Positions 1 to 64,000 of a stretch of 64,000 nt of DNA are shown here, piece by piece. The stretch covers positions 9,728 through 73,727 of the forward strand of contig SVTM01000010.1 in the NCBI GenBank assembly GCA_015063785.1, read 5' to 3'. The notes under the pieces were generated by a model. The model saw nothing but the letters and a program-made list of their open reading frames with translations, was not told the DNA's origin and did not search any database. Both the position numbers and the translations under genes were made by a program. This stretch comes from Oscillospiraceae bacterium (GTDB lineage Bacteria; Bacillota; Clostridia; Oscillospirales; CAG-382). The first letter of the stretch is position 1, and the number at the start of each line of letters is the position of its first letter.

Positions 1-539
1 ATGTCGTTGCCATCGGCGCCATAACAAACGTTGCCTCGGCTTTTCTTCTCAATCCCAAAATGGCAGAAAACACCGTTGTTGTATGGCTGGGCGGCCACGC
101 ACGCCATTTTGCCAACACCCGCGAATTCAATATGTTCCAGGATGTTGCGGCGTCCCGCGTTGTGATGTCAAGCGGCGTTCCCTTTGTCCAGCTTCCTTGC
201 ATGGGTGTTGTCAGCGCCTTCACAATCTCAAAGCCCGAGATCGAATATTGGCTTCTCGGCAAAACGCCCCTTTCGGATTATCTCGGCAAAAATTCAATAG
301 ATGCCGCCGAAAGATATGCCCGCGGCACTGCCTGGACAAGATGCATCTGGGATGTCACAGCCGTTGCATGGCTTCTTAACGATAAAAACAAGTTTATGAG
401 CTCGCGCCTTGTTCCCACCCATCTTTCAACCTATGATTATTATTACACCGATTCCCCCGATGCGCGCCCGATGCGCTATGTATACGACATTCACCGCGAT
501 GCTCTGATGACAGATCTTGTGAAAAAGGTTAGCGAATGA
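1..539 (+). CDS. Nucleoside hydrolase (IU-NH family), C-terminal part; the gene starts left of the window
   Basis: The frame is open from base 3. VVAIGAITNVASAFLLNPK precedes the first Met of the 60..539 track ORF. The overall pattern resembles the C-terminal half of inosine/uridine nucleoside hydrolases. Stop at 537-539. Confidence 0.55.
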   Translation, partial: VVAIGAITNVASAFLLNPKMAENTVVVWLGGHARHFANTREFNMFQDVAASRVVMSSGVPFVQLPCMGVVSAFTISKPEIEYWLLGKTPLSDYLGKNSIDAAERYARGTAWTRCIWDVTAVAWLLNDKNKFMSSRLVPTHLSTYDYYYTDSPDARPMRYVYDIHRDALMTDLVKKVSE

Positions 540-1525
540 AAGGAAAAACCATGAAGAAATTACCCATAACTCTCATAATTGACGACCCGTCTCCCATCGT
601 GTCGGTTTATTATTCCCACGCAGCAAAGAGAACCACCGCCGATGGACGTCCGCTTATAAAGCATTATCCCACCTCTTTTCTGAAGGATTTTTGCGACGTC
701 ATTGAAAAGCGCGGCATCATGGGCAAATTCAGCATTGTTCCTGCCCCGGGAAACTATGGCGACATAGTAAACGGCATTGAGGGCATTTCCATGGACGAAA
801 TGCACGAATGGCTCGAAATAGCAAAGAGCCGCGTCGCTCCGCAGTTTGATATCGGCCCCGAAATGCTCACCCACAACAAAGCCGTGGATCTTGCAACAGG
901 CAAAGCTCTCGAAATGAGGGAGTGCGATTGGGCAACCACTCAAAACTTCGAAACCCTCACACCGTATATTTCAAAAGCCCTTTCTATCCTCAAAGAAGCA
1001 GGCTTTGAGTGCACAGGCGTCACCTCTCCATGGGACTTTGGAATTCAGGTCGAAGAAGAGTACGTCAGAGCCATATCTCAGGCGATGTTTGACGTTTACG
1101 GAAAAAAGAACGCCTGGTATTTTCTGCACGTTCTTCGCAACAATCCCAATATAAAGCCATGGGTGGCGTATGACGACGGTGACAGATGCGTTGTTTCGAT
1201 TCCTTCCGCAACAGACGACGTTTTCTGGCAGACCATCAACTGTGCAAGCACCGACGACGAGTACGTAAGCTCTGTTGCAGACCAGCTTATCACCGCCGAC
1301 GGAAAGCGCGGTCAGCTAATCGAAACACTTGAAACCGGTGGATATCCGATGTTTCATACCCATTGGCAGTCGCTTTGCTCCAACGGACTTTTCACAGGAC
1401 TTCGCGCCCTTGACGAGGTTGGAAAAAGAATAAACGAGCACCTTTCTGACAGGGTAGAATGGATGAAGGTAAGCGATGTTATGCAGCTTGTTCTTTCCGA
1501 CAAAGCGGCATATCCCAAAAGATAA
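536..1525 (+). CDS. Hypothetical protein (329 aa), function unassigned
   Basis: Long ORF. Its ATG overlaps the upstream stop (ATGA); an alternative ATG is at 551. No motif I can name with confidence. Confidence 0.5.
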   Translation: MKGKTMKKLPITLIIDDPSPIVSVYYSHAAKRTTADGRPLIKHYPTSFLKDFCDVIEKRGIMGKFSIVPAPGNYGDIVNGIEGISMDEMHEWLEIAKSRVAPQFDIGPEMLTHNKAVDLATGKALEMRECDWATTQNFETLTPYISKALSILKEAGFECTGVTSPWDFGIQVEEEYVRAISQAMFDVYGKKNAWYFLHVLRNNPNIKPWVAYDDGDRCVVSIPSATDDVFWQTINCASTDDEYVSSVADQLITADGKRGQLIETLETGGYPMFHTHWQSLCSNGLFTGLRALDEVGKRINEHLSDRVEWMKVSDVMQLVLSDKAAYPKR

Positions 1526-1536
1526 AAGGTGATAGT

Positions 1537-2313
1537 ATGAGTATAATGTCAGATATTGCACCGTTTAGAATGTACGGAAATCTGTATTTTGTCGGAAGCT
1601 CGCGTGTTTCGGTTCACATTCTCAAAACCGAAGAAGGCCTTGTTGTCATCGACACCGGCTATCCCGATATGTACGATCAGATTATAGAAAGCATGCGCAT
1701 CCTGTCGTTTGATCCTGCCGACATCTGCGCCATTATCCATAGCCACGGCCACATCGACCACACCGGCACCACTCTGCGCCTTAAAGAAATAAGCGGCGCA
1801 AAAACCTATATTTCCCGTATCGACAACGATATAATAAACGGCACGCGCGATCTTTCGTGGTGCAGGGAACTTGGGATTGAAAACCCCGGTGATTTTGATG
1901 CAGATGTGCTTATCGATGACGGCGACGAATTCACCTTTGGTACAACAAAGATCCGTTTCAAGCTTGCCCCGGGGCACACGCTCGGCACCCTTGCTATATT
2001 TATCGACCTTTGCGAAAACGGAGAAAAAATTACTGCCGCCATGCACGGAGGAACGGGACTAAATACCCTGAATGACGCATATATTTCGGCAAACGGTCTT
2101 CCGTCCGATATGCGGCAGGTTTTCAGAAAAGGGCTTCACGATCTTGCGAACGAAAGGGTAGACCTTGTTCTCGGCAATCATCCCCAACAGAACGACACGG
2201 CAGGAAAACTGCAAAAAGTTCTCTCGGGCGAAAAGATCACCGATCCCAACGAATGGCAGACATTCTTAAAAAACACCGAACTGGGACTTGACCTTCTTGA
2301 GGCGCAGGCATGA
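1537..2313 (+). CDS. Metallo-beta-lactamase fold hydrolase
   Basis: HSHGHIDH (HxHxDH) motif. ATG at 1537 lies just after the upstream stop; the track start at 1459 overlaps the upstream gene. Confidence 0.7.
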   Translation: MSIMSDIAPFRMYGNLYFVGSSRVSVHILKTEEGLVVIDTGYPDMYDQIIESMRILSFDPADICAIIHSHGHIDHTGTTLRLKEISGAKTYISRIDNDIINGTRDLSWCRELGIENPGDFDADVLIDDGDEFTFGTTKIRFKLAPGHTLGTLAIFIDLCENGEKITAAMHGGTGLNTLNDAYISANGLPSDMRQVFRKGLHDLANERVDLVLGNHPQQNDTAGKLQKVLSGEKITDPNEWQTFLKNTELGLDLLEAQA

Positions 2314-3056
2314 AAAGCAAATATTTTGAAGAGCTTCTTTCGCTTCTTTCGATAGAATACAACTGCACTCCATCGGATTTTTTGAAAAAAGAAAATGTCA
2401 TAACAGAGTCGCGTTTTGATATACGTTCGCGCAGATATAGTGACCAAAAGCATTTTTTCCACATGGTGACGACGGGTGGCAATGCCGTGATCACTGCGGA
2501 TCCCATTCTGCACCCTTTTCTTTCGCACTTTTCAAAGGACAGGTGCGGACACTTCCTTTTTGAATTCAAAAATATTCTTCCCCTGAATGAAGAGTTGAAA
2601 AAACACGGATATATGCTGTCCGATACATTTCATATGTTTCTGCCGGAAAAACGGGTGGAAATGCAAAAAGATCTTGATGTCAGATTTTTCTGTGGCAAGG
2701 AGATTTTGCCATTTTACGAAATGAAATGCTTCCCCAACGCAATCCTCGAAAGCTTTTCCGAAAAACGTCCCGACAAAATGGTGGTTTGCGCCTATGACGG
2801 CGAAAAAATAATGGGCATGGCAGGCTGTTCGGAGGACGCCTGCGGATGGATGCAGATCGGCATTGACGTTTTTCCCGAATATCGCTCTATGGGGGTGGGC
2901 AGCTATCTTGTCAATGTTCTCAAAAATAAGATCGAGGATATGGGGGATATTCCGTTTTACGGCACTTCGATATCAAACTACCATTCGTGGAACATCGCTT
3001 TGAAGTGCGGATTTTATCCCGCCTGGCTCGAGGTCGGCGCTGTAAAGGTCAAATAA
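2310..3056 (+). CDS. GNAT-family N-acetyltransferase-like protein
   Basis: The C-terminal block IGIDVFPEYRSMGVGSYLV...GDIPFYGT resembles the GNAT acetyl-CoA binding core. The ATGA overlap with the upstream stop suggests translational coupling. Confidence 0.5.
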   Translation: MKSKYFEELLSLLSIEYNCTPSDFLKKENVITESRFDIRSRRYSDQKHFFHMVTTGGNAVITADPILHPFLSHFSKDRCGHFLFEFKNILPLNEELKKHGYMLSDTFHMFLPEKRVEMQKDLDVRFFCGKEILPFYEMKCFPNAILESFSEKRPDKMVVCAYDGEKIMGMAGCSEDACGWMQIGIDVFPEYRSMGVGSYLVNVLKNKIEDMGDIPFYGTSISNYHSWNIALKCGFYPAWLEVGAVKVK

Positions 3057-3068
3057 GGAGACTTCAAA

Positions 3069-4295
3069 ATGGACAGAACAAAAATCAAATCAATATGCAG
3101 ACAAATAAAGTCCCGCATAGATGGTTATCACATCAGAAAATTCGAGGGACACGAAAAGGAGCTTTTTCTGATTTCCGATATATATCCGGGAATCTGGCTT
3201 GAGCATGTTTATGATTCTCTCGTTTTTGCAATGCTTGATGAGCGCGGAAAGGCCCTTTGCGAAAACGTAATAGAGCTTTTTATAAAAGGTCAGAAAGAGG
3301 ACGGACAGTTTCCCTGCTACGTGCTTGACAAGTCGAAATGGCGACGCGATATCAGCCTTGTCGGATATTCCCAGATACAGGAATGTGTGTCGTTTGCCAC
3401 CCTTTGTCTTGAAACGGTAAGGCTGACGGGCAACACAGAGCTTTTGAAAAAAGCATATTCCGCCTGCCGCGCATACGTCGGCTGGCTGAAAAACAATCGC
3501 ACAACCCTTGGCACAGGGCTTGTGGAAATGTTTGTCGGTTACGACACGGGACATGATGACAGCTCCCGCCTTGACGGACTTTCCTGCAGAGGAAATTATA
3601 AGAAAGACGGCATCTCGCAAAATGCGGGTATTCTTCCTCCCGATGATAATGTAGCGCCGGTCCTTGCGGTTGATATGAACTGCAATTTCTATGCAAACCT
3701 CATTTCTCTTTCAGAAATGGCGCAAATGCTTGGCAAAGATGATGAGGCAGAAGAGTGGAAAAATATGGCAAAGCAGGTGAAAGAGCGGATTTTCGAGTGT
3801 TGCTTTGACAAAGAGGATGCTTTCTTTTACGACGTTGACAAAAACGGAAACAAAAGAAAGATACGCTCCTGCACTGTATATCACCTTTTTATGGAGCATC
3901 TGCTCGATAAAGTCGAGGATGCACAGCTTATCGACGAGATAAAGCGCCGATATCTTAAAAATCCCGACGAATTTTTCACACCATTCCCATATCCTTCAAT
4001 GTCGATCGCTCAAAGCAGGGACAGACACCATTCTCCCTCAAATTGCTGGGGATATTTCTCCCAGGGGCTTATTGCTCTGCGCTGCATAAGATGGATGGAC
4101 GATTATGAAATGTCGGAAGAATTGGATATTATCTGTGAAAAATGGCTTTCGGCGTGGACCGAATGCTTTGATACCTTTAAGCTCGGTCAGGAGCTCGATC
4201 CCATAACGGGCAAACCGTCCCCCTCGTCCGAATGGTATTCAAGCACCATGCTTTTTTACCTTTACGCCGCAAAAAGATTGGGAATTGATGTGTAA
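3069..4295 (+). CDS. (alpha/alpha)6-barrel glycoside hydrolase-like protein (GH63/MGH1/trehalase-like)
   Basis: GYDTGHDDSSRLDG and other blocks resemble GH63-type glucosidases. No signal peptide. Confidence 0.45.
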   Translation: MDRTKIKSICRQIKSRIDGYHIRKFEGHEKELFLISDIYPGIWLEHVYDSLVFAMLDERGKALCENVIELFIKGQKEDGQFPCYVLDKSKWRRDISLVGYSQIQECVSFATLCLETVRLTGNTELLKKAYSACRAYVGWLKNNRTTLGTGLVEMFVGYDTGHDDSSRLDGLSCRGNYKKDGISQNAGILPPDDNVAPVLAVDMNCNFYANLISLSEMAQMLGKDDEAEEWKNMAKQVKERIFECCFDKEDAFFYDVDKNGNKRKIRSCTVYHLFMEHLLDKVEDAQLIDEIKRRYLKNPDEFFTPFPYPSMSIAQSRDRHHSPSNCWGYFSQGLIALRCIRWMDDYEMSEELDIICEKWLSAWTECFDTFKLGQELDPITGKPSPSSEWYSSTMLFYLYAAKRLGIDV

Positions 4296-4307
4296 TTTAT
4301 AAATTTC

Positions 4308-4336
4308 TTGACAATTCGGTTACAATCGTTTATAAT
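4308..4336 (+). promoter_or_regulatory. Sigma-A type promoter for glnA
   Basis: TTGACA (4308-4313), 17-nt spacer, TATAAT (4331-4336). It lies 30 nt upstream of the glnA ATG. Confidence 0.55.
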
Positions 4337-4365
4337 CTAACTATATAATTTTTGGAGGAAAAACA

Positions 4366-5790
4366 ATGAGCAAGACAGTTCAGGATATTATCAACATCAT
4401 AAGAGAAAACGACATCAAGATGGTCGATTTCAAAATGGTGGATATCAACGGTCAGTACCGCCACGTAACAATCCCCGCAGGCAATTTTTCGGAATCCACA
4501 ATGAAAAACGGCATCGGCTTTGATGCTTCCAACTATGGCTATGCTGTTGTTGAAAAGAGCGACATGGTGTTCATTCCCGACCCCGACACAGCGCAGATCG
4601 ATCCCTTCTGCCAAATCCCCACTCTTTCGATGACAGGCAACGCCATGATCATTGACAACCCCGAAAACAGACCTCTTCCCCAGTACCCCCGAAACATCGT
4701 TCTTGCCGCAGAACAGTATATGAGAGATTGCGGTATTGCCGATGAAATGTATATTCTTCCCGAATTCGAATTTTATCTTTTCGATAACGTTGCGTGGGAG
4801 GTTCAGCCAAATTCCGTAGGCTTTTCCATCGACGCCGTACAGGCACACTGGAACAGCGGCGTCGAGGGCTCGGGCAACGTCGTTGCAAAGCAAAAGAATT
4901 ACCACATCGCCAAGCCCTTTGACGTTTCGTACGAGGCAAGAAGCGAAATGTGCATGCTCATGGAAGAAGCAGGCATAAAGCTCAACTATCACCACCCCGA
5001 AGTAGGTGCGGCAGGTCAGTTTGAAATCGAGCCTCACCTCGGCATCATGTCTCAGATGGCAGATGCCACAATGAACATCAAGTACATCATCCACAATGTT
5101 GCAAGAAAGTATGGTCTTTCGGCAACCTTTATGCCCAAGCCTGTTGCAGGCGAGGCAGGAAATGGAATGCACGTTCACATGCTTCTGATGAAGGACGGCG
5201 AACCCGTTTTCTCGGATGACAACGGATATTCCAACCTTAGCAAAGAAGCACATTATTTCATGGGCGGACTTTTGAAGCACATTGCTTCTCTTTGCGCTCT
5301 CACCAATCCCAGCACCAACTCCTTCAAGCGCCTTGTGCCCGGTTTTGAAGCTCCTGTTACAGTAGGTTACGCAACCTCCAACAGAAGTGCCGTAATCAGA
5401 ATCCCCGCATATGCCAAGGAAAAGAACCTCAGAAGATTCGAGCTTCGCAACCCCGATGCCACATGTAATCCATATTTCTGCTATGCCGCCATCCTTATGG
5501 CAGGTATCGACGGCATCAAGAACAAGATCGATCCCCACGAAAACGGCTGGGGCCCGTATGACTTCAACCTTTACAAGCTTTCGGACGAAGAAAAGGCAAA
5601 GCTTTCCCATCTTCCCGTTTCGCTTGATGAGGCTCTTGATGCTCTTGAAGCTGATCACGACTACCTCACCGCAGGCGGAGTTTTCCCCGAGCACATGCTC
5701 GAAAAATTTATTGCCACAAAGCGTGCAGAATGCCGCGAGCTTGCCGCAATTCCTCACCCTGCAGAGTTTGACAAGTATTACAACCTTTAA
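4366..5790 (+). CDS. glnA: Glutamine synthetase, type I
   Basis: 474 aa with a typical GS N-terminal beta-grasp and catalytic blocks (MPKPVAGEAGNGMHVHM, NPSTNSFKRLVPGFEAP, IRIPA...R.ELR.PD). GGAGG RBS. Confidence 0.9.
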   Translation: MSKTVQDIINIIRENDIKMVDFKMVDINGQYRHVTIPAGNFSESTMKNGIGFDASNYGYAVVEKSDMVFIPDPDTAQIDPFCQIPTLSMTGNAMIIDNPENRPLPQYPRNIVLAAEQYMRDCGIADEMYILPEFEFYLFDNVAWEVQPNSVGFSIDAVQAHWNSGVEGSGNVVAKQKNYHIAKPFDVSYEARSEMCMLMEEAGIKLNYHHPEVGAAGQFEIEPHLGIMSQMADATMNIKYIIHNVARKYGLSATFMPKPVAGEAGNGMHVHMLLMKDGEPVFSDDNGYSNLSKEAHYFMGGLLKHIASLCALTNPSTNSFKRLVPGFEAPVTVGYATSNRSAVIRIPAYAKEKNLRRFELRNPDATCNPYFCYAAILMAGIDGIKNKIDPHENGWGPYDFNLYKLSDEEKAKLSHLPVSLDEALDALEADHDYLTAGGVFPEHMLEKFIATKRAECRELAAIPHPAEFDKYYNL

Positions 5791-5798
5791 TACATCTA

Positions 5799-5833
5799 CC
5801 GCACGGATTTTCTTCCGTGCGGTATTGTTTTTT
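5799..5833 (+). terminator. Intrinsic terminator after glnA
   Basis: Hairpin ccgcacgga/tccgtgcgg followed by a T-run. Confidence 0.7.
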
Positions 5834-5902
5834 TGTCAATACGGTGATATAATGATGTTGGATAAAAACGTGTTTTCAGCGTTTTAAGGAAAGGGCAGAT
5901 TT

Positions 5903-7363
5903 ATGAAAGACAGAAACTATTTTCTTCAAAAAGCGCAGGAGAATATGCCGCGGCTTTTTTATAAAGATATAAAACCCCAAGCGGAAAAGACGGTTTTTGA
6001 TATGGGCGAAAGCTTCGTTCTTGACCTTGGCAATCATTATGTGGGGAAGTTTTCTTTTTCGCTGGACATTTTCGACGATTTCATCGATGCTCCCGTTCAG
6101 CTTACAATTCGTTTTGGTGAAAACGAGCGTGAGATAAACGACGATTTCACGGTGTATAACGGCACGATCTCACGCACATGGCTTCAGGAAGAAAACCTTT
6201 TTGTCGACACCCCCTCGCGGGTCGAAATGCCCCGCAGATACGCTTGCAGATATATAAAAATAACGGTAATAAACGTTCGCCGGCCCATAAGGCTTTTTGA
6301 TTTTTGTTTCACTTCGTCCACCAGCGCCGATATGTCAAAGCTTCAAGGGGCGGATATTGGTGACAAGCTTCTTGAAAAGATAGACGACGTTTCAATAAAT
6401 ACCCTCAAAGAATGTATGCAGACCTTCTTTGAGGACGGTCCCAAAAGAGACCGACGTATCTGGATAGGTGATTTTCGCCTTGAAGCCCTTGTAAATCATT
6501 GCACCTTTGACAACAAGGAGATTGTGAAAAGATGCCTGTATCTTTTTGCCGCAGGTAACTGCGGCGAGCTTGGCTTTTTGCCGTCGTATATCTACGAAAC
6601 GCCATATTATTTTTCGGGCAGAGACCACCTTTGCGATTATGCCCTTTTGTACGTTGTGACGCTGTGCGATTATTTCGATCACTCGCAGGATATCGAAACG
6701 GTAAGTGATCTTCTTCCTATCTGTAAAAAACAGCTCGAAAGCTTTGCCGCCATTCTCGATGACAACAGCATTGTGACACATCAGGACGGCTGGTTTGTTT
6801 TCATCGACTGGTGCGAAGGCTTGCGTGCCCTCACATCCCTTCAGGGAGTATATCTTTATACCCTCGAAAGATTTTCAAAGCTTCTTTTTGACATCGGCGA
6901 CAAAGACTGCGAAAAATACGAAAAACAGCTTTGCAAAATACGAAATCTTTCAAAACAACACCTTTACAATCCCGAAAAAGGTGTTTTCGAAAACGAACTC
7001 GACGGGCATCAGCTCAGTGTTCATTCGCAGGTTTGGATGATACTCGGTGGCGTCATCTCGGGCGATGAAGGCAAAAAAGCTCTTCTTGCAACCCTTGATA
7101 ATCCTGATGCCAAACAGCCCTTCACCCCGTATATGCGTCATTACGTAGTGGAGGCAATGATAAAGCTTGGTATGTACGATGAGGCAAAGGAATATATCAA
7201 GCTTATCTGGGGCGGTATGATCGAGCTCGGCGCCGACACCTTCTACGAGGTTTACGTTCCCGACGATCCCGAGTTTTCACCCTATGGCGACAGAAAAATA
7301 AACAGTCTCTGTCACGCCTGGAGCTGTACACCATCGTATTTCATCCGCAAGTATTTTATATAA
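5903..7363 (+). CDS. Six-hairpin glycosidase, alpha-L-rhamnosidase (GH78)-like
   Basis: DGPKRDRRIWIGDFRLEA resembles the CPxRDRxxWxGD block of GH78 catalytic domains. No signal peptide. Confidence 0.45.
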   Translation: MKDRNYFLQKAQENMPRLFYKDIKPQAEKTVFDMGESFVLDLGNHYVGKFSFSLDIFDDFIDAPVQLTIRFGENEREINDDFTVYNGTISRTWLQEENLFVDTPSRVEMPRRYACRYIKITVINVRRPIRLFDFCFTSSTSADMSKLQGADIGDKLLEKIDDVSINTLKECMQTFFEDGPKRDRRIWIGDFRLEALVNHCTFDNKEIVKRCLYLFAAGNCGELGFLPSYIYETPYYFSGRDHLCDYALLYVVTLCDYFDHSQDIETVSDLLPICKKQLESFAAILDDNSIVTHQDGWFVFIDWCEGLRALTSLQGVYLYTLERFSKLLFDIGDKDCEKYEKQLCKIRNLSKQHLYNPEKGVFENELDGHQLSVHSQVWMILGGVISGDEGKKALLATLDNPDAKQPFTPYMRHYVVEAMIKLGMYDEAKEYIKLIWGGMIELGADTFYEVYVPDDPEFSPYGDRKINSLCHAWSCTPSYFIRKYFI

Positions 7364-7383
7364 AGCAGCTCAGAGGAGATAAA

Positions 7384-8022
7384 ATGACAAAGCTTTTGAT
7401 AATTCGCCACGGCTACAGTGTAACCAACAAAGCAAAGATATTCACAGGGCAGAACGACGTTGATCTTGCCCCCGAAGGTTATGATCAGGCAGAGTCTGTC
7501 TGCAGGTACGTCGCCGAAAATTTTAAGGTTGACGCCATCTATTCCAGCGATCTCAAAAGAACAGTAAATACCATAGCACCCCTTGCCAAAAAGCTGGGAC
7601 TTGATATACACACCGAAAAAGGTATCCGCGAGCTCGACGTTGGCGAGTGGCAGGGAAGAGCGGTGGAGGACGTCCGTCGAGAAAATCTTGAAAAGCTGAA
7701 AGCTTATAGCTATGATCCTGCAAACCACGGCTGTCCCGGTGGAGAAAATTATACCGATATGTGCAAAAGAGCTCTACCTGTTTTTGAAAGAATAGCAAAA
7801 GAAAACGATGGCAAAACGGTTGCTGTTGCCACCCACGGCGGAGTTATCCGCATAATAACCTGCATTTTCCGCGGACTTCCGCTGGTTGAGGTAAAGGACA
7901 TTCCCCATTGTCCCAACGCGTCTTTGATGATAGTATCCTACGAAGACGGAAAATTCACCATTGAAAAAGAAAGCTTCAATAGCTATCTTGACGATCAGGT
8001 AACAGAAAAAGGGCTTAACTGA
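7384..8022 (+). CDS. Histidine phosphatase family protein (phosphoglycerate mutase-like)
   Basis: LIIRHGYSVTN (RHG motif) at the N-terminus, and ATHGGVIR later. Confidence 0.75.
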   Translation: MTKLLIIRHGYSVTNKAKIFTGQNDVDLAPEGYDQAESVCRYVAENFKVDAIYSSDLKRTVNTIAPLAKKLGLDIHTEKGIRELDVGEWQGRAVEDVRRENLEKLKAYSYDPANHGCPGGENYTDMCKRALPVFERIAKENDGKTVAVATHGGVIRIITCIFRGLPLVEVKDIPHCPNASLMIVSYEDGKFTIEKESFNSYLDDQVTEKGLN

Positions 8023-8033
8023 AAGGAAATAAA

Positions 8034-9182
8034 ATGAAAGTAGTTGTTGCAATAGATTCCTTCAAAGGCAGTCTTTCTTCGCTCGACGCCGCCCGAGCGG
8101 CAGCAGAGGGCATAAAAGGCGCAATACCAAGTTGTGTGACAGAATGCTTTGCCATCGCCGACGGCGGCGAGGGGACCTCTGAAGCGCTTGCAAGGGCGCT
8201 TCGTGCAGAAACACAAACGGTCACAGTCACAGGTCCACTCGGCGAAAAGGTATTCGCCGAATACTACCTTGATTTAAAAACAGGCACCGCTGTCATGGAG
8301 ATGTCAAAGGCTGCAGGACTTACCCTTGTTCCCGAGGGAAAAAGAGATCCTCTTTTCACCACCACCTATGGCGTCGGCGAGATGATAAAAGATGCCGTGG
8401 AAAAAGGTTGCCGATCTTTTATCATCGGCATCGGCGGCAGCGCCACCAACGACGGGGGAATTGGCATGCTTTCAGCCCTGGGCTTTGAATTTTTTGATGC
8501 CGACGGAAACTATGTAGAAAATTGCGGAAAAGGGCTCGAAAAGCTTTCTGACATTTCTTGCAAAAACGTTCTGCCCGAGCTGTATGAATGTAAATTCGAG
8601 ATTGCTTGCGACGTAACCAATCCACTGTGTGGAAAAAACGGATGCAGTGCCGTTTTTGCACCCCAAAAAGGGGCGGACGAAAATACAGTTTTGCTTATGG
8701 ACGGCTGGCTTTCGGCTTATGCCTCGCTTACAAGGGAGATTTTCCCAAACGCCGACCCCGATTTTCCGGGCACAGGTGCCGCAGGGGGTATGGGATTTGC
8801 TTTTGTGACGTATCTTGATGCAAAACTTATGCGCGGCATCGACCTTGTTATTGAAAAAACAGGCATTGAAAAAGCAATAGAAAACTGCGATATCGTCGTG
8901 ACGGGCGAGGGAAAAATCGATTCCCAGACCGCCATGGGAAAAGCACCCATGGGGATTGCAAATATCGCAAAAAAGCACAATAAACCCGTCGTCGCTTTCT
9001 GCGGCACGGCAAGCTCTGATGCAGATATCTGCAATTCGTTCGGGATTGACGGTGTTTTCCCCGTGCTTCGACGACCATGCAGCCTTGCGCAGGCGATGGA
9101 CAAGGACATTGCATATTCGAATCTGCGCGACACGGCAAATCAGGTTTTTTCTTTGATAAAATCGATAAAATCACACACATAA
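8034..9182 (+). CDS. Glycerate kinase
   Basis: MKVVVAIDSFKGSLSS...ADGGEGT...IGIGGSATNDGG...VVTGEGKIDSQT are classic glycerate kinase blocks. Confidence 0.85.
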   Translation: MKVVVAIDSFKGSLSSLDAARAAAEGIKGAIPSCVTECFAIADGGEGTSEALARALRAETQTVTVTGPLGEKVFAEYYLDLKTGTAVMEMSKAAGLTLVPEGKRDPLFTTTYGVGEMIKDAVEKGCRSFIIGIGGSATNDGGIGMLSALGFEFFDADGNYVENCGKGLEKLSDISCKNVLPELYECKFEIACDVTNPLCGKNGCSAVFAPQKGADENTVLLMDGWLSAYASLTREIFPNADPDFPGTGAAGGMGFAFVTYLDAKLMRGIDLVIEKTGIEKAIENCDIVVTGEGKIDSQTAMGKAPMGIANIAKKHNKPVVAFCGTASSDADICNSFGIDGVFPVLRRPCSLAQAMDKDIAYSNLRDTANQVFSLIKSIKSHT

Positions 9183-9191
9183 GAGGTAAAA

Positions 9192-10844
9192 ATGAAACCA
9201 AAAATACTGACCTTTGGCGAAATAATATGGGACGTTTACGAAAACGATTCTTTCATCGGCGGAGCAGGACTTAATTTTGCTGCGCATTGTGCAAGATGCG
9301 GAGCGGAAAGTATGCTTTTTTCTGCTGTGGGCCGCGACGAGCTTGGAAAAAGGGCGATTGATTTTGTAAACTGTTTTGGCATGTCCTGTGAGAATATAAA
9401 AATTCTTGATAAACCGACGGGGCAGTGCACCGTCAGGCTCGACAATCACGGAACTCCCGACTTTTGCGTTATACAAGATGTGGCGTACGATAATATACCG
9501 ATCACCGATGACGATGTTTCTTTTATAAACCGAAGCTATGTCGACGCTTTGTATTTCGGAACTCTTATCCAGCGAAGCGCCGTTTCAAGGGCATCTTTGA
9601 AAAAACTATTATCGTCCTGCACTTTTAACGAGATAGTCTGTGATATAAATCTTCGCAAAAACTGTTACGATGCCGATTCGGTGCGTCTGTGCCTTGAAAA
9701 TGCCACGGTGCTCAAGGTGAGCATAGAGGAAGAAGAAAACCTTCGTCAAATGGATATGTACGCACCGTCTTGCGACACCCCCGAGGCTGTCTGCAGGGCA
9801 ATATGCGAGATGTTTTGCAATATAAAATACCTTCTTCTCACCTTGGGCGGCGACGGTGCGCTTTTGTACTGCTCAAAGAACGGCGAATTCTTCAGAGCCC
9901 AGGCAAAAAAATGCGTCGTTGCATCGACGGTGGGGGCAGGCGACAGCTTTGCTGCCGCATGGATATCCTCATATCTGTCGGGAAAAGATGCAAAAGAAGC
10001 GACAGAGATCGCCAACACCCTTGCATCGTTTGTCGTTTCCAAAACAGATGCTATTCCGCAGTATGCCTTTTGCGGCGGCAAAATAATCGAAAAGAGACCC
10101 ATGCTCCAGGCACACCGCGGAGTTTCCACCGATTGCCCCGAAAATACTATGTCGGCGTTTTGCGCCGCGGCAGAGCTTGGATACGAATATATCGAGCTCG
10201 ATCCAAATTATACCTCTGACAAGGTCATCGTCGTTCTGCACGATAAAAGTATAAACCGAACCGCTCGTCACCCCGACGGCCGCGAAATAGAAGAAAAAAT
10301 CAATATCGCCGATATCACTTATTCTCAGGCTCTCGCTTATGATTACGGCATCGGCTTTTCAAAGGATTTTTCGGGAGAAAAGCTGCCCACTCTTGACTCT
10401 GTGCTTTGCCTTGCAAAAGAAAAGGGTGTCACCGTGAAGATCGACAACAAGATCGAAAAATTTCCCGATGACGTTGCACAGGCGCTTTTTGATCTTGTGG
10501 AAAAGTATGGTTCAACTGTTGCTCTAACCTCGGCAAAGGTCGATACGATAAAGAGCTATGCCGCAAGATTTCCATCAGCGTATCTTCATTACGACGGCCC
10601 GGTGGACGATGAGGTTTTGCGCGAGCTTTCGCCGTATTCCGACCGTCTGACCGTTTGGCTTCCTCACTTTTCGCCCCTCACGTCGTGGGCAAAGGTGCCT
10701 TTTGCAGACGAGAAGCTATGCGCAAAGGTTAAGCAAGTGGCACAGCTTGGCATCTGGCTTATCGGCGATACCGAAAGTTACGCGCAGGTTTGTCAAAAAT
10801 ATTCCCCCGATATAATCGAAACCACAGGCGCCATAAAGCCTTAA
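9192..10844 (+). CDS. Fusion protein: PfkB-family sugar kinase (N-terminal) plus glycerophosphodiester phosphodiesterase domain (C-terminal)
   Basis: N-terminal GGAGLNFA and GAGDSFAAAW are PfkB motifs. From about nt 10090, QAHRGVS..PENT and ELD...VVLHD are GDPD catalytic motifs. Single uninterrupted 550-codon ORF. Confidence 0.7.
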   Translation: MKPKILTFGEIIWDVYENDSFIGGAGLNFAAHCARCGAESMLFSAVGRDELGKRAIDFVNCFGMSCENIKILDKPTGQCTVRLDNHGTPDFCVIQDVAYDNIPITDDDVSFINRSYVDALYFGTLIQRSAVSRASLKKLLSSCTFNEIVCDINLRKNCYDADSVRLCLENATVLKVSIEEEENLRQMDMYAPSCDTPEAVCRAICEMFCNIKYLLLTLGGDGALLYCSKNGEFFRAQAKKCVVASTVGAGDSFAAAWISSYLSGKDAKEATEIANTLASFVVSKTDAIPQYAFCGGKIIEKRPMLQAHRGVSTDCPENTMSAFCAAAELGYEYIELDPNYTSDKVIVVLHDKSINRTARHPDGREIEEKINIADITYSQALAYDYGIGFSKDFSGEKLPTLDSVLCLAKEKGVTVKIDNKIEKFPDDVAQALFDLVEKYGSTVALTSAKVDTIKSYAARFPSAYLHYDGPVDDEVLRELSPYSDRLTVWLPHFSPLTSWAKVPFADEKLCAKVKQVAQLGIWLIGDTESYAQVCQKYSPDIIETTGAIKP

Positions 10845-10870
10845 TCATTGAAAAGAAAGGAAAGATAAAA

Positions 10871-11893
10871 ATGAAAGCTGCTGTATTTTATAAAAAATGT
10901 GATCTCCGCATCGAGGATCTTCCGATGCCTGCGATATCGAGTCCCGATGACGTTTTGATAAAAGTGCACGCCTGCGGCATCTGCGGCACCGATATGCATA
11001 TTTTCGATGGCGATGAGGGCGCGGCTCCCACACCGTCGGGCACAGTGCTTGGACACGAGTTTTCGGGCGAGGTTGTGGAAATCGGCGATGCCGTACGCAG
11101 CGTTTCTGTGGGTGATCGCGTGTGTGTCGATCCAAACAAGCTGTGCAACAATTGTGATTATTGCCGCGAGGGAATAGGTCATTTTTGCGAATCCATGATC
11201 GGCATCGGAACAACTGTGAACGGCGGATTTGCGCAGTATTGCGTGGTTCCTTCATCGCAGGTTTATAAATTCGACGGTGATATAACTTATGAAATGGCGG
11301 CAATGTGCGAGCCTGTGGCCTGCTGTCTTCACGGTATTGATATGTGCAATATAATTCCCGGCGGCACGGTTGCCGTGATCGGCGGTGGAATGATAGGGCT
11401 TCTCATGCTACAGCTTGCAAAGCTTAATGGCGCGGCAAAGCTCGTTCTTGTCGAGCCGGTGGCAGAAAAAAGAGAGCTTGCAAATAAACTCGGAGCGGAC
11501 ATAACCGTCGATCCCATCACAGAAGATATCTTCGCAGTCCTTGAGAAAAACGGTATTTCAAGAATAAGCACTGTCATCGAATGTGTCGGAAAGACCGCAA
11601 CAATGAAACAGGCAATTGCCATTGCAGGAAAAAAATCCACTGTTATGATGTTTGGACTCACAAGACCATCGGACGAGATCGAAATAAAACCCTTCGAGAT
11701 CTTCAAAAAAGAGATAACACTCAAGGCTTCGTTCATCAATCCCTACACCCAAAAAAGAGCATTGTCTCTCATCGATTCCAAAAAGATTGACGTTTCGTCG
11801 ATGGTTTACAAGACTATCCCCGTTGACGAGCTTCCCACAGTTCTCGGCGACAAGACAAAAAGATCGCAGGGAAAATATATCGTTACTTTCTGA
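10871..11893 (+). CDS. Zn-dependent alcohol/polyol dehydrogenase (MDR family)
   Basis: MKAAVF..., GICGTDMH, GHEFSG, CxxCxxC structural Zn motif (CNNCDYCREG), and GGGMIGL NAD fold. The ATG at 10871 follows an AAAGG RBS. Confidence 0.8.
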   Translation: MKAAVFYKKCDLRIEDLPMPAISSPDDVLIKVHACGICGTDMHIFDGDEGAAPTPSGTVLGHEFSGEVVEIGDAVRSVSVGDRVCVDPNKLCNNCDYCREGIGHFCESMIGIGTTVNGGFAQYCVVPSSQVYKFDGDITYEMAAMCEPVACCLHGIDMCNIIPGGTVAVIGGGMIGLLMLQLAKLNGAAKLVLVEPVAEKRELANKLGADITVDPITEDIFAVLEKNGISRISTVIECVGKTATMKQAIAIAGKKSTVMMFGLTRPSDEIEIKPFEIFKKEITLKASFINPYTQKRALSLIDSKKIDVSSMVYKTIPVDELPTVLGDKTKRSQGKYIVTF

Positions 11894-11927
11894 TATACAA
11901 CGACAGAGCATCTGCGGTTTGTGCCTG

Positions 11928-11956
11928 TTGACAAAAAATATGCGTTGTTGTATAAT
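11928..11956 (+). promoter_or_regulatory. Sigma-A type promoter
   Basis: TTGACA (11928-11933), 17 nt, TATAAT (11951-11956). Confidence 0.5.
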
Positions 11957-11985
11957 GTTTTTCGTAACGAAAAAGAGGTGCCAAA

Positions 11986-12825
11986 ATGCTTGCAAATTAC
12001 CATACCCATTCAAAATACTGCGACGGAAAAAATACCCCTCGAGAGATGATAGATACTGCCATAGAAAAAGGCTTTGATGTTCTCGGCTTTTCGGGACACG
12101 GCTACACCGCCTTCGATTTTTCCTATTGCATGACCGAGACCGATAAGTATCTTGCCGAGCTTGAAAAACTGCGTGATGAATATCGCGGGAAGATAGATAT
12201 TCTCATCGGTGTCGAGGAGGATATGCGTTATTTTGTCGACAGATCGCGCTACGATTACATAATCGGCTCGTCCCACTATTTTGTTATCGAAGGACGCAAT
12301 CTTCCGCCGTCCGCCACCCTTATCGGCGGAAAATATCAGCACATCGATTCAAGTTTTCAGTGCATGAAAGAATGTGTCGATATTTTTGACGGCGACACAG
12401 TTGCCCTTGCAAAGAGCTATTACGAATCGTTTTGCGACTATATTCTTGCGCGAAAGCCCGATATCGTCGGACATTTTGACCTTATCACAAAGTTTGACGA
12501 AATGGAAGCCCCCATTTTCCTCGGCGATCCCAGGTATACTCGTCTTGCCGAAAAATATATGGAAAGGGTTGCAGATGTCGATTGTATTTTCGAGGTAAAT
12601 ACGGGCGCCATCTCCCGCGGATACCGCACTCTTCCGTATCCTGCCCAAAACCTTTTGCACATTCTGAAAAAGCATGGAGCAAAGATAACCCTCACATCCG
12701 ATTGCCACGCAGCAGAAAATCTTGATTGCTTTTATACCGAGTCAAAAAAGCTCCTATCGGACATCGGATTTGAATATCTCACCCTGCTCACGTCGGACGG
12801 CGTGAAAAAAGAATATCTTAAATAA
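11986..12825 (+). CDS. PHP-domain phosphatase (histidinol-phosphatase HisJ family)
   Basis: N-terminal YHTHSKYCDG and GFSGHG are typical of PHP/HisJ. Confidence 0.7.
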   Translation: MLANYHTHSKYCDGKNTPREMIDTAIEKGFDVLGFSGHGYTAFDFSYCMTETDKYLAELEKLRDEYRGKIDILIGVEEDMRYFVDRSRYDYIIGSSHYFVIEGRNLPPSATLIGGKYQHIDSSFQCMKECVDIFDGDTVALAKSYYESFCDYILARKPDIVGHFDLITKFDEMEAPIFLGDPRYTRLAEKYMERVADVDCIFEVNTGAISRGYRTLPYPAQNLLHILKKHGAKITLTSDCHAAENLDCFYTESKKLLSDIGFEYLTLLTSDGVKKEYLK

Positions 12826-12842
12826 CAAAGGAAAAACATACA

Positions 12843-13880
12843 ATGATTTTTGATGCACACATCCATTTTGACGGCGAACTCGGCCTTTCCGACTCTGTCA
12901 AATATTTCAACGATTTCTTTGACGAATTTGGTATCAGCAAGGCGATAGCCCTTGCATATTGCAACTGGACCGAAAGCACGGATCAGCTTTCGGCAAATTT
13001 CAAGTGCATCTGGCTGAAAAAACAGATGCCAAAAAGAATGTTTGCCTATATGTCGCTGCGCCACAATTTTGAAAAGCCTTTTTCTGCCGACGATTATTAC
13101 AACCAGCTTTGCGAAGGCATGGCAATGGGTTTTGACGGTGTCAAATTTCTCGACGGCAAACCCGATATCCGCAAGAGAATCGGTTTTAAGCTGTGCGACA
13201 GCCGATATGACAAGGTTTTGGAAAAGCTTGAAAAAGACGGCACTCCCATTGTGTATCATGTGGCAGACCCTTTGAAAAACTGGCACGATCCCAAGTCGAT
13301 CGATTATTACGGCGACGATAGTTTCACAACAAAAGAAGAACTTTATGCCGAGGTCGAGGAATTTATGAAAAAATTCCCCAAGCTTCGCATCTCGTTTGCA
13401 CATTTCTTCTTTCTCGCCGCAGAGCTTGAAAGAGCGGCGGACTTTCTTGACAGATACGAAAATGTCAGCTTCGATCTCGCTCCCGGCCGCGAAATGTTCC
13501 ACGAGCTTGCCACAGACATTCCGTCTGCCCGCGAATTTTTCAAAAAGTACAAAAAACGCCTGATCTGGGGCTCGGATATCAGTAACATGATGATACATGA
13601 CGACTATTGCAGAGATATATATAAGATATACAACAACGTGTTCGGAAACGGCGAAAAGTTTTTTGCGGTCGATGCGGACTTTACTCCTCTGGGAATTGAC
13701 GAAGAAACGATGGAATATGTAAGATACAAGAACCAGCTTGCAATTTCTGGTGACACACCACTTCCCGTAAACGACCAAGCCGTAAGAGATGCCATTGCAA
13801 ATTTCAGAAAAGAAAAACTTGTTCTTCCCGAAAAAGAACAGGCAGAATTCGAAGAGATCTGCCGAGATTTCGGAGTATAA
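12843..13880 (+). CDS. Amidohydrolase-fold metal-dependent hydrolase
   Basis: N-terminal FDAHIHF (HxH) motif; TIM-barrel hydrolase-like length. Confidence 0.5.
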   Translation: MIFDAHIHFDGELGLSDSVKYFNDFFDEFGISKAIALAYCNWTESTDQLSANFKCIWLKKQMPKRMFAYMSLRHNFEKPFSADDYYNQLCEGMAMGFDGVKFLDGKPDIRKRIGFKLCDSRYDKVLEKLEKDGTPIVYHVADPLKNWHDPKSIDYYGDDSFTTKEELYAEVEEFMKKFPKLRISFAHFFFLAAELERAADFLDRYENVSFDLAPGREMFHELATDIPSAREFFKKYKKRLIWGSDISNMMIHDDYCRDIYKIYNNVFGNGEKFFAVDADFTPLGIDEETMEYVRYKNQLAISGDTPLPVNDQAVRDAIANFRKEKLVLPEKEQAEFEEICRDFGV

Positions 13881-13884
13881 AAAT

Positions 13885-13911
13885 AAAAAACGCACCCTCT
13901 GGTGCGTTTTT
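13885..13911. terminator. Bidirectional intrinsic terminator between convergent genes
   Basis: aaaaaacgcacc-ctct-ggtgcgttttt: a hairpin flanked by an A-run and a T-run. Confidence 0.65.
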
Positions 13912-13913
13912 CT

Positions 13914-14861
13914 TTATCTCGAAAACATTTCTTTAGAAAATTTGTTGATCTCATTCACGTATCTCTCGGTGTTGAAAACATAATTTGCGCAGTGTCCGTT
14001 GTTGTGAAAAGCCACCAGATGCTTTTCGGACGCGCAGGCGGCATATACTTTGCGAGTCATGCGGCAGGGAACAAAAAAATCGTCCTCCCCGTGTAGAAAT
14101 AGCACCGGTTTTTTGCAGTTTTTCACCGCATCCACCGCCGTCGTCTCGTCAAGATCGAATTTGCCAAAAATTTTAGCCCCTGCTTTTGCAAGGGGTGCTA
14201 CGAGATTTTCGGGATATTTTCTATCCCGGCTTACCTTCAAAACGATATCGCGAGGGGAGGTATAGGTGCTGTCAGAAATGATCCCCACTACGTTTCTTGG
14301 CATCTCCATTCCTGACGCCATCAGCACTGTTGCTGCCCCCATCGAAAGTCCGATGAGCATTATTTTTTGCTCTTTGCCAAAGCGTTCGACGGCATAGTTT
14401 ATCCACGAAAGGCAGTCGTGCCTCTCGCGGATGCCAAAGGTGATTATCCTACCGCCACTCCTGCCGTGGGCTCGTTGATCCACCAACAAAACGTTGTGCC
14501 CCTGATCCTTTGAAATCCGAAAAACTCCGCAACAATCACGGCAGGAGGCGCTGCGATACCCGTGAAAAAGAATGTCAAGGGGAGCTCCGTCTGCGTGGTG
14601 ATAATACTTTGCGCAAAGTTCAAGACCGTCAAACGATCTTATCGTTACAACCTCGTGCGGAGTGTCGAGAATGTCGGAAATAAGAAAGTGTATGCGGTCC
14701 TTTCCGATTTTCACATTGGCGTCGGCAGGGGTGAGTATTGATTCGTCAATCTCCCTGTGGTCTGCACGGAATGCAACGAGATAAACGTAAAAAGCCCCGG
14801 CAACAAAGACCAAACATAGAATAGCTGATACAAAAACGAAAAGCGAAAAAGCAATTTGCAT
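13914..14861 (-). CDS. Alpha/beta hydrolase with N-terminal membrane anchor
   Basis: GLSMGAAT nucleophile elbow, HGEDD and NNGH. Hydrophobic N-terminus. The ATG at 14861 follows GAGGAAAA; the track start at 14918 is less likely. Confidence 0.7.
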   Translation of the reverse strand: MQIAFSLFVFVSAILCLVFVAGAFYVYLVAFRADHREIDESILTPADANVKIGKDRIHFLISDILDTPHEVVTIRSFDGLELCAKYYHHADGAPLDILFHGYRSASCRDCCGVFRISKDQGHNVLLVDQRAHGRSGGRIITFGIRERHDCLSWINYAVERFGKEQKIMLIGLSMGAATVLMASGMEMPRNVVGIISDSTYTSPRDIVLKVSRDRKYPENLVAPLAKAGAKIFGKFDLDETTAVDAVKNCKKPVLFLHGEDDFFVPCRMTRKVYAACASEKHLVAFHNNGHCANYVFNTERYVNEINKFSKEMFSR

Positions 14862-14961
14862 AATATTTTCCTCTGAATATGTTTTTTTCGCTCTTATTCT
14901 TGCCCGAAAAACCAACAAAATACTTTTTTTAAAAAAACTTTTGAAAAAATCAAAAAATCCC

Positions 14962-14990
14962 TTGACAAAAGGCTTTTTGGGTGCTATAAT
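14962..14990 (+). promoter_or_regulatory. Promoter of the tRNA-Val gene
   Basis: TTGACA (14962-14967), 17 nt, TGcTATAAT (extended -10; hexamer at 14985-14990). Confidence 0.6.
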
Positions 14991-15019
14991 ATAATCCGTT
15001 GACAGGAAGTCAACGGTTT

Positions 15020-15095
15020 GGGAGTTTAGCTCAGCTGGGAGAGCGTCTGCCTTACAAGCAGGATGTCAGCGGTTCGATCCCGTTAACTCCCACCA
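15020..15095 (+). tRNA. tRNA-Val (anticodon TAC), CCA encoded
   Basis: Acceptor stem gggagtt/aactccc, D-loop agctcagctgggagagc, anticodon loop cTTACAa, T-arm ggttcgatcc, and 3' a-cca. Confidence 0.9.
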
Positions 15096-15103
15096 AAACA
15101 AAA

Positions 15104-15136
15104 GCACTTGCAATTGCAGGTGCTTTTTGTTTTTTG
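15104..15136. terminator. Bidirectional terminator (tRNA-Val and the convergent Cys-rich gene)
   Basis: Hairpin gcacttgc-aatt-gcaggtgc with T-runs on both strands. Confidence 0.6.
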
Positions 15137-15141
15137 TTTTT

Positions 15142-16368
15142 CTATTTTCCCGATGCAAAGGAGACCTTTGGCGAGTCTGCTGTGCTTCTTGCGCCGCTTG
15201 TCTGCGCAGGTTCCTCACAGCACACAGTGTTGGGACAAGGGGGAAGCGGCAGACAGTTTTCGCCGCCTGTGTCAGAATCAGTGCAACTGCAGGTGGGAAA
15301 GCAGCTGCAGTTCAGGTTTCCGTCACAGCAACCGCCTGCGGTGCTGTCACCCGAAACGCAGCTTGAGCATCCGCAGTTTCCGCCGCAATTGCCGCATGTG
15401 TTGCCGCACGAGGAACCTTTGCAAAGCTTCTTTATGCAGTTGAAAAGCTTGCACAGTTCTTCCACGTCGCAGTCGTTTCCGGTTGAATCTCCCGATACCG
15501 AACTGTCAGGGCAAAGATTAGAGTTGTTGGATGAAACCCCGCAGGTTGTGCAGCCGCATGCGGTATCGCATCTTTTTCCACAGCTTTCGTCAGTGCAATC
15601 GCTGTCGTAGGGGCTGTCGGGAATGGGAATGATCTCGCCGCAAATCGTGCCGTTTGAAATAAAAGTGCAGATGGGCGCCACATATGCGTGAAAACTGTTT
15701 TTGGTGAAAAAGGCATAAAGATATCCGCCGTAGCAGAAAAAGGATCTGATCCTGTAACCGTAAGGCAGGCGTTGCACTTTTACAGATCCCGTCGAAAGCA
15801 ATGTGGCACGGATGTAGGTTTGTGCCGATTTCGTGCTTTCAAGCCCTTCATAAAGTATGCCGTTATTTTCTCCGATTGCAGTATATACGTTGTTGCGCCC
15901 AGCGCTTGCAAGATTTGCAATCAGCCGTCCGTTGCTGTCGGATGCGTATGCATTAGTGGAGTTTGCAACTGCTAAAAGACAACTATTTCCTTCGCAATCG
16001 CCGGAGGGGCCGACAAAAATATTTTCCTGCCTTGCTCCGCAGGTGCCTGCCGTACAGGTACAGCTGCACGAACATGGCGAAAAATCGGGCTCAACAAAGC
16101 CGATTTGCGAAAAACATTTGTTTAAAATATATATTCTGCTACAGTTTTCAGCCGTGGCATAAAATCTACCCTGACGGCAATAGTGAAGCCCTGTGTATCT
16201 TCGCGGAAGCTTGAAAACACAGATTATTCTGCCGCAGACGTCAAGTTTGTAAACCGTCTTTCTGTCGGGCTGCAGTGCATAAAGGTATTCTCCGTCACTT
16301 GTCACCGAGCTTATCTTCAGGCCGCAGGGTGATGGAATTGCAAGAAAAGACGAGCCTTGAACGTTCAA
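15142..16368 (-). CDS. Cysteine-rich protein of unknown function (408 aa)
   Basis: TTG start 6 nt after GGAGAG. By my count 43 Cys, 27 of them in the last 154 residues. No signal peptide. Confidence 0.7.
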   Translation of the reverse strand: MNVQGSSFLAIPSPCGLKISSVTSDGEYLYALQPDRKTVYKLDVCGRIICVFKLPRRYTGLHYCRQGRFYATAENCSRIYILNKCFSQIGFVEPDFSPCSCSCTCTAGTCGARQENIFVGPSGDCEGNSCLLAVANSTNAYASDSNGRLIANLASAGRNNVYTAIGENNGILYEGLESTKSAQTYIRATLLSTGSVKVQRLPYGYRIRSFFCYGGYLYAFFTKNSFHAYVAPICTFISNGTICGEIIPIPDSPYDSDCTDESCGKRCDTACGCTTCGVSSNNSNLCPDSSVSGDSTGNDCDVEELCKLFNCIKKLCKGSSCGNTCGNCGGNCGCSSCVSGDSTAGGCCDGNLNCSCFPTCSCTDSDTGGENCLPLPPCPNTVCCEEPAQTSGARSTADSPKVSFASGK

Positions 16369-16476
16369 TATTATCTCTCCTCATGATGAATGTCGTTTGA
16401 TGCAGTATATGCAAATGTGCGTCTTTGTGACAAGGTTCAATACAGGGTAAGATGCTGTAAAAAAGCAAAATATCTA

Positions 16477-16505
16477 TTGATTTTTGACTGTTTATATGAT
16501 AAAAT
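16477..16505 (+). promoter_or_regulatory. Sigma-A type promoter for the acyl-CoA ligase gene
   Basis: TTGATT (16477-16482), 17 nt, TGaTAAAAT (hexamer at 16500-16505). Confidence 0.5.
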
Positions 16506-16546
16506 AGTATAAATATACAATAATAAAAAGAAATTGAAAGGAATCC

Positions 16547-18259
16547 GTGAAAATGGCAAAAAAGAATCTTGCTGAAAACTACCCTTACGACGAAGTGAGG
16601 CCCCTTTCTGATTTCAAGCAGATGCTTGATGACAACGCCGAAAGACTCGGCAACAAGCCCGCTTTCAAATTCAAAGAAGACGGCGAAGTAAAAGAAGTAT
16701 CCTACACAGCTTTCAAAACCGAAACCGATTCTTTCGGAACAGCTCTTTGCTCACTTGGTGTTGCAAGGAGTCACATTGCTATCGTCTGCGAAAACTGCTA
16801 TAAGTTTATCGTTTCGTACCTCACCGTTCTCAAGAGCGAGGGCGTTTTCGTACCGATCGATAAGGAACTTCCCGCAAATGAGATCGCAAACATCATCATC
16901 AATTCCGATTCTGAAGTGGTTATCTATTCCAAAAAATACGAAGAAAAGGTTCGCTCTGTTTCGGGCATGCTTCAGAACGTAAAGTATTTCATCGCACTTG
17001 ACGATGAAGAAAATTCCGACGACGGCAAGACCTTCTCTTACAAGGAGCTTATGAAGGCAGGCTACGAAGCTCTTCAAAACGGCGACCGCGCTTTCCTTGA
17101 AATGGCTCCCAAGCATGAAGACCTTAAGCTTCTCGTTTACACATCCGGCACAACCGGCACTGCAAAGGGCGTTATGCTCTCTTTGCACAATCTCGTTTCG
17201 TGTGTTTACTACGGCCTTATGATCGCCAACACCCACGACGTTGCTCTTTCGGTGCTTCCTTATCACCACACATACGAATCTGTCTGCAGCATTCTCGTCA
17301 ACCTCCACAACGGTTCGACTATCTGCATCAACGAAAGCATCCGTACAGTAAGTGCCAACATGAAGCTTTATAAGCCCCAGATCATCATGCTCGTTCCTCT
17401 TTTTGTTGAATCTATCTACAAGAAGATCTGGAGCGAAATCGAAAACAAGGGCAAGACAAAGATTTTCAAAAAGCTTATGAAGACCAGCAACGCTCTTCTT
17501 AAGGTCGGCATCGATATGAGAAAGACTTTCTTCAAGTCTATCCACGACGTTTTCGGCGGCGATATCAAAAAGATCGTTTGCGGTGGCGCTCCTGTCAGAC
17601 AGGAACTCGGCGAATTTTTCGAGACCTGCGGCATCACTCTTACCAACGGCTACGGCATCACAGAGTGTTCGCCTCTTGTATCTGTAAACCGCGACTACTT
17701 CTACAATTTTGCATCTGCAGGCGTTGCGCTTCCTTGCGTTGAGCTTCGCATCGACAATCCCAATGAGGACGGCGAGGGCGAGATCTGTGTAAAGGGCGAC
17801 ACTGTTATGATGGGCTATTACAAGATGCCCGAGCTTACCGCCGAGGTGCTTGAACCCGACGGATGGTTCCACACAGGTGACTACGGAAGAATCGACGAAG
17901 TAAAGCGCCTTTACATCACAGGCCGCAAGAAGAACCTTATCGTTCTCCGTAACGGAAAGAACATCTATCCCGAAGAGATCGAGGATTATATCATGAACCT
18001 TCCTCTTGTCGGCGAAGTAATCGTTTCTGCCGCAAAGAACGACAACGGCGAAGAAGTTGGCCTTTGCGCCGAGATCCTTCCCGATGAAAAGCAGGTTGGC
18101 GGCATGACAGACGAAGAAATCTATGACAAGATCAAGCAGTCTGTCACAGAGCTCAACGACAAGCTTCCCCAGTACAAGCACGTTCACAACGTCGTTATCA
18201 GAAAGGAAGCTTTTGACAAGACCACCACAGGTAAGATCAAGAGAAACTACAACAAGTAA
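16547..18259 (+). CDS. Long-chain acyl-CoA synthetase (AMP-forming ligase family)
   Basis: The AMP-binding motif YTSGTTGTAKGV, plus GYGITE and TGDYG blocks. The track start is GTG 16547; ATG 16553 is the likelier start. Confidence 0.85.
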   Translation: MKMAKKNLAENYPYDEVRPLSDFKQMLDDNAERLGNKPAFKFKEDGEVKEVSYTAFKTETDSFGTALCSLGVARSHIAIVCENCYKFIVSYLTVLKSEGVFVPIDKELPANEIANIIINSDSEVVIYSKKYEEKVRSVSGMLQNVKYFIALDDEENSDDGKTFSYKELMKAGYEALQNGDRAFLEMAPKHEDLKLLVYTSGTTGTAKGVMLSLHNLVSCVYYGLMIANTHDVALSVLPYHHTYESVCSILVNLHNGSTICINESIRTVSANMKLYKPQIIMLVPLFVESIYKKIWSEIENKGKTKIFKKLMKTSNALLKVGIDMRKTFFKSIHDVFGGDIKKIVCGGAPVRQELGEFFETCGITLTNGYGITECSPLVSVNRDYFYNFASAGVALPCVELRIDNPNEDGEGEICVKGDTVMMGYYKMPELTAEVLEPDGWFHTGDYGRIDEVKRLYITGRKKNLIVLRNGKNIYPEEIEDYIMNLPLVGEVIVSAAKNDNGEEVGLCAEILPDEKQVGGMTDEEIYDKIKQSVTELNDKLPQYKHVHNVVIRKEAFDKTTTGKIKRNYNK

Positions 18260-18267
18260 TAAAAAGA

Positions 18268-18296
18268 AAGGGTGCATCGCGTGATGCACCCTTTTC
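18268..18296 (+). terminator. Intrinsic terminator
   Basis: gggtgcatc-gcgt-gatgcaccc followed by TTTT. Confidence 0.65.
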
Positions 18297-18403
18297 GCAT
18301 GAATTTTTGCCAAATATCGGCAAACACTCAAACAATTATCAAAAAACCGTCACATTCCGCAAGTATCATATAATCACAGAACAAATGATACTCGGAGGAA
18401 AAA

Positions 18404-19051
18404 ATGACAAACAATATAGCAAAAAAACTTGCGGAAAAATCAACTTTTTGCCACAACAGAGTGTCAAAATACATGAATTGCGAGGAGTTCAGCACCATCC
18501 GCGGCGAGCTTTGCGAAAGTGTTGGCTCTGTCTGTGAGATCCATTCGGTCAAGGATGTAATCCTTCGCGGAGCGGGCGAAAAAATCAAAGCAAGCCCGAA
18601 TATGCTAAACGAAAAATACATTCTTCGCTGGACCTGCGACGACAAGGACGACGTCGTTCTGATCAAAGAATGCACCAAGGGTAGCAAGGTCAAGGCGATT
18701 ACCGAAAAGATAAATTACGAAACGGCAGCGCGTATAATCGACCGCAGCACAAAATGGTTGTGTACCTCGCTTTCGCCGTTGATAAGAGAACTCGGTGTGA
18801 AGATGACGACAGAGCGCCTTCGCCCCGATTCTGTCATGAGCTTTGAAAGAGAAAGCTTTCTCATCGAAAACAGATTAAGGATTACCGCCGATCACGGCAT
18901 CGTTATGTGCGATTATGACGAAAAAACGGGTATCGATCAGCATTCCCGTCTTGTCGAGCCTGTTGACAACAGCGTTTGCCTTTTACAGATCAACTACGAC
19001 AGGGTGATCCCCGAGCACATATCGTCGCTTATTGGTATCAAAGCAAATTAA
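18404..19051 (+). CDS. VTC/CYTH-like domain protein (polyphosphate-polymerase-domain family), tentative
   Basis: Pattern ...RPDSVMSFERESFLIENRLRITADHGI...VCLLQINYDRVIPEHISSLI resembles bacterial VTC-domain proteins. By eye only. Confidence 0.4.
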   Translation: MTNNIAKKLAEKSTFCHNRVSKYMNCEEFSTIRGELCESVGSVCEIHSVKDVILRGAGEKIKASPNMLNEKYILRWTCDDKDDVVLIKECTKGSKVKAITEKINYETAARIIDRSTKWLCTSLSPLIRELGVKMTTERLRPDSVMSFERESFLIENRLRITADHGIVMCDYDEKTGIDQHSRLVEPVDNSVCLLQINYDRVIPEHISSLIGIKAN

Positions 19052-19292
19052 ACTGCGGGAGGAACAGGATCCGTTCCTTGCGGAGCATCGGGTTTTTTCG
19101 ATGCTCTCCCGGGGTTGACAAGAAAATACCGGGTACGTGTACTTTTTCGCGTATCCGTTTTTGTTTTTTTAAGAAAATGCACCAAAATCTTAAAAAATGA
19201 TAGCTGTGCACCAAAATATTGGAAGTATTTGCCACCAAAAAGCGGTATAATTGTAATGTAGGACAACCTATAAAAGAATAGGAGATTTAAAA

Positions 19293-20084
19293 ATGGAGAT
19301 CAGAAACACCGCGACACCAAAGACCGCAGTAAAGGCCGTGCTTTTTGATTTTGACGGCACAATTTCAACCCTCAGATGCGGATGGGAAAAGGTGATGGGC
19401 CCCTTGTTTGAAGAAATTCTTGACGACGGAAAGTGTGACAAAACACTTCTTCGCCAAAAAATCGAGGAATACATCGACGAGTCTACGGGTATACAAACCA
19501 TTCTTCAGATGAAATGGCTGAAGGAGCAGGTCGAAAAGTCGGGAAGGCAAGCGCTTGACATCTGGGATTACAAAAAGATGTACAACGACCGCCTTATGCT
19601 TGATATAAAGAAAAAACTTTCGGATCTCGAAATCGGCAAGGCTTGTGCCGACGACTATCTTATGAGAGGTTCTGTGGAATTTCTGAAAGCGCTGAAAGAT
19701 AGGGGAGTCAAGATCTTCGTTGCCAGCGGCACAGATGATCCCGACGTACATAACGAAGCAAAAGCCCTTGGTGTTGATATCTATTTTGATGAAATAAAAG
19801 GTGCACCTCTTCACGAAGAAAGCTGCTCTAAGGAAGCGGTTATAAAAAGGCTTCTCGAAAGCGCGGGCTATTCCAACGACGAGCTTGCCGTATGTGGAGA
19901 CGGAAAAGTGGAGATTGCCCTTGGAAAAGAAAAGGGCGCACGCGCCATCGGCCTTGCAAGCTTTGAAAAAGAGCGCGGAGGCATTGACGAAGCAAAGAGA
20001 AAAAGACTTATAAACGCCGATGCCGATATCATCTGCGGCGATTTTCTTGAAAAAGACGAGCTTCTCGCTTTTCTCGGCTTCTGA
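19293..20084 (+). CDS. HAD-superfamily hydrolase/phosphatase
   Basis: Motif I FDFDGT, motif II ASGT, motif IV GDGKVE. Confidence 0.75.
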   Translation: MEIRNTATPKTAVKAVLFDFDGTISTLRCGWEKVMGPLFEEILDDGKCDKTLLRQKIEEYIDESTGIQTILQMKWLKEQVEKSGRQALDIWDYKKMYNDRLMLDIKKKLSDLEIGKACADDYLMRGSVEFLKALKDRGVKIFVASGTDDPDVHNEAKALGVDIYFDEIKGAPLHEESCSKEAVIKRLLESAGYSNDELAVCGDGKVEIALGKEKGARAIGLASFEKERGGIDEAKRKRLINADADIICGDFLEKDELLAFLGF

Positions 20085-20096
20085 AAGGAGAAAAAG

Positions 20097-21068
20097 ATGG
20101 AATACAAATATCTCGAGTTTGACAATATAAAAACTTATCCTGCGGCAATAAGACACAATCTTGTCCGCATTGACACCCTCAAAACGCCGGGAGTTGATGT
20201 AACGCCCGAATGGGACGGCGGCGAGGATTTCGAAACCCTCATCGATCGCATCGTCACTGCACGCAAAAACGGCAGACCCGTAATCTGGTCGCAGGGCGCC
20301 CACGTTATCAAAAACAGTCTGTCGCGCTATCTTATCGAACTTATGAAGGCAGGCATCATAACCCACATTTCGGGCAACGGTGCTTGCTCTATCCACGATT
20401 TCGAGTTGGCGTATCTTGGCGGCACCAGCGAGGATGTTCCCACCGCCATCGAGGATGGATCTTTCGGTATGTGGGAGGAAACGGGCAGATGGATGAATGA
20501 AGCTTTGCAGTATGGTGCAGAGCACGATATGGGCTATGGTGAATCGCTTGCCGTATATATCGATATGCACCCCGAAAAATTCCCCTACAAGGAAGATTGC
20601 ATCCTTTATCAGGCATACAAGAATAGCGTCTGCGCCACATATCACATCGCCCTCGGTACCGACATAATCCATCAGCATCCGATCGTTGACTTTGCTGCCA
20701 TCGGCAAGACCTCGGGCATTGATTTCCACAGAATGTGCGCATCGGTCTCCCAACTTGACGGCGGAGTGTATTTGAACTTCGGTTCCAGCGTAATCGGCCC
20801 CGAGGTGTTTTTGAAGGCGTTGTCGATTTCACGAAATCTCGGATATGACACTTTTAAGATAACTACGGCAAATTTTGACCTTATCAATCTCGGCAACTAC
20901 CGTACCAAGATCGGTTATGAAGACCCCAACTATTATTATCGTCCCAGAAAGAATATCGTCAACCGCCCTGTAAGCCGCGGTGGACTCGGCTGGCATTTTG
21001 TGGGCGATCATCAGCAAACCATTCCCAATCTGTACGATAAGGTAATGAAAAGGTGGAACGAAAAATGA
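20097..21068 (+). CDS. Conserved hypothetical protein (323 aa); possible deoxyhypusine-synthase-like fold, unassigned
   Basis: Good RBS (AGGAGAAAAAG) and tight packing between the HAD and kinase genes. The block GAHVIKNSLSRYLIELMKAGIITHISGNGACSIHDFE could not be assigned firmly. Confidence 0.6.
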   Translation: MEYKYLEFDNIKTYPAAIRHNLVRIDTLKTPGVDVTPEWDGGEDFETLIDRIVTARKNGRPVIWSQGAHVIKNSLSRYLIELMKAGIITHISGNGACSIHDFELAYLGGTSEDVPTAIEDGSFGMWEETGRWMNEALQYGAEHDMGYGESLAVYIDMHPEKFPYKEDCILYQAYKNSVCATYHIALGTDIIHQHPIVDFAAIGKTSGIDFHRMCASVSQLDGGVYLNFGSSVIGPEVFLKALSISRNLGYDTFKITTANFDLINLGNYRTKIGYEDPNYYYRPRKNIVNRPVSRGGLGWHFVGDHQQTIPNLYDKVMKRWNEK

Positions 21069-22021
21069 GCTTTGAAAAGTTAAATTGCGTCAAAGCTGCG
21101 GTCATCGGTGATTTTTGCCTTGACACCTATTGGTACGCCGATATGACTAAAAGCGTCCTCTCGCGAGAAACCCCCCATTATCCGCTTCCAATTTGTCGCG
21201 AGGTTATGTCGCCGGGTGGTGCAGGAAACGTGGCGGCAAACATTTCTGCCCTTTGCATCGAAAAGGTCTATGCCATAGGCGTTCGCGGAGATGACTGGCG
21301 TGGAGATTGCCTTGAAAAGGTACTCATTGAAAATGGTGTTGACACGTCGCTTTTTGTCAAGAGCGAGGGAAGATTTACCAACACATATATAAAACCCATG
21401 AAATACGGTTATTCGGGGCAGTGCTTCGAAAGCGCGCGCCTTGATTTTGAAGCGCAGGACGCGCTTGACGAAAAAAGCGAAAACGAGCTGCTCGGGAGGC
21501 TGGCTTTTGTAGCAGACAAGGTGGACGTCATCTGCGTTTGCGATCAGATGGCACACGGCTGTATCACCGAAAAAGTTCGCGATATGATATGCGAGCTCGG
21601 CAAGAGCGGAAAACGTATCATCGTCGACAGCCGCGACAGAATAGGACTTTATAAATACGTAACCGTAAAGCCCAACGAGATCGAAGCGGCACGCGCCACA
21701 GGCTTTGAGAATGAAGAAGAAAGTGTCAAGGCTCTTGAAAAAGAAACCTGCCGTCCGTCAATCGTCACCTGCGGCGATCGCGGATGCTACGTCTGTGAGG
21801 ATGGATGCGCAACTCTTGTGCCTGCATTTATCCGTGAGGGCGAGATAGATTTTTGCGGTGCAGGCGACACCTTCCTCTCGGCATTTGCGTGTTTTTCTGC
21901 TGCAGGATATAAAATGACAGATGCTGCACGCCACGCCAACGCCGCCAGCTGTGTAACGGTTCACAAGGTGGGTACAACAGGTACAGCATCAAGGGAAGAG
22001 ATAGAAAAAACAATAAGCTGA
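21065..22021 (+). CDS. PfkB-family sugar(-phosphate) kinase, HldE/RfaE domain-I-like
   Basis: VIGDFCLDTYWY...SPGGAGNVAAN and C-terminal GAGDTF. The ATG at 21065 overlaps the upstream stop (ATGA). Confidence 0.7.
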   Translation: MSFEKLNCVKAAVIGDFCLDTYWYADMTKSVLSRETPHYPLPICREVMSPGGAGNVAANISALCIEKVYAIGVRGDDWRGDCLEKVLIENGVDTSLFVKSEGRFTNTYIKPMKYGYSGQCFESARLDFEAQDALDEKSENELLGRLAFVADKVDVICVCDQMAHGCITEKVRDMICELGKSGKRIIVDSRDRIGLYKYVTVKPNEIEAARATGFENEEESVKALEKETCRPSIVTCGDRGCYVCEDGCATLVPAFIREGEIDFCGAGDTFLSAFACFSAAGYKMTDAARHANAASCVTVHKVGTTGTASREEIEKTIS

Positions 22022-22030
22022 TAAAATACA

Positions 22031-22061
22031 AAGAGGATGTGAAAAACACATCCTCTTTTTT
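22031..22061. terminator. Bidirectional terminator between convergent genes
   Basis: aagaggatgtg-aaaaa-cacatcctctt followed by TTTT. Confidence 0.7.
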
Positions 22062-22067
22062 GTCATA

Positions 22068-23066
22068 TCAAGCCATTGTTTCAAGCATTTTTTCTGTAAC
22101 TTTCCAGGGGCATTCTTCACCCTTTGCCCAACGGGCGTATTCTTTTGCCATGTATTCGCCCATGCGCGACACTTCGTTTCCGATGGAGCCTGCAATGTGA
22201 GGCGAAAGAAAAACGTTCGCAAGTTTGTAAAGTTTGCTGCCATCTTCGGGCGGTTCGGGCATAGTGACGTCAAGCAGAGCAATGCGCGACGGCTCCTTTT
22301 CGAGAGCTTCGATCAGGTCGTCCTCCACCACCTGCGCGCCGCGGCCTGTGTTGATAAAAGCGGCGTTGGGGGGCATTTTGTCAAAATATTTTTTATCAAG
22401 CATTCCCACAGTCTGCGGATTGTTGGCAAGATGATTTGAAACGACGGTACATTCTGAAAAAATTCTGTCAAGGCTTGTAAGTTCAATGCCAAGCTCGTCC
22501 GCCTTTTCCTGCGGCAAAAAAGGATCGTATGCCAAAATTTTGAAATTGTATGCACCGAGCATTTTTGCAACGAGCTTTCCGATCATTCCTACCCCCACAA
22601 GGCCTATCTTGTTACCGTAGTTTCCGGGGAAATCTGTCCTTTCGGATCTTCTCGTCCATGTGTCTTCGGTGCATCGGTGGAAGGTTTGGAAAAATCCTTT
22701 GTTTGCAAGGATTATCTGTGCCACAGTGTATTCTGCCACGGGAACTGCGTTTGCCGCCCATGCGCTGAAAATTTCAACTCCCGATTTCAGAAAAGGACGG
22801 GCAAAATATTGTACCGTGCCTGCTCCGTAAAAGAGAGCTTTGACTTTGCCAAAGTATTTTTTAATCTCATCTTCCGAAAGCTCGGGCATGCCCCAGGTGG
22901 AAAAAAGCACCTCCACCTCGCAAAGCTCGTCTTTCCTTTTTTCAGGCTCTGCAATATCAAAAAGCGGATCGATGAAATCCAGCGTCTTTTCAAGCACTGC
23001 TCTCGTTTCTTTTGTGTACACCGTTTCATAGTGGTGCTTGTTTTGGGTTATAAACATTGCCTTCAT
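22068..23066 (-). CDS. D-isomer-specific 2-hydroxyacid dehydrogenase family protein
   Basis: GLVGVGMIGKLVA NAD fold and SPHIAG. The ATG at 23066 follows AAGGAGAT; the track start at 23126 is rejected. Confidence 0.8.
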   Translation of the reverse strand: MKAMFITQNKHHYETVYTKETRAVLEKTLDFIDPLFDIAEPEKRKDELCEVEVLFSTWGMPELSEDEIKKYFGKVKALFYGAGTVQYFARPFLKSGVEIFSAWAANAVPVAEYTVAQIILANKGFFQTFHRCTEDTWTRRSERTDFPGNYGNKIGLVGVGMIGKLVAKMLGAYNFKILAYDPFLPQEKADELGIELTSLDRIFSECTVVSNHLANNPQTVGMLDKKYFDKMPPNAAFINTGRGAQVVEDDLIEALEKEPSRIALLDVTMPEPPEDGSKLYKLANVFLSPHIAGSIGNEVSRMGEYMAKEYARWAKGEECPWKVTEKMLETMA

Positions 23067-23213
23067 AGCTGGGATCTCCTTGTTGAAAGACATATTCTGA
23101 AATAACAATACCAAATTTTTTCTCACATGTCAACGCCTGTTTTTTAAAAAGCAGAATTTTGCCAAAAAAGTTGAAAAAAACTTATGTCTTGTTGCTTTTT
23201 CCTGCCTTTAATT

Positions 23214-23244
23214 CAAAAAAACAGGCCACACAAAAGTGGCCTGT
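23214..23244 (-). terminator. Intrinsic terminator after prs
   Basis: acaggccac-acaaaa-gtggcctgt with a T-run on the minus strand. Confidence 0.7.
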
Positions 23245-23250
23245 GAAAAA

Positions 23251-24378
23251 TTACATATTGTGGTTGTCGTCAAGATTTGCAAGCATTGTTTTGATCTTTT
23301 CAAAGGGATCAATGATGGTGCTGATCGAGCGGTTGATGTTGACGGCTTCGATGTAGTATGCGATGTACTTGAGAAGGTTAACTTCAACAAACCATTCTCT
23401 TTCGAGAAGCTCGGGAGCGTTGTAGATGGTGTTTGTGGTGTAAACCTTGTCAAACATACCTTCTTTGTAGTATCTGTCCATGGTCTCAAGACCGTTGCAG
23501 AAAAGACCGAAGGTGAAGAAACCAAAGATTCTTCTTGCTCCGCGGGTCTTGAGCTTGTCAAGAATGTGAAGGAAAGATTCGCCGGAGGAAGCGATGTCAT
23601 CAACAACAATAAGATCCTTGCCGTTTACGTCATCACCGAGATATTCGTGGGATGTAATGGGGTTTCTGCCGTCCTTGATGATAGAATAGTCACGCTTCTT
23701 GTAGAACATAGAAAGGGGAGTGCCGAGCACTGTGGAATAGTACATTCCGCGTCCAAGGGCTCCCTCATCGGGAGAAACGATCATAAGATTGTTCTTGTCG
23801 ATGTTCGATTCGTGACGGAAGAAGGATTTGAGCATCTGATAGGTGGGCATAAGGTTGTCAAATCCCTTAAGGGGAATTGCATTTCTTACTCTTTCGTCGT
23901 GGGCATCAAAGGTCATGATGTTGTCAACACCGATTGCTGCAAGATCAGCCAATGACTGTGCACAGTCAAGCGATTCGCGTCCGCCGACTCTGTGCTGACG
24001 GCTGGAATAAAGCATGGGCATTACAACCGAAATACGCTTTGCCTTACCGCCGATGGCAGAGATGATTCTCTTGAGATCGCAAAAATGCTCGTCGGGGGTG
24101 GTGGGAATGTCCATTCCGCGCATTTTGTAGGTTACGTTGTAGTTGTAGCAGTCTGCCACAATAAAAACGTCCTTGCCGCGGACAGATTCGGAAATAAGGC
24201 ATTTGCCTTCGCCTGTACCAAAGCGGGGAAAGGATGCCTTGATGATGTAATTACCGTCTTCCTTACGCCATTCGCCGATGTACTTCTGAATTCTTTCAAG
24301 CATCGCTTCGGTACCGCGTGTACCGATGATGGCAAGTTCGCCGTAGGGGACTTCTCTTGATAAATCCTGCATATTCAT
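23251..24378 (-). CDS. prs: Ribose-phosphate pyrophosphokinase (long, ~375-aa form)
   Basis: Blocks DAHD, VVDDIASSGES (PRPP loop) and RISVVMPMLYSSRQ. Confidence 0.85.
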   Translation of the reverse strand: MNMQDLSREVPYGELAIIGTRGTEAMLERIQKYIGEWRKEDGNYIIKASFPRFGTGEGKCLISESVRGKDVFIVADCYNYNVTYKMRGMDIPTTPDEHFCDLKRIISAIGGKAKRISVVMPMLYSSRQHRVGGRESLDCAQSLADLAAIGVDNIMTFDAHDERVRNAIPLKGFDNLMPTYQMLKSFFRHESNIDKNNLMIVSPDEGALGRGMYYSTVLGTPLSMFYKKRDYSIIKDGRNPITSHEYLGDDVNGKDLIVVDDIASSGESFLHILDKLKTRGARRIFGFFTFGLFCNGLETMDRYYKEGMFDKVYTTNTIYNAPELLEREWFVEVNLLKYIAYYIEAVNINRSISTIIDPFEKIKTMLANLDDNHNM

Positions 24379-24577
24379 ATCCTCCGTAAAATATGTTGGG
24401 TTTGTCGCAAATCAATATGTCGACTATATTATATCATTCACCGACAAATAAGTCAATCGGCATAATATATAAAAATCGTAATATGTCGAATTTTTTTGTA
24501 TGATTTTAAACCAAAAAGTCAAAATGCAAAAAAATTGTGAAAATACCGTTTTTTTCATCTGCAGTACCGTTTTTTAC

Positions 24578-24606
24578 TTGATATATCCGATATTATGTGA
24601 TAAAAT
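24578..24606 (+). promoter_or_regulatory. Candidate promoter of the oxidoreductase-activase-GRE operon
   Basis: TTGATA (24578-24583), 17 nt, TGaTAAAAT (hexamer at 24601-24606). About 135-nt leader. Confidence 0.5.
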
Positions 24607-24746
24607 ATATTCGAAGGTATATTGCCTTTTCTCCGAGAATGACGATTTTGTCCACAAAAAAGCCTGTTATATCTATGTACAATCGTCCTTTTCGATTTTA
24701 TAATCTCGTTAAAGAATACAACTTTGCATAAAAAGGAGAAAAAACT

Positions 24747-25850
24747 ATGATCAAGGCAGCAATAATCGGCTTTGCACACATGCACGTAAACGAAGTGGCA
24801 CTTTACATTTCCGAACAGCCGGATACAGAGCTTGTGGCGGTTGCTGATGCACCCACGGGCGTCGAGCAGATCGCACCCTTGCGCTACACTCCCGCTTGGA
24901 ACAAGCAGAACGTCTGCGAAAACTATTGCTCTAACTATTACGACAGCTACACAGAAATGCTTGACAAGGAAAAGCCCGAAATGGTATATATCCTCACCGA
25001 AAACTGCAAAAAGCCCGAAGTTGTCGAAGAATGTGCAAAAAGACATATAAACGTTTGTATCGAAAAGCCCATTGCCGTAAGCTTTGAAGAAGCACAGCGC
25101 ATCGAAAAGGCGGTTAAAGAATCGGGCATTACTGCCGTTGTCAACTGGCCTGTCGTATGGCGCCCCTACATCCACAAGATGAAGAAAGCTCTTGATGAAA
25201 AGATCGTCGGCGATCCCATCAAGCTCCGCTATATCAACGGCCACACAGGCCCCCTCGGCAAGGGTGCCAAGCACAGAGGTGTTTCTGCCAAGGCAGAAGA
25301 AATGACCGACGAGCAAAGAGCAAAGACCTGGTGGCACAATGACGTTTATGGCGGCGGTGTTTTCCTTGATATCTGCTGCTATGGCTGCTTCTTCTCAAAG
25401 TGGTTTATGGGCGAGGGCGAAAAGAGCGTTCTTTCCTACGGCGCAAACCTTAATACTCCCTATGGCGATACCGAAGACAACTTTGCAGCCATCGTTAAGT
25501 ATGACGGCAAAATGTCTGTTATCGAAGGCACCTGGACAACACCCCGTGCCGTTATTCCTTCGGGTCCCATGGTGCTCTGTACAGGTGGTGTCATCAACTG
25601 CACAGGCGGCGCCGAAAACGCTCCCGACGTTGAATGCTATGATATCTACGGTAACCTCGTTGAAATGCCTGCTCTTGATGAGCTCGGTGATAAGTATAAG
25701 AATATGCCCTGCCATTATGCAAATCACATAAAGACAGGCGAACCCATTCATGAAATGCTTTCTCTTGATGCCAATATGCGCGTTATGGCGATTCTTGACG
25801 CAGCAATCAAGAGCTCGCGCGGCGGTTCGGAGGCGAAGATCCTTGACTGA
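24747..25850 (+). CDS. Gfo/Idh/MocA-family NAD(P)-dependent oxidoreductase
   Basis: N-terminal MIKAAIIGFAHMH Rossmann start and an EKP motif (CIEKPIA). Confidence 0.8.
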   Translation: MIKAAIIGFAHMHVNEVALYISEQPDTELVAVADAPTGVEQIAPLRYTPAWNKQNVCENYCSNYYDSYTEMLDKEKPEMVYILTENCKKPEVVEECAKRHINVCIEKPIAVSFEEAQRIEKAVKESGITAVVNWPVVWRPYIHKMKKALDEKIVGDPIKLRYINGHTGPLGKGAKHRGVSAKAEEMTDEQRAKTWWHNDVYGGGVFLDICCYGCFFSKWFMGEGEKSVLSYGANLNTPYGDTEDNFAAIVKYDGKMSVIEGTWTTPRAVIPSGPMVLCTGGVINCTGGAENAPDVECYDIYGNLVEMPALDELGDKYKNMPCHYANHIKTGEPIHEMLSLDANMRVMAILDAAIKSSRGGSEAKILD

Positions 25851-26616
25851 TGCAATAGTTGCCGATATCCAGCGTGCATCCACCCACGACGGGCCGGGTA
25901 TTCGCACCACGGTGTTTTTCAAAGGTTGTACGCTTTCGTGTAAGTGGTGTCACAATCCCGAATGCATCGATCCAAATCCCCAGATACTTTTCTATCCCGA
26001 AAAATGCATCGGTTGCAAAATGTGCGATAAGGGTTGCTTCTCGGGAGCGCGCGTTGTCTGCGGCAAAAGCATGACCGCATCGCAGATCGCGGCAGAGGTT
26101 GCACAAGACATGGCATATTATGGCACCGAGGGCGGAGTCACCTTTTCGGGCGGCGAGCCTCTGATGCAAAAAGAAGCCTTGTCCGATGCCATTGATGAAT
26201 GTAAAAAGCTCGGGATAAAATGCGCCGTCGAAACCTCGCTTATCTACTACGATGAACAGATATTCAAAAAGCTCGATCTCGTCATGGCAGATCTTAAGAT
26301 CTGGAACAGCGAAACGCACAAAAAATACACGGGCGTCGGAAACGAAATAATAATCGAGCATTTCAAAAAGCTCGATACTCTCGGTGTTCCGATAATTGCC
26401 CGAACTCCCGTCATTCCCGAGATCGAACAGGGGATAGACAAGATTTCGGAGTTTATGAAAACTCTTAAAAACGTAATTTGTTATGAACTTCTGCCCTATC
26501 ACCCACTGGGCAATTCAAAAAGACAGGCGCTTGGAATTTTTGAACCCGACGGGTTCAGTGTGCCAAGCACAGAATACATGGAGGAGTTGAAACAATATGC
26601 CCACTGTAACAAATAA
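25843..26616 (+). CDS. Glycyl-radical enzyme activating protein (radical SAM)
   Basis: DGPGIRTTVFFKGCTLSCKWCHNPE (CxxxCxxC) plus one extra CIGCKMCDKGC cluster motif. TTG start at 25843 is 7 nt after GGAGGCG and overlaps the upstream stop by 8 nt. Confidence 0.85.
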   Translation: MTDAIVADIQRASTHDGPGIRTTVFFKGCTLSCKWCHNPECIDPNPQILFYPEKCIGCKMCDKGCFSGARVVCGKSMTASQIAAEVAQDMAYYGTEGGVTFSGGEPLMQKEALSDAIDECKKLGIKCAVETSLIYYDEQIFKKLDLVMADLKIWNSETHKKYTGVGNEIIIEHFKKLDTLGVPIIARTPVIPEIEQGIDKISEFMKTLKNVICYELLPYHPLGNSKRQALGIFEPDGFSVPSTEYMEELKQYAHCNK

Positions 26617-28831
26617 TTACACCTATGCTGACAGACTTGCCGCCATGCGCGAGACAAAGGTCCGTCACACTCTTGAAAAGAGAAAACAGAACGGCTTTAC
26701 CGACCTTGACGATTTCGGCACAGTTCCGATTTCCGAAGGTTATTCTGTTGAGCCTCTTTATAACAGCACAAACGGAAGCTTCTATGGCTATGACGGCATG
26801 TGCGAAAACTTTTGCCGTGTCATTGATGCCCACGAGCCCTATATTGATCCAAACGAAATGCTTTGTGGCAGATGGCGCGATATGCTTGTAAACTATCGTG
26901 GCGACCCTCACTATCTGCCCGATTGGCTCAAAAAGAATCCCAAAACCATGGAGCTTATGAAGTCTGCCACAAACCAGTGGAGCAAACGCTGGGACGAGCA
27001 AAGATTTCCTTATGATCACCTCAAGCCCCTGCAGGCAAAGTATAACATCGCCACAGGTATCGACGGCGACGCCCATTTTGCCTGCGATTATCGCATTGGC
27101 TTCGAACTTGGCTTTGGCGGTTTCCTTGAGAAAATTGAAAAATATCGCAAGATAAACCCCGACAAGAAGGACTTTTACGATGCAGAAGAACGCACTGTCA
27201 AGGCGATTATCCGCTTTGTCGAGCGTCATTGCGAAAAGCTTCGCGAGATGATCGCTGCCGAAGAAAACGCCGCTGTAAAAGAAAATCTTGAAACGATGCT
27301 TAAAACCTGCGAAAACATCACCTACGATGCTCCCAAGACCTTCCGCGAGGTATGTCAGTGGACAGCCTTCTTCAACTGCGCATCGCGTATTTACACTCGA
27401 GATGGCGCGGGCTTCCAGCTTGACGGACTTCTTTGGCCCTACTATCAGAACGATGTTAAGGCAGGCATTCTTGACGATGAAACCGCAAAGTTCCTCATCG
27501 CCAACCTCCTTCTCATCGATCCCCACTACTATCAGATCTCGGGTGTTGACGAGAATGATGTGGACAGAACAAACCATCTTTCCTACCTCATCCTCGAGGC
27601 TGCCGATTCCATCAACATCGCCTGCAACCTCACCGTCCGCGTTCACAAGAACTGTGACCGCGAATTCCAGCGCAAGTGTGTATATTATCTTATCAAGAAC
27701 AAGAACGCATGGCCCAGATTCTGCAACGACAAATCTCTTGCAGAGGGCTATATGAGAAACGGCGACATCGACAAAAAGACAGCTCGCGAGAGAATTGCCG
27801 TCGGATGTAACTGGATGTGCGTTCCCGGCAAGGAATTCCCGATGAACGACACCGTCAAGATCAATATTGCAAAGGTGCTTGACGAGTCGCTCAAGGATAT
27901 GAAGAACGAAGAAAATAAGAGCTCCGCACGCCTTTTCGAAATCTATGAATCCCACCTCAAAAAAGCTATTGAGGTAACTGCCGAGGGTATCAACCTCCAT
28001 ATCGACCACGCATGGGAAGTAACCCCCGAGCTTGTTATGAACCTTATGATGCACAACACAATCGAGCGCGGCGAAGATATTTCTCAGTGTGCCGAGCTTT
28101 ACACCGTCGGCATCGACGGCGCAGGTCTTGCCGTTGTTGCAGACTCGTTTGGCGCCATCGAATCGAGAATTGAGAACGAAGGGCTTGTTTCGTGGGAAAC
28201 ACTTTACGAAAACCTTGAAAACGATTTTGCTGACGAGAGAGTCCGCGCCATTATGTCGTCTGCCCCCAAGTATTGCCAGGGCGGCACAGTTTCGGACGCA
28301 TGGGCACAGAAGCTCACCGACAGTTGGGTTGCCGCCATCAAGGCGCAGAAGATGCCCGAGGGCAGAAAGCTTATTCCCGGCTGGTTCTCGTGGTCAAGAA
28401 CTATCGAGTACGGCTCCAAGGTAGGAGCCACCCCCAACGGAAGAAAGGCAACCACCCCCATATCTCACGGTGCAAACCCCAACGCGCATTTCAGAACAGA
28501 CGGTGCCCCCACGGCACAGTCCAACGGAATCGCATCTGTTCAGTGCGGCTACGGCAACACAGCCCCTCTTCAAATCGAATTTGACCCCATGGTCAAGGCG
28601 GATGACGAGGGAATCGATCTCGTACTCAACCTCATCCTTGGTCACTTCGAGCAGGGCGGAACCCTCATCAACATCAACGTCCTCGATAAGGAAAAGATCC
28701 TCAAGGCAAACGAAAATCCCGATCTTTACCCCGACCTCGTTGTCAGAGTAACAGGATTTACCGCATATTTTGCCAGCCTTTCTCCTCAGTTCAGACAGCT
28801 CGTTGTCGATAGATTCCTCACAGGTATTTGA
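26597..28831 (+). CDS. Glycyl radical enzyme (PFL-like fold), 744 aa, substrate unknown
   Basis: C-terminal VVRVTGFTAYF glycine-radical motif (Gly codon 28754-28756), ATPNGRKA block, and thiyl loop GCNWMCVPGK (27803-27832). The ATG overlaps the activase gene by 20 nt. Confidence 0.9.
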   Translation: MPTVTNNYTYADRLAAMRETKVRHTLEKRKQNGFTDLDDFGTVPISEGYSVEPLYNSTNGSFYGYDGMCENFCRVIDAHEPYIDPNEMLCGRWRDMLVNYRGDPHYLPDWLKKNPKTMELMKSATNQWSKRWDEQRFPYDHLKPLQAKYNIATGIDGDAHFACDYRIGFELGFGGFLEKIEKYRKINPDKKDFYDAEERTVKAIIRFVERHCEKLREMIAAEENAAVKENLETMLKTCENITYDAPKTFREVCQWTAFFNCASRIYTRDGAGFQLDGLLWPYYQNDVKAGILDDETAKFLIANLLLIDPHYYQISGVDENDVDRTNHLSYLILEAADSINIACNLTVRVHKNCDREFQRKCVYYLIKNKNAWPRFCNDKSLAEGYMRNGDIDKKTARERIAVGCNWMCVPGKEFPMNDTVKINIAKVLDESLKDMKNEENKSSARLFEIYESHLKKAIEVTAEGINLHIDHAWEVTPELVMNLMMHNTIERGEDISQCAELYTVGIDGAGLAVVADSFGAIESRIENEGLVSWETLYENLENDFADERVRAIMSSAPKYCQGGTVSDAWAQKLTDSWVAAIKAQKMPEGRKLIPGWFSWSRTIEYGSKVGATPNGRKATTPISHGANPNAHFRTDGAPTAQSNGIASVQCGYGNTAPLQIEFDPMVKADDEGIDLVLNLILGHFEQGGTLININVLDKEKILKANENPDLYPDLVVRVTGFTAYFASLSPQFRQLVVDRFLTGI

Positions 28832-28846
28832 TCAGATATCATAAAA

Positions 28847-28872
28847 AGAGAACCCTCGGGTTCTCTTTTTTG
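28847..28872 (+). terminator. Intrinsic terminator after the GRE gene
   Basis: agagaaccc-tc-gggttctct followed by a T-run. Confidence 0.7.
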
Positions 28873-28892
28873 TCTGTACCCCAACTTGTTAT

Positions 28893-29054
28893 GAAAGTTT
28901 TTTGATAAAACTTTTTTACAAAAAAGTTTTCGGTTTCAAAAGGCGGAGCCTTTGTCGCTGTCAGCAGACAGCGAAATATCTGTTGCGTCTGCAAAGCGCA
29001 GGAAGGGTGAATTGCACGTAGTGCAAGAGGGAAACCCTCGCCGGGGGTTTCCCT
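28893..29054. other. Highly structured non-coding stretch (series of inverted repeats) between two terminators
   Basis: AT-rich palindrome aaaactttttt-ac-aaaaaagtttt, then hairpins tcgctgtc/gacagcga, ttgcac/gtgcaa, and gggaaaccc/ggggtttccc. No ORF. Confidence 0.3.
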
Positions 29055-29067
29055 GATTTAGTTAACA

Positions 29068-29095
29068 TAAAAACGAGAACCCTCGCAGGTTCTCG
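29068..29095 (-). terminator. Intrinsic terminator after the second activase gene
   Basis: On the minus strand: cgagaacc-tgcgag-ggttctcg followed by TTTTT. Confidence 0.65.
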
Positions 29096-29116
29096 CTTTG
29101 TACTTTATAGTTTCTT

Positions 29117-29950
29117 TTATCTGACAAACAGCTTTTTGTATTCGTCAATAATCGCCTTGTCGGGCACCTCAAATTCTGTGTATGCCATATCAAGCGCATC
29201 ATATTTGTGCTCGCCCATTTTGTGATAGGGCAGAAGATCAACCGATGTGTATCTGATGTCTTTAAGAAATTCCGCTATCATGCCCATTTCTTTTTTGTCG
29301 TCGTTCACACCGTGGATAACGGGAATGCGGATGATAATGTCCTTGTCGGTGGTGTCGGATATCTTTTTCAGATTTTCAAGAATAAGCTTGTTCGAAACGC
29401 CGGTATATTCCTTGTGCTTTTGCTCGTCAAAGCACTTTACATCGTAAAGAAACAGGTCGGTATAGGGCATTATCTTTTCAAAATGCTCCCATGATACGCA
29501 TCCTGCCGTATCAACCGCAGTATGTATTCCGTTTGCTTTGCACAGCTTCAAGATTTCGCAAAGAAAATCCGCCTGCAACATACATTCTCCACCCGAAAAA
29601 GTTACGCCACCGTTCGAGGTTTCGTAAAAAGTTTTGTCTTTTATAACTTCTTTCAGAACTTCTTCGGGGGTATATTCTTTTCCGCACAATTTTCGTGCAT
29701 CGTTCGGACAAAGAATCTCGCATTTTCCGCAAAATTCGCAAGAAGCAAGATGATGCGGACATACTGAAGCACATTTTCCACATCCCGTGCATTTGTTTTT
29801 GTATATCATCATCTGCTTTTCAAAATTCTGACTTTCGGGATTGTGGCACCATTTGCATTTCAGATTGCATCCTTTGAAGAATACTGTGGTTCGGATGCCG
29901 GGACCGTCAACAAAAGAGTTTCTTTGAATATCAAAAATAACAGCTGTCAT
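29117..29950 (-). CDS. Second glycyl-radical enzyme activating protein (two ferredoxin-like cluster motifs)
   Basis: DGPGIRTTVFFKGCNLKCKWCHNPE plus CTGCGKCASVCP and CEFCGKCEILCP. Confidence 0.85.
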   Translation of the reverse strand: MTAVIFDIQRNSFVDGPGIRTTVFFKGCNLKCKWCHNPESQNFEKQMMIYKNKCTGCGKCASVCPHHLASCEFCGKCEILCPNDARKLCGKEYTPEEVLKEVIKDKTFYETSNGGVTFSGGECMLQADFLCEILKLCKANGIHTAVDTAGCVSWEHFEKIMPYTDLFLYDVKCFDEQKHKEYTGVSNKLILENLKKISDTTDKDIIIRIPVIHGVNDDKKEMGMIAEFLKDIRYTSVDLLPYHKMGEHKYDALDMAYTEFEVPDKAIIDEYKKLFVR

Positions 29951-30108
29951 ATTTCTGCCTTTCTTTCAGTCTTGCGCTTAACGTTTTTGGCGATACAACT
30001 CTATTATACAAAATGATTTGAAAAAGTAAATACAAATCGTGACATTTTTATAATTTATGGTGCAAACTATTGCAAAAAAACGCTCTTTGTGTTATCATTT
30101 TTTTGGTG

Positions 30109-31590
30109 ATGAAAATGTTTGAATATTGCTCCTGCGAAAGTGCAGGCATAAAAACAGAATACATACTCCGCTTTTTGAAATTTTTTGAAGAATATGGTAT
30201 TCCTGTCCACAGCATCCTTATGGCAAAGGGAAATTCGATCTTTCTCGAAGTCGATTATCCGCCCTTTTCGTGCGACAAGCTTCACAGAATGTACTCGGTT
30301 TCAAAAAGCTTTGTTTCAGCGGCGGTGGGACTGGCTGTTACTGAAGGACTGTTTTCGCTCGACGACAGGATAATCGAATTTTTCCCCGAATACCGAAACG
30401 AAAATACCGACGAAATGTACGATGCCGTCACCGTCCGCGATATGCTGACCATGCGCAGCAATATTGCAAGCTTTAATCCTTGGTGGCAGATATACGACGA
30501 CAGAGTGCGTGCGTACTATGCCCAGCAGACCGCCAAAGCCCCTACAACCCTTTTTTATTATGACAGCATGGGTTCGTACCTTCTCGGTTGTATCGTCGAA
30601 AAACTGACGGGAAAGACATTTCTTTCCTATCTCAAAGAAAAAGTGCTTTCAAAGATGGGCTTTTCTGACGAGAGCTATACGATATACGCCCCCGGTAAAT
30701 ACACCCTCGGCGATTCGGGTGTTATGTGTACCCCACGAGATCTTTTGATATTTGCCCGTTTAATAATGGATGGGGGAGTTTTTGACGGCGTAAGGTATAT
30801 TGACGAGGATTATATGAAAAACGCCGTTTCAAAACAGGTCGATTGTAATGCAGACGGAGTTTTTTCAAAGTATAAATCCCACGGCTACGGATATCTTATC
30901 TGGAAAATGCCAAACGACGGTTTTGCCCTTATCGGCATGGGTGGTCAGCTTGCCGTGTGCGACGTGAAACACGATCTCATTTTTGTTATGACTGCCGACT
31001 GTCAGGCAAGTGACGCGGTTGCGCGTGAGCTTATTCTCGACCATTTTTATAACGATATAATTGAAAATATTTCAGATGCCGCTCTTTGCGAAAACAAAAC
31101 TGCGCAGGACGAGCTTTGTGATTATATAAAATCGCAAAAACTCGTGTGCCAAAAAGGAAAACCGGTGTCTGCGCTTTCGCACAAAGTCTCGCTGAAAAAA
31201 TACCTGATACAAAAAAATCCCCTTGGCATCGAATGTTTTTCGCTTTATTTTGAGGCTGAAAAAGGCGTTCTCGTCTATCAAAAGGACGGAGCAAAAAAAC
31301 GCATAGAGTTTGGCATTTGCAAAAATGTCTTGTGTGATCTGCCCTGCGATATGAGAAATTCAGACGTTGCCGGCGAGATGGTGCAGGGGAGTTACAGCGC
31401 CGCCTGCTCGGGCGCGTGGGTGTCGGACAGCGAATTTGCACTGAAAATACAAATAACAGATACCTATCTCGGAAGCCTTAACGTCAGATTTTCATTCAAC
31501 GGCGGTATTGTCAGCGTTTGCATGAAAAAAAGCGGACAGTATATACTGTCGGGCTACGAAGGATATTATATTGGAAAAGAGGGAGAATGA
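30109..31590 (+). CDS. Serine hydrolase, beta-lactamase/PBP4-like (class C fold) family
   Basis: SVSKSF (SxxK) motif near the N-terminus. Start is ATG 30109 or 30115. Confidence 0.65.
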   Translation: MKMFEYCSCESAGIKTEYILRFLKFFEEYGIPVHSILMAKGNSIFLEVDYPPFSCDKLHRMYSVSKSFVSAAVGLAVTEGLFSLDDRIIEFFPEYRNENTDEMYDAVTVRDMLTMRSNIASFNPWWQIYDDRVRAYYAQQTAKAPTTLFYYDSMGSYLLGCIVEKLTGKTFLSYLKEKVLSKMGFSDESYTIYAPGKYTLGDSGVMCTPRDLLIFARLIMDGGVFDGVRYIDEDYMKNAVSKQVDCNADGVFSKYKSHGYGYLIWKMPNDGFALIGMGGQLAVCDVKHDLIFVMTADCQASDAVARELILDHFYNDIIENISDAALCENKTAQDELCDYIKSQKLVCQKGKPVSALSHKVSLKKYLIQKNPLGIECFSLYFEAEKGVLVYQKDGAKKRIEFGICKNVLCDLPCDMRNSDVAGEMVQGSYSAACSGAWVSDSEFALKIQITDTYLGSLNVRFSFNGGIVSVCMKKSGQYILSGYEGYYIGKEGE

Positions 31591-31591
31591 T

Positions 31592-32815
31592 ATGGCAGAA
31601 AGACTGACTGTGGCAATCGTCGGATGTGGCAATTTTGCCCGACATTTTGTCGAGCTGTTCAAAGCTCACCCGAATGTGGACAAGGTTTACGTCTGTGACC
31701 TTGTTGCAGAGCGCGCAAAGGAATATTCCGAAAAGTTCGGTGTTGAGATCATCGATACCTACGAGGATATTCTTGCTGACAGTTCTGTAAATTGCATCGC
31801 CAATTTCACCCAAAGGCACCTGCACGGCGACATTGTTATCCGCGCTCTTAACGCCGGCAAGCATGTGTACAGCGCAGTGCCCATGGCACCGACTGTTGAC
31901 GAATGCAAAAGAATTGTTGAGCTTGTAAAAGAAAAAAAGCTTATCTACATGATGGGCGAGACCTGCTATTACTACCCTTGTGCAATGTTTTGCCGCAAGA
32001 CCTACAAAGAGGGAAAATTTGGCGATTTCACTTATGGTGCCAGCCAGTACTATCACCACATCGATTCGATCAGCTACGGCAAACGCCCCGGCGAGGGAGG
32101 AATGCCGCCGTTGCTTTATCCCACCCATTCCACGGGTATGATACTGTCGGCTGTCGATTCGTATGTAAAAAGGGTGGTTTGTTTTGGCTATGAGGACAAA
32201 ACGGGCGACGGACGCTTTGAGATAGGCAAAAATCCGTGGGACAATGTTTTTTCAAATCAGTACGTGCTGATGCAACTGGCAAACGGCGGTACCGCCCGTG
32301 TCACAGAGGCACGCACCTTTGGTTGGATGAAGCCCAGCTCGTATATATCGGCGCTTTACGGCACCCGTGGCGGCTATGAATTCAGCAACGCCCAACACAT
32401 TCTCGTCGAAAAAGACTTTGACAGCGATGCCGAAAAGGTACGCCTGACCGACGTCAGCGATTACGTCAACACCGACGGAATGGTAAAAAATAAGCATCTG
32501 CCCGATTTCAAAAACCGTGTGGCAAATGCACAATGGCAATGGGACAACGTGTCCGAGGTGCAAAAGGAAGAGATAGAAAGGCTTCCTGCCGAATATGAGA
32601 ATATCGAAAACGGACACATGGCAACTCACAAATTTCTGATAGACGATTTTTGCAAGGCGGTTTTTGAAAATAAGCTCCCGATCCTCAACGCCTGGACAGC
32701 GGCACGCTTCACAATTCCCGGACTTGTGGCGATAGAATCTGCAAAACATGGAGGTATGCCCATGGACGTTCCCGATATGGGCGACGCTCCGGCTGAATGG
32801 GGGTCTGGACAATAA
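31592..32815 (+). CDS. Gfo/Idh/MocA-family oxidoreductase
   Basis: LTVAIVGCGNFARHF Rossmann start. The ATG at 31592 follows AAGAGGGAG, 1 nt after the upstream stop. Confidence 0.8.
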   Translation: MAERLTVAIVGCGNFARHFVELFKAHPNVDKVYVCDLVAERAKEYSEKFGVEIIDTYEDILADSSVNCIANFTQRHLHGDIVIRALNAGKHVYSAVPMAPTVDECKRIVELVKEKKLIYMMGETCYYYPCAMFCRKTYKEGKFGDFTYGASQYYHHIDSISYGKRPGEGGMPPLLYPTHSTGMILSAVDSYVKRVVCFGYEDKTGDGRFEIGKNPWDNVFSNQYVLMQLANGGTARVTEARTFGWMKPSSYISALYGTRGGYEFSNAQHILVEKDFDSDAEKVRLTDVSDYVNTDGMVKNKHLPDFKNRVANAQWQWDNVSEVQKEEIERLPAEYENIENGHMATHKFLIDDFCKAVFENKLPILNAWTAARFTIPGLVAIESAKHGGMPMDVPDMGDAPAEWGSGQ

Positions 32816-33698
32816 TGCTCGGATATTTACTTATTGTACTTACGGTTTTTTGCAACGTCTCAAAGGGCGGAGTGTCGAAAAAAGCAACTGCAAAGCTCAA
32901 CGGCATTGCCGAAACATCGATCTTTCGTTCATGCGCAATTTGATTTGCATTATTATCGGCGTTGTGATTGTATCTGCGTCAAAAATGTCTTTTTCCATGC
33001 CTGCCCAAGGCTGGTGGATATGCTTTGCCTCGGGCATAAGCATGAGCTTAAACTACATTGTTTGGCTTCTCTGCCTTAAGACCGACGCATATATGCTGGC
33101 AACCACGGCAAGCTCGTCAAGCTTTATCATAGCGGCGCTCAGCGGAGTATTGATCTTTGGCGAAAAAATATCGGTTTTCAAGGCAATAGCCTTTGCGCTT
33201 ATCATTCTTGCCGTCTATTTTATGGTCTGCTATCAGACAAAGACCTGTTGCCGTCTTAAGTTGCACGATTTTGTGATTCTTCTGCTTGTTTTTTTGTCTG
33301 CTGGCACAAATTCGCTTTGTCAAAAACTATTTACATTTTGTGTTCCCGGTTATTCGGTCAATCTTTTCACACTTTATACCTTTGTTTTCTCATGCGGCAT
33401 CCTTCTTGTCATCCGTCCGTTTTTCAGATGCGGGGAAAATGCAAAGATGCATGCCGTGAAATTTGCAAAGCTTTTGCCCATCATCCTGTACATGGGGGTT
33501 GCCTTGTACGGTGCAACCTTTTTCCTGTCCGAGGCGACACATCACCTTGACACTTTGGTCATCTATCCGCTCAACAGCGCGCTTACCCTTGTGGGCGGCG
33601 TCGTGATGGCGTGGATATGCTTTGGCGAAAAGCCCTCGCGTGACAGTATTATCGGCACGGTGCTTTCGCTCGGCGCACTTATTCTTTCAAGATTTTGA
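32815..33698 (+). pseudogene. DMT/EamA-like membrane transporter interrupted by a -1 frameshift near 32923-32925
   Basis: ATG 32815 (TAATG overlap) encodes MLGYLLIVLTVFCNVSKGG...AETSIF and then stops at 32941. The hydrophobic protein continues in the -1 frame as FMRNLICIIIGVVIV... to 33698. Confidence 0.5.
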
Positions 33699-33712
33699 TG
33701 ACAAAAAACAAA

Positions 33713-33748
33713 ATCCCGAAAAGGCAAGCCTTTTCGGGATCTTTTTTG
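33713..33748. terminator. Bidirectional terminator
   Basis: atcccgaaaagg-caag-ccttttcgggat followed by a T-run. Confidence 0.65.
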
Positions 33749-33756
33749 TAAGTTGT

Positions 33757-34161
33757 TTATGCAAGGTAAGCCTTGAGCGATTCGGGAACTCTTTCGGGTT
33801 CGATGGAAGCTGTGACGGTGAGGTTGATATCGTCGAGAAGGGGAAGAACCTTTCTTACGAATTCTTCAAAACCGGAAACAGAATCGCAGCAGATCTTGAA
33901 AGCGGAGTCGATGAAGAGATCCGAGATGTCATAGTTGGATGCGAGAATACCGCAAACAAAACCGTAAAGCTTTTCGGCATTGTCGATACTGTATGTGATG
34001 GTGTCGATAAGTCTAGCCTTGTTGGAAATTTCGTGAATGAGCTTTGTGCCCTTTTCTATACAAACAACACTGCCGTTTGTCGATTCGACAGCGGCGTTAA
34101 CCATTTCAATAAGATGCTTGGTCTTGCCCGAACCCTTAAGTCCTACAAAAATCTTGAGCAT
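33757..34161 (-). CDS. Small Walker-A (P-loop) protein, function unknown
   Basis: GLKGSGKT at residues 7-14. 134 aa. RBS GGAGGTAC. Confidence 0.55.
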   Translation of the reverse strand: MLKIFVGLKGSGKTKHLIEMVNAAVESTNGSVVCIEKGTKLIHEISNKARLIDTITYSIDNAEKLYGFVCGILASNYDISDLFIDSAFKICCDSVSGFEEFVRKVLPLLDDINLTVTASIEPERVPESLKAYLA

Positions 34162-34292
34162 AATAGTGTACCTCCAGAGAATGATTCGATAGCCGATGAT
34201 AAAATGTTGCTATCGTCTGTAATTATTGTACAACAAACTATGTGAAAAGTCAATAAATTTGATTAAAAAAACATTATTTTGTGCAAAACGCA

Positions 34293-34322
34293 CAAAAACA
34301 GCCTTTGGGGGCTGTTTTTGTT
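34293..34322 (-). terminator. Intrinsic terminator after pgi
   Basis: acagcc-tttgggg-ggctgt with flanking A and T runs. Confidence 0.6.
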
Positions 34323-34386
34323 TTGCTATTTAGTTGATTTTGTTCTAAAAAAAGCTTTTTTGCGGCATTTAGCACAAAAACATTTG

Positions 34387-35736
34387 TCAGAAGCTCTTCA
34401 TAAGCTTCTCAAGTTCGGCCTTTCTTGCGGCGTTTTCGTCGCCGGGCTTGCCGAGAAGTGCAAACATGTTCTTCTTGTATGCTTCAACGCCGGGCTGGTT
34501 AAAGGGGTTTACACCGAGGATATATCCAGAGATCGCGCAGGCAAGCTCAAAGAAATATACCATGTAGCCATAGTCCTTTTCGCTTCTCGAATCAAGCTCG
34601 AGGATGATGTTGGGAACGTCGCCGTCAAGGTGAGCAAAAAGTGTGCCCATGTAAGCGTTCTGGTTAACAAAGGTGAGCTCCTTGCCCGAAAGGAAGTTCA
34701 TGCCGTCGATGTTTTCTGCGTCGTTGGGGATGATAACTGTGTGGTTCGACTTCTTGATGTCAACAACGGTTTCAAAAATGTTTCGCTGACCTTCCTGAAC
34801 GATCTGACCGAGCGAGTGCAGGTCTGTGGAGTAGATAACAGAACAGGGGAATATGCCCTTGCCGTCCTTGCCTTCGCTTTCACCGTAAAGCTGCTTCCAC
34901 CATTCATTCATGTACTGGAAAGCGGGCTCGTAGCAAGCCATGATTTCCATTACCTTGCCCTTGTTAAGAAGCACGTTGCGAAGAAGAGCGTATTTGTATG
35001 CGTCATTCTTTTCGATATCACAAACCTTAAGCTCGCGTGCTGCGGTCTGTGCGCCTTCCATGATGGCGTCAATGTCAATGCCTGCCACCGCAATGGGAAG
35101 AAGTCCACAGGCTGTAAGTACCGAATATCTGCCGCCAACGTCATCGGGGATAACAAAGGTTTCGCAACCGTTGGCATCTGCAAACTTTTTAAGGTTTCCG
35201 CGTGCTTTGTCTGTGGTGATGTATATTCTCTTTGCAGCCTCTTCTTTGCCGTATTTCTTTTCAAGAAGCTCGCGGAAAACGCGGAAAGCAACACCCGGTT
35301 CTGTTGTTGTACCTGACTTCGAGATAACGTTTACAGAAATGTCCTTGCCTTCGCAGATCTCAAGAAGCTCTGCAAGAGAAGAAGAGCTGATGGTATTGCC
35401 GGCAAAGTAGATGTCGGGAGTATCCTTTTTCATGTTGTTGTAGTAAGGAGACTTTATAAATTCGATGGCAGCTCTTGCGCCGAGGTATGATCCGCCGATA
35501 CCTATGGCGATGAAAATATCGCTGTCGCTCTTGATCTTGTCTGCCGCCTTCTTTATGCGTGCAAACTCTTGCTTGTCATAGTTTTCGGGAAGGTCGTACC
35601 AGCCGAGAAAATCATTTCCTGCACCTGTCTTTTCAACAAGATCCTTGTGTGCTTTTTCAAGGGCGGGAATATACGCCTTGATATCAGCATCGCTTACAAA
35701 ATTTTTGAGATAATCCGATTTACATCTGATAGCCAT
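34387..35736 (-). CDS. pgi: Glucose-6-phosphate isomerase
   Basis: [18 protein letters not shown], and 449 aa are typical of Firmicute PGI. Confidence 0.9.
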
Positions 35737-35862
35737 TGTGAAAAATCCTCCATTGGAAAAATAATGTTACTCACTAACATTTCATTATAGCGTGTAGTTT
35801 TGTATATTTCAAGAACTTTTGATGAAATATGTCAAATTTTTTGTATAGTGTTTTTGTTTATC

Positions 35863-35906
35863 AAAAAAATGGCACACCCGTTTCCATCCGGAATACAGGT
35901 GTGCCA
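35863..35906 (-). terminator. Intrinsic terminator at the end of the fab/acc operon
   Basis: On the minus strand: ggcacacc...ggtgtgcc hairpin followed by TTTTTTT. Confidence 0.6.
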
Positions 35907-35925
35907 AAAAGGGGTAAAAAATGAA

Positions 35926-36729
35926 TCAGCAAGCACCGATCTTGCGGAATTTTGCATATCTTTCGTCAAGAAGCTTGTCGACAGAAAGCTTTTCTTTTGT
36001 ATCTATTTCGCAAAGTATAAAGCTTTTGAGATCCGAGGTTATCTCATCGCGGCTTCTGTCCTTTTCGTCAATGATCTTTTCGATAACTTCAAATTTGTAA
36101 AGATCGTGGGCAGTAAGTTTCAGAACCTCTGCCGCCTCTGCCGCTTTTGTCGAGTCTTTCCAAAGAATAGACGCGCATCCCTCGGGCGAGATTACCGAAT
36201 ACACCGAGTTTTCAAGCATAATTGCCGTGTCGCATACTCCCAGCGCCAGTGCACCTCCGCTTCCGCCTTCGCCGATGATGACCGATATGATCGGAACCTT
36301 GATTCCCATCATTTCAAAAAGGTTTTCGGCAATGGCTTCTCCCTGTCCGCGCTCTTCTGCGTCGATGCCGCAGTATGCACCCGAGCTTCCGATAAAGCAA
36401 ACGATGGGTCGTCCGAATTTTTCTGCCTGCTTCATCAGACGCAGTGCCTTGCGGTAGCCTTCGGGGGTGGGACAGCCAAAGTGCCTTTTCATTCTGTCCT
36501 CAATGGTGTCGCCGCGCTCCATGGCAATGACGGTAACAGACTTTCCGCCAATATATCCAACCCCACCGATAATGGCAGAGTCGTCGCCAAATCTTCTGTC
36601 GCCATGCAGCTCGATGAAATTGTCGACCAGACGGGAAATAAAGTATCCGCCGGACGGTCTTTTTCCGTCGCGTGCGGCCTGAACTCTGTCATATGCCTTT
36701 ATTTCACTTGTATTTTCAATGGTTCTCAT
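35926..36729 (-). CDS. accA: Acetyl-CoA carboxylase carboxyltransferase alpha subunit (short form)
   Basis: ELHGDRRFGDD.AIIGG, TPEGYRKALRLM and EGGSGGALA blocks. Confidence 0.85.
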   Translation of the reverse strand: MRTIENTSEIKAYDRVQAARDGKRPSGGYFISRLVDNFIELHGDRRFGDDSAIIGGVGYIGGKSVTVIAMERGDTIEDRMKRHFGCPTPEGYRKALRLMKQAEKFGRPIVCFIGSSGAYCGIDAEERGQGEAIAENLFEMMGIKVPIISVIIGEGGSGGALALGVCDTAIMLENSVYSVISPEGCASILWKDSTKAAEAAEVLKLTAHDLYKFEVIEKIIDEKDRSRDEITSDLKSFILCEIDTKEKLSVDKLLDERYAKFRKIGAC

Positions 36730-36743
36730 TTTGACCTCCTCGT

Positions 36744-37559
36744 TCAGTGCTTTGCGTGGACTGCAAGCAGCTTTGAAAGGGTGTATTTCAATCGCTGTCT
36801 TGTTTCGATCATGTCGATAAATCCGTGCTCAAGCATAAATTCTGCACGCTGAAATCCTGCAGGAAGTTTTTTGCCGGTGGTCTGCTCGATAACGCGCTGA
36901 CCTGCAAAGCCGATAAGTGCCTTGGGCTCTGCGATGATTATATCCCCCTGCATGGCAAAGCTTGCCGTAACGCCGCCTGTGGTGGGGTCGGTGAGCACTG
37001 CAATATAAAGTCCGCCGGCGTCGCTGTGGCGTTTTGCCGCACCGCTGACCTTTGCCATCTGCATAAGAGAGATGATACCCTCTTGCATTCTTGCGCCGCC
37101 CGAGGTGGTAAATCCCACAACGGGAAGTCCTTCTTCTGTGGCAAGCTCAAATAGACGGGTGATCTTTTCGCCCACAACACTGCCCATGCTTCCCATCATG
37201 AAGTTTGAATCCATGACGAAAAGCGCACAATCGTTGCCGCCGATCTTGCCCACGCCGCAGATAACGCCTTCGTCAAGTCCGCTGGCTTTTTTTGATTTTT
37301 CAAGCTTGTCGTCGTATTCGGGAAACCCGAGAATGTTTTCGCTTTTAAGTTCAGAAAAATGCTCTGTAAATTCACCTTCGTCCACAACCAGCGAAAGACG
37401 TTCTTTTGCACCCATGCGCAGATAAGTTCCGCAATCGGGGCAGACCATATCTGTTTTGTAAAACTCTGATCTTTTTGCTGTTCTTTCGCATTTTTTGCAG
37501 GTGATCTCTTCATTTTCGGACTTCTTTTTCAAAAGACCGAACAGATTCATAATTCCCAA
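36744..37559 (-). CDS. accD: Acetyl-CoA carboxylase carboxyltransferase beta subunit
   Basis: Zn-ribbon CKKCE...CPDCG and [15 protein letters not shown] start 8 nt after GGAGGA. Confidence 0.85.
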
Positions 37560-37563
37560 TATC

Positions 37564-37998
37564 TTATTCCTCCGAATTATTGTTCTTGGCTGTTATTGCA
37601 AAGGAAAATTCTGCGCTGACGCAAAGTTTTCCGTTCACAAAACCTTCGCCCTTTGCAAAGTAAAAAGGCTCGCGTACCTTTGAGATCTCGCATTTTGTTT
37701 CAAAGGTGTCGCCGGGGACAACGGGGTTTCTGAACTTAACCTTGTCAAGCCCTGTGAAAAAGGGAAGACATCCTTCTTTTATAACGTCCTTTACGCATAC
37801 ACACACCGACTGGGCAAGTATTTCACAAAGAATAACTCCCGGGACGACGGGGTTTCCGGGGAAATGTCCTCTCAGAAAGAATTCTTCTCCCGTTATCTTC
37901 TTTTTTGCATGCGCCACACCGTCACAAAGCTCTGCCTCGTCAATAAGAAGCATATCGTCGCGGTGGGGGAGTATTGTCTTTATTTCTTCGACGTTCAT
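37564..37998 (-). CDS. fabZ: 3-hydroxyacyl-ACP dehydratase
   Basis: [11 protein letters not shown] and [12 protein letters not shown]. Confidence 0.9.
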
Positions 37999-38001
37999 GC
38001 C

Positions 38002-39237
38002 TTATTCCCCGATCTTTTTAAAGCCAATACAGGCGTTGTGACCACCAAAGCCCAAAGAAACCGACATTGCAAGGTCGATCTGTGTCTTCTTTGCGGTGTT
38101 GGGGGTGTAGTTGAGGTCGCATTCCTCGTCCTTTTCCTCGTATCCGATGGTGGGGGGAACAAGGTCGTTGCGAAGTGCAAGAATGGCGGCAATGCCCTCT
38201 ATGGCACCTGCGGCACCTAGAAGGTGACCTGTCATGGATTTTGTTGAGCTGATGTTCAGCTTGTATGCGTCGGCACCAAAGACGTTTTTGAGTGCCTGGG
38301 TTTCTGTTTTGTCGTTAAGGGGAGTGCTTGTTCCGTGGGCGTTTACATAGATCTTTTCCGCATCAACGTCTGCGCCTGCTTCCTTGAAGCAATCGGATAT
38401 TGCCCTTGCAGACGATCTTGCCTCGCCGTCGGGTGCTGTAACGTGGAAAGCATCACAGGTGCTTCCGTAGCCCACAACTTCGGCATATATCTTTGCGCCT
38501 CTTGCCTTGGCGTGCTCGTATTCTTCAACGATCAGCGCACCTGCGCCCTCGCCCATAACAAAGCCGCTTCTTCTCTTGTCAAAGGGAACGCAGGCGGTTT
38601 TGGGGTCGGTGTTTTCGGTAAGCGCCATGCAGTTGATAAAGCCTGCCACAGCAAGGGGAGAAATGCTCGCTTCAACGCCGCCTGCGATGATGGCATCGGC
38701 ATATCCGCCCTTTATTGCTCTGTAAGCTTCTCCGATGGCGGTGGTGCCTGTGGCGCAGGCGGTAGAAACAGACATGCAGGGACCTTTTGCCGAAAATCTG
38801 ATGGCAATGTTGCCTGCGGCCATGTTTGAGATCATCTTGGGGATGAAATGGGGAGATACTCTTGTGGGGCCGCGGTTGATAAGATTGTTGTGCTCGGTAA
38901 CAAATGTTTCAAATCCGCCGATGCCCGAGCCAAAGTATACTCCAAAGCGTTCGCTGTCAATATTGCCTTCGATTCCGCTGTCGGCAACTGCCTGCGCGGC
39001 AGAAGCAAGGGCAAACTGAACGAAACGATCGGTTCTTCTGACCTCGCCCTTTTCCATATAAAGGGTGGGGTCAAAATCGCGAACTTCGCCTGCCAGCTTT
39101 GCACGGTAGTCTGTGGTGTCAAAGCTTTTAATAAGGTCGATGCCGCTTTTGCCGTTTTTAAGACTGTCCCAGAAGCTTTCCACATCGCAACCGACTGGAG
39201 TTATGGCTCCGAGACCTGTTATAACTACTCTTTTCAT
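38002..39237 (-). CDS. fabF: 3-oxoacyl-ACP synthase II
   Basis: KRVVITGLG, the active-site block VSTACATG, HGTSTPLND and GHLLGAAG. Confidence 0.9.
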   Translation of the reverse strand: MKRVVITGLGAITPVGCDVESFWDSLKNGKSGIDLIKSFDTTDYRAKLAGEVRDFDPTLYMEKGEVRRTDRFVQFALASAAQAVADSGIEGNIDSERFGVYFGSGIGGFETFVTEHNNLINRGPTRVSPHFIPKMISNMAAGNIAIRFSAKGPCMSVSTACATGTTAIGEAYRAIKGGYADAIIAGGVEASISPLAVAGFINCMALTENTDPKTACVPFDKRRSGFVMGEGAGALIVEEYEHAKARGAKIYAEVVGYGSTCDAFHVTAPDGEARSSARAISDCFKEAGADVDAEKIYVNAHGTSTPLNDKTETQALKNVFGADAYKLNISSTKSMTGHLLGAAGAIEGIAAILALRNDLVPPTIGYEEKDEECDLNYTPNTAKKTQIDLAMSVSLGFGGHNACIGFKKIGE

Positions 39238-39263
39238 ACTGTTGTCCTCCGTTTTGGGTGAAA

Positions 39264-40004
39264 TCAGATGGCAAGACCGCCGTCTACGCGGACCGTTTCG
39301 CCTGTGATATAATCAGACATTGAAGAAGCAAGAAATGCGGCGAGATTTGCCACGTCCTCGGGCGTGCCGAGCCTTGCTTTCGGTATGGATTTAAGAAATT
39401 CTTCCGAAGAATCAAGATCTTTTGTCATGTCTGTGGTGATAAAGCCGGGGGCAATGGCGTTGCAGCATACGTTCTTTCCGCCAAGCTCGCGCGCCGTCAC
39501 CTTTGTCAGGGCAATAACGCCTGCTTTTGATGCCGAATAGTTGGCCTGACCTGCAAGCCCCATAATACCCGATACCGACGAAATGTTTATGATCTTTCCG
39601 TATTTTTTCTTGATAAAATTTCTTGAGCAAGCTTTTATCATGTTAAAGCAGCCCTTAAGGTTTGTGTCGATAACTGCATCAAACTCTTCGTCCTCCATCA
39701 TAACGAGCAGATTGTCTTTGGTAATGCCTGCGTTGTTGACGAGTATTTCAAATCCGCCAAAATCCGCGACGATATTTTTTACAGTCTGCTTACATTCTTC
39801 GGACGATGCCACGTTGCATTTGTATATCTCGCATTTTGTACCAAAAGATTCGACCTTTTGCTTCACTTCGGTGGCTTTTTCCAGGTTTCCGTTGTAGATT
39901 ATCGCAACGTTTGCACCGTATGCGGCAAATTTTTCGGCAATTCCTGCACCGATTCCGCGTGAACCGCCGGTTATTATAGCTGTTTTTCCTTTAAGATCTG
40001 TCAT
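39264..40004 (-). CDS. fabG: 3-oxoacyl-ACP reductase
   Basis: TGGSRGIG, NNAG and YSASKAG (SDR catalytic motif). Confidence 0.9.
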   Translation of the reverse strand: MTDLKGKTAIITGGSRGIGAGIAEKFAAYGANVAIIYNGNLEKATEVKQKVESFGTKCEIYKCNVASSEECKQTVKNIVADFGGFEILVNNAGITKDNLLVMMEDEEFDAVIDTNLKGCFNMIKACSRNFIKKKYGKIINISSVSGIMGLAGQANYSASKAGVIALTKVTARELGGKNVCCNAIAPGFITTDMTKDLDSSEEFLKSIPKARLGTPEDVANLAAFLASSMSDYITGETVRVDGGLAI

Positions 40005-40006
40005 TT

Positions 40007-40924
40007 TTATTCACCTTTGATTGCCGCAACTGTTGCCGCAAGGCTTTCGGCATCCTGAACCGAATATACCTTCACATCTTTAGATATCTTCTTTATAAGT
40101 CCGCAAAGGGTCTTACCGGCACCCACTTCGATAAAGTCGGTAACACCGTCAGCGATCATGTTCTCAATTGTTTCCTGCCATCTGACAGGGCACATCATCT
40201 GGTTTTCAAGATATTCGGCAACGTCATCTCCGTATACCTTTGCGGTGTAGTTTGCATAAACCGACTTTTGGGGAGCTTTGATGTTGCGCTCTTTAAGGAA
40301 TTCTCCAAAAGCCTTCGCAGCGTCTGCCATAAAGGGCGAGTGGAAAGCGGCGCTTACTGCAAGGGGAATTGCTTTGCCGCCCATTTCGGCAGCCTTTTGC
40401 GCAAAAGCGTCAACACTTTCTTTAAGGCCGGAAATAACTGTCTGCCCCGGGCAGTTGTAGTTTACCGCATAAAGCTTTTCAAAGCCTTTTACGGCTTCTG
40501 TAACGGCGTCGGCGTCGATCTTCACGATCGCGCTCATGGCAGTATCTGCTTTGCCCGCCGCCTCGTGCATAAGTGCGCCCCTTTTTGTTACTATCTCAAA
40601 ACCCTCTTTGTAAGAGTACGCGCCGGCATAAGAGAGGGCTGCGATCTCGCCGAGCGAAAAGCCTGCCACGTGGCAAGATGTGATGCCCTGTTCTTCCAGA
40701 GCAAGACAAGCTGCCATTTCCACAAGATACATGCAGGGCTGTGTGTTGCAGGTCATCTTAAGCTCGTAGTCTGTTCCTTCAAACGATTGCTTCATCGTGC
40801 CGGGACGTATGCTTTCTGCTTCTTCATAAAGTTTTTTTGCCGCGTCGCAGTTTTCGTAGAGGGATTTTCCCATACCGCTGTACTGCGCGCCCTGTCCCGA
40901 AAAAACAAATGCTATTTTACCCAT
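40007..40924 (-). CDS. fabD: Malonyl-CoA:ACP transacylase
   Basis: FVFSGQGAQYSGMG and GFSLGE. The ATG at 40924 overlaps the fabK end by 13 nt; the track start at 41035 is rejected. Confidence 0.9.
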   Translation of the reverse strand: MGKIAFVFSGQGAQYSGMGKSLYENCDAAKKLYEEAESIRPGTMKQSFEGTDYELKMTCNTQPCMYLVEMAACLALEEQGITSCHVAGFSLGEIAALSYAGAYSYKEGFEIVTKRGALMHEAAGKADTAMSAIVKIDADAVTEAVKGFEKLYAVNYNCPGQTVISGLKESVDAFAQKAAEMGGKAIPLAVSAAFHSPFMADAAKAFGEFLKERNIKAPQKSVYANYTAKVYGDDVAEYLENQMMCPVRWQETIENMIADGVTDFIEVGAGKTLCGLIKKISKDVKVYSVQDAESLAATVAAIKGE

Positions 40925-41856
40925 TGTTTTGCTCCGTTCAAAATAGTTTCTGTTTCGCAAAAGATCTCTTCTATGATCTCTTTTGCCGATTGTTCCTTGT
41001 TTACAAGACCCGATATCTGTCCTGCAAGGAAACACCCCTTCTTTTCATCTCCGTCAACCACAGCGGCACGGAGAGTGCCCACGGCAAGCGCTTCGAGCTC
41101 GTCGTTGGGGATGTCGGTGTATTCAAGCTTTGCATAGTTTCTTGAAAAGGCCGTTTTGATGCTTCTTACAGGGTGACCAAGCCTTCTTCCGGTAACAACG
41201 GTTGCCGTGTCGTTGGCTGTCAGCACCTTTTCCTTGTAAGTGCGGCTGATGCCACATTCAAGCGCCGCAAGAAAACGTGTGCCTATCTGCACACCGCACG
41301 CGCCAAGCATAAGAGACGCCGCAACGCCTCTTCCGTCGGCAATACCGCCTGCGGCAATAACGGGAATACTGACGGCATCGCACACCTGGGGAACAAGTGC
41401 CATGGTGGTCATTTCGCCCACGTGTCCGCCCGATTCTCCGCCCTCGGCAATAACCGCGTCTGCGCCTGCACGTTCTGCAAGCTTTGCAAAGGCTGCAGAA
41501 GGAACGACAGGTATAACTTTTATGCCTGATTCTTTCCACATAGGTATATATTTTCCGGCACTTCCTGCACCTGTGGTCACAACAGCAACCTTTTTGCGTG
41601 CAAGAAGAGCGGCTATTTCGTCAATGTTTTCGCCCATGAGCATAACGTTTACGCCAAAGGGCTTATCTGTAAGTGAAAAAGCAAGATCGATCTGTTCTTC
41701 GATCTTTTCGACGTTTCCGCTTGCCGCAGAAACGATTCCCAAGCCGCCTGCATTTGATACGGCGGCGGCAAGCACGGCGTCTGAAATGTGCGCCATGCCG
41801 CCCTGAAAAATGGGGTATTTGATACCCACAATGTCACAAAGATTTGTGTGGATCAT
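40912..41856 (-). CDS. fabK: Enoyl-ACP reductase II (FMN-dependent, nitronate monooxygenase fold)
   Basis: YPIFQGGMAHIS..AAAVSNAGGLG. Confidence 0.85.
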   Translation of the reverse strand: MIHTNLCDIVGIKYPIFQGGMAHISDAVLAAAVSNAGGLGIVSAASGNVEKIEEQIDLAFSLTDKPFGVNVMLMGENIDEIAALLARKKVAVVTTGAGSAGKYIPMWKESGIKVIPVVPSAAFAKLAERAGADAVIAEGGESGGHVGEMTTMALVPQVCDAVSIPVIAAGGIADGRGVAASLMLGACGVQIGTRFLAALECGISRTYKEKVLTANDTATVVTGRRLGHPVRSIKTAFSRNYAKLEYTDIPNDELEALAVGTLRAAVVDGDEKKGCFLAGQISGLVNKEQSAKEIIEEIFCETETILNGAKQWVK

Positions 41857-41879
41857 TTTTCTTTACCGTGTTCTTTGGC

Positions 41880-42101
41880 TTATTCAGCTTTGCTGTCGAT
41901 GTAAGCAACAACTTCTTTGACAGACTTGCCGACTTCGCCGGGCTTCAGCTCAACACCGAACTCGTCTTCCATCTCCATAAGGATCTCAACTGTGTCAAGC
42001 GAGTCAACTCCGAGATCTTCGAAAGTTGTTTCTTCTGTGATTTCAGAAGCGTCGATGTCAAGGTGGTCTGCGAGAAGTGCGATTACTTTTTCGAGTGTCA
42101 T
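41880..42101 (-). CDS. acpP: Acyl carrier protein
   Basis: LGVDSLDTVE phosphopantetheine site. The ATG at 42101 lies 7 nt after GGAGGA. Confidence 0.9.
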   Translation of the reverse strand: MTLEKVIALLADHLDIDASEITEETTFEDLGVDSLDTVEILMEMEDEFGVELKPGEVGKSVKEVVAYIDSKAE

Positions 42102-42156
42102 GATAAAATCCTCCATGATATTAAAAATATTTTTTGGTAAATCTATTTAATGGCAA

Positions 42157-43110
42157 TTACCATTCGATAAGACATGCGGCGCTGGAAAGTCCGCCGCCAA
42201 AGGCGCACATAACTATCTTGTCGCCTCTTTCAAGTTTTCCCGAGCGTGCAAGCTCGTCAAGAGCCATCGGCACGCTTGCCGACGAGGTGTTTCCGTATTT
42301 GTCAATGTTTACAACAAACTTTTCCATCGGAATTTTAAGGCGTTTTGCTGCGAACTCGATTATTCTGATATTCGCCTGATGGGTGACAACGTGGTCGATA
42401 TCGTCAAGAATAAGACCTGCGTCGTAGGTGACCTGCTTGATATCTTCAACAATTCTGTTGACGGCAAATTTAAAGGTTTCCTGACCGTCCATGAAAATGT
42501 AGGGGTGCTTCGCATCCTTTTCAAAGAAAGGGGACGAACCCGAAAAACTCGGTATTTCAATAACTTCGTTGCCTCCGTAGGTGTTGATCTTTGAGGCAAG
42601 ATATCCGTCGCCCTTGCCGATCACCGCAGCTCCTGCACCGTCGCCAAAAATAACGCAGGTGCTTCTGTCCGCCCAATCGATCAGCTTGCTCATGCGTTCG
42701 GACCCGATGACGAGTATCTTTCCGTAACCCGGACGCGAAAGATAAGAAACCGCAGTTTCAAGAGCAAAAAGAAAGCCGGAGCAAGCTGAGTTTACGTCAA
42801 AAGCGGGGCAGGTAGCGCCGATAGCTTTCTGAACGTATCCTGCAACGGTGGGACAGACACATTCAGAAGAAATGGTCGCCGCGATTATAAGGTCGATCTC
42901 GTCTGCAAAAATTCCTGCGGAAATGAGAGCACGCTTTGCTGCCTGAGCTGCAAATTCTTCTGCTGTTTCACCTGTGGAAACGTGTCTTTCTTTCACCCCG
43001 ACACGCTGAACGATCCATTCGTCCGACGTGTCCACAATCTTTGCAAGATCGTTGTTTGTAATAATTTTTTCGGGAACGTAAGAGCCTGTTCCGAGAAACC
43101 TTATCGACAT
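42157..43110 (-). CDS. fabH: 3-oxoacyl-ACP synthase III
   Basis: SDEWI, NSACSGF, HQAN and GGGLS. The ATG at 43110 follows AGGAAAGGA. Confidence 0.9.
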   Translation of the reverse strand: MSIRFLGTGSYVPEKIITNNDLAKIVDTSDEWIVQRVGVKERHVSTGETAEEFAAQAAKRALISAGIFADEIDLIIAATISSECVCPTVAGYVQKAIGATCPAFDVNSACSGFLFALETAVSYLSRPGYGKILVIGSERMSKLIDWADRSTCVIFGDGAGAAVIGKGDGYLASKINTYGGNEVIEIPSFSGSSPFFEKDAKHPYIFMDGQETFKFAVNRIVEDIKQVTYDAGLILDDIDHVVTHQANIRIIEFAAKRLKIPMEKFVVNIDKYGNTSSASVPMALDELARSGKLERGDKIVMCAFGGGLSSAACLIEW

Positions 43111-43133
43111 TGTGATAGATCCTTTCCTTTCGT

Positions 43134-43309
43134 CAGCACAGCGTGTGCTGAAAATATTTTTTCGGGATTTCTCCCGATGTTCCAGCACGATGTGTGCTGT
43201 ATAATTTTTTGGGCTTTCGCCCTGCCCCCAGCACAGTGTGTGCTGGTAATATTATTACGGGAAAAACTCCCGTTTTATTACTTGTTTGAATTCAGCACAG
43301 TGTGTGCTG
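43134..43309. repeat. Array of four 17-bp palindromes CAGCAC-N5-GTGCTG (43134-43150, 43183-43199, 43229-43245, 43293-43309); candidate operators in front of fabH
   Basis: Read directly. The arms are invariant and the centres are agcgt, gatgt, agtgt, agtgt. Start-to-start spacing is 49, 46 and 64 bp. Confidence 0.8.
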
Positions 43310-43343
43310 TAATTTTTTTCAACCGTGTAAAACGGTTGAAAAG

Positions 43344-43925
43344 TCATTTTCTCATTCCTTCCAGCAGGAAAGAGAAGGTGTATCTGTAGTAGTCAAGAGC
43401 TTCTTCCTTTGGAATGCCGCGGCTGACGGCGTCGGCGTTGAATCCGCGGATAAAGCACCAGATGGAATAGCTGACCTTGCGCGAATCGACATTTTTGATG
43501 AAGCCTTTTTCTTTTGCAATGTCGATCACTTTTTCTATCTGACCCGTCCACCAGTCACAGTTACTCTTGGAGAGCGAATCGTGCTCGAAAATATAGTGGT
43601 TGAAGTTCATCTTTGTTTCGTACGAGCGCACGATGGTGTGCAGACAGGCTTTCATAACGTATTCAAAAAACTCGTCTGCCGAACCAAAATCTGCGGTAAG
43701 CTCGGTACGGATCTTCAAAATAGAGCGGGTGTAGATGGTTTCAAGAACCTCGTCGATGTTGTGAAAACGGTTGTAGAAAACGCGGTTTGTAATACCCAGA
43801 GTGTTTAAAAGCTTGCTGACCGTCACGTTTTTTGCTCCGTGCACAACGGCAAGCTCTTCGGCAGCGCTGATTATGGTTTCAGACATTTCGTCGACGATAA
43901 GTTCGTCTTTCTTGGTTGTAGCCAT
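43344..43925 (-). CDS. TetR/AcrR-family transcriptional regulator
   Basis: N-terminal HTH: ...GAKNVTVSKLLNTLGITNRVFYNRFHNIDEV. 193 aa. GGAGGT RBS. Confidence 0.85.
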   Translation of the reverse strand: MATTKKDELIVDEMSETIISAAEELAVVHGAKNVTVSKLLNTLGITNRVFYNRFHNIDEVLETIYTRSILKIRTELTADFGSADEFFEYVMKACLHTIVRSYETKMNFNHYIFEHDSLSKSNCDWWTGQIEKVIDIAKEKGFIKNVDSRKVSYSIWCFIRGFNADAVSRGIPKEEALDYYRYTFSFLLEGMRK

Positions 43926-43944
43926 ACTGCACCTCCGAAAGTTT

Positions 43945-43961
43945 CAGCACGCACTGTGCTG
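43945..43961. promoter_or_regulatory. Fifth CAGCAC-N5-GTGCTG palindrome, 5 nt downstream of the TetR -10 box (candidate auto-operator)
   Basis: cagcac-gcact-gtgctg. It lies between the -10 box and the RBS of the TetR gene. Confidence 0.6.
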
Positions 43962-43966
43962 AAAGA

Positions 43967-43995
43967 ATTATATCATCGTTTGTGTGTTTTGTCAA
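43967..43995 (-). promoter_or_regulatory. Consensus sigma-A promoter of the TetR gene
   Basis: On the minus strand: TTGACA (43995-43990), 17 nt, TATAAT (43972-43967). Confidence 0.65.
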
Positions 43996-44086
43996 GTGTT
44001 TTTGCAAAATTTGTGTGATTATATGGCATTTCTTTGCCAAAACCACACAATATATTGGGTTTTTTCTCCAATCCGCTCGGTTTTCC

Positions 44087-44115
44087 TTGACAAAACCATT
44101 TTCATGTTGTATCAT
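44087..44115 (+). promoter_or_regulatory. Candidate promoter of the BNR-repeat gene
   Basis: TTGACA (44087-44092), 17 nt, TATCAT (44110-44115). Confidence 0.5.
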
Positions 44116-44151
44116 TTAATTGTTATTTCTGATATGACAGGAGATATAAAT

Positions 44152-45207
44152 ATGAGAATACTATCCGAAAGCAATCCTCGCGTTGTAATCGAAAAAGAAG
44201 AACTTTTTGTCGACCATTCTGCAAAAACCCGCAGCGGACACCTCGGTCACGCAATGGTCGAATGCAAGGACGGAAGCATTATCTGTTTCTATTCCAACTG
44301 TTCGGGCTACAAGGGTGGCATATACGCAGGTCACACCATGTACGGTTGGGTGGAATATAAGCGTTCTACCGATCGCGGTGTCACCTGGGGCGAGCCTTCT
44401 ATTCTCCAATACAGCTACGATTCTTTTCTCAACGGTGATCAGTTCATCGGTTGCGAAAAGGCTGTTGTCTGCGACGACGGTACCATCGTGCTCTTCTGCC
44501 TGCGCAACACAGGCGGCGATTTCGAACCATACCGTACGCCTATGTGCCTTCTCAGCCACGACAACGGTATAACCTGGTCTGAGCCTATTGAGGTTCACAA
44601 CGAGCGCGGACGTATATATGACGCCATATACCGCAACGGCAGGATATACGTTCTTGAATTCTGCAATTCCACCGACAAGGGATTCACCTGCAACGAAGAA
44701 GGACTTTTCTATAAGATCATCGTCAGCGACGATTGCGGCAAGACCTTCAGCGTGCTTTCCGAGCTTCCCTTCAACACTATGGGACACGCCTACGGCAACC
44801 TCATTTTCCGTCCCGACGGCAGCCTTGTTTTCTACGGCTACAATGTCGATGACGAGTATAATCTCACCTGCCTCATCAGCGAGGACGAGGGCAAGACATG
44901 GGGCGAGCCTTTTAAATCGCACGTTGCAAAGATCGCAAGAAATCCTCAGATTGGATATCTCAACGGCACGTATATCTTGCACGCCAGAAGCGAAAACGGC
45001 GTAAACTTCGTTTTCTATCATTCCAAGGACGGCATCAACTGGGACGAGGGAACTATCGTCAGCGACAAACCTCTCGGAGGTTGCTATTATTCCAACAACA
45101 TCGTCATCAAAGGCGCAGACGGAGTGGACAGACTCCTTGTTCAGTATTCTGAAAACTACGGCCTTTCCCGCGTAAACATCTGCCATGCATGGGTAAGATG
45201 CGAATAA
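44152..45207 (+). CDS. BNR/Asp-box repeat protein (sialidase-like beta-propeller), no signal peptide
   Basis: Five Asp-boxes: STDRGVTW, SHDNGITW, SDDCGKTF, SEDEGKTW, SKDGINW. The ATG at 44152 follows AGGAGA. Confidence 0.7.
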   Translation: MRILSESNPRVVIEKEELFVDHSAKTRSGHLGHAMVECKDGSIICFYSNCSGYKGGIYAGHTMYGWVEYKRSTDRGVTWGEPSILQYSYDSFLNGDQFIGCEKAVVCDDGTIVLFCLRNTGGDFEPYRTPMCLLSHDNGITWSEPIEVHNERGRIYDAIYRNGRIYVLEFCNSTDKGFTCNEEGLFYKIIVSDDCGKTFSVLSELPFNTMGHAYGNLIFRPDGSLVFYGYNVDDEYNLTCLISEDEGKTWGEPFKSHVAKIARNPQIGYLNGTYILHARSENGVNFVFYHSKDGINWDEGTIVSDKPLGGCYYSNNIVIKGADGVDRLLVQYSENYGLSRVNICHAWVRCE

Positions 45208-45226
45208 TTTTGCAGTATAAAACAGA

Positions 45227-45253
45227 AAAGCGAACACATCCGTGTTCGCTTTT
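45227..45253. terminator. Bidirectional terminator
   Basis: aaaagcgaacac-atcc-gtgttcgctttt. Confidence 0.65.
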
Positions 45254-45254
45254 C

Positions 45255-46022
45255 TTATTGTTCGCCTTTTTCGTATTTATAGTTGAAACGAGAAGGGGAA
45301 ACCCCGGTTATCCTTTTAAATTCGGTAGAAAAGTGTTTGTAGTCGCTGTATCCGCACATTTCGGCGATCTCACCGACGGTGTAATAATTAGTCAAAAGCA
45401 ACGCTTCCGCGTGTTTTATGCGTGTGTCGATTATGTGTTTTTTGGGAGATATGCCGTATTCCTCTTTAAAAAGTTTTCTGAAATACGTTTCGCTCATAAA
45501 AGATTGCTTTGCTGCATCTGCCACAGAAAAATCTCGCTTCAGGCAGTTTTTCTGAATATAAAGCACGCCGTCGGCTATTTTTTCGTTCTTGCAGACATCG
45601 GTGTTGTCCCTGTAAAACTGTGCAAATATTTTGTTGAATATGGCGGCACAGTCGCTTTTGTAAGAGATCTCTTTGTTTTCCCAACATTCAAGCAGTTGTC
45701 TGAACATATCTGCATATTTTTGAGGTTGGTCGGGGATAAAGCATTCAAGATTTTTGGATCTGTAATTGAAAGCCTTAAAGTGAACAACTATCAGCTCGTC
45801 CTTTTGCGACACGCGAGTGTACGACAAACCTGACGGAAAATAGCATATCGCATTGTCACACAGTTCGATCTCTTGTTTTCCTGAACTTATTTTCGTTTCG
45901 GACTTGAATCTGAAAGATATGGCATCAAAGTTTCTTTCGGTGTCGGTCTTTTTCTTGAACGATTGATCAAGATAAAAAACGTCGAGTATTTCAAAAAGAA
46001 CGTATTCTTGATCGAAAATCAA
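45255..46022 (-). CDS. AraC-family transcriptional regulator
   Basis: C-terminal double HTH (SETYFRKLFKEEYGISP...VGEIAEMCGYSDYKHFSTEFKRITGVSP). TTG start at 46022 is 6 nt after GGAGGTG. The 5' extension in the track contains a promoter. Confidence 0.75.
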   Translation of the reverse strand: MIFDQEYVLFEILDVFYLDQSFKKKTDTERNFDAISFRFKSETKISSGKQEIELCDNAICYFPSGLSYTRVSQKDELIVVHFKAFNYRSKNLECFIPDQPQKYADMFRQLLECWENKEISYKSDCAAIFNKIFAQFYRDNTDVCKNEKIADGVLYIQKNCLKRDFSVADAAKQSFMSETYFRKLFKEEYGISPKKHIIDTRIKHAEALLLTNYYTVGEIAEMCGYSDYKHFSTEFKRITGVSPSRFNYKYEKGEQ

Positions 46023-46047
46023 AGCTTTCACCTCCGTTTTCGTTATA

Positions 46048-46076
46048 ATGATAGCGTATTTGTTTCGAAAAGTCAA
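46048..46076 (-). promoter_or_regulatory. Candidate promoter of the AraC gene
   Basis: On the minus strand: TTGACT, 17 nt, TATCAT. Confidence 0.45.
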
Positions 46077-46161
46077 CATTTTTACTCATTTTTCGTATGT
46101 CTTTTTGTTGAATTGTGTGTTATTATCAGCATAGACAAAAATTTTCTTTTTGGAGGTAAAA

Positions 46162-47508
46162 ATGGATATTAACGTAAATCGATCTTCCGAACCGTCCGCA
46201 CTTAAGATCACCGATATAAGAGTTGCAAACATCAACGGAGCGCCCAAGCATTGCCCTATCATAAAAATATATACCAATCAGGGCCTTGTCGGTTACGGTG
46301 AGGTTAGAGATGCATCAAGCGCCACCTATGCCCTTATGCTCAAATCAAGACTTGTTGGTGAAAACCCCTGCAACGTCGACAAGCTTTTCCGTCGCATCCG
46401 CCAGTTTGGCGGACATTCGCGCCAGGGCGGCGGAGTATCGGGCATAGAGATCGCCCTCTGGGATCTTGCAGGCAAGGCGTGGGGAGTTCCTCTCTGGCAG
46501 ATGCTCGGCGGGAAATTCCGCGACAAGGTCAGAATGTATTGCGACACAGACGTGGACGGCAAGCACACGGGAACAGATATGGGTAACGCCCTCAAAAAGA
46601 GAATGGAGCAGGGCTTTACTTTTCTTAAAATGGATTTGGGAATCGAGCTTTTGCTCGACGAGCCGGGTTGCCTGAACGCCCCAATCGGGTTTATTGAGGA
46701 TATAAAGAAGTATTCCATGAAAGCTATCAACCACCAGAAGGGCTCGGTCGACATGGACATGATGCTCGGCAAAAACTACGAGGTTTTCACCATTCCCCAT
46801 CACGCAACGGGCATACACCTTACCCAAAAGGGCATGGATTATCTCGAAGATTACGTGCGCCAGATAAGAAACGTCATCGGTTACGAGGTTCCGCTTGCCA
46901 TCGACCATCTCGGCCATATTGCAATAGATGATTGCATCATGTTTGCAAAGCGGCTTGAAAAATACAATATTGCATGGATCGAAGATGTTGCTCCCTGGCA
47001 TTTCACAGACCATTACGTCAAGATATCAAACAGCTGCAACGTTCCGATCTGCACGGGTGAGGATATATTCCTTGCTGAAAATTTCGAGCCTTTGATGAGC
47101 CGAGGAGGCGTTTCTGTTGTTCACCCTGATATGTTGACAATAGGCGGCGCTATGGAAATGAAAAAGCTCGGCAATATGTGCGAAAAATATGGCGTTGCCA
47201 TGGCGATCCACATGGCGGAAAGCCCCATCGCCTGCATGGCGGCTATCCACGCTGCGGCGTCGGTTCAAAACGTTCTTGCGGTAGAGTTTCATTCGGTTGA
47301 TGTTCCGTGGTGGAACGATCTTGCCCTCGGCATCGACAATCCCTTGTTCAAGGATGGCTTTGTAAACGTCCCCGACAAGCCGGGGCTTGGTATTGACGAG
47401 CTTAATGAAGAACTTATCGCCGAGCACATTCACGAAAAATACCCCGGCGTTTTCGAGCCCACCGACGAATGGAATAAGGAATGGGCAAACGACAGAGAGT
47501 GGAGCTGA
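46162..47508 (+). CDS. Enolase-superfamily sugar-acid dehydratase (mannonate/galactonate dehydratase-like)
   Basis: GYGEVRD and GVSGIEIALWDLAGKAWGVPLWQMLGG. The ATG at 46162 follows GGAGG. Confidence 0.8.
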   Translation: MDINVNRSSEPSALKITDIRVANINGAPKHCPIIKIYTNQGLVGYGEVRDASSATYALMLKSRLVGENPCNVDKLFRRIRQFGGHSRQGGGVSGIEIALWDLAGKAWGVPLWQMLGGKFRDKVRMYCDTDVDGKHTGTDMGNALKKRMEQGFTFLKMDLGIELLLDEPGCLNAPIGFIEDIKKYSMKAINHQKGSVDMDMMLGKNYEVFTIPHHATGIHLTQKGMDYLEDYVRQIRNVIGYEVPLAIDHLGHIAIDDCIMFAKRLEKYNIAWIEDVAPWHFTDHYVKISNSCNVPICTGEDIFLAENFEPLMSRGGVSVVHPDMLTIGGAMEMKKLGNMCEKYGVAMAIHMAESPIACMAAIHAAASVQNVLAVEFHSVDVPWWNDLALGIDNPLFKDGFVNVPDKPGLGIDELNEELIAEHIHEKYPGVFEPTDEWNKEWANDREWS

Positions 47509-47511
47509 ATC

Positions 47512-48213
47512 ATGGCTGAATTAAAAATTTGCTGGATAGGTCAAAGCGGATATATCCTATGTGACGGAAAACACGAGATATGTATTGACCCATATCTTTC
47601 GGATGTGGTCGACCGTGTTGCACACCGCGGACGAATGGTGAAAGCACCAATTTTGCCAGAAGATCTGAAAAGCGACGTTGTTGTTTGTACCCACAATCAT
47701 CTTGATCACGTTGATATCGACGCAATCCCTCTGATGAAAAAAGAAAAAATGCTTTTTCTTGCACCGCTGGATGCCAAGGAAACCCTGCTTTCGTGCGGAG
47801 TTACAAAATACCATGCTTTTGACGAGGGTGCAACCTTTGAGCTGGGCGATTTTTCGCTTGAAGCGGTGTTTGCCGACCACACAGTTCCTGCTGTCGGAGT
47901 CCTTGTGAAACATGGTGGAAAAACGTTGTATTTCACCTCCGACACCGAGTACAACGAAAAGCTCGAAAAAATGGCTGAAAGAAATATCGACCTTCTGTTC
48001 GTCTGCATCAACGGAAAGCTCGGAAATATGACTGTTGATGAGGCGGTAAAGCTTACCAAAATAATAAACCCGAAAGTTGGTGTCCCCACTCATTACGGAA
48101 TGTTTGAAAGCAACACCGAAGATCCAAAACGATATACTTCGCGCGTCTCTGCTTCTTTCGAAATGGAGCATGGCAGAGAATATACGATATCGGAGGTGAT
48201 GTCAAATGTTTGA
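47512..48213 (+). CDS. MBL-fold hydrolase (UlaG-like, possible lactonase)
   Basis: CTHNHLDHVD motif. 233 aa. Confidence 0.65.
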   Translation: MAELKICWIGQSGYILCDGKHEICIDPYLSDVVDRVAHRGRMVKAPILPEDLKSDVVVCTHNHLDHVDIDAIPLMKKEKMLFLAPLDAKETLLSCGVTKYHAFDEGATFELGDFSLEAVFADHTVPAVGVLVKHGGKTLYFTSDTEYNEKLEKMAERNIDLLFVCINGKLGNMTVDEAVKLTKIINPKVGVPTHYGMFESNTEDPKRYTSRVSASFEMEHGREYTISEVMSNV

Positions 48214-48934
48214 TCTTACGGGAAAAACCGCCCTTGTTACCGGATCGACCCAGGGGATAGGGTTTGAAATTGCAAAGCTTTTGGCTGATCGCGGAGCAAA
48301 GGTTTTTGTTTCGGGTGCATCGAGCGAAAAAAAGTGCATAGATGCAAGCGCAAAGATCCGGAATTCTGTTCCCGTCAGAGCCGATCTGCGCAGCGATGCC
48401 GATATAGAGCAGCTTTACGAAAAAACAGGTGACGTTGACATTCTTGTTCTAAACGCTTCGATCCAGTACAAAAGGCATTGGGACGAGTATTCGACAAAAG
48501 AACTCGACGATCAGCTAACCTGCAACCTTATGAGCTCGTATTATCTTATCAAAAAGTACACGGATGGAATGAAAAAGAAAAAATGGGGACGCATCGTCAC
48601 CATCGGCAGCGTAAATCAATACAATCAGCATCCCACTCTTTCGTTCTACGCAATAACAAAAGCGGCTTTGTTCAAGATGGTACAGAATATTGCAGGCGAC
48701 CTTGCACCCTTTGGAATCACGGTAAACAACGTTGCCCCCGGAGCAATCGCCACACCGCGTAACGACGACGTTTTGAATAACGAAGAGTTAAAAAAACAGG
48801 TCGAGCAAAAGATCCCTTGCGGATATGTGGGCATTCCTGCCGACGTGGCACCGTCGGTGCTCTTTTTGTGCTCGGACGAGGCAAGATATGTCACGGGCGC
48901 CGAAATACTTGTTGACGGCGGGCTTCATTTGTGA
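48206..48934 (+). CDS. Short-chain dehydrogenase/reductase
   Basis: TGSTQGIG, NAS and YAITKAA. The start overlaps the upstream stop. Confidence 0.85.
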   Translation: MFDLTGKTALVTGSTQGIGFEIAKLLADRGAKVFVSGASSEKKCIDASAKIRNSVPVRADLRSDADIEQLYEKTGDVDILVLNASIQYKRHWDEYSTKELDDQLTCNLMSSYYLIKKYTDGMKKKKWGRIVTIGSVNQYNQHPTLSFYAITKAALFKMVQNIAGDLAPFGITVNNVAPGAIATPRNDDVLNNEELKKQVEQKIPCGYVGIPADVAPSVLFLCSDEARYVTGAEILVDGGLHL

Positions 48935-48996
48935 TGCAGCGTGGGTTTTGTCAGCAAAACATGATCGAATAGGGTTAAAACTGATCGTTTTTGCCC

Positions 48997-49025
48997 TTGA
49001 TTACCTGCAAAATCCATGCTATTAT
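48997..49025 (+). promoter_or_regulatory. Candidate internal promoter before the RraA-like gene
   Basis: TTGATT, 17 nt, TGcTATTAT. Confidence 0.45.
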
Positions 49026-49057
49026 GTCAAATGGTATAATAAAAAGGAGACATGATT

Positions 49058-49966
49058 ATGAATTTTAATAACAGAGAAGAAATAATTGCTCTCACTCCGC
49101 AATGGACGGGCGAAAGACTCCCCGACGGCAGACCGAAGGTTGACGAAAAATACCTGAAGGCTTTAAAGACCCTTACTCTTGAAGAAGTGTGGAAGCCGAT
49201 TTTTGTAAAAGGCTACGAAAGCCAGTTTGAAGGCAGACTTCACACTCTTCACGACGATGGCAGAAAGCTTATCGGCCGCGCTGTCACAGCGATATATTGC
49301 CCTTACCGCCCCGATCTTGACGCCGTGGTCAAAGAAATAGGCAAAAACGAGGGCAGAACCGGCACCTATAATCAGTGGGTAATCGACAATCTGCAGGAAT
49401 ATGACGTTCCTGTCATTGATATGTACGATAAGATATACAAGGGCACGTTCCTTGGCGGAAATCTTACAACAGCCCTTAAGAACAAGACAAAAAACGAAAA
49501 CGGCGGCGCGGTCATCTGGGGCGGCATTCGCGATACCGAGCAGATGAAAAAGATCGAAGACACCCAGGTTTATTACCGTGGCATCGATCCCACCCCCATC
49601 AGAGATTTCATCATGACGGGATATAACACGGTAACACGCATCGGAAACGCCGTTTGTCTTCCCGGTGATGTGGTGTTTGGCGCAGGCGGCGGAGTTCTTT
49701 TTATCCCCAGCCACCTGGTCGAAGAAGTTGTCGGAGGCGCTGCAAAAACTCAGGTTAAGGACCTTTTCGGCTTTGAAATGATAAGCCTGAACAAATTCAC
49801 TCCCTCTCAGATCGACAAAAATACCTGGACGAAGGAAATGCTCGATCTTCTGATGGACTTTATCGAAAAAGACGACAGAGCAGCGGCATATCGCGGACTC
49901 GATTGGTCACAGGAATACTATTTTGCACTAAACGGAGACCCCAACGACACCCAGTCGGCTCTTTGA
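49058..49966 (+). CDS. RraA-family protein (aldolase/decarboxylase-like), long form
   Basis: The GGNLTTALK...GGAVIWGGIRD block is typical of the RraA/HMG-aldolase family. ATG 49058 is spaced better from AAGGAGA than ATG 49052. Confidence 0.55.
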   Translation: MNFNNREEIIALTPQWTGERLPDGRPKVDEKYLKALKTLTLEEVWKPIFVKGYESQFEGRLHTLHDDGRKLIGRAVTAIYCPYRPDLDAVVKEIGKNEGRTGTYNQWVIDNLQEYDVPVIDMYDKIYKGTFLGGNLTTALKNKTKNENGGAVIWGGIRDTEQMKKIEDTQVYYRGIDPTPIRDFIMTGYNTVTRIGNAVCLPGDVVFGAGGGVLFIPSHLVEEVVGGAAKTQVKDLFGFEMISLNKFTPSQIDKNTWTKEMLDLLMDFIEKDDRAAAYRGLDWSQEYYFALNGDPNDTQSAL

Positions 49967-50012
49967 TAGAGCAATTGTTTCGTTTTTTGAAAGATAGTGC
50001 TGTTTTTTCTGA

Positions 50013-50041
50013 TTGATTTTTGCTGCATTGTGTGATATACT
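50013..50041 (+). promoter_or_regulatory. Candidate promoter of the riboswitch-ECF operon
   Basis: TTGATT, 17 nt, TGaTATACT. Confidence 0.5.
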
Positions 50042-50084
50042 GTAACTGGCAAACGTGTTAAGCGTTTTAAAATCAAATATCACA

Positions 50085-50283
50085 CAGAGTGCTCGGTGCA
50101 TCGCAAAGGATTTTATTCCAGGTGTGTCGGGTGAAAAGGGAACACGGTGCGAACCCGTGACGATACCAGTCGCTGTATGCATCAAAGAACGCGCCCTTTC
50201 GTTGAAAAACGGTCATTGGGAAACTGAGAAGGCGTGGGCGCGGGCGTTTTTATTATGTGATGCGAGTCAAAAGACCTGCTCTG
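50085..50283 (+). promoter_or_regulatory. Cobalamin (B12) riboswitch aptamer
   Basis: GGTGAAAAGGGAACACGGTGCGAACCCGTG core, CGCTGTA, CATTGGGAA...GAGAAGG, and B12 box GAGTCAAAAGACCTGCT (50264-50280). P1 pairs cagag (50085-89) with ctctg (50279-83). Confidence 0.75.
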
Positions 50284-50418
50284 ATGCTCTTTCCGCACGT
50301 GCCACGGCACAGGAAAGGGTGGTTCTGTTCGGCGCTGACGCTTTTTTAAAAAAGTGATATCAGGGCTTTGTTGTCTTATCAAATTGCGTCCGAACGATTG
50401 TGTTGAGCGGAAAAACTG

Positions 50419-50457
50419 CCGCGGAGGATCATTTGTCCTCCGCGGTTTTTATTTTTT
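50419..50457 (+). terminator. Strong intrinsic terminator in the riboswitch leader (expression platform)
   Basis: ccgcggagga-tcatttg-tcctccgcgg followed by TTTTTATTTTTT. It ends 18 nt before the ecfT ATG. Confidence 0.75.
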
Positions 50458-50475
50458 GAAAAAGGAGGCGGGAAA

Positions 50476-51363
50476 ATGATAGGCTTCAACTCATATCATC
50501 CTTTTGTAAACTTGTTGTATTTTGTTTTTGTCATCGGATTTTCAATGTTTTTCATGAATCCCGTCTGCCTTGGTATTTCATTTTTCTGCTCGTTTGTCTG
50601 TTCGGTGTTGTTCGGCGGAAAAAAAGCGATAAGAACAAATCTTTTGTATATGCTGCCGATGATGATTTTTATGTCGGTCACAAATCCGCTTTTCAACCAC
50701 AACGGAGCAACGATAATAAGATATCTGCCAAGCGGAAATCCGCTGACCGTCGAATCTATCCTCTACGGATTTTTTGCCTCTTTGATGATCATCAGCGTGA
50801 TTTCATGGTTTTCTTTTTACAACAAGGTGATGACGAGCGACAAGTTTATATATCTTTTCGGCAAGGTCATACCTTCGCTTGCGCTCATCATCTCAATGAC
50901 TCTGCGCTTTGTTCCACGATTTTTGGCTCAGATGCGCAGCGTTTCAAACGCCCGTCGGTGCATTGGCCGCGACCTTTCAAAGGGAAAGCTTACAAAGCGC
51001 ATAAGAAACGGGCTTGATATTATTTCTGTCATGGTTACCTGGAGCCTTGAAAACGCAGTGGATACCTCAGACAGTATGCGCTCTCGCGGATACGGGCTTG
51101 AGGGAAGATCCTCTTTTTCAATATTCAGATTTGACAAACGAGATGCAGCAGCCCTTGCGTATATTGCACTTTTTGGTGTTTTCACACTGGTGTGCGGAAT
51201 ATCGGGCGGAATGGATTTCAGATTTTTTCCGACGTTCAGGATGTCGCCGCCGTCATTTTTGGGCATCAGCGGCTATATTTCATATTTTTTACTCTGCATT
51301 TGCCCCGTGATAATTGAAATTTGGGAGGTGAGAAGATGGAATGCTTCAAGGTCGAAAATCTAA
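50476..51363 (+). CDS. ECF transporter transmembrane (T) component, CbiQ/EcfT family
   Basis: Multi-TM protein with the conserved R-x-x-x-R-G-type coupling region (SMRSRGY). Located upstream of the ATPase gene. Confidence 0.75.
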   Translation: MIGFNSYHPFVNLLYFVFVIGFSMFFMNPVCLGISFFCSFVCSVLFGGKKAIRTNLLYMLPMMIFMSVTNPLFNHNGATIIRYLPSGNPLTVESILYGFFASLMIISVISWFSFYNKVMTSDKFIYLFGKVIPSLALIISMTLRFVPRFLAQMRSVSNARRCIGRDLSKGKLTKRIRNGLDIISVMVTWSLENAVDTSDSMRSRGYGLEGRSSFSIFRFDKRDAAALAYIALFGVFTLVCGISGGMDFRFFPTFRMSPPSFLGISGYISYFLLCICPVIIEIWEVRRWNASRSKI

Positions 51364-53999
51364 GCTTTACATATCCGACAAGGACACAAAAAACTCTTGA
51401 CGGCATAGATTTCGAAATAATGCACGGCGAATTTATAACCGTTTGCGGCAAGTCTGGATGCGGAAAAACCACCCTTTTGCGTATGTTAAAGTCTTCTCTG
51501 TGTCCCCACGGAACGGTTGAGGGCAGAGTGCTTTTTGGCGGCATGCCGCTGGATCTTGTAAGCGCGCGTGACCAGGCGTCAAAGATCGGATTTGTCATGC
51601 AGAGCCCGGAAAATCAGATCGTCACCGACAAAGTATGGCACGAGCTTGCCTTTGGGCTTGAAAGCCTTGGCTTTTCAACCGCCGAGATAAGAACGCGGGT
51701 TTCTGAAATGGCATCTTTTTTCGGTATTAGCGATTGGTTTCACAAAAACGTTTCCGAGCTTTCGGGAGGACAAAAACAGCTTCTCAATCTTGCCTCGGTC
51801 ATGGTTATGCAGCCGCAGGTGCTTGTGCTTGACGAACCCACAAGCCAGCTCGATCCGATAGCCGCAGGTGAATTTTTGAAAACGCTTGAAAAGATAAACC
51901 GCGAGCTTGGCACCACCGTTATTCTTTCCGAGCACCGCCTTGAAGAGGCGATTCCCATGTCCGACAGAGTGCTTGTTATCGACGGCGGACGTATTTTTTC
52001 GTTTGACACCCCCACAATAGTTTGCGAAAAGCTGAAAAGCACAGACCACGATATGTTCAGGGCACTGCCTACTCCCATGCGCGTTTTTGCGGAACTTGAC
52101 AATGACGAAGATTGCCCGTTAGGTGTGCGCGATGGCAGAAAGTGGTTAGAAGAATATTCAAAATCTCACACTCCCAAAAATGAGCTTGTGCCCAAAGACC
52201 GCGCTTTGAAGTTTGACACCCCTGTTATCGAGCTTTGCGACGTTTGGTTCAGATACGAAAAAAATCTGCCCGATGTCATAAAAGGGCTTTCACTTTCTGT
52301 CGGCAAGGGCGAATTTCTGGCCATTGTCGGCGGAAACGGTACGGGAAAAACCACGGCTCTCTCTCTTATATCCGGACTCAACCGCCCATATCGCGGCGAG
52401 ATATTGATAGAAGGAAGAAAGATCTCGAAGATTTCTCGGCTGTATGAAGGCCTTCTCGGTGTTCTTCCACAAAATCCCCAAACACTTTTTGTCAAAAAAA
52501 CGGTATTTCTCGATCTTCTTGAAGCGCTTTCGGAAAAGGATCTGACGAGCGAGCAAAAAGAGAAAAAGGTTATAGAAACTGCGTCACTTTGTCGCATTGA
52601 CGGTCTTCTTTCAAGCCATCCGTACGATCTTTCGGGAGGAGAACAGCAAAGAGCGGCGCTTGCAAAAATTTTGCTTTTTGATCCGCAGATACTTCTGCTT
52701 GACGAGCCGACCAAGGGTATGGATGCCCACTTCAAGGAAGAATTTGCCGATATCCTGTCCGAGCTTAAGGCACGAGGAAAAACTGTTGTTATGGTTTCGC
52801 ATGACGTCGAGTTTTGTGCCGAATACGCCGATAGTTGCGCTTTGTTCTTTGACGGTAGCATCACGTCAAGATCCGCACCTCGTGCTTTTTTTGCAGGAAA
52901 CAGCTTTTATACCACCACGGCAAACCGCATGGCACGAAACATCATAGAAGAAGCTGTGCTTGCTGACGATATCATAAAAGCTTTTGGCAAGACTCCTGCA
53001 CCAAAGGCAAAAAAGCGCAGAGTGCAAAGCGACGGCGCCACAGAAGAAAACTCCACTCAGCCTTGTAGCAATACCAAGAAAAAATTCTCGCCCACAAGGC
53101 TTATTTTTGCAATACTTTTCTGTCTGCTGTTTGCCACAACGAGTATTCTGGAAATATTCGACGTCGGATTTATAAAAGGACTTGACGATAATGTTGTAAA
53201 AATCTCACTTATCACTCTGGCGGCGCTGGCGATGGTTTGTTTTTTCCCGGGCAAGGATCTTTCGGGTGGCCTTTTGCTTGAAGACGCTTCTGACAGAAAA
53301 CTTGATAAGAGAACTGTTGCCGCGTCTCTTATGATACTTATTGCAATTCCTCTTACCATATGGCTCGGCATTTCGGTTCTTGACGACAGAAAGTATTATT
53401 TTATCAGCCTGCTCATTATTTTTGAAACTATAATCCCGTTTCTTATGGTTTTTGAAAAAAGAAGACCCAAGGCACGCGAGCTTGTGGTGATAAGTGTACT
53501 GTGTGCCATTGCTGTGACGGGCAGAGCAGCGTTTTTTGCTGTTCCGCAGTTCAAACCGGTAGTTGCCCTAGTCACGATCTCGGGCGTCTGTTTTGGGGGC
53601 GAGACTGGCTTCCTGGTGGGTGCTGTCACAGGCTTTGTTTCAAACTTCTTTTTTGGACAGGGGCCTTGGACCCCGTGGCAGATGTTTGCCTTTGGCATAA
53701 TCGGTTTTCTTGCAGGAGTTTTGTTCAAAAAAGGCGTTTTGCCGCGGACAAGAACAGTCCTTTCGATCTTCGGTTTCGTCGCAACCCTTGTCATATACGG
53801 CGGCATTATGAATCCCGCGTCTGTTCTGATGTCTCAAAACGAGCCAACCCTTCAGATGCTTGCGGCGGCTTATGCTGTGGGATTGCCCTTTGATATCATT
53901 CATTCGTTTTCCACCGCCTTTTTCTTGTGGTGCATTTCGGGCGAGATGATCGAAAAGCTAATGCGAATAAAGGTAAAATACGGCCTTGTCGAAAAATGA
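51336..53999 (+). CDS. Fused ECF ATPase-ATPase-membrane (S-component-like) protein
   Basis: Two ABC cassettes (GKSGCGKTT/LSGGQKQ/LDEPTS and GGNGTGKTT/LSGGEQQR/LDEPTKG) followed by a hydrophobic C-terminal domain of roughly 270 aa. The ATG at 51336 follows GGGAGGTG. Confidence 0.8.
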   Translation: MECFKVENLSFTYPTRTQKTLDGIDFEIMHGEFITVCGKSGCGKTTLLRMLKSSLCPHGTVEGRVLFGGMPLDLVSARDQASKIGFVMQSPENQIVTDKVWHELAFGLESLGFSTAEIRTRVSEMASFFGISDWFHKNVSELSGGQKQLLNLASVMVMQPQVLVLDEPTSQLDPIAAGEFLKTLEKINRELGTTVILSEHRLEEAIPMSDRVLVIDGGRIFSFDTPTIVCEKLKSTDHDMFRALPTPMRVFAELDNDEDCPLGVRDGRKWLEEYSKSHTPKNELVPKDRALKFDTPVIELCDVWFRYEKNLPDVIKGLSLSVGKGEFLAIVGGNGTGKTTALSLISGLNRPYRGEILIEGRKISKISRLYEGLLGVLPQNPQTLFVKKTVFLDLLEALSEKDLTSEQKEKKVIETASLCRIDGLLSSHPYDLSGGEQQRAALAKILLFDPQILLLDEPTKGMDAHFKEEFADILSELKARGKTVVMVSHDVEFCAEYADSCALFFDGSITSRSAPRAFFAGNSFYTTTANRMARNIIEEAVLADDIIKAFGKTPAPKAKKRRVQSDGATEENSTQPCSNTKKKFSPTRLIFAILFCLLFATTSILEIFDVGFIKGLDDNVVKISLITLAALAMVCFFPGKDLSGGLLLEDASDRKLDKRTVAASLMILIAIPLTIWLGISVLDDRKYYFISLLIIFETIIPFLMVFEKRRPKARELVVISVLCAIAVTGRAAFFAVPQFKPVVALVTISGVCFGGETGFLVGAVTGFVSNFFFGQGPWTPWQMFAFGIIGFLAGVLFKKGVLPRTRTVLSIFGFVATLVIYGGIMNPASVLMSQNEPTLQMLAAAYAVGLPFDIIHSFSTAFFLWCISGEMIEKLMRIKVKYGLVEK

Positions 54000-54005
54000 T
54001 CTGCA

Positions 54006-54034
54006 TTGACAAATCGCGCCTGAGATGATATAAT
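54006..54034 (+). promoter_or_regulatory. Consensus promoter of the lipoprotein gene
   Basis: TTGACA, 17 nt, TGaTATAAT. Confidence 0.55.
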
Positions 54035-54059
54035 ATAAAAAAACAAAAGGAGATTTTTT

Positions 54060-54680
54060 ATGAAAACAAAGATTTTTGCACTTGTTCTTTGCCTTGCGCT
54101 TTCTGCTGTTTCGCTTTTCTCGTGCGGCGGCAAATCCGACAATCCCTACGGTTTGTCCGAAAAAGAAATGTCAGAGGTAAGAACTTTTATTGCTTACGAA
54201 ACCTCCTCTGCCGAAGGGTCTTATTCGATCGTCAAGCAGGACGGCTATGGCAAGATATACGAGTGGACGACTTACAATGCTGACGGCAACATAGACACAA
54301 CGAGCGAATACGAATACGAGGGCATCCTCGTAACTGACTTAACTATCCGTGATGCTACAGGTGACGAAATCCTTCACCTTGCCGACACCCTCGACGAAGA
54401 CGGCAAGATCCTTACAAGAAACGTTTCTTTTAACGGCGAGCTTGCACAAACACAGTTTTTCAAGGATGACGAGGGACAGGAGATTCCCGAAGAGGATGTA
54501 GGAGTACTCTATGCCAAATATGACGAGCTTGGCAGACTCTGCAACACAAGACAGCTTAACGAAGACGGAACCGAAACACTCGTGGTCACAGAATATGGTC
54601 CGCACGGACTTGTCAGCGAGATCACATATAGCGACGGTGAAGAAACATATCGTATCGATCTTGAAGAAAAAGCAGAATAA
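54060..54680 (+). CDS. Lipoprotein with YD-repeat-like motifs
   Basis: Signal peptide with lipobox LFSCGG. Repeated Y-x-Y-D/E-x-x-G motifs such as YAKYDELGRL. Confidence 0.65.
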   Translation: MKTKIFALVLCLALSAVSLFSCGGKSDNPYGLSEKEMSEVRTFIAYETSSAEGSYSIVKQDGYGKIYEWTTYNADGNIDTTSEYEYEGILVTDLTIRDATGDEILHLADTLDEDGKILTRNVSFNGELAQTQFFKDDEGQEIPEEDVGVLYAKYDELGRLCNTRQLNEDGTETLVVTEYGPHGLVSEITYSDGEETYRIDLEEKAE

Positions 54681-54694
54681 GGTATAAAAAATAA

Positions 54695-54725
54695 AAGCAG
54701 AAGCGTGCAAGCTTCTGCTTTTTTG
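54695..54725 (+). terminator. Intrinsic terminator
   Basis: aagcagaagc-gtgcaa-gcttctgctt followed by TTTTT. Confidence 0.7.
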
Positions 54726-54812
54726 CTATGTGACTAAATCACGGAATTTGTCGAAAATAATTTGTATAATACAGGTACAAACTAAAAAATAAAAAACAAA
54801 GGAGACGATAAT

Positions 54813-55121
54813 ATGTCAGTTATAAAAGTATCAAAAGAAAATTTTAAAGAAGTAAGTAATTCCGAAAAGCTTGTGCTTCTCGATTTCTATGCCGATTGGT
54901 GTGGTCCGTGCCGCATGGTTTCTCCCATCGTGGAGGAAATAGCAGACGAAAGGGAAGATGTTCTGGTCGGCAAGGTCAATGTGGACGAAGAGCCTGAACT
55001 TTCGGAAAAATTCTCGGTCTTCAGCATCCCGACTCTTGTGGTTATGAAAAACGGCGAGATTCTCGAGCAGTCTGTCGGCGCAAGACCGAAGGCGCAGATA
55101 CTCGATATGTTAGAGGGTTAA
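54813..55121 (+). CDS. trxA: Thioredoxin
   Basis: WCGPC active site. 102 aa. Confidence 0.9.
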   Translation: MSVIKVSKENFKEVSNSEKLVLLDFYADWCGPCRMVSPIVEEIADEREDVLVGKVNVDEEPELSEKFSVFSIPTLVVMKNGEILEQSVGARPKAQILDMLEG

Positions 55122-55787
55122 ATCGCGCAGACGCTTTTTGTCAAGGATCTTAATTCCCTGACTTCTGGAGGTTTCAACAATACCTTCGGATGCAAAATAT
55201 TTCAGCATTCTCGAAACAACTTCACGGGCAGACGCCATGTATTTGGCGATCTGCTCGTGCGTCAGTTTAACTGTGTCGGTGCCGTTTTTTGCAATTTCGT
55301 CCAAAAGGAAAATGGCAAGACGCTTGTCCATGCTCATAAAAAGTATCTGCTGCATAACCCACATGACGTCCGAAAAACGGCTGAGAGCGGTTTCAAGTGC
55401 AAATATTTTTACCTCAGGCAGTTTTCTTGAAATATCCTCAAAGGCGCATCCGCCCACCACAACGCAATCGCTGTTTTCTTCGGCGTCGATAAAAACGTCA
55501 AAGGTGATGGTGTCGAGCACGCAGGAGGCAGAAAGAATACATATTTCGCCGGGGAACAGGCGATAAAGGGTTATTTCCTTTCCTTCCTCCGATAAAATAT
55601 ATAGCCTCAGACTTCCCGTTTTTATCAGTATAACCCCTGTGCAGTTGGTGCCGTTGTGAATAGTGGCACCCTTGCCAAAGCTGACCTTTTGGGAAGAGCG
55701 GAAAAGGGTGTCTCTGTCTTGCTCTGAAAGTTTTTGCCAAAAAGGAAAAGAATCTTCAAATAGTTGTGCAAGATCCTGCTTGTTCAT
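55110..55787 (-). CDS. Crp/Fnr-family transcriptional regulator
   Basis: cNMP-binding-like N-terminal domain and C-terminal HTH (THEQIAKYMASAREVVSRMLK). The ATG at 55787 lies 9 nt after GGAG. Confidence 0.8.
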   Translation of the reverse strand: MNKQDLAQLFEDSFPFWQKLSEQDRDTLFRSSQKVSFGKGATIHNGTNCTGVILIKTGSLRLYILSEEGKEITLYRLFPGEICILSASCVLDTITFDVFIDAEENSDCVVVGGCAFEDISRKLPEVKIFALETALSRFSDVMWVMQQILFMSMDKRLAIFLLDEIAKNGTDTVKLTHEQIAKYMASAREVVSRMLKYFASEGIVETSRSQGIKILDKKRLRDLTL

Positions 55788-55927
55788 ATAATCCATCTCC
55801 GATATCAATGATGATATGTTCTGTATTGAATTATAACACCACAGCAGTTTTCGGTCAATGAATTTTAAGTTAATTCTTTATTATTGGCATAAAATTTCGA
55901 AAAAACATATAAAAAATTTACCAAAAC

Positions 55928-55940
55928 GTGACTTAATCAC
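55928..55940. promoter_or_regulatory. Inverted repeat GTGA-N5-TCAC, about 41 bp upstream of the predicted ferritin operon start; possible Crp/Fnr-type site
   Basis: gtgacttaatcac is centred at 55934, and a TATAAT lies at 55963-55968 with no good -35. The spacing differs from the classical TGTGA-N6-TCACA. Confidence 0.3.
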
Positions 55941-56008
55941 TTTATTTTTTGAAAAAATGGTGTATAATATAATCACAAACAAAAAATACTTTCAGGAGGA
56001 AATAAACT

Positions 56009-56521
56009 ATGATGAATTCCAAAGTGCACGAGCTTTTAAATGCTCAGATAAACAAAGAGTTTTATTCGGCGTATCTTTACCTTGATTTTTCAAATTATTT
56101 CAAGGCAAAGGGACTTGACGGTTTTGCAAACTGGTATATGGTTCAGGCACAGGAAGAACGCGACCATGCCATGCTCTTCTATCAGTACCTTCAGAACGAA
56201 AACCAGGTGGTAACACTTGATGCCATCGCAAAACCCGACAAGGTTTTTACATGCGATATGGATGTGCTTAAGGCGGGTCTTGAACACGAAGAATACGTAA
56301 CATCGCTCATCAACGACATCTATGCTGCGGCGTATGAAGTAAAAGACTTCCGTACAATGCAGTTCCTTGACTGGTTTGTAAAAGAACAGGGCGAAGAAGA
56401 AACAAATGCCAACGATATGATCACCAAAATGGATCTTTTCGGTTCTGATCCCAAAAGCCTTTATATGCTCAACCAGGAGCTCCTTGCAAGAGTTTATACA
56501 GCACCTTCTTTGGTACTGTAA
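56009..56521 (+). CDS. ftnA: Non-haem ferritin
   Basis: LLNAQINKEFYSAYLY...AQEERDHA, the ferroxidase-centre pattern. 170 aa. Confidence 0.85.
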   Translation: MMNSKVHELLNAQINKEFYSAYLYLDFSNYFKAKGLDGFANWYMVQAQEERDHAMLFYQYLQNENQVVTLDAIAKPDKVFTCDMDVLKAGLEHEEYVTSLINDIYAAAYEVKDFRTMQFLDWFVKEQGEEETNANDMITKMDLFGSDPKSLYMLNQELLARVYTAPSLVL

Positions 56522-56564
56522 AATAATATACAATATAAAACTATACAGAAAGAGGTATTAAATT

Positions 56565-56720
56565 ATGAAAAAGTATGTATGTCCCTGCGGTTATGAATAC
56601 GATCCCGAGGTTGGCGATCCCGACAACGGTGTTGCTCCCGGCACAGCTTTCGAAGATCTTCCCGAAGATTGGGTATGCCCTGTTTGCGGACTCGATAAGG
56701 GTTCTTTTGAAGAAGCATAA
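56565..56720 (+). CDS. Rubredoxin (51 aa), absent from the ORF track
   Basis: My translation is [60 protein letters not shown]. Near-perfect rubredoxin pattern, but the first Cys pair is C-P-C. Confidence 0.8.
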
Positions 56721-56753
56721 TCATTTCGCACATTAACAAGGAGGCGTTTTTCG

Positions 56754-57362
56754 ATGAACACCAACGCACTTTTCGGTCTTACTTACGGTCTGTATCTGCT
56801 TTCGGCAAAATGCGAAGGCAAGGATAACGGATGTATCATCAACACGGCCATGCAGATCGCAAACAATCCCACCCAGCTTATGATCTCGGTAAACCGCGGC
56901 AATTACACCCATTATATGATCGATGAGACCCGCGAGTTCAACATTTCGGTCATCACCCGTGAGGCTGATTTCGAGCTTTTCAAAAGATTTGGTCTTCAGT
57001 CTGGCAAAACAGTCGACAAATTTGCTGATTTTACTGCGGTTGCCCGTTCGAAAAACGGACTTCTGTATCTCACCGAGGCGTCAAGTGCTTTTATGTCGGT
57101 AAAGGTTACAAAGACCGTGCCACTCAGCACCCACACTATCTTTATTGGTGAAATGACCGACGCTGACGTGCTTTCGGATGTTGCTCCCTGTACTTATGCA
57201 TATTACCATTCGGACATCAAGCCGAAGCCTGTGCAGAAGGACGAGCCAAAAAAAGGCTGGAAGTGCAACATCTGCGGATACGTTTATGAAGGCGAGGAAC
57301 TTCCTGCCGATTACGTTTGCCCCCTGTGCAAACACGGCCCCGAAGATTTCACAAAGCTTTGA
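56754..57362 (+). CDS. Flavin-reductase-like domain fused to a C-terminal rubredoxin domain (high-molecular-weight rubredoxin type)
   Basis: N-terminal flavin reductase-like block (GLYLLSA...NGCIINT) and C-terminal WKCNICGYVYEG...YVCPLCKHG. Confidence 0.75.
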   Translation: MNTNALFGLTYGLYLLSAKCEGKDNGCIINTAMQIANNPTQLMISVNRGNYTHYMIDETREFNISVITREADFELFKRFGLQSGKTVDKFADFTAVARSKNGLLYLTEASSAFMSVKVTKTVPLSTHTIFIGEMTDADVLSDVAPCTYAYYHSDIKPKPVQKDEPKKGWKCNICGYVYEGEELPADYVCPLCKHGPEDFTKL

Positions 57363-57380
57363 TAGCGTTATAGAATAAAA

Positions 57381-57408
57381 AAGGAGAACTATATTGTTCT
57401 CCTTTTTT
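57381..57408 (+). terminator. Intrinsic terminator
   Basis: aaggagaac-tatatt-gttctcctt followed by TTTT. Confidence 0.7.
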
Positions 57409-57411
57409 CAT

Positions 57412-57453
57412 ATCACGAAAAAGAAGTGGACTGTTGCTTTCGCAACAGTCCAC
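57412..57453 (-). terminator. Intrinsic terminator after the giant gene
   Basis: gtggactgttgc-tttc-gcaacagtccac with a T-rich tail on the minus strand. Confidence 0.65.
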
Positions 57454-57465
57454 ATGTGTTTTTGA

Positions 57466-60400
57466 TTACTTAATGGTGATCTTTATTGCGTTTCCTTTGC
57501 CGTAAGCGTTTGCGGATACAACGTACTGAGGAATAACAACGTAATCGCCGTTTTCATCTGTCATCAAACTGCCGTCTTCGTTCTGGGCAACGATTTCTGT
57601 GTACATATGGTTGTGCCAGTGTCCGCAGAATACGCCCTTAACAACGTCGGGGTTGCGTACGATGAGGTTGTATACCTTCATGGTGTCAGCATAGCTGTGA
57701 GCAGGGCTTCCTGCGAAGGTCTTGGTCATATCGCAAGGCATTCCGTATGTGTCACCGGGCTCATAGAACCAGCTGACTGCAGTTTCGTTGGGGTTCTGTG
57801 TGCTGATGGGATTGTGCTCGAAGATAAGGATCGGAATACCCTTTTCACGAGCTTTTTCGATGTCAGCAGCAAAAGGAACAGCCTGTTTGTCGCCCCAGTA
57901 TGCGTCTCTCTGGTTGTCGAGAACCACTATCATAACCTTTTCGGTGCCTTCGTCATTGGTGAGGATTTCAGAGTGATAGTAAATATCGTTTGTCTTCCAC
58001 ATGCTCTGAAGTACCTGATAGGTATGATCAAGGCTGTACTTGTAGCTCAGATCGTTCATATCGGGCTGGCAAAGCTCCGCAGGTTCGTGGTTACCGAGAG
58101 CCATAACAACCTTGTTGCTGCGGTCGATGATGGTCTTTGTCATAACTTCCGCGCATCCCCACGAGAGATAGTCCATAACGTCACCTGTGATGACTGTCTT
58201 GTCAAAGAAGCTTGCATATTCCATTGCTCTGTTGATGTTGGGAACAGACGAGCCGTCTCTCAGCCAGCTTCTGCCGCGGTATGTCGAAAGGGTGTTTGTC
58301 TCGCCAATCTCCATATCCTTCTGGTTGATGTAGTTAAGATGAGTGTCGGCAAAGTGTACGATCTCAACTTCGTCTCCGCCGATACCTGTGTCGATCTCAA
58401 CTTCTCTTACCTTGAAACCGTTTGCAAGCTGATACATTGCGTGGTTGGGATCCTTGTCTTCGGTTGTGGGATAACCTGTAAGAAGGGTCTTTTTGTCATA
58501 GTTTTCTGCCATGTACGCTTCCTTGCGGTCTACTTCAACGTATTCCTTGATGCCTTCAAAGGTTTCCGCCGAAGCTTCGCCTGCATTAAGAGCTGCAAGG
58601 GCAATTCTGTAAAGGTTTGTCTGATAGTAGTCGGTGTAAAGTACCTGTTCAAGACCGTTGTAGTCTTTGTAAACTATATATCCCTTTACCGAGTAGAATC
58701 TGTAATACTTGTCTTCTGTGATGTTCGTGATACAAAGAGTGTACTGAACAGAGTCGTCTGTTTCCTTGTAGATCTTTTCGCCTACGACTTTTGCAGGAGT
58801 ATAGCCGTTGTTGGACTTGGGAGTGAATACAAGTCTTGTTTCTGAATCCCATTTCCATTCAGCAACCTGAGGCTGGTCGATAAACATATCACGGCCCCAT
58901 GTGGCGTCGGTGGGAAGCACGATGGTACCAAATTCCGAAACATCGGGGAGGGCATCGAAGAAGTTGTTCTTCTTTTCAACCACAAATCTCAGACCCTGAA
59001 CACCTGTTGTTCTGATCTGCGCACCGATGATTGCAAAGTCGCGTGCCGCATTGTAATCAACATACTGTGCAACAAGAACGTCTCCGGGCTTGCCTTCAAA
59101 TGTGGCGTCACAAGTTGTGCCATCTTCATACGTCCAGCCAAGGAAGAGTTTGTCCTGAGGTTCATTGTGATGGATAGTTGCAAGATCAATGGTGCATTCG
59201 TTGTAAACGCGGATCTTTTCGCCGCTGTTTGTGTAGTAAAGCATATCAGTAAATTCAACAGTGTACTGTCCCGAGCTTACTGTGATAAATCCGTCTTCTG
59301 ATGCAAACTGTGCACCGTTTGCCTTGTTTGTGGCAACTGCGGTCTTTGTTCCGTTCACTTTGAATGTGCCGGGAGTTTCGGTTATTTCGAGGTAAGAGTC
59401 TTCCTCTTCTGCAACCGAAAGAACGTATACTCCGTTTGCGGCGGTAATTCCATCGTCAAAGTTTGTTGTGCATCCGTTGTTGAGAACCATTGTAAATGTA
59501 TCCTTAAATTCTGCGTATTTTGAAGAGCTTTCTGCAGATGTTGTTGCAATAACAGAACCCACCGAACCGCTGTTTACGGTGATGGTAACAGGGCCTGTAT
59601 AGTCAACACCCATCTGTGTATCAAGCCAGCCGTTCGAATTGAAGCTTAAGGTTGCAATGTTTGCGCCGTCAATAAGAATATCTGCGCTGTCAACAGTGCC
59701 GCGTGTGTAGCCCCAGAAGTGACCGACTTCAACCGACGGGAAGTTGCCGCTCAAGAAGGAAGCCTTGACGGGACCGTCAAAGGTTCTGAAGTCGCCGAGC
59801 CTCAATCTGAACTTGGAATCGACGGTAAGGCCTTTTCCGAAGTTGAGTTCGTTTATGCCTGCGCACAAAGCCTTGCCGCCTGCCGATGTTGACTGGTCAA
59901 GCTTGATGTTTTCGATGGTGAGAGGGCCGTTGACTCTTGCACAGTCGTCGTTGATGTCAAATACGGCCTCTCCCGAATCATCGCCTGTAAGAATGATGTG
60001 AGCAGTGTGGGCAGGGAAGCTTTCCTGATCGCCAAAACCATATGTTCCGATGATGGCAACTTTCTTTGTTGTGCAGTCAGACGCAGATGCAAGAGCAAAC
60101 GCTTTGTTGATGCTCTTTACGGGATCAAAGATCGAACCGGTATTTTCATCGTCACCGCTCTGCTGATCAAGGTAGATAACAACGGTGTCATCATAAGGCT
60201 CCCATGCGGAGTAGAAGTACAACTCGGATTCACCCTCGGGAATTTCAAAGGTGGTGCCGCCGTCGTAATGAGTTGTGGAACCATCCATGGTTTCAAGCTC
60301 CCAACCTGCGAAATATTCTTCTACGCGGTTGTTGAGAACAGGAAGATGAACGACGTATCCAACGTAGTGTGCGCCTGTTGCGTGCTCATTGTCGAAATAG

Positions 60401-63400
60401 ATGTCGACCTTCACGTCTTCAAGTTCGCTTTCGTGGAACGATTCAACGGTGTATGTGCCTTCGGGAAGGGTGAGAGCGGATTCGTACGAGAAGTAAACAG
60501 CACCCGTTTCTTCGTTAACTGCTTTTGCAACGATATCATCGCCCTTTACATAGTAAGTACCTGTTTTGCCGGAGGGCGCAAGGAAGAGTTCGTCGCCCTT
60601 AACCTTGATGTTCCAGATGCCACCCGATATTCCAACGTTTGCAGGAAGGGGCATATCAAAGATGGAGTTGTCTTCGTTTGCCACGATCTCAAAGCCGTTG
60701 CCGATGGTCACAGAACCGCCTGTTGTATCCATCTGGCGAACTGTGCCGCCGTTCATAAACAGCGAAAGTCCGTCTGCGAAGGAAGAAATGTTAGAGCCCC
60801 AGTAGATACCGGTGTTGATATCGGGATCTGCAAGGTCAACTGTTACGTGGTTTGTATATGCTGCCGAGCCCGAGCCTGCAAAGTGCACGCCGTATTGGCC
60901 TTCGGTGTCATAGGGAGAGTTGATGGTGAGAACACCGCCGAGTCCTTCGGCACCGCTGAGCATAAATTTGGGATGGTTCGAAACAAGTTCGCCCTTGTAA
61001 GCACCTTGGTTGGAATGCTTGTCGGTCTTCAGGTTGTAGAATACGCAATCATTAAAGGTTATGTCATAACCGTTGATAAAGAATTCTCTGTCCCAAAGTC
61101 TTGTGTTGATAAAGTTGATGTTGTTAAATGTTGCATCGCCGTGGAAGGTGATGTTTGTGTCCTGACCGTAAATTGGCATAAACATGATGTGTGTGTTTTT
61201 GCCTGTCAGTTCATAGTCGTATGCCTTGAAGTTCAGCTGACATTTCCAACCTGCAGTGTCGCCGTAACCGTTGCGCCATGTTGTTGCTCTTGTGTATACA
61301 TCTTTGTTGTAGAAGCTTACGCCGATAACACTGTTGCCAAACTTGTCGTACTTGTAAGGCTCGTCGCAAGCGTCCATGATAAATACCGTAACTTCATCGT
61401 CAGCATCATAGCCTGCAGCGTTGATAACACTGATAACCTCTGCAACAGATCCGACAGGGGAGTTGGGCGAAAGACCGTCGCCTGTACCGCCGTTCATAAC
61501 GAAGTATGCGGGTTCGCCGTTGCCTTCGTATTCAATGATTGCCGAAAGAACGCCGTCAACCGAGCGGTCCCAGCCGCCAAGCTTGTAAGCATCGGGAATA
61601 ACGGGTTCTTTTGCGTTTGCGATGATGGCGTCAACATCTGCCGCGGTGTATACGGTGTATACGCCGGGTGTAAGAGAAAGAGAATCTTCGCCATAATAGA
61701 TCTTTCTGCCGTCTGCCGACTGAACGTATGCCATACCGTCACATTCAACAGCAAATACGCCCTTTTCGCTTGTCAGCGAAACTGTTACTCCGTCACCTGC
61801 CGTAATGTCATAAGTGGGGCAGGAAATTGCAGGAGCTGCCGGAAGAGTAGCGCCGTTGTTTCTGATAACAGAAAGAGTACCGGAAATAACAGGAGTGTTG
61901 TTGTTAGTGAATTTTTCAACTGTTGTTCCATCAAGAATAATATTCACGTCTCCCTTAAATGTCTGGGGGAAGCCTTCTTTGTTTTTGTCGATGTAGATAG
62001 CAGGAAGCGAACCGCCTGTGATCTCAAGAGTGATGCTACCGTTGGCGGTGGTTGTGATCTGGTTGCCGTCGGCATAACCGGAAATACCAAGATCTCCAAT
62101 ATAACCTGTTGCCTTGGCATCAAGTTTGATGGTGCTGTCTATATTCGAGAAGGTACCTGCCGAACGGTTGCCGCCGATATAGAAATGACCGTACCAGGGA
62201 GTGAAAACGTGACCCTTAGATGTGGGAATGTAGTAGATGTCGGTGTCCTTGAATTCAACAGAGTGGTAGTTGCAGTTGATGTCCCATGTGTAGTTGTCGC
62301 CTCTGTTGTCGATGATATTGATGTTGTCAAATATCGTAGGACCGTTTATCGAAAGATGCGAACCTGCAGGCCATGTGGATGCAAAGTGATTTGTGAAAGT
62401 AACGTAGGATTTTTCGTTTTCGTCGATACTTGTGAATCTGATGGTTGCATCGTGGGCAGGAACAGAGTTGAGGGGAAGGAAAACAGAATCAGCCGCGCTG
62501 TCCCATTTTCCGTCTGTGGGCTGGTTTGCGTGAGGAATTACCTTAACGGTAACCTCGTCGCCCTTGCCGTAAAGCGAGTTGATCGTCTTGACAAGTGCAA
62601 CAAGATCGCCGGCAGGCGCATCTTCAAATACGCCGCTTCCGGTTGCGCCGAACTGAGCGTAGAATACGGTGGGAGCTTCCGCGCTGCCGTCACCGTACTG
62701 AGCAGTGATCTTGCCCTTGCCGTCGTCGATCCATGCGGTGAACTCATTGCCGAAGATGTCGCTCGCAGGGGGTGTAACCGTTGCCTTTGCAGCCTCAAGG
62801 TCAGCTGCAGCATAAACGGTGTATTTGCCCTTGCCGACTGTAAGCTTTCCGTTTACTGAATAATAAATTGTGGTGTTGTCTTCAGATACTGCATAAGCTA
62901 TTGCATTGCCTGCATCTACAGCAAAAGTACCTGCGGTATCTGTGATGTCAAGGCTGATATCAGAGCTTCCTGCAATAACGTTGTATACGGGAGTCTCCGC
63001 ATCCTTTGCGGTTGAGGTGTAGCCCTTGATAACGGGCGATTCGGGAAGGGTTGCGCCGTAGTTCTGAACTATCTGGATCGCGCCCTGTACTACGGGTACA
63101 GATGCAGTACCAACATTGGATACGGTAACACCTTCACCAAGGATGATGTTCAGGTTTTTGCCAATGGATTCTGTTGCAGAGGCGTTAGAACCTGTAACGT
63201 AAAGGTTGGGCAGAGTTCCCGAACCGATCTCAAGAGTAACGCTTCCTGTGGTACCCTGAACTGTTATGTCATCGTTGTAACCCATAACGTTCACGTATCC
63301 GCCGATAACGTCGGCGTTGTCAAGGTAAACGTACTGGTCGAGGTCAACAGTTTTTCTGCCTCGGATCATACCCATTGCAAAGTGGGTGGACGAGGGATAG

Positions 63401-64000
63401 AAAACGTTGCAGCTTGTGTCGAGGTCGCCGAATTTAACGTTTCTGAACTCAACAGGGTAGTGGTTGAGGTAAATATCGGTACCGCCTGCGTTGGCAAATC
63501 TCATATCAACGATGTTGATATCTTCGAAAATCGAAGGACCCTTAACAACCAAATGTGTGCTGTAAGAATTCCAGCTAAGGTAACCGGTGTGTCCGATGAT
63601 AGATATAACTTCGTCGGGCTTGTAGGATGTCCACTTGATGGTTGCCTTGTGCTCGGGGGTTGCGCCCTGACCCTGGGGGTCATAACCGAGAAGAATGTTC
63701 GAGTTGATAACTTCCTTCGAAGCTTCTCCGCTGTCAATAACATAAACTGTTACGAGGTCGCCTGTGGTGTGACCATCGTTGTTGATGTTTGTGATGATAG
63801 TGGGGATTGAGCCTGCAGGAGCGTTCTCCGAACGTCCGTCACCCGAACCGCCAAACTTGACATAATAGTTCTGTGCAGACTCAACAGCAACTTCTTCTAT
63901 AATAGCTGTAAGAACACCGTCAACAGAGTCGTCCCAACCCTTGAATTCAAAGCCTTCTGCTACGTCGGGAGTAACAGCTGCTTTTATGGTGTCAAGATCT
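57466..64000 (-). CDS. Giant multi-repeat protein (more than 2170 aa in the window; N-terminus lies beyond the right edge) with a C-terminal calcineurin-like metallophosphoesterase domain
   Basis: The track ORF's M at 63552 is an internal TTG. I translated the same frame to base 64000 without a stop. There are ~400-aa repeats, and the last ~300 aa carry ADTH, GDVMD, GNHE and GHWHNH. Confidence 0.8.
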   Translation of the reverse strand, partial: DLDTIKAAVTPDVAEGFEFKGWDDSVDGVLTAIIEEVAVESAQNYYVKFGGSGDGRSENAPAGSIPTIITNINNDGHTTGDLVTVYVIDSGEASKEVINSNILLGYDPQGQGATPEHKATIKWTSYKPDEVISIIGHTGYLSWNSYSTHLVVKGPSIFEDINIVDMRFANAGGTDIYLNHYPVEFRNVKFGDLDTSCNVFYPSSTHFAMGMIRGRKTVDLDQYVYLDNADVIGGYVNVMGYNDDITVQGTTGSVTLEIGSGTLPNLYVTGSNASATESIGKNLNIILGEGVTVSNVGTASVPVVQGAIQIVQNYGATLPESPVIKGYTSTAKDAETPVYNVIAGSSDISLDITDTAGTFAVDAGNAIAYAVSEDNTTIYYSVNGKLTVGKGKYTVYAAADLEAAKATVTPPASDIFGNEFTAWIDDGKGKITAQYGDGSAEAPTVFYAQFGATGSGVFEDAPAGDLVALVKTINSLYGKGDEVTVKVIPHANQPTDGKWDSAADSVFLPLNSVPAHDATIRFTSIDENEKSYVTFTNHFASTWPAGSHLSINGPTIFDNINIIDNRGDNYTWDINCNYHSVEFKDTDIYYIPTSKGHVFTPWYGHFYIGGNRSAGTFSNIDSTIKLDAKATGYIGDLGISGYADGNQITTTANGSITLEITGGSLPAIYIDKNKEGFPQTFKGDVNIILDGTTVEKFTNNNTPVISGTLSVIRNNGATLPAAPAISCPTYDITAGDGVTVSLTSEKGVFAVECDGMAYVQSADGRKIYYGEDSLSLTPGVYTVYTAADVDAIIANAKEPVIPDAYKLGGWDRSVDGVLSAIIEYEGNGEPAYFVMNGGTGDGLSPNSPVGSVAEVISVINAAGYDADDEVTVFIMDACDEPYKYDKFGNSVIGVSFYNKDVYTRATTWRNGYGDTAGWKCQLNFKAYDYELTGKNTHIMFMPIYGQDTNITFHGDATFNNINFINTRLWDREFFINGYDITFNDCVFYNLKTDKHSNQGAYKGELVSNHPKFMLSGAEGLGGVLTINSPYDTEGQYGVHFAGSGSAAYTNHVTVDLADPDINTGIYWGSNISSFADGLSLFMNGGTVRQMDTTGGSVTIGNGFEIVANEDNSIFDMPLPANVGISGGIWNIKVKGDELFLAPSGKTGTYYVKGDDIVAKAVNEETGAVYFSYESALTLPEGTYTVESFHESELEDVKVDIYFDNEHATGAHYVGYVVHLPVLNNRVEEYFAGWELETMDGSTTHYDGGTTFEIPEGESELYFYSAWEPYDDTVVIYLDQQSGDDENTGSIFDPVKSINKAFALASASDCTTKKVAIIGTYGFGDQESFPAHTAHIILTGDDSGEAVFDINDDCARVNGPLTIENIKLDQSTSAGGKALCAGINELNFGKGLTVDSKFRLRLGDFRTFDGPVKASFLSGNFPSVEVGHFWGYTRGTVDSADILIDGANIATLSFNSNGWLDTQMGVDYTGPVTITVNSGSVGSVIATTSAESSSKYAEFKDTFTMVLNNGCTTNFDDGITAANGVYVLSVAEEEDSYLEITETPGTFKVNGTKTAVATNKANGAQFASEDGFITVSSGQYTVEFTDMLYYTNSGEKIRVYNECTIDLATIHHNEPQDKLFLGWTYEDGTTCDATFEGKPGDVLVAQYVDYNAARDFAIIGAQIRTTGVQGLRFVVEKKNNFFDALPDVSEFGTIVLPTDATWGRDMFIDQPQVAEWKWDSETRLVFTPKSNNGYTPAKVVGEKIYKETDDSVQYTLCITNITEDKYYRFYSVKGYIVYKDYNGLEQVLYTDYYQTNLYRIALAALNAGEASAETFEGIKEYVEVDRKEAYMAENYDKKTLLTGYPTTEDKDPNHAMYQLANGFKVREVEIDTGIGGDEVEIVHFADTHLNYINQKDMEIGETNTLSTYRGRSWLRDGSSVPNINRAMEYASFFDKTVITGDVMDYLSWGCAEVMTKTIIDRSNKVVMALGNHEPAELCQPDMNDLSYKYSLDHTYQVLQSMWKTNDIYYHSEILTNDEGTEKVMIVVLDNQRDAYWGDKQAVPFAADIEKAREKGIPILIFEHNPISTQNPNETAVSWFYEPGDTYGMPCDMTKTFAGSPAHSYADTMKVYNLIVRNPDVVKGVFCGHWHNHMYTEIVAQNEDGSLMTDENGDYVVIPQYVVSANAYGKGNAIKITIK

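Follow-up and report, generated by a model that had tools for sequence, protein, structure and literature searches.

A leaderless cysteine-rich protein with a predicted beta-propeller head and a sporulation-like promoter, a candidate spore-surface protein of uncultured gut Clostridia

A gene for a cysteine-rich protein was analysed in a 64-kb stretch of DNA (the window, used here for that whole stretch); its features are listed in Table 1. The open reading frame begins at a TTG, which is the first start codon past the upstream stop, and an in-frame ATG is absent throughout. The start proposed in a preliminary description of this DNA was confirmed; a GGAG-type ribosome-binding site (RBS) followed by TTG was kept in all the loci compared (14 distinct). 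The terminator that had been assigned jointly to this gene and a tRNA-Val gene was found as a palindromic hairpin between the stop codon of the CDS and the convergent tRNA-Val (15020-15095, plus strand); it is likely bidirectional, and was scored by a terminator scan for the plus strand only. On recount, all 43 cysteines and the cysteine runs listed earlier were present, 27 of them within the last 154 residues (15142-15606). Among the window's open frames that reach 200 codons or more, none has a higher cysteine content (~10.4-10.5%; median 3%); the second most cysteine-rich open frame (8.3% Cys, ~60-62.9 kb) was rejected as a shadow frame of a 2028-aa ORF. The protein is leaderless, as first described: no transmembrane helix was found (highest 19-residue Kyte-Doolittle mean 1.23) and the N-terminus is without signal-peptide features.

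Table 1. Coordinates of the features at the locus (window positions; a dot marks a feature without strand)
Feature	Position	Strand	Description or basis
Coding sequence (CDS)	15142..16368	-	408 aa, TTG start, 43 Cys, monocistronic
-35-like box TGTCACA	16426..16432	-	Family consensus tT[G/A]TCA[a/c]A
-10 box CATATACT, putative mother-cell sigma (sigma-K/sigma-E) type	16404..16411	-	Sequence comparison
Element (A/G)CAnCAAAC downstream of the -10 box	16395..16403	-	Conserved; predicted transcription start region
Ribosome-binding site GGAGAG	16375..16380	-	Read from the sequence; 6 nt before TTG
Head, predicted five-bladed NHL-like beta-propeller, residues ~9-245	15634..16344	-	AlphaFold2, Foldseek, hhalign
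Hypervariable Cys/Gly/Ser loop PCSCSCTCTAGTCG, residues 96-115	16024..16083	-	Between blades 2 and 3
Cys-rich acidic tail, residues 255-408	15145..15606	-	27 Cys, net charge -10
Conserved Cys-studded helix DCDVEELCKLFNCIKKLCK, residues 299-317	15418..15474	-	Alignment and AlphaFold2
CLPLPPCP motif, residues 372-379	15232..15255	-	Family alignment
Palindromic hairpin, likely bidirectional terminator	15100..15127	.	12-bp stem, T runs on both sides

Homologues were found in 29 cases, all unnamed and all from metagenome-assembled genomes (MAGs) of gut or rumen Clostridia/Oscillospiraceae. The cysteine-rich architecture is kept in each of them (28-69 Cys per protein, tails of 12-21% Cys). The family is small (in a collection of 1.84 billion proteins it makes up 4 clusters at 50% identity), and a scan of metagenome contigs returned a single locus, a duplicate of L012. 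No family was matched in the window protein or the 29 members, either in Pfam (E<=10 and E<=0.1, respectively) or in NCBIfam. Against a 79%-identical orthologue, the head had a dN/dS of 0.15 and the tail one of 0.18: both halves of the protein are under purifying selection and the frame at 15142-16368 is therefore a real gene. Segments of the gene were also present in contigs from two gut metatranscriptomes (15306-15554, exact; 15533-15791, with 1 mismatch); these RNA contigs are very shallow, may reflect DNA carry-over and are not decisive for expression timing.

The upstream element CATATACT, previously noted as a near match to the -10 boxes of mother-cell sigma factors, proved identical to the mapped sigma-K -10 boxes of CD0564 and sigK P2 in C. 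difficile. The mapped sigma-K promoters of that species, the cdeC promoter included, share the boxes CATATACT, CATATAAT and CATAGTAT. In the window, the element was the sole match to the full pattern (0.01 expected). Upstream regions were compared for 14 distinct loci, encoding proteins down to 43% identity, and the -10 box was kept in 14/14. Its distance from the start codon is 33-38 nt, in most cases 34-36; by chance the 8-mer occurs at a rate of 9e-5 per position. The -35-like box, which was not used to anchor the alignment, carries its T in 14/14 loci and its C and A in 13/14; its mean pairwise identity was 0.79, versus 0.28-0.31 for flanks and spacer. For the element downstream of the -10 box the corresponding value was 0.61, against a background of ~0.3; transcription in C. 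difficile starts ~6 nt past the -10 8-mer. The intergenic DNA around the promoter elements is randomised across loci, and the architecture common to the family is T[G/A]TCA-N15-CATATA[A/C]T at a fixed distance from the conserved RBS and TTG (14/14 loci). When the window and the fetched loci were searched with the exact pattern, only the family itself matched; a relaxed scan added VTC genes, the gene of a leaderless CLIPPER protein at locus L004 and a few others. Judged by its sequence, the promoter looks sporulation-specific. Two of its properties count against such a reading: the spacer from AC to CATA (15 nt) equals the shortest found for sigma-K in C. difficile (15-19, mode 17), with the spacing 1-2 nt below the mode, and the -35 position appears off consensus in most members, with the AC of sigma-K in about 4-5 of the 14 loci and the ATA of sigma-E in 1, the conserved box being T[G/A]TCA[a/c]A.

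Profile and structure searches, which the preliminary description had proposed, were run; they indicated a propeller for the head and no Pfam or NCBIfam family. The head, described earlier as beta-rich over its first ~250 residues, was all-beta in the AlphaFold2 model (pLDDT ~90, 22 strands, five sheets of four strands). It is predicted with high confidence to be a five-bladed NHL-like beta-propeller, the blade count having been taken from the DSSP strand list and not from coordinates. Foldseek returned NHL and YjiK propellers (probability 1.0, target-normalised TM 0.46-0.58, identity 8-15%), and in a PDB profile search the head matched designed propeller blades, over a single blade only; the Pfam models NHL, SGL and Glu_cyclase_2 did not reach threshold for the window protein or for family members. 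The fold is common to NHL and other five-bladed propellers such as the TRIM2/Brat NHL domains, the SdiA-regulated YjiK of E. coli and the plant and bacterial glutaminyl cyclases, but none of these has a Cys-rich tail or a sporulation context. Conservation of the head is very strong, and many of its polar residues never vary (D25, D35, D43, E174, R187, N224). The loop between blades 2 and 3 is indel-rich in the family alignment and was modelled with a pLDDT of 39.

The tail is predicted to be mostly disordered, with a sole helix at residues 302-317 (AlphaFold2). Residues C300, E304, C306, C311 and C316 of the DCDVEELCKLFNCIKKLCK segment are invariant, and the invariant cysteines of the whole tail are C258, C263, C273, C300, C306, C311, C316, C360, C362 and C372. 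In the CLPLPPCP motif, C372, L373 and P374 are invariant, and L375, P376 and C378 are present in at least 90% of members. The tail is acidic, contains CxC, CxxC and CC motifs and few aromatics, and its filler segments are hypervariable in length. A profile search with the tail only added one fragment of the same family and gave no other head bearing the tail; its sensitivity was poor, with known members not even listed, and it therefore says little about the occurrence of the tail on other heads.

The closest relatives of the head were found in proteins that end in A-ENA. Experiments have shown A-ENA to be an endospore appendage, and its promoter is of the SigK type (Sleutel et al. 2026, PMC13111695). 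An hhalign comparison of the window-family head with the profile of the A-ENA-fusion heads gave a probability of 99.5% (E 5e-23, residues 1-230, 213 columns), and an HMM search with the window family matched A-ENA-fusion proteins at 1e-4 to 3e-6. Among the best 120 of 265 matches to the fusion-type head, 119 carry PF26595 (A-ENA) and all the named carriers are Clostridia. The C-terminus of one fusion, P0040, matched PDB 9ihh ('spore-silk A-ENA fibers', E 7.5e-7), which served as positive control, and a precomputed PF26595 match exists for the fusion type. The AlphaFold2 model of an A-ENA fusion consists of the head, a disordered Cys linker and a helical hairpin, and the best structural superpositions of the P0040 head were with glutaminyl cyclases, which are five-bladed (TM 0.65-0.70). 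The fusion genes cluster with a single-domain A-ENA gene and with a CLIPPER-A-ENA fusion. CATA-type boxes were also found at P0040, P0043, a 92-aa A-ENA gene and the CLIPPER gene of L004, some with canonical AC spacing. Fusions of this kind have been proposed as fibre decorations, and the InterProScan-based survey of A-ENA passengers names collagen/C1q, SdrD_B/OmcB and 4Fe-4S, with a propeller never mentioned (PMC13111695).

The fusions and the window protein thus share a homologous N-terminal propeller of the same predicted fold; neither has a leader, a disordered Cys-rich segment follows the head in each, each has a CATATAAT-type promoter, and both groups are confined to Clostridia as far as carriers are named. 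They differ in how they end: the fusions terminate in an alpha-helical A-ENA hairpin with the NAEGEK motif, whereas the window protein has instead its 154-aa tail, which contains 27 Cys, a single short helix and the CLPLPPCP motif. In profile tests, the A-ENA hairpin with its ...ALAHILNAEGEK... motif was absent from the window protein, and the window-family profile gave no match to PDB 9ihh at E<=10. A degenerate A-ENA within the tail was ruled out (tail against A-ENA profile, hhalign probability 0.1%). The window family is also much smaller than the fusion-head family (>250 proteins).

Sporulation genes were looked for, as the preliminary description had suggested. None was found within the window, where the ~50 ORFs scanned were all metabolic, regulatory or transport genes, but spoIIR lies 7 kb from one homologue; the ability of the carrier to sporulate therefore rests on this single spoIIR near a homologue and on the promoter. 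The neighbours of the gene are metabolic, and a divergent acyl-CoA-ligase-like gene is strictly conserved among them. When all fetched loci were searched by tblastn for A-ENA genes and CLIPPER homologues, matches were obtained in L020 and L004 only, and none of the fetched loci of the window-protein family showed an A-ENA gene. At L004, the family gene adjoins the CLIPPER gene, which has a canonical AC-N16-CATATACT promoter; this neighbour is present in that one locus only.

Several known spore proteins are similar in composition. CotY, CotZ and ExsY of the Bacillus crust and exosporium basal layer are Cys-rich, leaderless and mother-cell-made, and form disulfide-stabilised assemblies. They belong to another fold and family than the window protein and are without a propeller; Pfam Spore-coat_CotZ gave no match in the window protein (E<=10) or in the 29 members (E<=0.1), nor was there a match in NCBIfam. 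CdeC of C. difficile (~405 aa) is similar in size to the window protein, and CdeC and CdeM of C. difficile, CsxA and CsxC of C. sporogenes and the window protein are all leaderless with roughly 10% Cys. The sigma-K promoter of cdeC has a CATA-type -10 box, the type found at the window gene, and covalent cross-linking of outer spore layers is the role proposed for CdeC/CsxA-type proteins and, by analogy, for the window protein. Cysteine-rich leaderless proteins have been described as a recurring building principle of spore envelopes, and CdeC, CsxA and CsxC as SPOCS/DUF3794-domain proteins (bioRxiv 10.64898/2026.09.03.749163). No Pfam or NCBIfam match to SPOCS/DUF3794 was obtained for the window protein, whose predicted fold is a beta-propeller; its cysteines are concentrated in a disordered tail, whereas those of the CdeC/CsxA type are spread through a folded lattice unit.

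The head is kin to heads carried on A-ENA fibres and the promoter looks sporulation-like, and the protein is therefore probably a new kind of spore-surface protein. The reading that we favour, and consider reasonably probable, is that the mother cell of an uncultured gut Clostridium (Oscillospiraceae-like) makes it as a spore-surface protein, with a Cys-rich anchor in place of the A-ENA one. The assignment to a spore layer in the preliminary description is supported in part, really but indirectly, by the promoter, the homology of the head to A-ENA fusions and the spoIIR near one homologue; its comparisons with CdeC/CdeM and CotY/ExsY stand as analogies only, with no family match. The gene would be transcribed as a monocistronic unit from a mother-cell-type promoter with CATATA[A/C]T at -10, probably by sigma-K and possibly by sigma-E, and we infer the timing of expression along with the sigma factor. 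Translation would start from the conserved TTG, and the lack of an export signal fits coat, exosporium and appendage proteins, which assemble from the mother-cell cytoplasm. The propeller may be the displayed or interacting module, as a binding surface or an assembly unit, and the acidic disordered tail its anchor, by which the head would be covalently fixed in Cys-rich outer spore layers through disulfide bonds or metal-thiolate bridges; location on the spore, cross-linking chemistry and a ligand of the head are in this sense what we infer. Counting against this reading, the hosts are strict anaerobes, so disulfides would have to form after release or give way to metal bridges. In the fusions, the A-ENA hairpin would insert the related heads into isopeptide-linked endospore appendage fibres; in the branch of the window protein, the Cys anchor would have replaced it during evolution. 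Besides the promoter details given above, the metabolic neighbours and the window without a sporulation gene count against a spore protein, as do the lack of sequence relation to CotY/ExsY, CdeC/CsxA or A-ENA, the absence of an A-ENA gene from the fetched family loci and the fair sigma-70 promoter that can be read in the same DNA.

Other explanations were weighed against this one. The sporulation protein might not be a component of the coat or exosporium lattice but a tip or 'ruffle'-like adhesin decoration of a spore appendage or of the extrasporal matrix, docking through its helix and Cys tail on a putative Cys-rich fibre subunit. Homologous heads do ride on A-ENA fibre subunits and are clustered with single-domain A-ENA and CLIPPER-A-ENA genes, the proposed role of A-ENA fusions is decoration of the fibre, and the L004 gene adjoins a CLIPPER gene with a canonical promoter. 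We nevertheless regard such a decoration as unlikely: no fibre subunit gene (A-ENA or other) was seen beside it in the 14 loci, the tail is unrelated to A-ENA and the CLIPPER neighbour is confined to one locus. It is quite unlikely, in our judgement, that a sigma-70-type promoter drives the gene and its product is a cytoplasmic protein of vegetative cells, with the tail as a metallothionein-like metal or sulfide store, a redox buffer or an Fe-S/thiol scaffold and the propeller as its functional partner domain. The promoter DNA can be read as TTGTCA-18-TATACT (10/12 matches; in the -35 box, T, G, C and A are conserved), but the invariant CA before the -10 hexamer and a spacer that is always 18 nt are not expected for sigma-70; the tRNA-Val promoter of the same organism, 1.4 kb away, is a canonical TTGACA-17-TATAAT. 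The low-level RNA in gut metatranscriptomes, the metabolic neighbours with the strictly conserved acyl-CoA-ligase-like gene and the window without sporulation genes would suit a vegetative protein, whereas homologous heads nearly always come joined to a spore-appendage domain. Metal binding would agree with the CxC, CxxC and CC motifs, the few aromatics and the acidity of the tail; filler lengths, however, are hypervariable, unlike those of a defined metal cluster, and no metallothionein or Fe-S family was matched (bacterial metallothionein families were sought in Pfam and NCBIfam), the Cys tail sitting within a 408-aa protein.

The propeller could also be an enzyme (glutaminyl-cyclase-, lactonase- or SGL-like, five- or six-bladed) acting either inside the mother cell or at the surface of the spore, with the Cys tail as a tether or a binder of a metal cofactor. 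Its strong conservation with many invariant polar residues, the superposition of the P0040 head on glutaminyl cyclases and the enzymes carried by spore coats (e.g. C. difficile CotE and CotD) argue for a catalytic role, but no enzyme family was matched by sequence, Glu_cyclase_2 and SGL included, the Foldseek identities were 9-15% only, and self-assembly interfaces are equally expected to be strongly conserved; we hold an enzyme to be very unlikely.

With a spore-surface protein as the preferred reading, a wider proposal is offered tentatively and should be met with some doubt: the propeller head may be a display module that is widespread on the spore surfaces of gut Clostridia and has so far gone unrecognised, carried on interchangeable covalent anchors, either the isopeptide-forming A-ENA hairpin (>250 proteins) or the disulfide/metal-thiolate Cys tail. 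Most gut Firmicutes pass between hosts as spores, but the spore surfaces of uncultured Oscillospiraceae-type lineages are, to our knowledge, almost uncharted. If the proposal is true, the window protein would be the first example of a third structural class among the cysteine-rich proteins of the spore envelope, in which a beta-propeller joins the SPOCS and CotZ folds, and the head could mediate spore adhesion (to host, mucus, glycan or other spores), affecting the transmission of uncultured commensals. The family offers a concrete, testable candidate surface protein and would bring a new fold to the cysteine-rich spore-envelope principle, which the common head domain would link to the newly described A-ENA appendages. 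The propeller passengers of A-ENA fusions, with >250 members, are not yet recognised by domain databases. In MAGs, the conserved promoter could be used to mark mother-cell regulons, and the protein could mark the spores of the carrier organisms or provide a handle on them.

Two other classes of protein were considered and rejected. A lipoprotein or secreted protein was ruled out, as no signal peptide is present and PSPC is not a lipobox. A RiPP precursor of the SCIFF/ranthipeptide type was ruled out for a protein of 408 aa with a folded head and no adjacent maturase in any locus. The radical-SAM genes of the window (25.7 and 29.1 kb) lie on either side of a glycyl-radical enzyme.

The Cys-rich gene was confirmed as an open reading frame with the GGAGAG ribosome-binding site and TTG start proposed in the preliminary description. 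Its Cys count and every quoted Cys run were reproduced: of the protein's 43 Cys, 27 lie in the last 154 residues and the other 16 in residues 1-254; it has no internal Met and no Trp. At 10.4-10.5% Cys, it ranked top among the window's open frames of 200 codons or more (median 3%). The runner-up (at ~60-62.9 kb, 8% Cys) was rejected as a shadow of a 2028-aa ORF on the opposite strand (57466-63552, minus strand); this ORF had strong coding statistics, and its only match was a C-terminal calcineurin-like phosphoesterase (Metallophos), leaving ~1700 N-terminal residues without Pfam match. The Cys-rich protein was classed as leaderless and without TM helix, as originally suggested, because its 19-residue hydropathy maximum was 1.23 and its N-terminus had no signal-peptide features. 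A palindromic hairpin lies where the shared terminator was proposed.

Coordinates and strands of features in the window and in the fetched family or fusion loci (L004, L020).
Feature	Position	Strand	Remark
Cys-rich CDS, 408 codons	15142-16368	-	TTG is the first start codon past the upstream stop
GGAGAG ribosome-binding site	6 nt 5' of TTG	-	sequence reading
(A/G)CAnCAAAC, conserved	16395-16403	-	directly 3' of the -10 box; predicted transcription start region
12-bp palindromic hairpin	15100-15127		between the stop codon of the Cys-rich gene and convergent tRNA-Val
tRNA-Val	15020-15095	+	convergent with the Cys-rich gene
tRNA-Val promoter	14962-14990	+	TTGACA-17-TATAAT with TG ahead; perfect extended sigma-70
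AMP-binding (acyl-CoA-ligase-like) gene; VTC-domain gene	16547-18259; 18404-19051	+	AMP-binding gene divergent from the Cys-rich gene
Leaderless 283-aa CLIPPER/DUF11-like gene	L004:11442-12352		convergent with the Cys-rich gene
Propeller-A-ENA fusion gene cluster	L020:3884-7526		with 92-aa A-ENA gene and 690-aa SdrD_B/CLIPPER-A-ENA fusion

The gene is real and conserved, and belongs to an unnamed family. When 5.8 billion clustered proteins were searched, 29 relatives emerged (43-100% identity), all unnamed or 'hypothetical', from MAGs labelled Clostridia, Eubacteriales or Oscillospiraceae (sources including water-buffalo colon and human gut). The family is narrow: among 1.84 billion representatives at 50% identity, searched exhaustively with an HMM, only 4 clusters scored strongly. 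Pfam and NCBIfam scans of the window protein and all 29 members gave no family matches. DNA runs carrying the gene came from faecal, sheep, goat, wildlife and other gut metagenomes, and metatranscriptome contigs in 2 gut samples covered 15306-15554 (exact) and 15533-15791 (1 mismatch) at a depth of 2-3, which indicates presence only. Against a 79%-identical orthologue, dN/dS was 0.15 for the head (the N-terminal part) and 0.18 for the Cys-rich tail, so both are under purifying selection. The start codon was TTG in all 14 distinct family loci, 6-9 nt past a GGAG-type ribosome-binding site; such strict retention of a weak start codon is unusual. Several database gene calls (P0003, P0007, P0016, P0024, P0026) start at upstream ATGs, so that promoter and 5' UTR are translated as well (as in ...CIYYSKRY..., covering GCATATACTACAGCAAAC), and these N-terminal extensions are annotation artefacts.

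The N-terminal ~250 residues were very strongly conserved in the family alignment, except for a hypervariable Cys/Gly/Ser loop (residues 96-115). AlphaFold2, run with this alignment, modelled residues 10-250 with pLDDT around 90 as 22 strands forming five four-stranded sheets, in line with the beta-strand-rich look noted earlier; the five blades were counted from the DSSP strand list. With Foldseek, the head matched NHL-type propellers (TRIM2, Brat) and E. coli YjiK (probability 1.0, target-normalised TM 0.46-0.58, identity 8-15%), and in a PDB search the family profile matched single blades of designed 'Bagel' propellers. Past residue 252, pLDDT was <50 except in a helix (302-317). Members carry 28-69 Cys, and their tails (12-21% Cys, net charge -5 to -25) contain conserved islands (CxxESC, VSSNQT..C...VSGDST, the helix DCDVDELCRLFNCIKKLCK, CC..G.L.C.CYP.C.C, CLPLPPCP and LKVSF) separated by Cys/Gly/Asn filler of variable length.

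Further hits of the exhaustive search, ranked below the 4 family clusters, were leaderless proteins 250-390 aa long that match from residue ~10. Their alignment (A2) matched residues 1-230 of the family profile (hhalign probability 99.5%, E 5e-23), and most consist of a head, a Cys-rich linker and a conserved ...ESIALxExALAHILNAEGEKLQK... segment. In one such protein, P0040, the C-terminal segment carries the precomputed Pfam label PF26595 (A_ENA) and matches PDB 9ihh, 'Ex vivo spore-silk A-ENA fibers' (E 7.5e-7). Both neighbours of P0040, a 92-aa single-domain protein and a 690-aa SdrD_B/CLIPPER fusion, contain this domain too. In the AlphaFold2 model of P0040, residues 1-226 form a beta head, 235-273 a disordered Cys linker and 274-344 a helical hairpin; the head matches the same NHL propellers, with the best superposition on five-bladed glutaminyl cyclases (TM 0.65-0.70). 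An A2 profile search found 265 proteins, and PF26595 was present in 119 of 120 among the best 120 of 265. All named matches were Clostridia (Oscillospiraceae, Defluviitaleaceae, Lachnospiraceae, Clostridium, Sarcina, Acetivibrio, Pseudoflavonifractor); shorter relatives occur in Anaerospora and Sporomusaceae. By profile comparison, the window head and the heads carried by A-ENA appendage subunits belong to one family.

A-ENA is an alpha-helical, isopeptide-cross-linked endospore appendage of B. thuringiensis, with a SigK-type site upstream, sporulation-specific expression and 'fusion' homologues bearing passenger domains (PMC13111695). The propeller is absent from the InterProScan-derived passenger classes in that study, and unmentioned there. 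Proteins in which a five-bladed propeller at the N-terminus is joined through a Cys-rich linker to an A-ENA hairpin at the C-terminus apparently form a large, undescribed class of A-ENA fusions, a by-product of this analysis. The window tail itself was rejected as an A-ENA (tail alignment A3 against A-ENA alignment A4, hhalign probability 0.1%), and 9ihh was not matched by the family profile in the PDB search. Pfam gave no SPOCS/DUF3794 (CdeC, CsxA, CsxC) or CotZ-family match in the window protein and the 29 members. A tail-only database search, clearly insensitive, retrieved only one further fragment of the same family.

For the promoter, upstream regions of the 14 distinct loci were aligned on the 8-mer CATATA[A/C]T, which occurs exactly once upstream in each and ends 33-38 nt, in most loci 34-36 nt, ahead of the TTG; values of 28 nt (L010) and 31 nt (L001) run to an earlier TTG and were not used. 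Outside this anchor, T[G/A]TCA lies 15 nt 5' of the 8-mer (T in 14/14, C and A in 13/14). Mean pairwise identity was 0.79 in the -35-like box and 0.61 in the downstream element, against 0.28 far upstream, 0.31 in the spacer and 0.39 in the remaining 5' UTR; outside the promoter elements, the intergenic DNA has therefore changed to saturation. The downstream element is not known to fit any regulator consensus (SpoIIID, GerE). The 8-mer background rate was 9e-5 per position (560 kb of family loci), and the full pattern matched once in the window (0.01 expected). Mapped C. difficile sigma-K promoters have -10 boxes CATATACT (CD0564), CATATAAT (sigK P2) and CATAGTAT (cdeC), with an AC-to-CATA spacer of 15-19 (mode 17; Saujet et al. 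2013 Table S7, PMC3789822). The mother-cell sigma-type -10 box proposed near the start is identical to those of CD0564 and sigK P2, with a 15-nt spacer, but the -35 is only partly sigma-K-like (the window has GTCACA, many relatives have GTCAAA and one has ATCATA). CATA-type promoters also precede the genes of the A-ENA fusion group: the P0040 promoter (TATCATT-N14-CATATAAT) has the window layout, that of Anaerospora P0043, a distant relative, reads GTAACG-N15-CATATAAT, and the 92-aa A-ENA gene has the box CATAGTAT.

Taken together, the window protein is probably a mother-cell-expressed spore-surface protein with a propeller head on a Cys-rich acidic tail. The tail would be an alternative covalent anchor into the outer spore layers, via disulfide or metal-thiolate links, paralleling the 'cooperative disulphide' principle of CsxA, CdeC, ExsY and CotY (bioRxiv 10.64898/2026.09.03.749163); sigma-K as the sigma factor and disulfides as the links are held less firmly than this main reading. 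The family has no annotation, and neither sequence nor fold relates it to the known Cys-rich spore proteins, so the earlier analogy to CdeC and CotY/ExsY stands as 'works like' and fails as 'is a member of'. A location at an appendage tip instead of the envelope, a variant of the same idea, is rather doubtful. A vegetative protein that buffers metals or redox state and is transcribed by sigma-70 is unlikely. The same promoter DNA does read as TTGTCA-18-TATACT, with 10/12 matches to sigma-70, but the CA ahead of TATA(C/A)T never varies, the spacer measures 18 nt throughout and tRNA-Val, 1.4 kb away, has a canonical promoter that serves as internal reference for the organism's housekeeping type, which together make the sigma-70 reading less likely. 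That the head is an enzyme seems very unlikely.

The Cys-rich gene is monocistronic, and the divergent AMP-binding gene was its upstream neighbour in every locus examined, even where all other neighbours differed. The VTC-domain gene is usually nearby, preceded by a conserved cTGTCACAtt, with CATATAAT coming 12 nt downstream of it in the window and L005. The L004 CLIPPER gene has a canonical sigma-K-like layout (GTGACA-N15-CATATACT, AC-to-CATA spacer 16), and its product shares 28% identity with the CLIPPER part of the L020 fusion. No sporulation genes were found among ~50 scanned window ORFs; the sole sporulation-specific gene in any fetched locus was spoIIR (Pfam Spore_II_R, L018:2713-3345), 7 kb from family member P0026. 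Unrelated to the Cys-rich gene, window 25750-29950 encodes a glycyl-radical enzyme (PFL-like, 744 aa) between two radical-SAM activase-like genes, which accounts for the radical-SAM genes of the window.

Follow-up and report, generated by a model that had tools for sequence, protein, structure and literature searches.

In the locus analyzed here, a glycyl radical enzyme (GRE) carries a Trp in its cysteine loop at the position of the Glu that is kept in all characterized GREs that cleave C-O, C-N or C-S bonds (PMC13450708). Because the loop Glu is lost, the chemistry may differ as well, and the question is whether the replacement is a quirk of one protein or a trait of an enzyme class, and which reaction such enzymes might catalyze. 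The locus lies in a 64-kb window (the whole stretch of DNA that was analyzed) of a gut bacterium of the Clostridia, and the coordinates of its relevant features are collected in Table 1.

Table 1. Features of the GRE locus and its surroundings, in window coordinates.
Feature	Position	Strand	Basis or remark
Promoter-like site TGTACA-17-TATAAT	24676..24704	+	Consensus scan; weak evidence, pattern match only
Gfo1, divergent GFO/IDH/MocA-family oxidoreductase, 367 aa	24747..25850	+	Pfam PF01408, PF22725, PF02894
AE1, GRE-activating radical-SAM enzyme, 257 aa from TTG	25843..26616	+	NCBIfam TIGR02494, ribosome-binding site, overlap
Glycyl radical enzyme of the C-x-W clade, 744 aa	26597..28831	+	Pfam, AlphaFold2, Foldseek, tree
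His160 codon	27074..27076	+	Aligned to glycerol dehydratase His164 and HypD His160 (phmmer)
Cys loop G-C404-N-W406-M-C408-V-P-G-K	27803..27832	+	DNA reading, alignments, conservation
Asp418 codon (Cys+14)	27848..27850	+	Aligned to glycerol dehydratase Asp447, strand beta6
Glu478 codon	28028..28030	+	Invariant in the C-x-W clade
Gly loop R-V-T-G720-F-T-A-Y-F, glycyl radical site	28745..28771	+	Motif, clade conservation, Pfam Gly_radical
Intrinsic terminator hairpin	28843..28870	+	12 nt past the GRE stop; A-run and T-run on its two sides
GFO2, GFO/IDH/MocA protein, 414 aa	31571..32815	+	Homologue of 'Gfo8', 38-44% identity

The GRE gene is the last of three overlapping genes which the sequence-only reading had claimed to form an operon, and all three reading frames are confirmed. 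An AGGAG ribosome-binding site is located 8 nt ahead of the Gfo1 start codon (ATG 24747). The Gfo1 stop codon (TGA, 25848-25850) overlaps the TTG start codon of the activase (25843; an alternative ATG start is at 25750), which is preceded by GGAGG, and the GRE start codon (ATG 26597), with GGAGGAG ahead of it, lies within a 20-nt overlap with the activase gene that ends at the activase stop (26616). The same 8-nt overlap and one of about 17-20 nt recur in homologous operons. The terminator hairpin has an RNA folding energy of -16.5 kcal/mol (z = -5.7), and none of 200 shuffled sequences is equally stable. Given the overlapping genes, the ribosome-binding sites and the terminator, the region 24747-28831 is a single transcription unit that encodes the GRE together with a dedicated activase and a divergent GFO/IDH/MocA oxidoreductase. 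The flanks of this operon consist of an A/T-rich promoter region on one side, where the promoter-like site sits in a 368-bp A/T-rich gap upstream of Gfo1, and a strong terminator on the other.

The activase, AE1, contains Radical_SAM and Fer4_12 domains (Pfam) and scores 244.6 bits against the NCBIfam model of GRE-activating proteins (TIGR02494, cut-off 174). It has a C29-x3-C33-x2-C36 motif, and its shortened insert bears a single C55-x2-C-x2-C-x3-C65 motif; C41 and C73 are conserved too, as judged over 67 family members. Gfo1 contains the N-terminal and C-terminal GFO_IDH_MocA domains (Pfam) and retains the EKP motif (residues 106-108) and D208...Y212, with an atypical nucleotide-binding loop (G8-F-A-H11-M-H13). 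No close relative of Gfo1 was found among solved structures, the best match being 3db2 (51-62 bits). A further protein of this family, GFO2, is encoded 2.7 kb downstream in a separate unit with beta-lactamase-fold and EamA genes, and its closest solved relative is DgpA (E 6e-18). In other genomes, the homologue of GFO2, Gfo8, is encoded within the GRE operon; membership of GFO2 itself in the GRE system is uncertain.

The identity of the GRE, which had been called solid, is borne out by its Pfam PFL-like (E 1e-90) and Gly_radical (E 3e-13) domains, by the glycine loop, which starts at residue 717 and places Gly720 24 residues from the C-terminal end, and by an ATPNGRKA block starting at residue 611. 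The AlphaFold2 model of the protein (pLDDT 92.4, pTM 0.93) matches all solved GREs with Foldseek TM scores of 0.77-0.84, at 22% identity or less, and the closest PDB sequence match has an E-value of 4e-53. All NCBIfam equivalogs score the GRE far below their cut-offs (TIGR01774, for example, gives 264 bits against a cut-off of 678). The PFL-like length, which had been pointed out, indicates no PFL affinity, shortness being common to the whole clade described below (695-775 aa).

The codons of the cysteine loop (GGA TGT AAC TGG ATG TGC GTT CCC GGC AAG) translate to GCNWMCVPGK, with Cys404 as the predicted site of the thiyl radical. The query segment vgcnwmcvpgk pairs without gaps with IGCVEPQKPGK of glycerol dehydratase (phmmer), so the proposed gap-free alignment to the 1,2-eliminase loop holds and Trp406 indeed falls on the position of the catalytic Glu. 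The Cys-Cys pair is absent, as had been stated, C418-C419 of E. coli PflB aligning with G403-C404 (MAFFT). With an ungapped loop and conserved G-C and P-G-K flanks, no Glu or second Cys is restored at the catalytic positions at the sequence level. An additional Cys does stand at +4 (Cys408), but does not carry the weight that it had been given: it is conserved in 118 of 121 members of the close family, is replaced by Ala or Ser in subfamily representatives of 42-52% identity and varies elsewhere. Because this residue is not conserved across the clade, a catalytic role is unlikely, and the +4 Cys is probably irrelevant. The Trp at Cys+2 is invariant, in all 121 close relatives and in all 26 representatives of the clade.

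These 26 representatives, out of 84 full-length representatives of 50%-identity clusters included in a neighbor-joining tree, form a monophyletic C-x-W clade (99 of 100 bootstraps), apart from the C-x-E eliminases and isomerases and from the Cys-Cys PFL; the references glycerol dehydratase, YbiW, PflD and PflB all lie outside it. The GRE does not fall inside a characterized clade that shares its loop, in agreement with its low identity to the solved GREs and the sub-threshold equivalog scores, and the C-x-W class is absent from the June 2026 GRE review. The GRE belongs to a large, uncharacterized, monophyletic clade in which Trp always replaces the loop Glu; what is new is that Trp at Cys+2 is a clade-wide trait, not a quirk of one protein. 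The more distant C-x-W members P0125, P0154 and P0121 have no GFO neighbors, and the Trp is therefore a clade-level feature rather than a sugar-specific one.

The clade-specific invariants apparent from the alignments are W406, D418 and E478, with H160 retained. His160 is conserved in the C-x-W clade and also in 50 of 52 C-x-E representatives; in known GREs, the His at this site of strand beta1 serves as an acid/base or in substrate contact (PMC7077986, PMC8473560, PMC13450708). Asp418, invariant in the C-x-W clade compared to 33% of the C-x-E representatives, is a candidate for a relocated acid/base residue. Strand beta6, to which it aligns, contributes Thr502/Tyr506 of CutC and Tyr450 of HypD to the active site (PMC8473560), and the active-site residues of solved GREs come from beta1, beta2, beta6 and beta8 (PMC8473560, PMC7077986). 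The position of Glu478 is occupied in C-x-E enzymes by Thr or Ser, within a P-(T/S)-P-F-L-S motif.

Among the 71 informative loci of gut Clostridia, 58 retain the Gfo1-activase-GRE triad, with the Gfo1 orthologue directly upstream of the activase and GRE genes, and all 12 loci located from the Gfo1 side contain both of these genes. This conserved synteny strongly supports the link to a sugar-type dehydrogenase that the sequence-only reading had drawn. In most genomes the operon is bigger, with two to five GFO genes (about 3.2 per locus, 222 in 70 loci), one to three of which usually precede the triad in recurrent architectures that include an AraC regulator; a Hyi-like TIM barrel protein, assigned to an isomerase subfamily (Hyi/OtnI-like), and a PF12831 flavoprotein are occasional members. 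The next most constant neighbor, Gfo3, is homologous over its full length to DgpA (E 7e-53), a glycoside 3-oxidoreductase that is likewise the best match of Gfo4 and Gfo8; Gfo3 is absent from the 64-kb window and from several other loci. Partial NCBIfam matches among the GFO genes are to IolG, levoglucosan dehydrogenase and sugar 3-dehydrogenases. P0123, a 42%-identical GRE, is encoded next to two GFO genes and to genes for a PF12831 flavoprotein, for a LacI-type regulator and for a CUT1 sugar ABC transporter. Glycoside hydrolases (GH2, GH5-like, GH30 and GH42-like) are frequent yet variable neighbors, and the hosts come from herbivore and high-fibre human guts. Because the locus comparison revealed no kinase, aldolase or transporter conserved in the operon, the pathway logic is incomplete.

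Given that the clade is unstudied, that Trp stands in place of Glu and that sugar dehydrogenase genes are nearly always adjacent, the GRE probably catalyzes a radical reaction, as yet undescribed, in the anaerobic breakdown of carbohydrates. For the chemistry of the GRE itself, which we infer, our best guess, held with moderate confidence, is radical C-O cleavage or isomerization of a keto- or anhydro-sugar, the acid/base role having moved off the loop. AE1 would place a radical on Gly720 using S-adenosylmethionine, and the radical would then move to Cys404. The substrate, which might be a keto-sugar, an anhydro-sugar, a glycoside or a cyclitol that the GFO enzymes produce or consume, would occupy an aromatic-rich pocket (Tyr311, Tyr312, Trp406, Trp596, Phe597 and Trp599), with Trp406 serving as a stacking wall and not as a base. 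Proton transfers would be carried out by His160 (beta1), Asp418 (beta6) and possibly Asp269 (beta2) or Glu478. An adjacent C-O bond (to a hydroxyl or to a ring or ether oxygen) would break in the manner of GRE dehydratases and of the isomerases YbiW and PflD, a hydrogen would return from Cys404 to the product radical, and Gfo1 would then reduce the new carbonyl or, alternatively, make the substrate carbonyl.

The relationship of Gfo3, Gfo4 and Gfo8 to DgpA, their nearest solved relative, brings up a different role that we consider unlikely, namely that of a radical C-C lyase. In this scheme, a glycoside, such as a plant C-glycoside, would be oxidized at C3 by a DgpA-like GFO enzyme, and the GRE, standing in for the metal-dependent DgpBC-type lyase, would cleave a C-C bond by radical beta-scission, between sugar and aglycone or within the sugar, with Trp406 and the other aromatics binding the aglycone or sugar ring. 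The operons indeed contain no conserved DgpB/C-type lyase, the TIM barrel found in some being Hyi/OtnI-like, although the established C-deglycosylation route is radical-free (PMC8563793) and Gfo3, apart from its patchy presence, is only distantly related to DgpA. The aromatic-rich predicted pocket and the gut habitat of the hosts would fit, but no conserved aglycone-processing genes are found nearby. Loss of the loop Glu suits chemistry other than 1,2-elimination; however, thiyl-to-carbonyl C-C cleavage is known only in PFL and TdcE, which require two Cys where only one is conserved here. Less probable still is an isomerase or epimerase acting without elimination, in which the thiyl radical would abstract hydrogen from a carbon of a sugar or cyclitol and the hydrogen would go back to the opposite face or to a neighboring carbon, the GFO enzymes processing the isomer afterwards. 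Such a reaction would need no adjacent general base, in line with the absence of the loop Glu, but return to the opposite face normally requires a second hydrogen donor, and the vicinity of Cys404 revealed no further conserved Cys or Tyr; moreover, all three known GRE isomerases cleave a bond and retain C-x-E (PMC13450708). Multi-GFO clusters are typical of inositol and rare-sugar interconversion, to which the partial NCBIfam matches and the isomerase-subfamily TIM barrel also point, whereas GFO oxidation-reduction pairs and TIM-barrel epimerases perform such isomerizations radical-free. An ordinary pyruvate or 2-ketoacid formate-lyase, suggested by the PflB-like length and by the public name of the homologues ('formate acetyltransferase'), is refuted at the sequence level by the missing Cys-Cys pair, the TIGR01255 score (77.6 bits against a cut-off of 994) and the GFO genes found in place of a focA, pta and ack context, PflB being in addition the remotest reference in the tree.

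Among known systems, PflB and TdcE share with the GRE the superfamily and the approximate length, and PflB Cys419 aligns with Cys404, but the match to PflB covers only the C-terminal third (phmmer, E 1e-19), and the genomic contexts are unlike. The routes that oxidize C3 and then eliminate (DgpA/DgpBC for C-glycosides, and those for levoglucosan and 3-keto-glycosides) resemble most GRE operons in having a DgpA homologue and other GFO enzymes and, sometimes, a xylose-isomerase-like TIM barrel. Their lyases, however, are ionic and metal-dependent, with no radical enzyme, whereas here conservation is highest for the genes of the GRE and its activase, a TIM barrel is only an optional component and is Hyi/OtnI-like instead of DgpC-like, and Gfo1 has no close characterized relative.

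The top sequence match of the GRE is to B12-independent glycerol dehydratase (C. butyricum DhaB1, PDB 1R8W/1R9D), which we compared together with the other 1,2-eliminases (propanediol dehydratase, HypD, CutC, IslA/IseG and HpsG). They share the fold (Foldseek TM 0.77-0.82), the glycine loop, the position of the catalytic Cys with the flanking G and P-G-K, and an adjoining dedicated activase gene, and both His164 (beta1) and Asp447 (beta6) of glycerol dehydratase are retained. In contrast, the C-x-E Glu, described as the hydroxyl-binding residue and base of the eliminases, is Trp in the GRE, which is only about 20% identical to them, belongs to a separate clade, lacks 40-100 residues in comparison, the deletions lying around beta2 and beta3, and is encoded in an operon without microcompartment or aldehyde dehydrogenase genes. 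YbiW and PflD, which open the ring of 1,5-anhydrohexitol-6-phosphate ('anhydroglycolysis'), retain C-x-E (GCIET/GCVEL) and lie in the C-x-E radiation, unlike the GRE; they are partnered by PTS components and fructose-6-phosphate aldolase instead of GFO oxidoreductases, and their substrates are phosphorylated, whereas the GRE operons have no conserved kinase or PTS gene. Nevertheless, with a pyranose-like substrate, a carbohydrate operon free of microcompartments and the highest structural similarity to the GRE model (TM 0.83-0.84; 8YJO/8ID0), YbiW and PflD offer the best functional parallel to a sugar-processing GRE.

The 744-aa protein contains the PFL-like barrel (Pfam PF02901, E 1e-90) and the glycyl radical domain (PF01228, E 3e-13) of glycyl radical enzymes (GREs). 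The RVTG720F motif, with Gly720 inside RVTGFTAYF, is retained in 121 of the 121 close homologues, and the invariant Cys404 aligns with Cys433 of glycerol dehydratase (GD) and, in the MAFFT alignment, with Cys419 of PflB. The AlphaFold2 model of the protein (pLDDT 92.4, pTM 0.93) matches all solved GREs in Foldseek with TM scores of 0.77-0.84 at 16-22% identity. The best solved relative is GD (E 4e-53), with the other solved GREs close behind and no outlier, and in the clade-profile search the solved GREs score alike (340-442 bits). Public annotation labels the protein and its relatives only 'formate acetyltransferase' or 'pyruvate formate lyase family protein'.

Bases 27803-27832 encode the Cys loop G-C-N-W-M-C-V-P-G-K, which phmmer aligns without gaps to GCVEPQKPGK of GD. 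Among 1.84 billion cluster representatives searched, 4231 relatives were identified, and the loop was surveyed in the 84 full-length proteins among the best 150 of these. Trp at the second position after the cysteine (C-x-W) is found in 26 of the 84, in the variants GCNWM, GCHWx, GCFWY, GCQWx and others, the most distant of them sharing 24-30% identity with the query; Glu at this position (C-x-E) is present in 52 proteins of the same set and other residues in 7. In a neighbor-joining distance tree restricted to the top 150 cluster representatives of the query and rooted on E. coli PflB, the 26 C-x-W proteins form a single clade in 99 of 100 bootstraps, and GD, YbiW and PflD are all placed in the C-x-E radiation. 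The GRE is outside every known GRE clade and belongs to a new clade that is defined by Trp replacing the catalytic Glu. Trp406, Asp418 and Glu478 are invariant, and Glu413 and Asp164 nearly so, in the C-x-W clade but not in the C-x-E enzymes.

The sequence-only reading had identified the protein as a GRE with Trp in place of Glu, no Cys-Cys pair and an extra cysteine at position +4 of the loop. The identification holds, given the barrel, the glycine loop, Cys404 and the nearby activase, and the DNA and the phmmer and MAFFT alignments agree with the reading of the loop. The extra cysteine (Cys408) is indeed present but is limited to the close family (118 of 121), and is replaced by Ala or Ser in relatives at 42-52% identity; from this pattern of conservation, we do not think that it is catalytic. 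A position inside a characterised clade had also been considered, and all NCBIfam equivalogs, like the TIGR01774 subfamily model, score the GRE far below their cut-offs: 263.8 against 678.2 for TIGR01774 (PFL2/glycerol dehydratase subfamily), 139-198 against 1000-1109 for HypD, HpsG, HpfG, CutC and PflD, 77.6 against 994 for TIGR01255, and 91-95 against about 1100 for IAD and HPAD.

Several assignments were considered and rejected. The 1,2-eliminases and isomerases, which have C-x-E, are set aside because of the C-N-W loop and the family-model scores. The decarboxylases and X-succinate synthases are distant (phmmer E-values of 5e-13 for HPAD, 8e-9 for BSS and 4e-18 for MASS, with IAD likewise remote), and clustering of the neighbouring ORFs detected no conserved small ORF in the operons, unlike the small-subunit genes of HPAD and XSS. 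The aminoacyl radical enzymes (AAREs) are out, with Gly720 retained rather than replaced by Ala, Ser or Thr. A decayed enzyme is rejected because of the strong purifying conservation and the intact Gly and Cys motifs.

The active site was mapped by the GD alignment combined with published accounts of GRE active-site strands (PMC7077986, PMC8473560); the counterparts are listed in the table together with the features of the window. The pocket predicted in this way is unusually rich in aromatic residues and still offers several acid/base candidates. Glu478 aligns with Leu519 of GD, and the Arg268-Asp269 pair is specific to the GCNWM subfamily. A role is assumed for Asp447 of GD, the counterpart of Asp418; a text search of the literature gave no match for it.

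Features of the window and predicted active-site positions of the GRE (nucleotide positions refer to the window, residue numbers to the 744-aa protein)
Feature	Location	DNA strand	Remarks
GH78 alpha-L-rhamnosidase	5903-7363	+	
PfkB kinase fused to glycerophosphodiester phosphodiesterase domain	9192-10844	+	
tRNA gene	15020-15092	+	
HAD-like protein, 323-aa protein, PfkB kinase, 2-hydroxyacid dehydrogenase (-), PRPP-synthetase-like protein (-)	19293-24378		5' of the operon
323-aa protein	20097-21068		no Pfam match
Promoter-like hexamers	368-bp A/T-rich gap 5' of ATG 24747	+	consensus scan
AGGAG site	5' of ATG 24747	+	sequence; inside the 368-bp A/T-rich gap
Gfo1 (oxidoreductase)	24747-25850	+	
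GGAGG	8 nt 5' of TTG 25843	+	TTG overlaps Gfo1 stop
AE1 (activase)	25843-26616	+	
GGAGGAG	5' of ATG 26597	+	GRE start overlaps activase stop by 20 nt
GRE	26597-28831	+	
Hairpin	28843-28870	+	-16.5 kcal/mol, z -5.7; 12 nt 3' of GRE stop
AE2 (second activase)	29117-29950	-	277 aa; convergent with GRE gene
Beta-lactamase-fold protein	30070-31590	+	overlaps GFO2
GFO2 (Gfo8 homologue)	31571-32815	+	
EamA-type transporter	32748-33698	+	overlaps GFO2
Cobalamin riboswitch	50097-50297	+	62 bits; 5' of genes including 51321-53999
892-aa fusion	51321-53999		two ABC ATPase domains and ECF S-component
2028-aa ORF	57466-63552	-	sole Pfam match a C-terminal calcineurin-like phosphoesterase domain; first ~1700 residues without annotation
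His160	beta1		GD His164, HypD His160; alignment
Arg268-Asp269	beta2		region giving HypD catalytic Asp278 (region-level match); alignment
Tyr311	beta3		GD Phe333, HypD Ser334; alignment
Tyr312	beta3		GD Tyr339, HypD Phe340; alignment
Asp418	beta6		GD Asp447; strand also gives CutC Thr502/Tyr506 and HypD Tyr450; alignment
Trp596-Phe597-Ser598-Trp599	beta8		region of GD Tyr640; alignment

The overlapping starts, ribosome-binding sites, promoter-like hexamers and downstream hairpin support the prediction that Gfo1, the activase and the GRE form a single transcription unit. The GC content of this region is the same as in the remainder of the window. The Rfam scan detected no riboswitch or cis-RNA near the operon, only the cobalamin riboswitch and the tRNA elsewhere in the window. 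The genes immediately upstream (19293-24378) are kept beside the GRE only in L001, a locus of a Clostridia metagenome-assembled genome (MAG) from water-buffalo colon that matches the window at 99%, and in no other genome. Downstream, a separate unit of three overlapping genes (30070-33698, plus strand) includes GFO2, which is located 2.7 kb 3' of the GRE operon.

The 80 homologous loci that were fetched, most of them from MAGs, encode GREs 72-99% identical to the query and come from guts of ruminants, deer, rabbit and human, with Lachnospiraceae, Oscillospiraceae, Christensenellaceae and Acutalibacteraceae represented. Gfo1, activase and GRE are found in the same order and on the same strand in 58 of the 71 loci with at least 2 kb of upstream sequence, and Gfo1 directly precedes the GRE, with the activase absent between them, in 5 of the 71. 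Starting from Gfo1, activase and GRE are located downstream in all 12 loci with enough sequence. Clustering of 1102 neighbouring ORFs identified 222 GFO-family genes in 70 loci and no conserved transporter, kinase or aldolase. These data demonstrate a real, intact and strongly conserved GRE system that is genetically tied to sugar-type oxidoreductases. All three ORFs of the sequence-only reading are confirmed at their positions, the conservation of the triad, for which it had proposed a check, is evident from both sides, and its link to a sugar-type dehydrogenase reappears as conserved synteny.

Two architectures recur, both with a divergent AraC gene: Gfo4, Gfo5 and Gfo3, or Gfo8, a TIM barrel and Gfo3, followed in each case by Gfo1, activase and GRE on the opposite strand to AraC; some loci hold both. 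In the cultured species Qingrenia yutianensis, the full operon is present with Gfo8-TIM-Gfo3; the window has the minimal core. A PF12831 flavoprotein is often encoded 3' of the GRE, and GH2, GH5-like, GH30 and GH42-like hydrolases are variable neighbours. In the GRE tree, the two types of operon are interleaved and show no split, and therefore the Gfo1-activase-GRE triad is best regarded as a constant core to which upstream modules seem to be added as variable accessories, the other GFO and TIM genes being exchangeable feeders. Some genomes encode the GRE operon twice, the copies differing in their upstream GFO modules (L004/L006 in a Tyzzerella MAG, L008/L029 and L040/L054), and one locus, L078, is labelled Bacteroidota. 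The two-copy genomes, together with the high GRE identity across several Clostridia families, suggest horizontal spread of the operon or, for L078, mis-binning.

Among more distant relatives, the 42%-identical GRE P0123 is encoded beside two GFO genes, a PF12831 flavoprotein, a LacI-type regulator and a CUT1 sugar ABC transporter. In this system (L085), a 145-aa ORF without a Pfam match (7730-8167, plus strand) separates the GFO genes from the activase and might encode an accessory subunit; the window has no such ORF. The distant C-x-W members P0125 (with nitroreductase, URO-D and methyltransferase neighbours), P0154 and P0121 have no GFO neighbours; their contexts are therefore uninformative on the subfamily of the query and were dropped as a substrate clue.

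Gfo1 contains both halves of a GFO/IDH/MocA oxidoreductase (PF01408 at 1.6e-17, PF22725 and PF02894) and an invariant EKP motif (E106-K107-P108). In place of the canonical G-x-G-x-x-G/A dinucleotide loop, it has G8-F-A-H11-M-H13. H11 and H13 are invariant in 64 orthologues; IGLEHVH is the sequence in the paralogue Gfo5. The N-terminal segment of Gfo1 is not covered by the alignment to any solved GFO structure, and solved relatives of Gfo1 and of the PF12831 flavoprotein match only at the level of FAD- or NAD-binding motifs. Gfo3 is a full-length homologue of DgpA, a gut-bacterial glycoside 3-oxidoreductase (E 7e-53), which is also the best match for Gfo4 and Gfo8/GFO2, and the TIM barrel resembles hydroxypyruvate/2-oxo-tetronate isomerases.

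AE1 is a GRE-activating radical-SAM enzyme (TIGR02494, 244.6 against a cut-off of 174) with a CX3CX2C motif, and an activase adjoins the GRE in 70 of the 80 loci. In AE1 and 66 homologues from L001-L080, the auxiliary-cluster insert is shortened. Related activases have two four-Cys motifs, whereas the AE1 family has a single CX2CX2CX3C motif (C55-C65) and conserved C41 and C73, suggesting a single auxiliary Fe-S cluster. The five loci where the GRE directly follows Gfo1 are L010, L021, L028, L068 and L072; L028 is an 8-kb contig starting at Gfo1, with little upstream sequence, and the other four yielded no AE1-family activase gene anywhere in the ~22 kb retrieved per locus. The second activase of the window, AE2, is 40% identical to AE1, has two full ferredoxin-type CX2CX2CX3C motifs and resembles HypD activases, scoring 361 bits where the cut-off is 425. 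AE2 is an orphan, since the 64-kb window contains no second GRE, and its arrangement is shared only with the near-identical L001.

On balance, we lean towards a mechanism in which activation at Gly720 would be followed by radical transfer to Cys404, the GRE would take a hydrogen from a substrate of sugar origin that stacks on Trp406, and a neighbouring C-O bond would then be broken, with proton transfers by His160, Asp418 or Asp269 and the carbonyl handled by Gfo1. This leaning concerns chiefly the view of the GRE as a carbohydrate-linked radical enzyme that belongs to a new clade; the identity of the broken bond carries far less of the weight. More tentatively, C-x-W might represent an eighth functional class of GREs, whose chemistry would be unprecedented in this superfamily. 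DgpA-like oxidoreductases could supply C-glycosides or 3-keto-sugars on which the enzyme would act by radical C-C cleavage or ring opening; alternatively, the invariant Trp beside the thiyl radical could itself be redox-active. That the enzyme is simply a radical C-C lyase acting on 3-keto- or C-glycosides seems unlikely, and an isomerase or epimerase without elimination is somewhat less likely still. A PFL-type (formate lyase) function is excluded because the GRE has no Cys-Cys pair, C418 of PflB aligning with Gly403 in G403-C404.

GREs perform the hardest anaerobic reactions of gut microbes, among them the formation of TMA, H2S, p-cresol and skatole and the use of hydroxyproline and anhydro-sugars, and, to our knowledge, each newly characterised GRE clade so far has brought new chemistry. 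The C-x-W clade is large, about one third of the full-length 50%-identity cluster relatives of the query (84 among the best 150 of 4231), and the family of close relatives around the query is highly conserved, at 72-99% identity across several Clostridia families, and abundant in gut assemblies of ruminants, deer, rabbit and humans (Hadza, Nepali and industrialised). If either option for an eighth class is true, herbivore and human guts would harbour a widespread route for breaking down plant glycans or polyphenol glycosides that has gone unrecognised. The clade lacks the residue that is held universal for non-PFL bond-cleaving GREs in the current mechanistic framework. Knowledge of its reaction would put to the test whether the base is dispensable or can be moved elsewhere, and would probably reveal a new step in the anaerobic breakdown of carbohydrates or glycosides; the full operon of the cultured Q. 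yutianensis makes the question directly testable.

According to a June 2026 review, C-x-E is kept by all C-O, C-N and C-S eliminases and all three isomerases, and two loop cysteines are found in PFL and TdcE only (PMC13450708). The Trp-loop class is absent from this review and from the AARE paper, and the accessible literature, which leaves many subscription papers outside, contains no paper joining 'glycyl radical' with Gfo/MocA and nothing relevant on 3-keto-glycosides. The beta1 His site of the eliminases is shared by the GRE described here, in which His160 is kept in 120 of 121 close homologues. In the eliminases and isomerases, the Glu of C-x-E hydrogen-bonds or deprotonates the substrate hydroxyl (PMC13450708, PMC7077986), whereas the present GRE has Trp instead.
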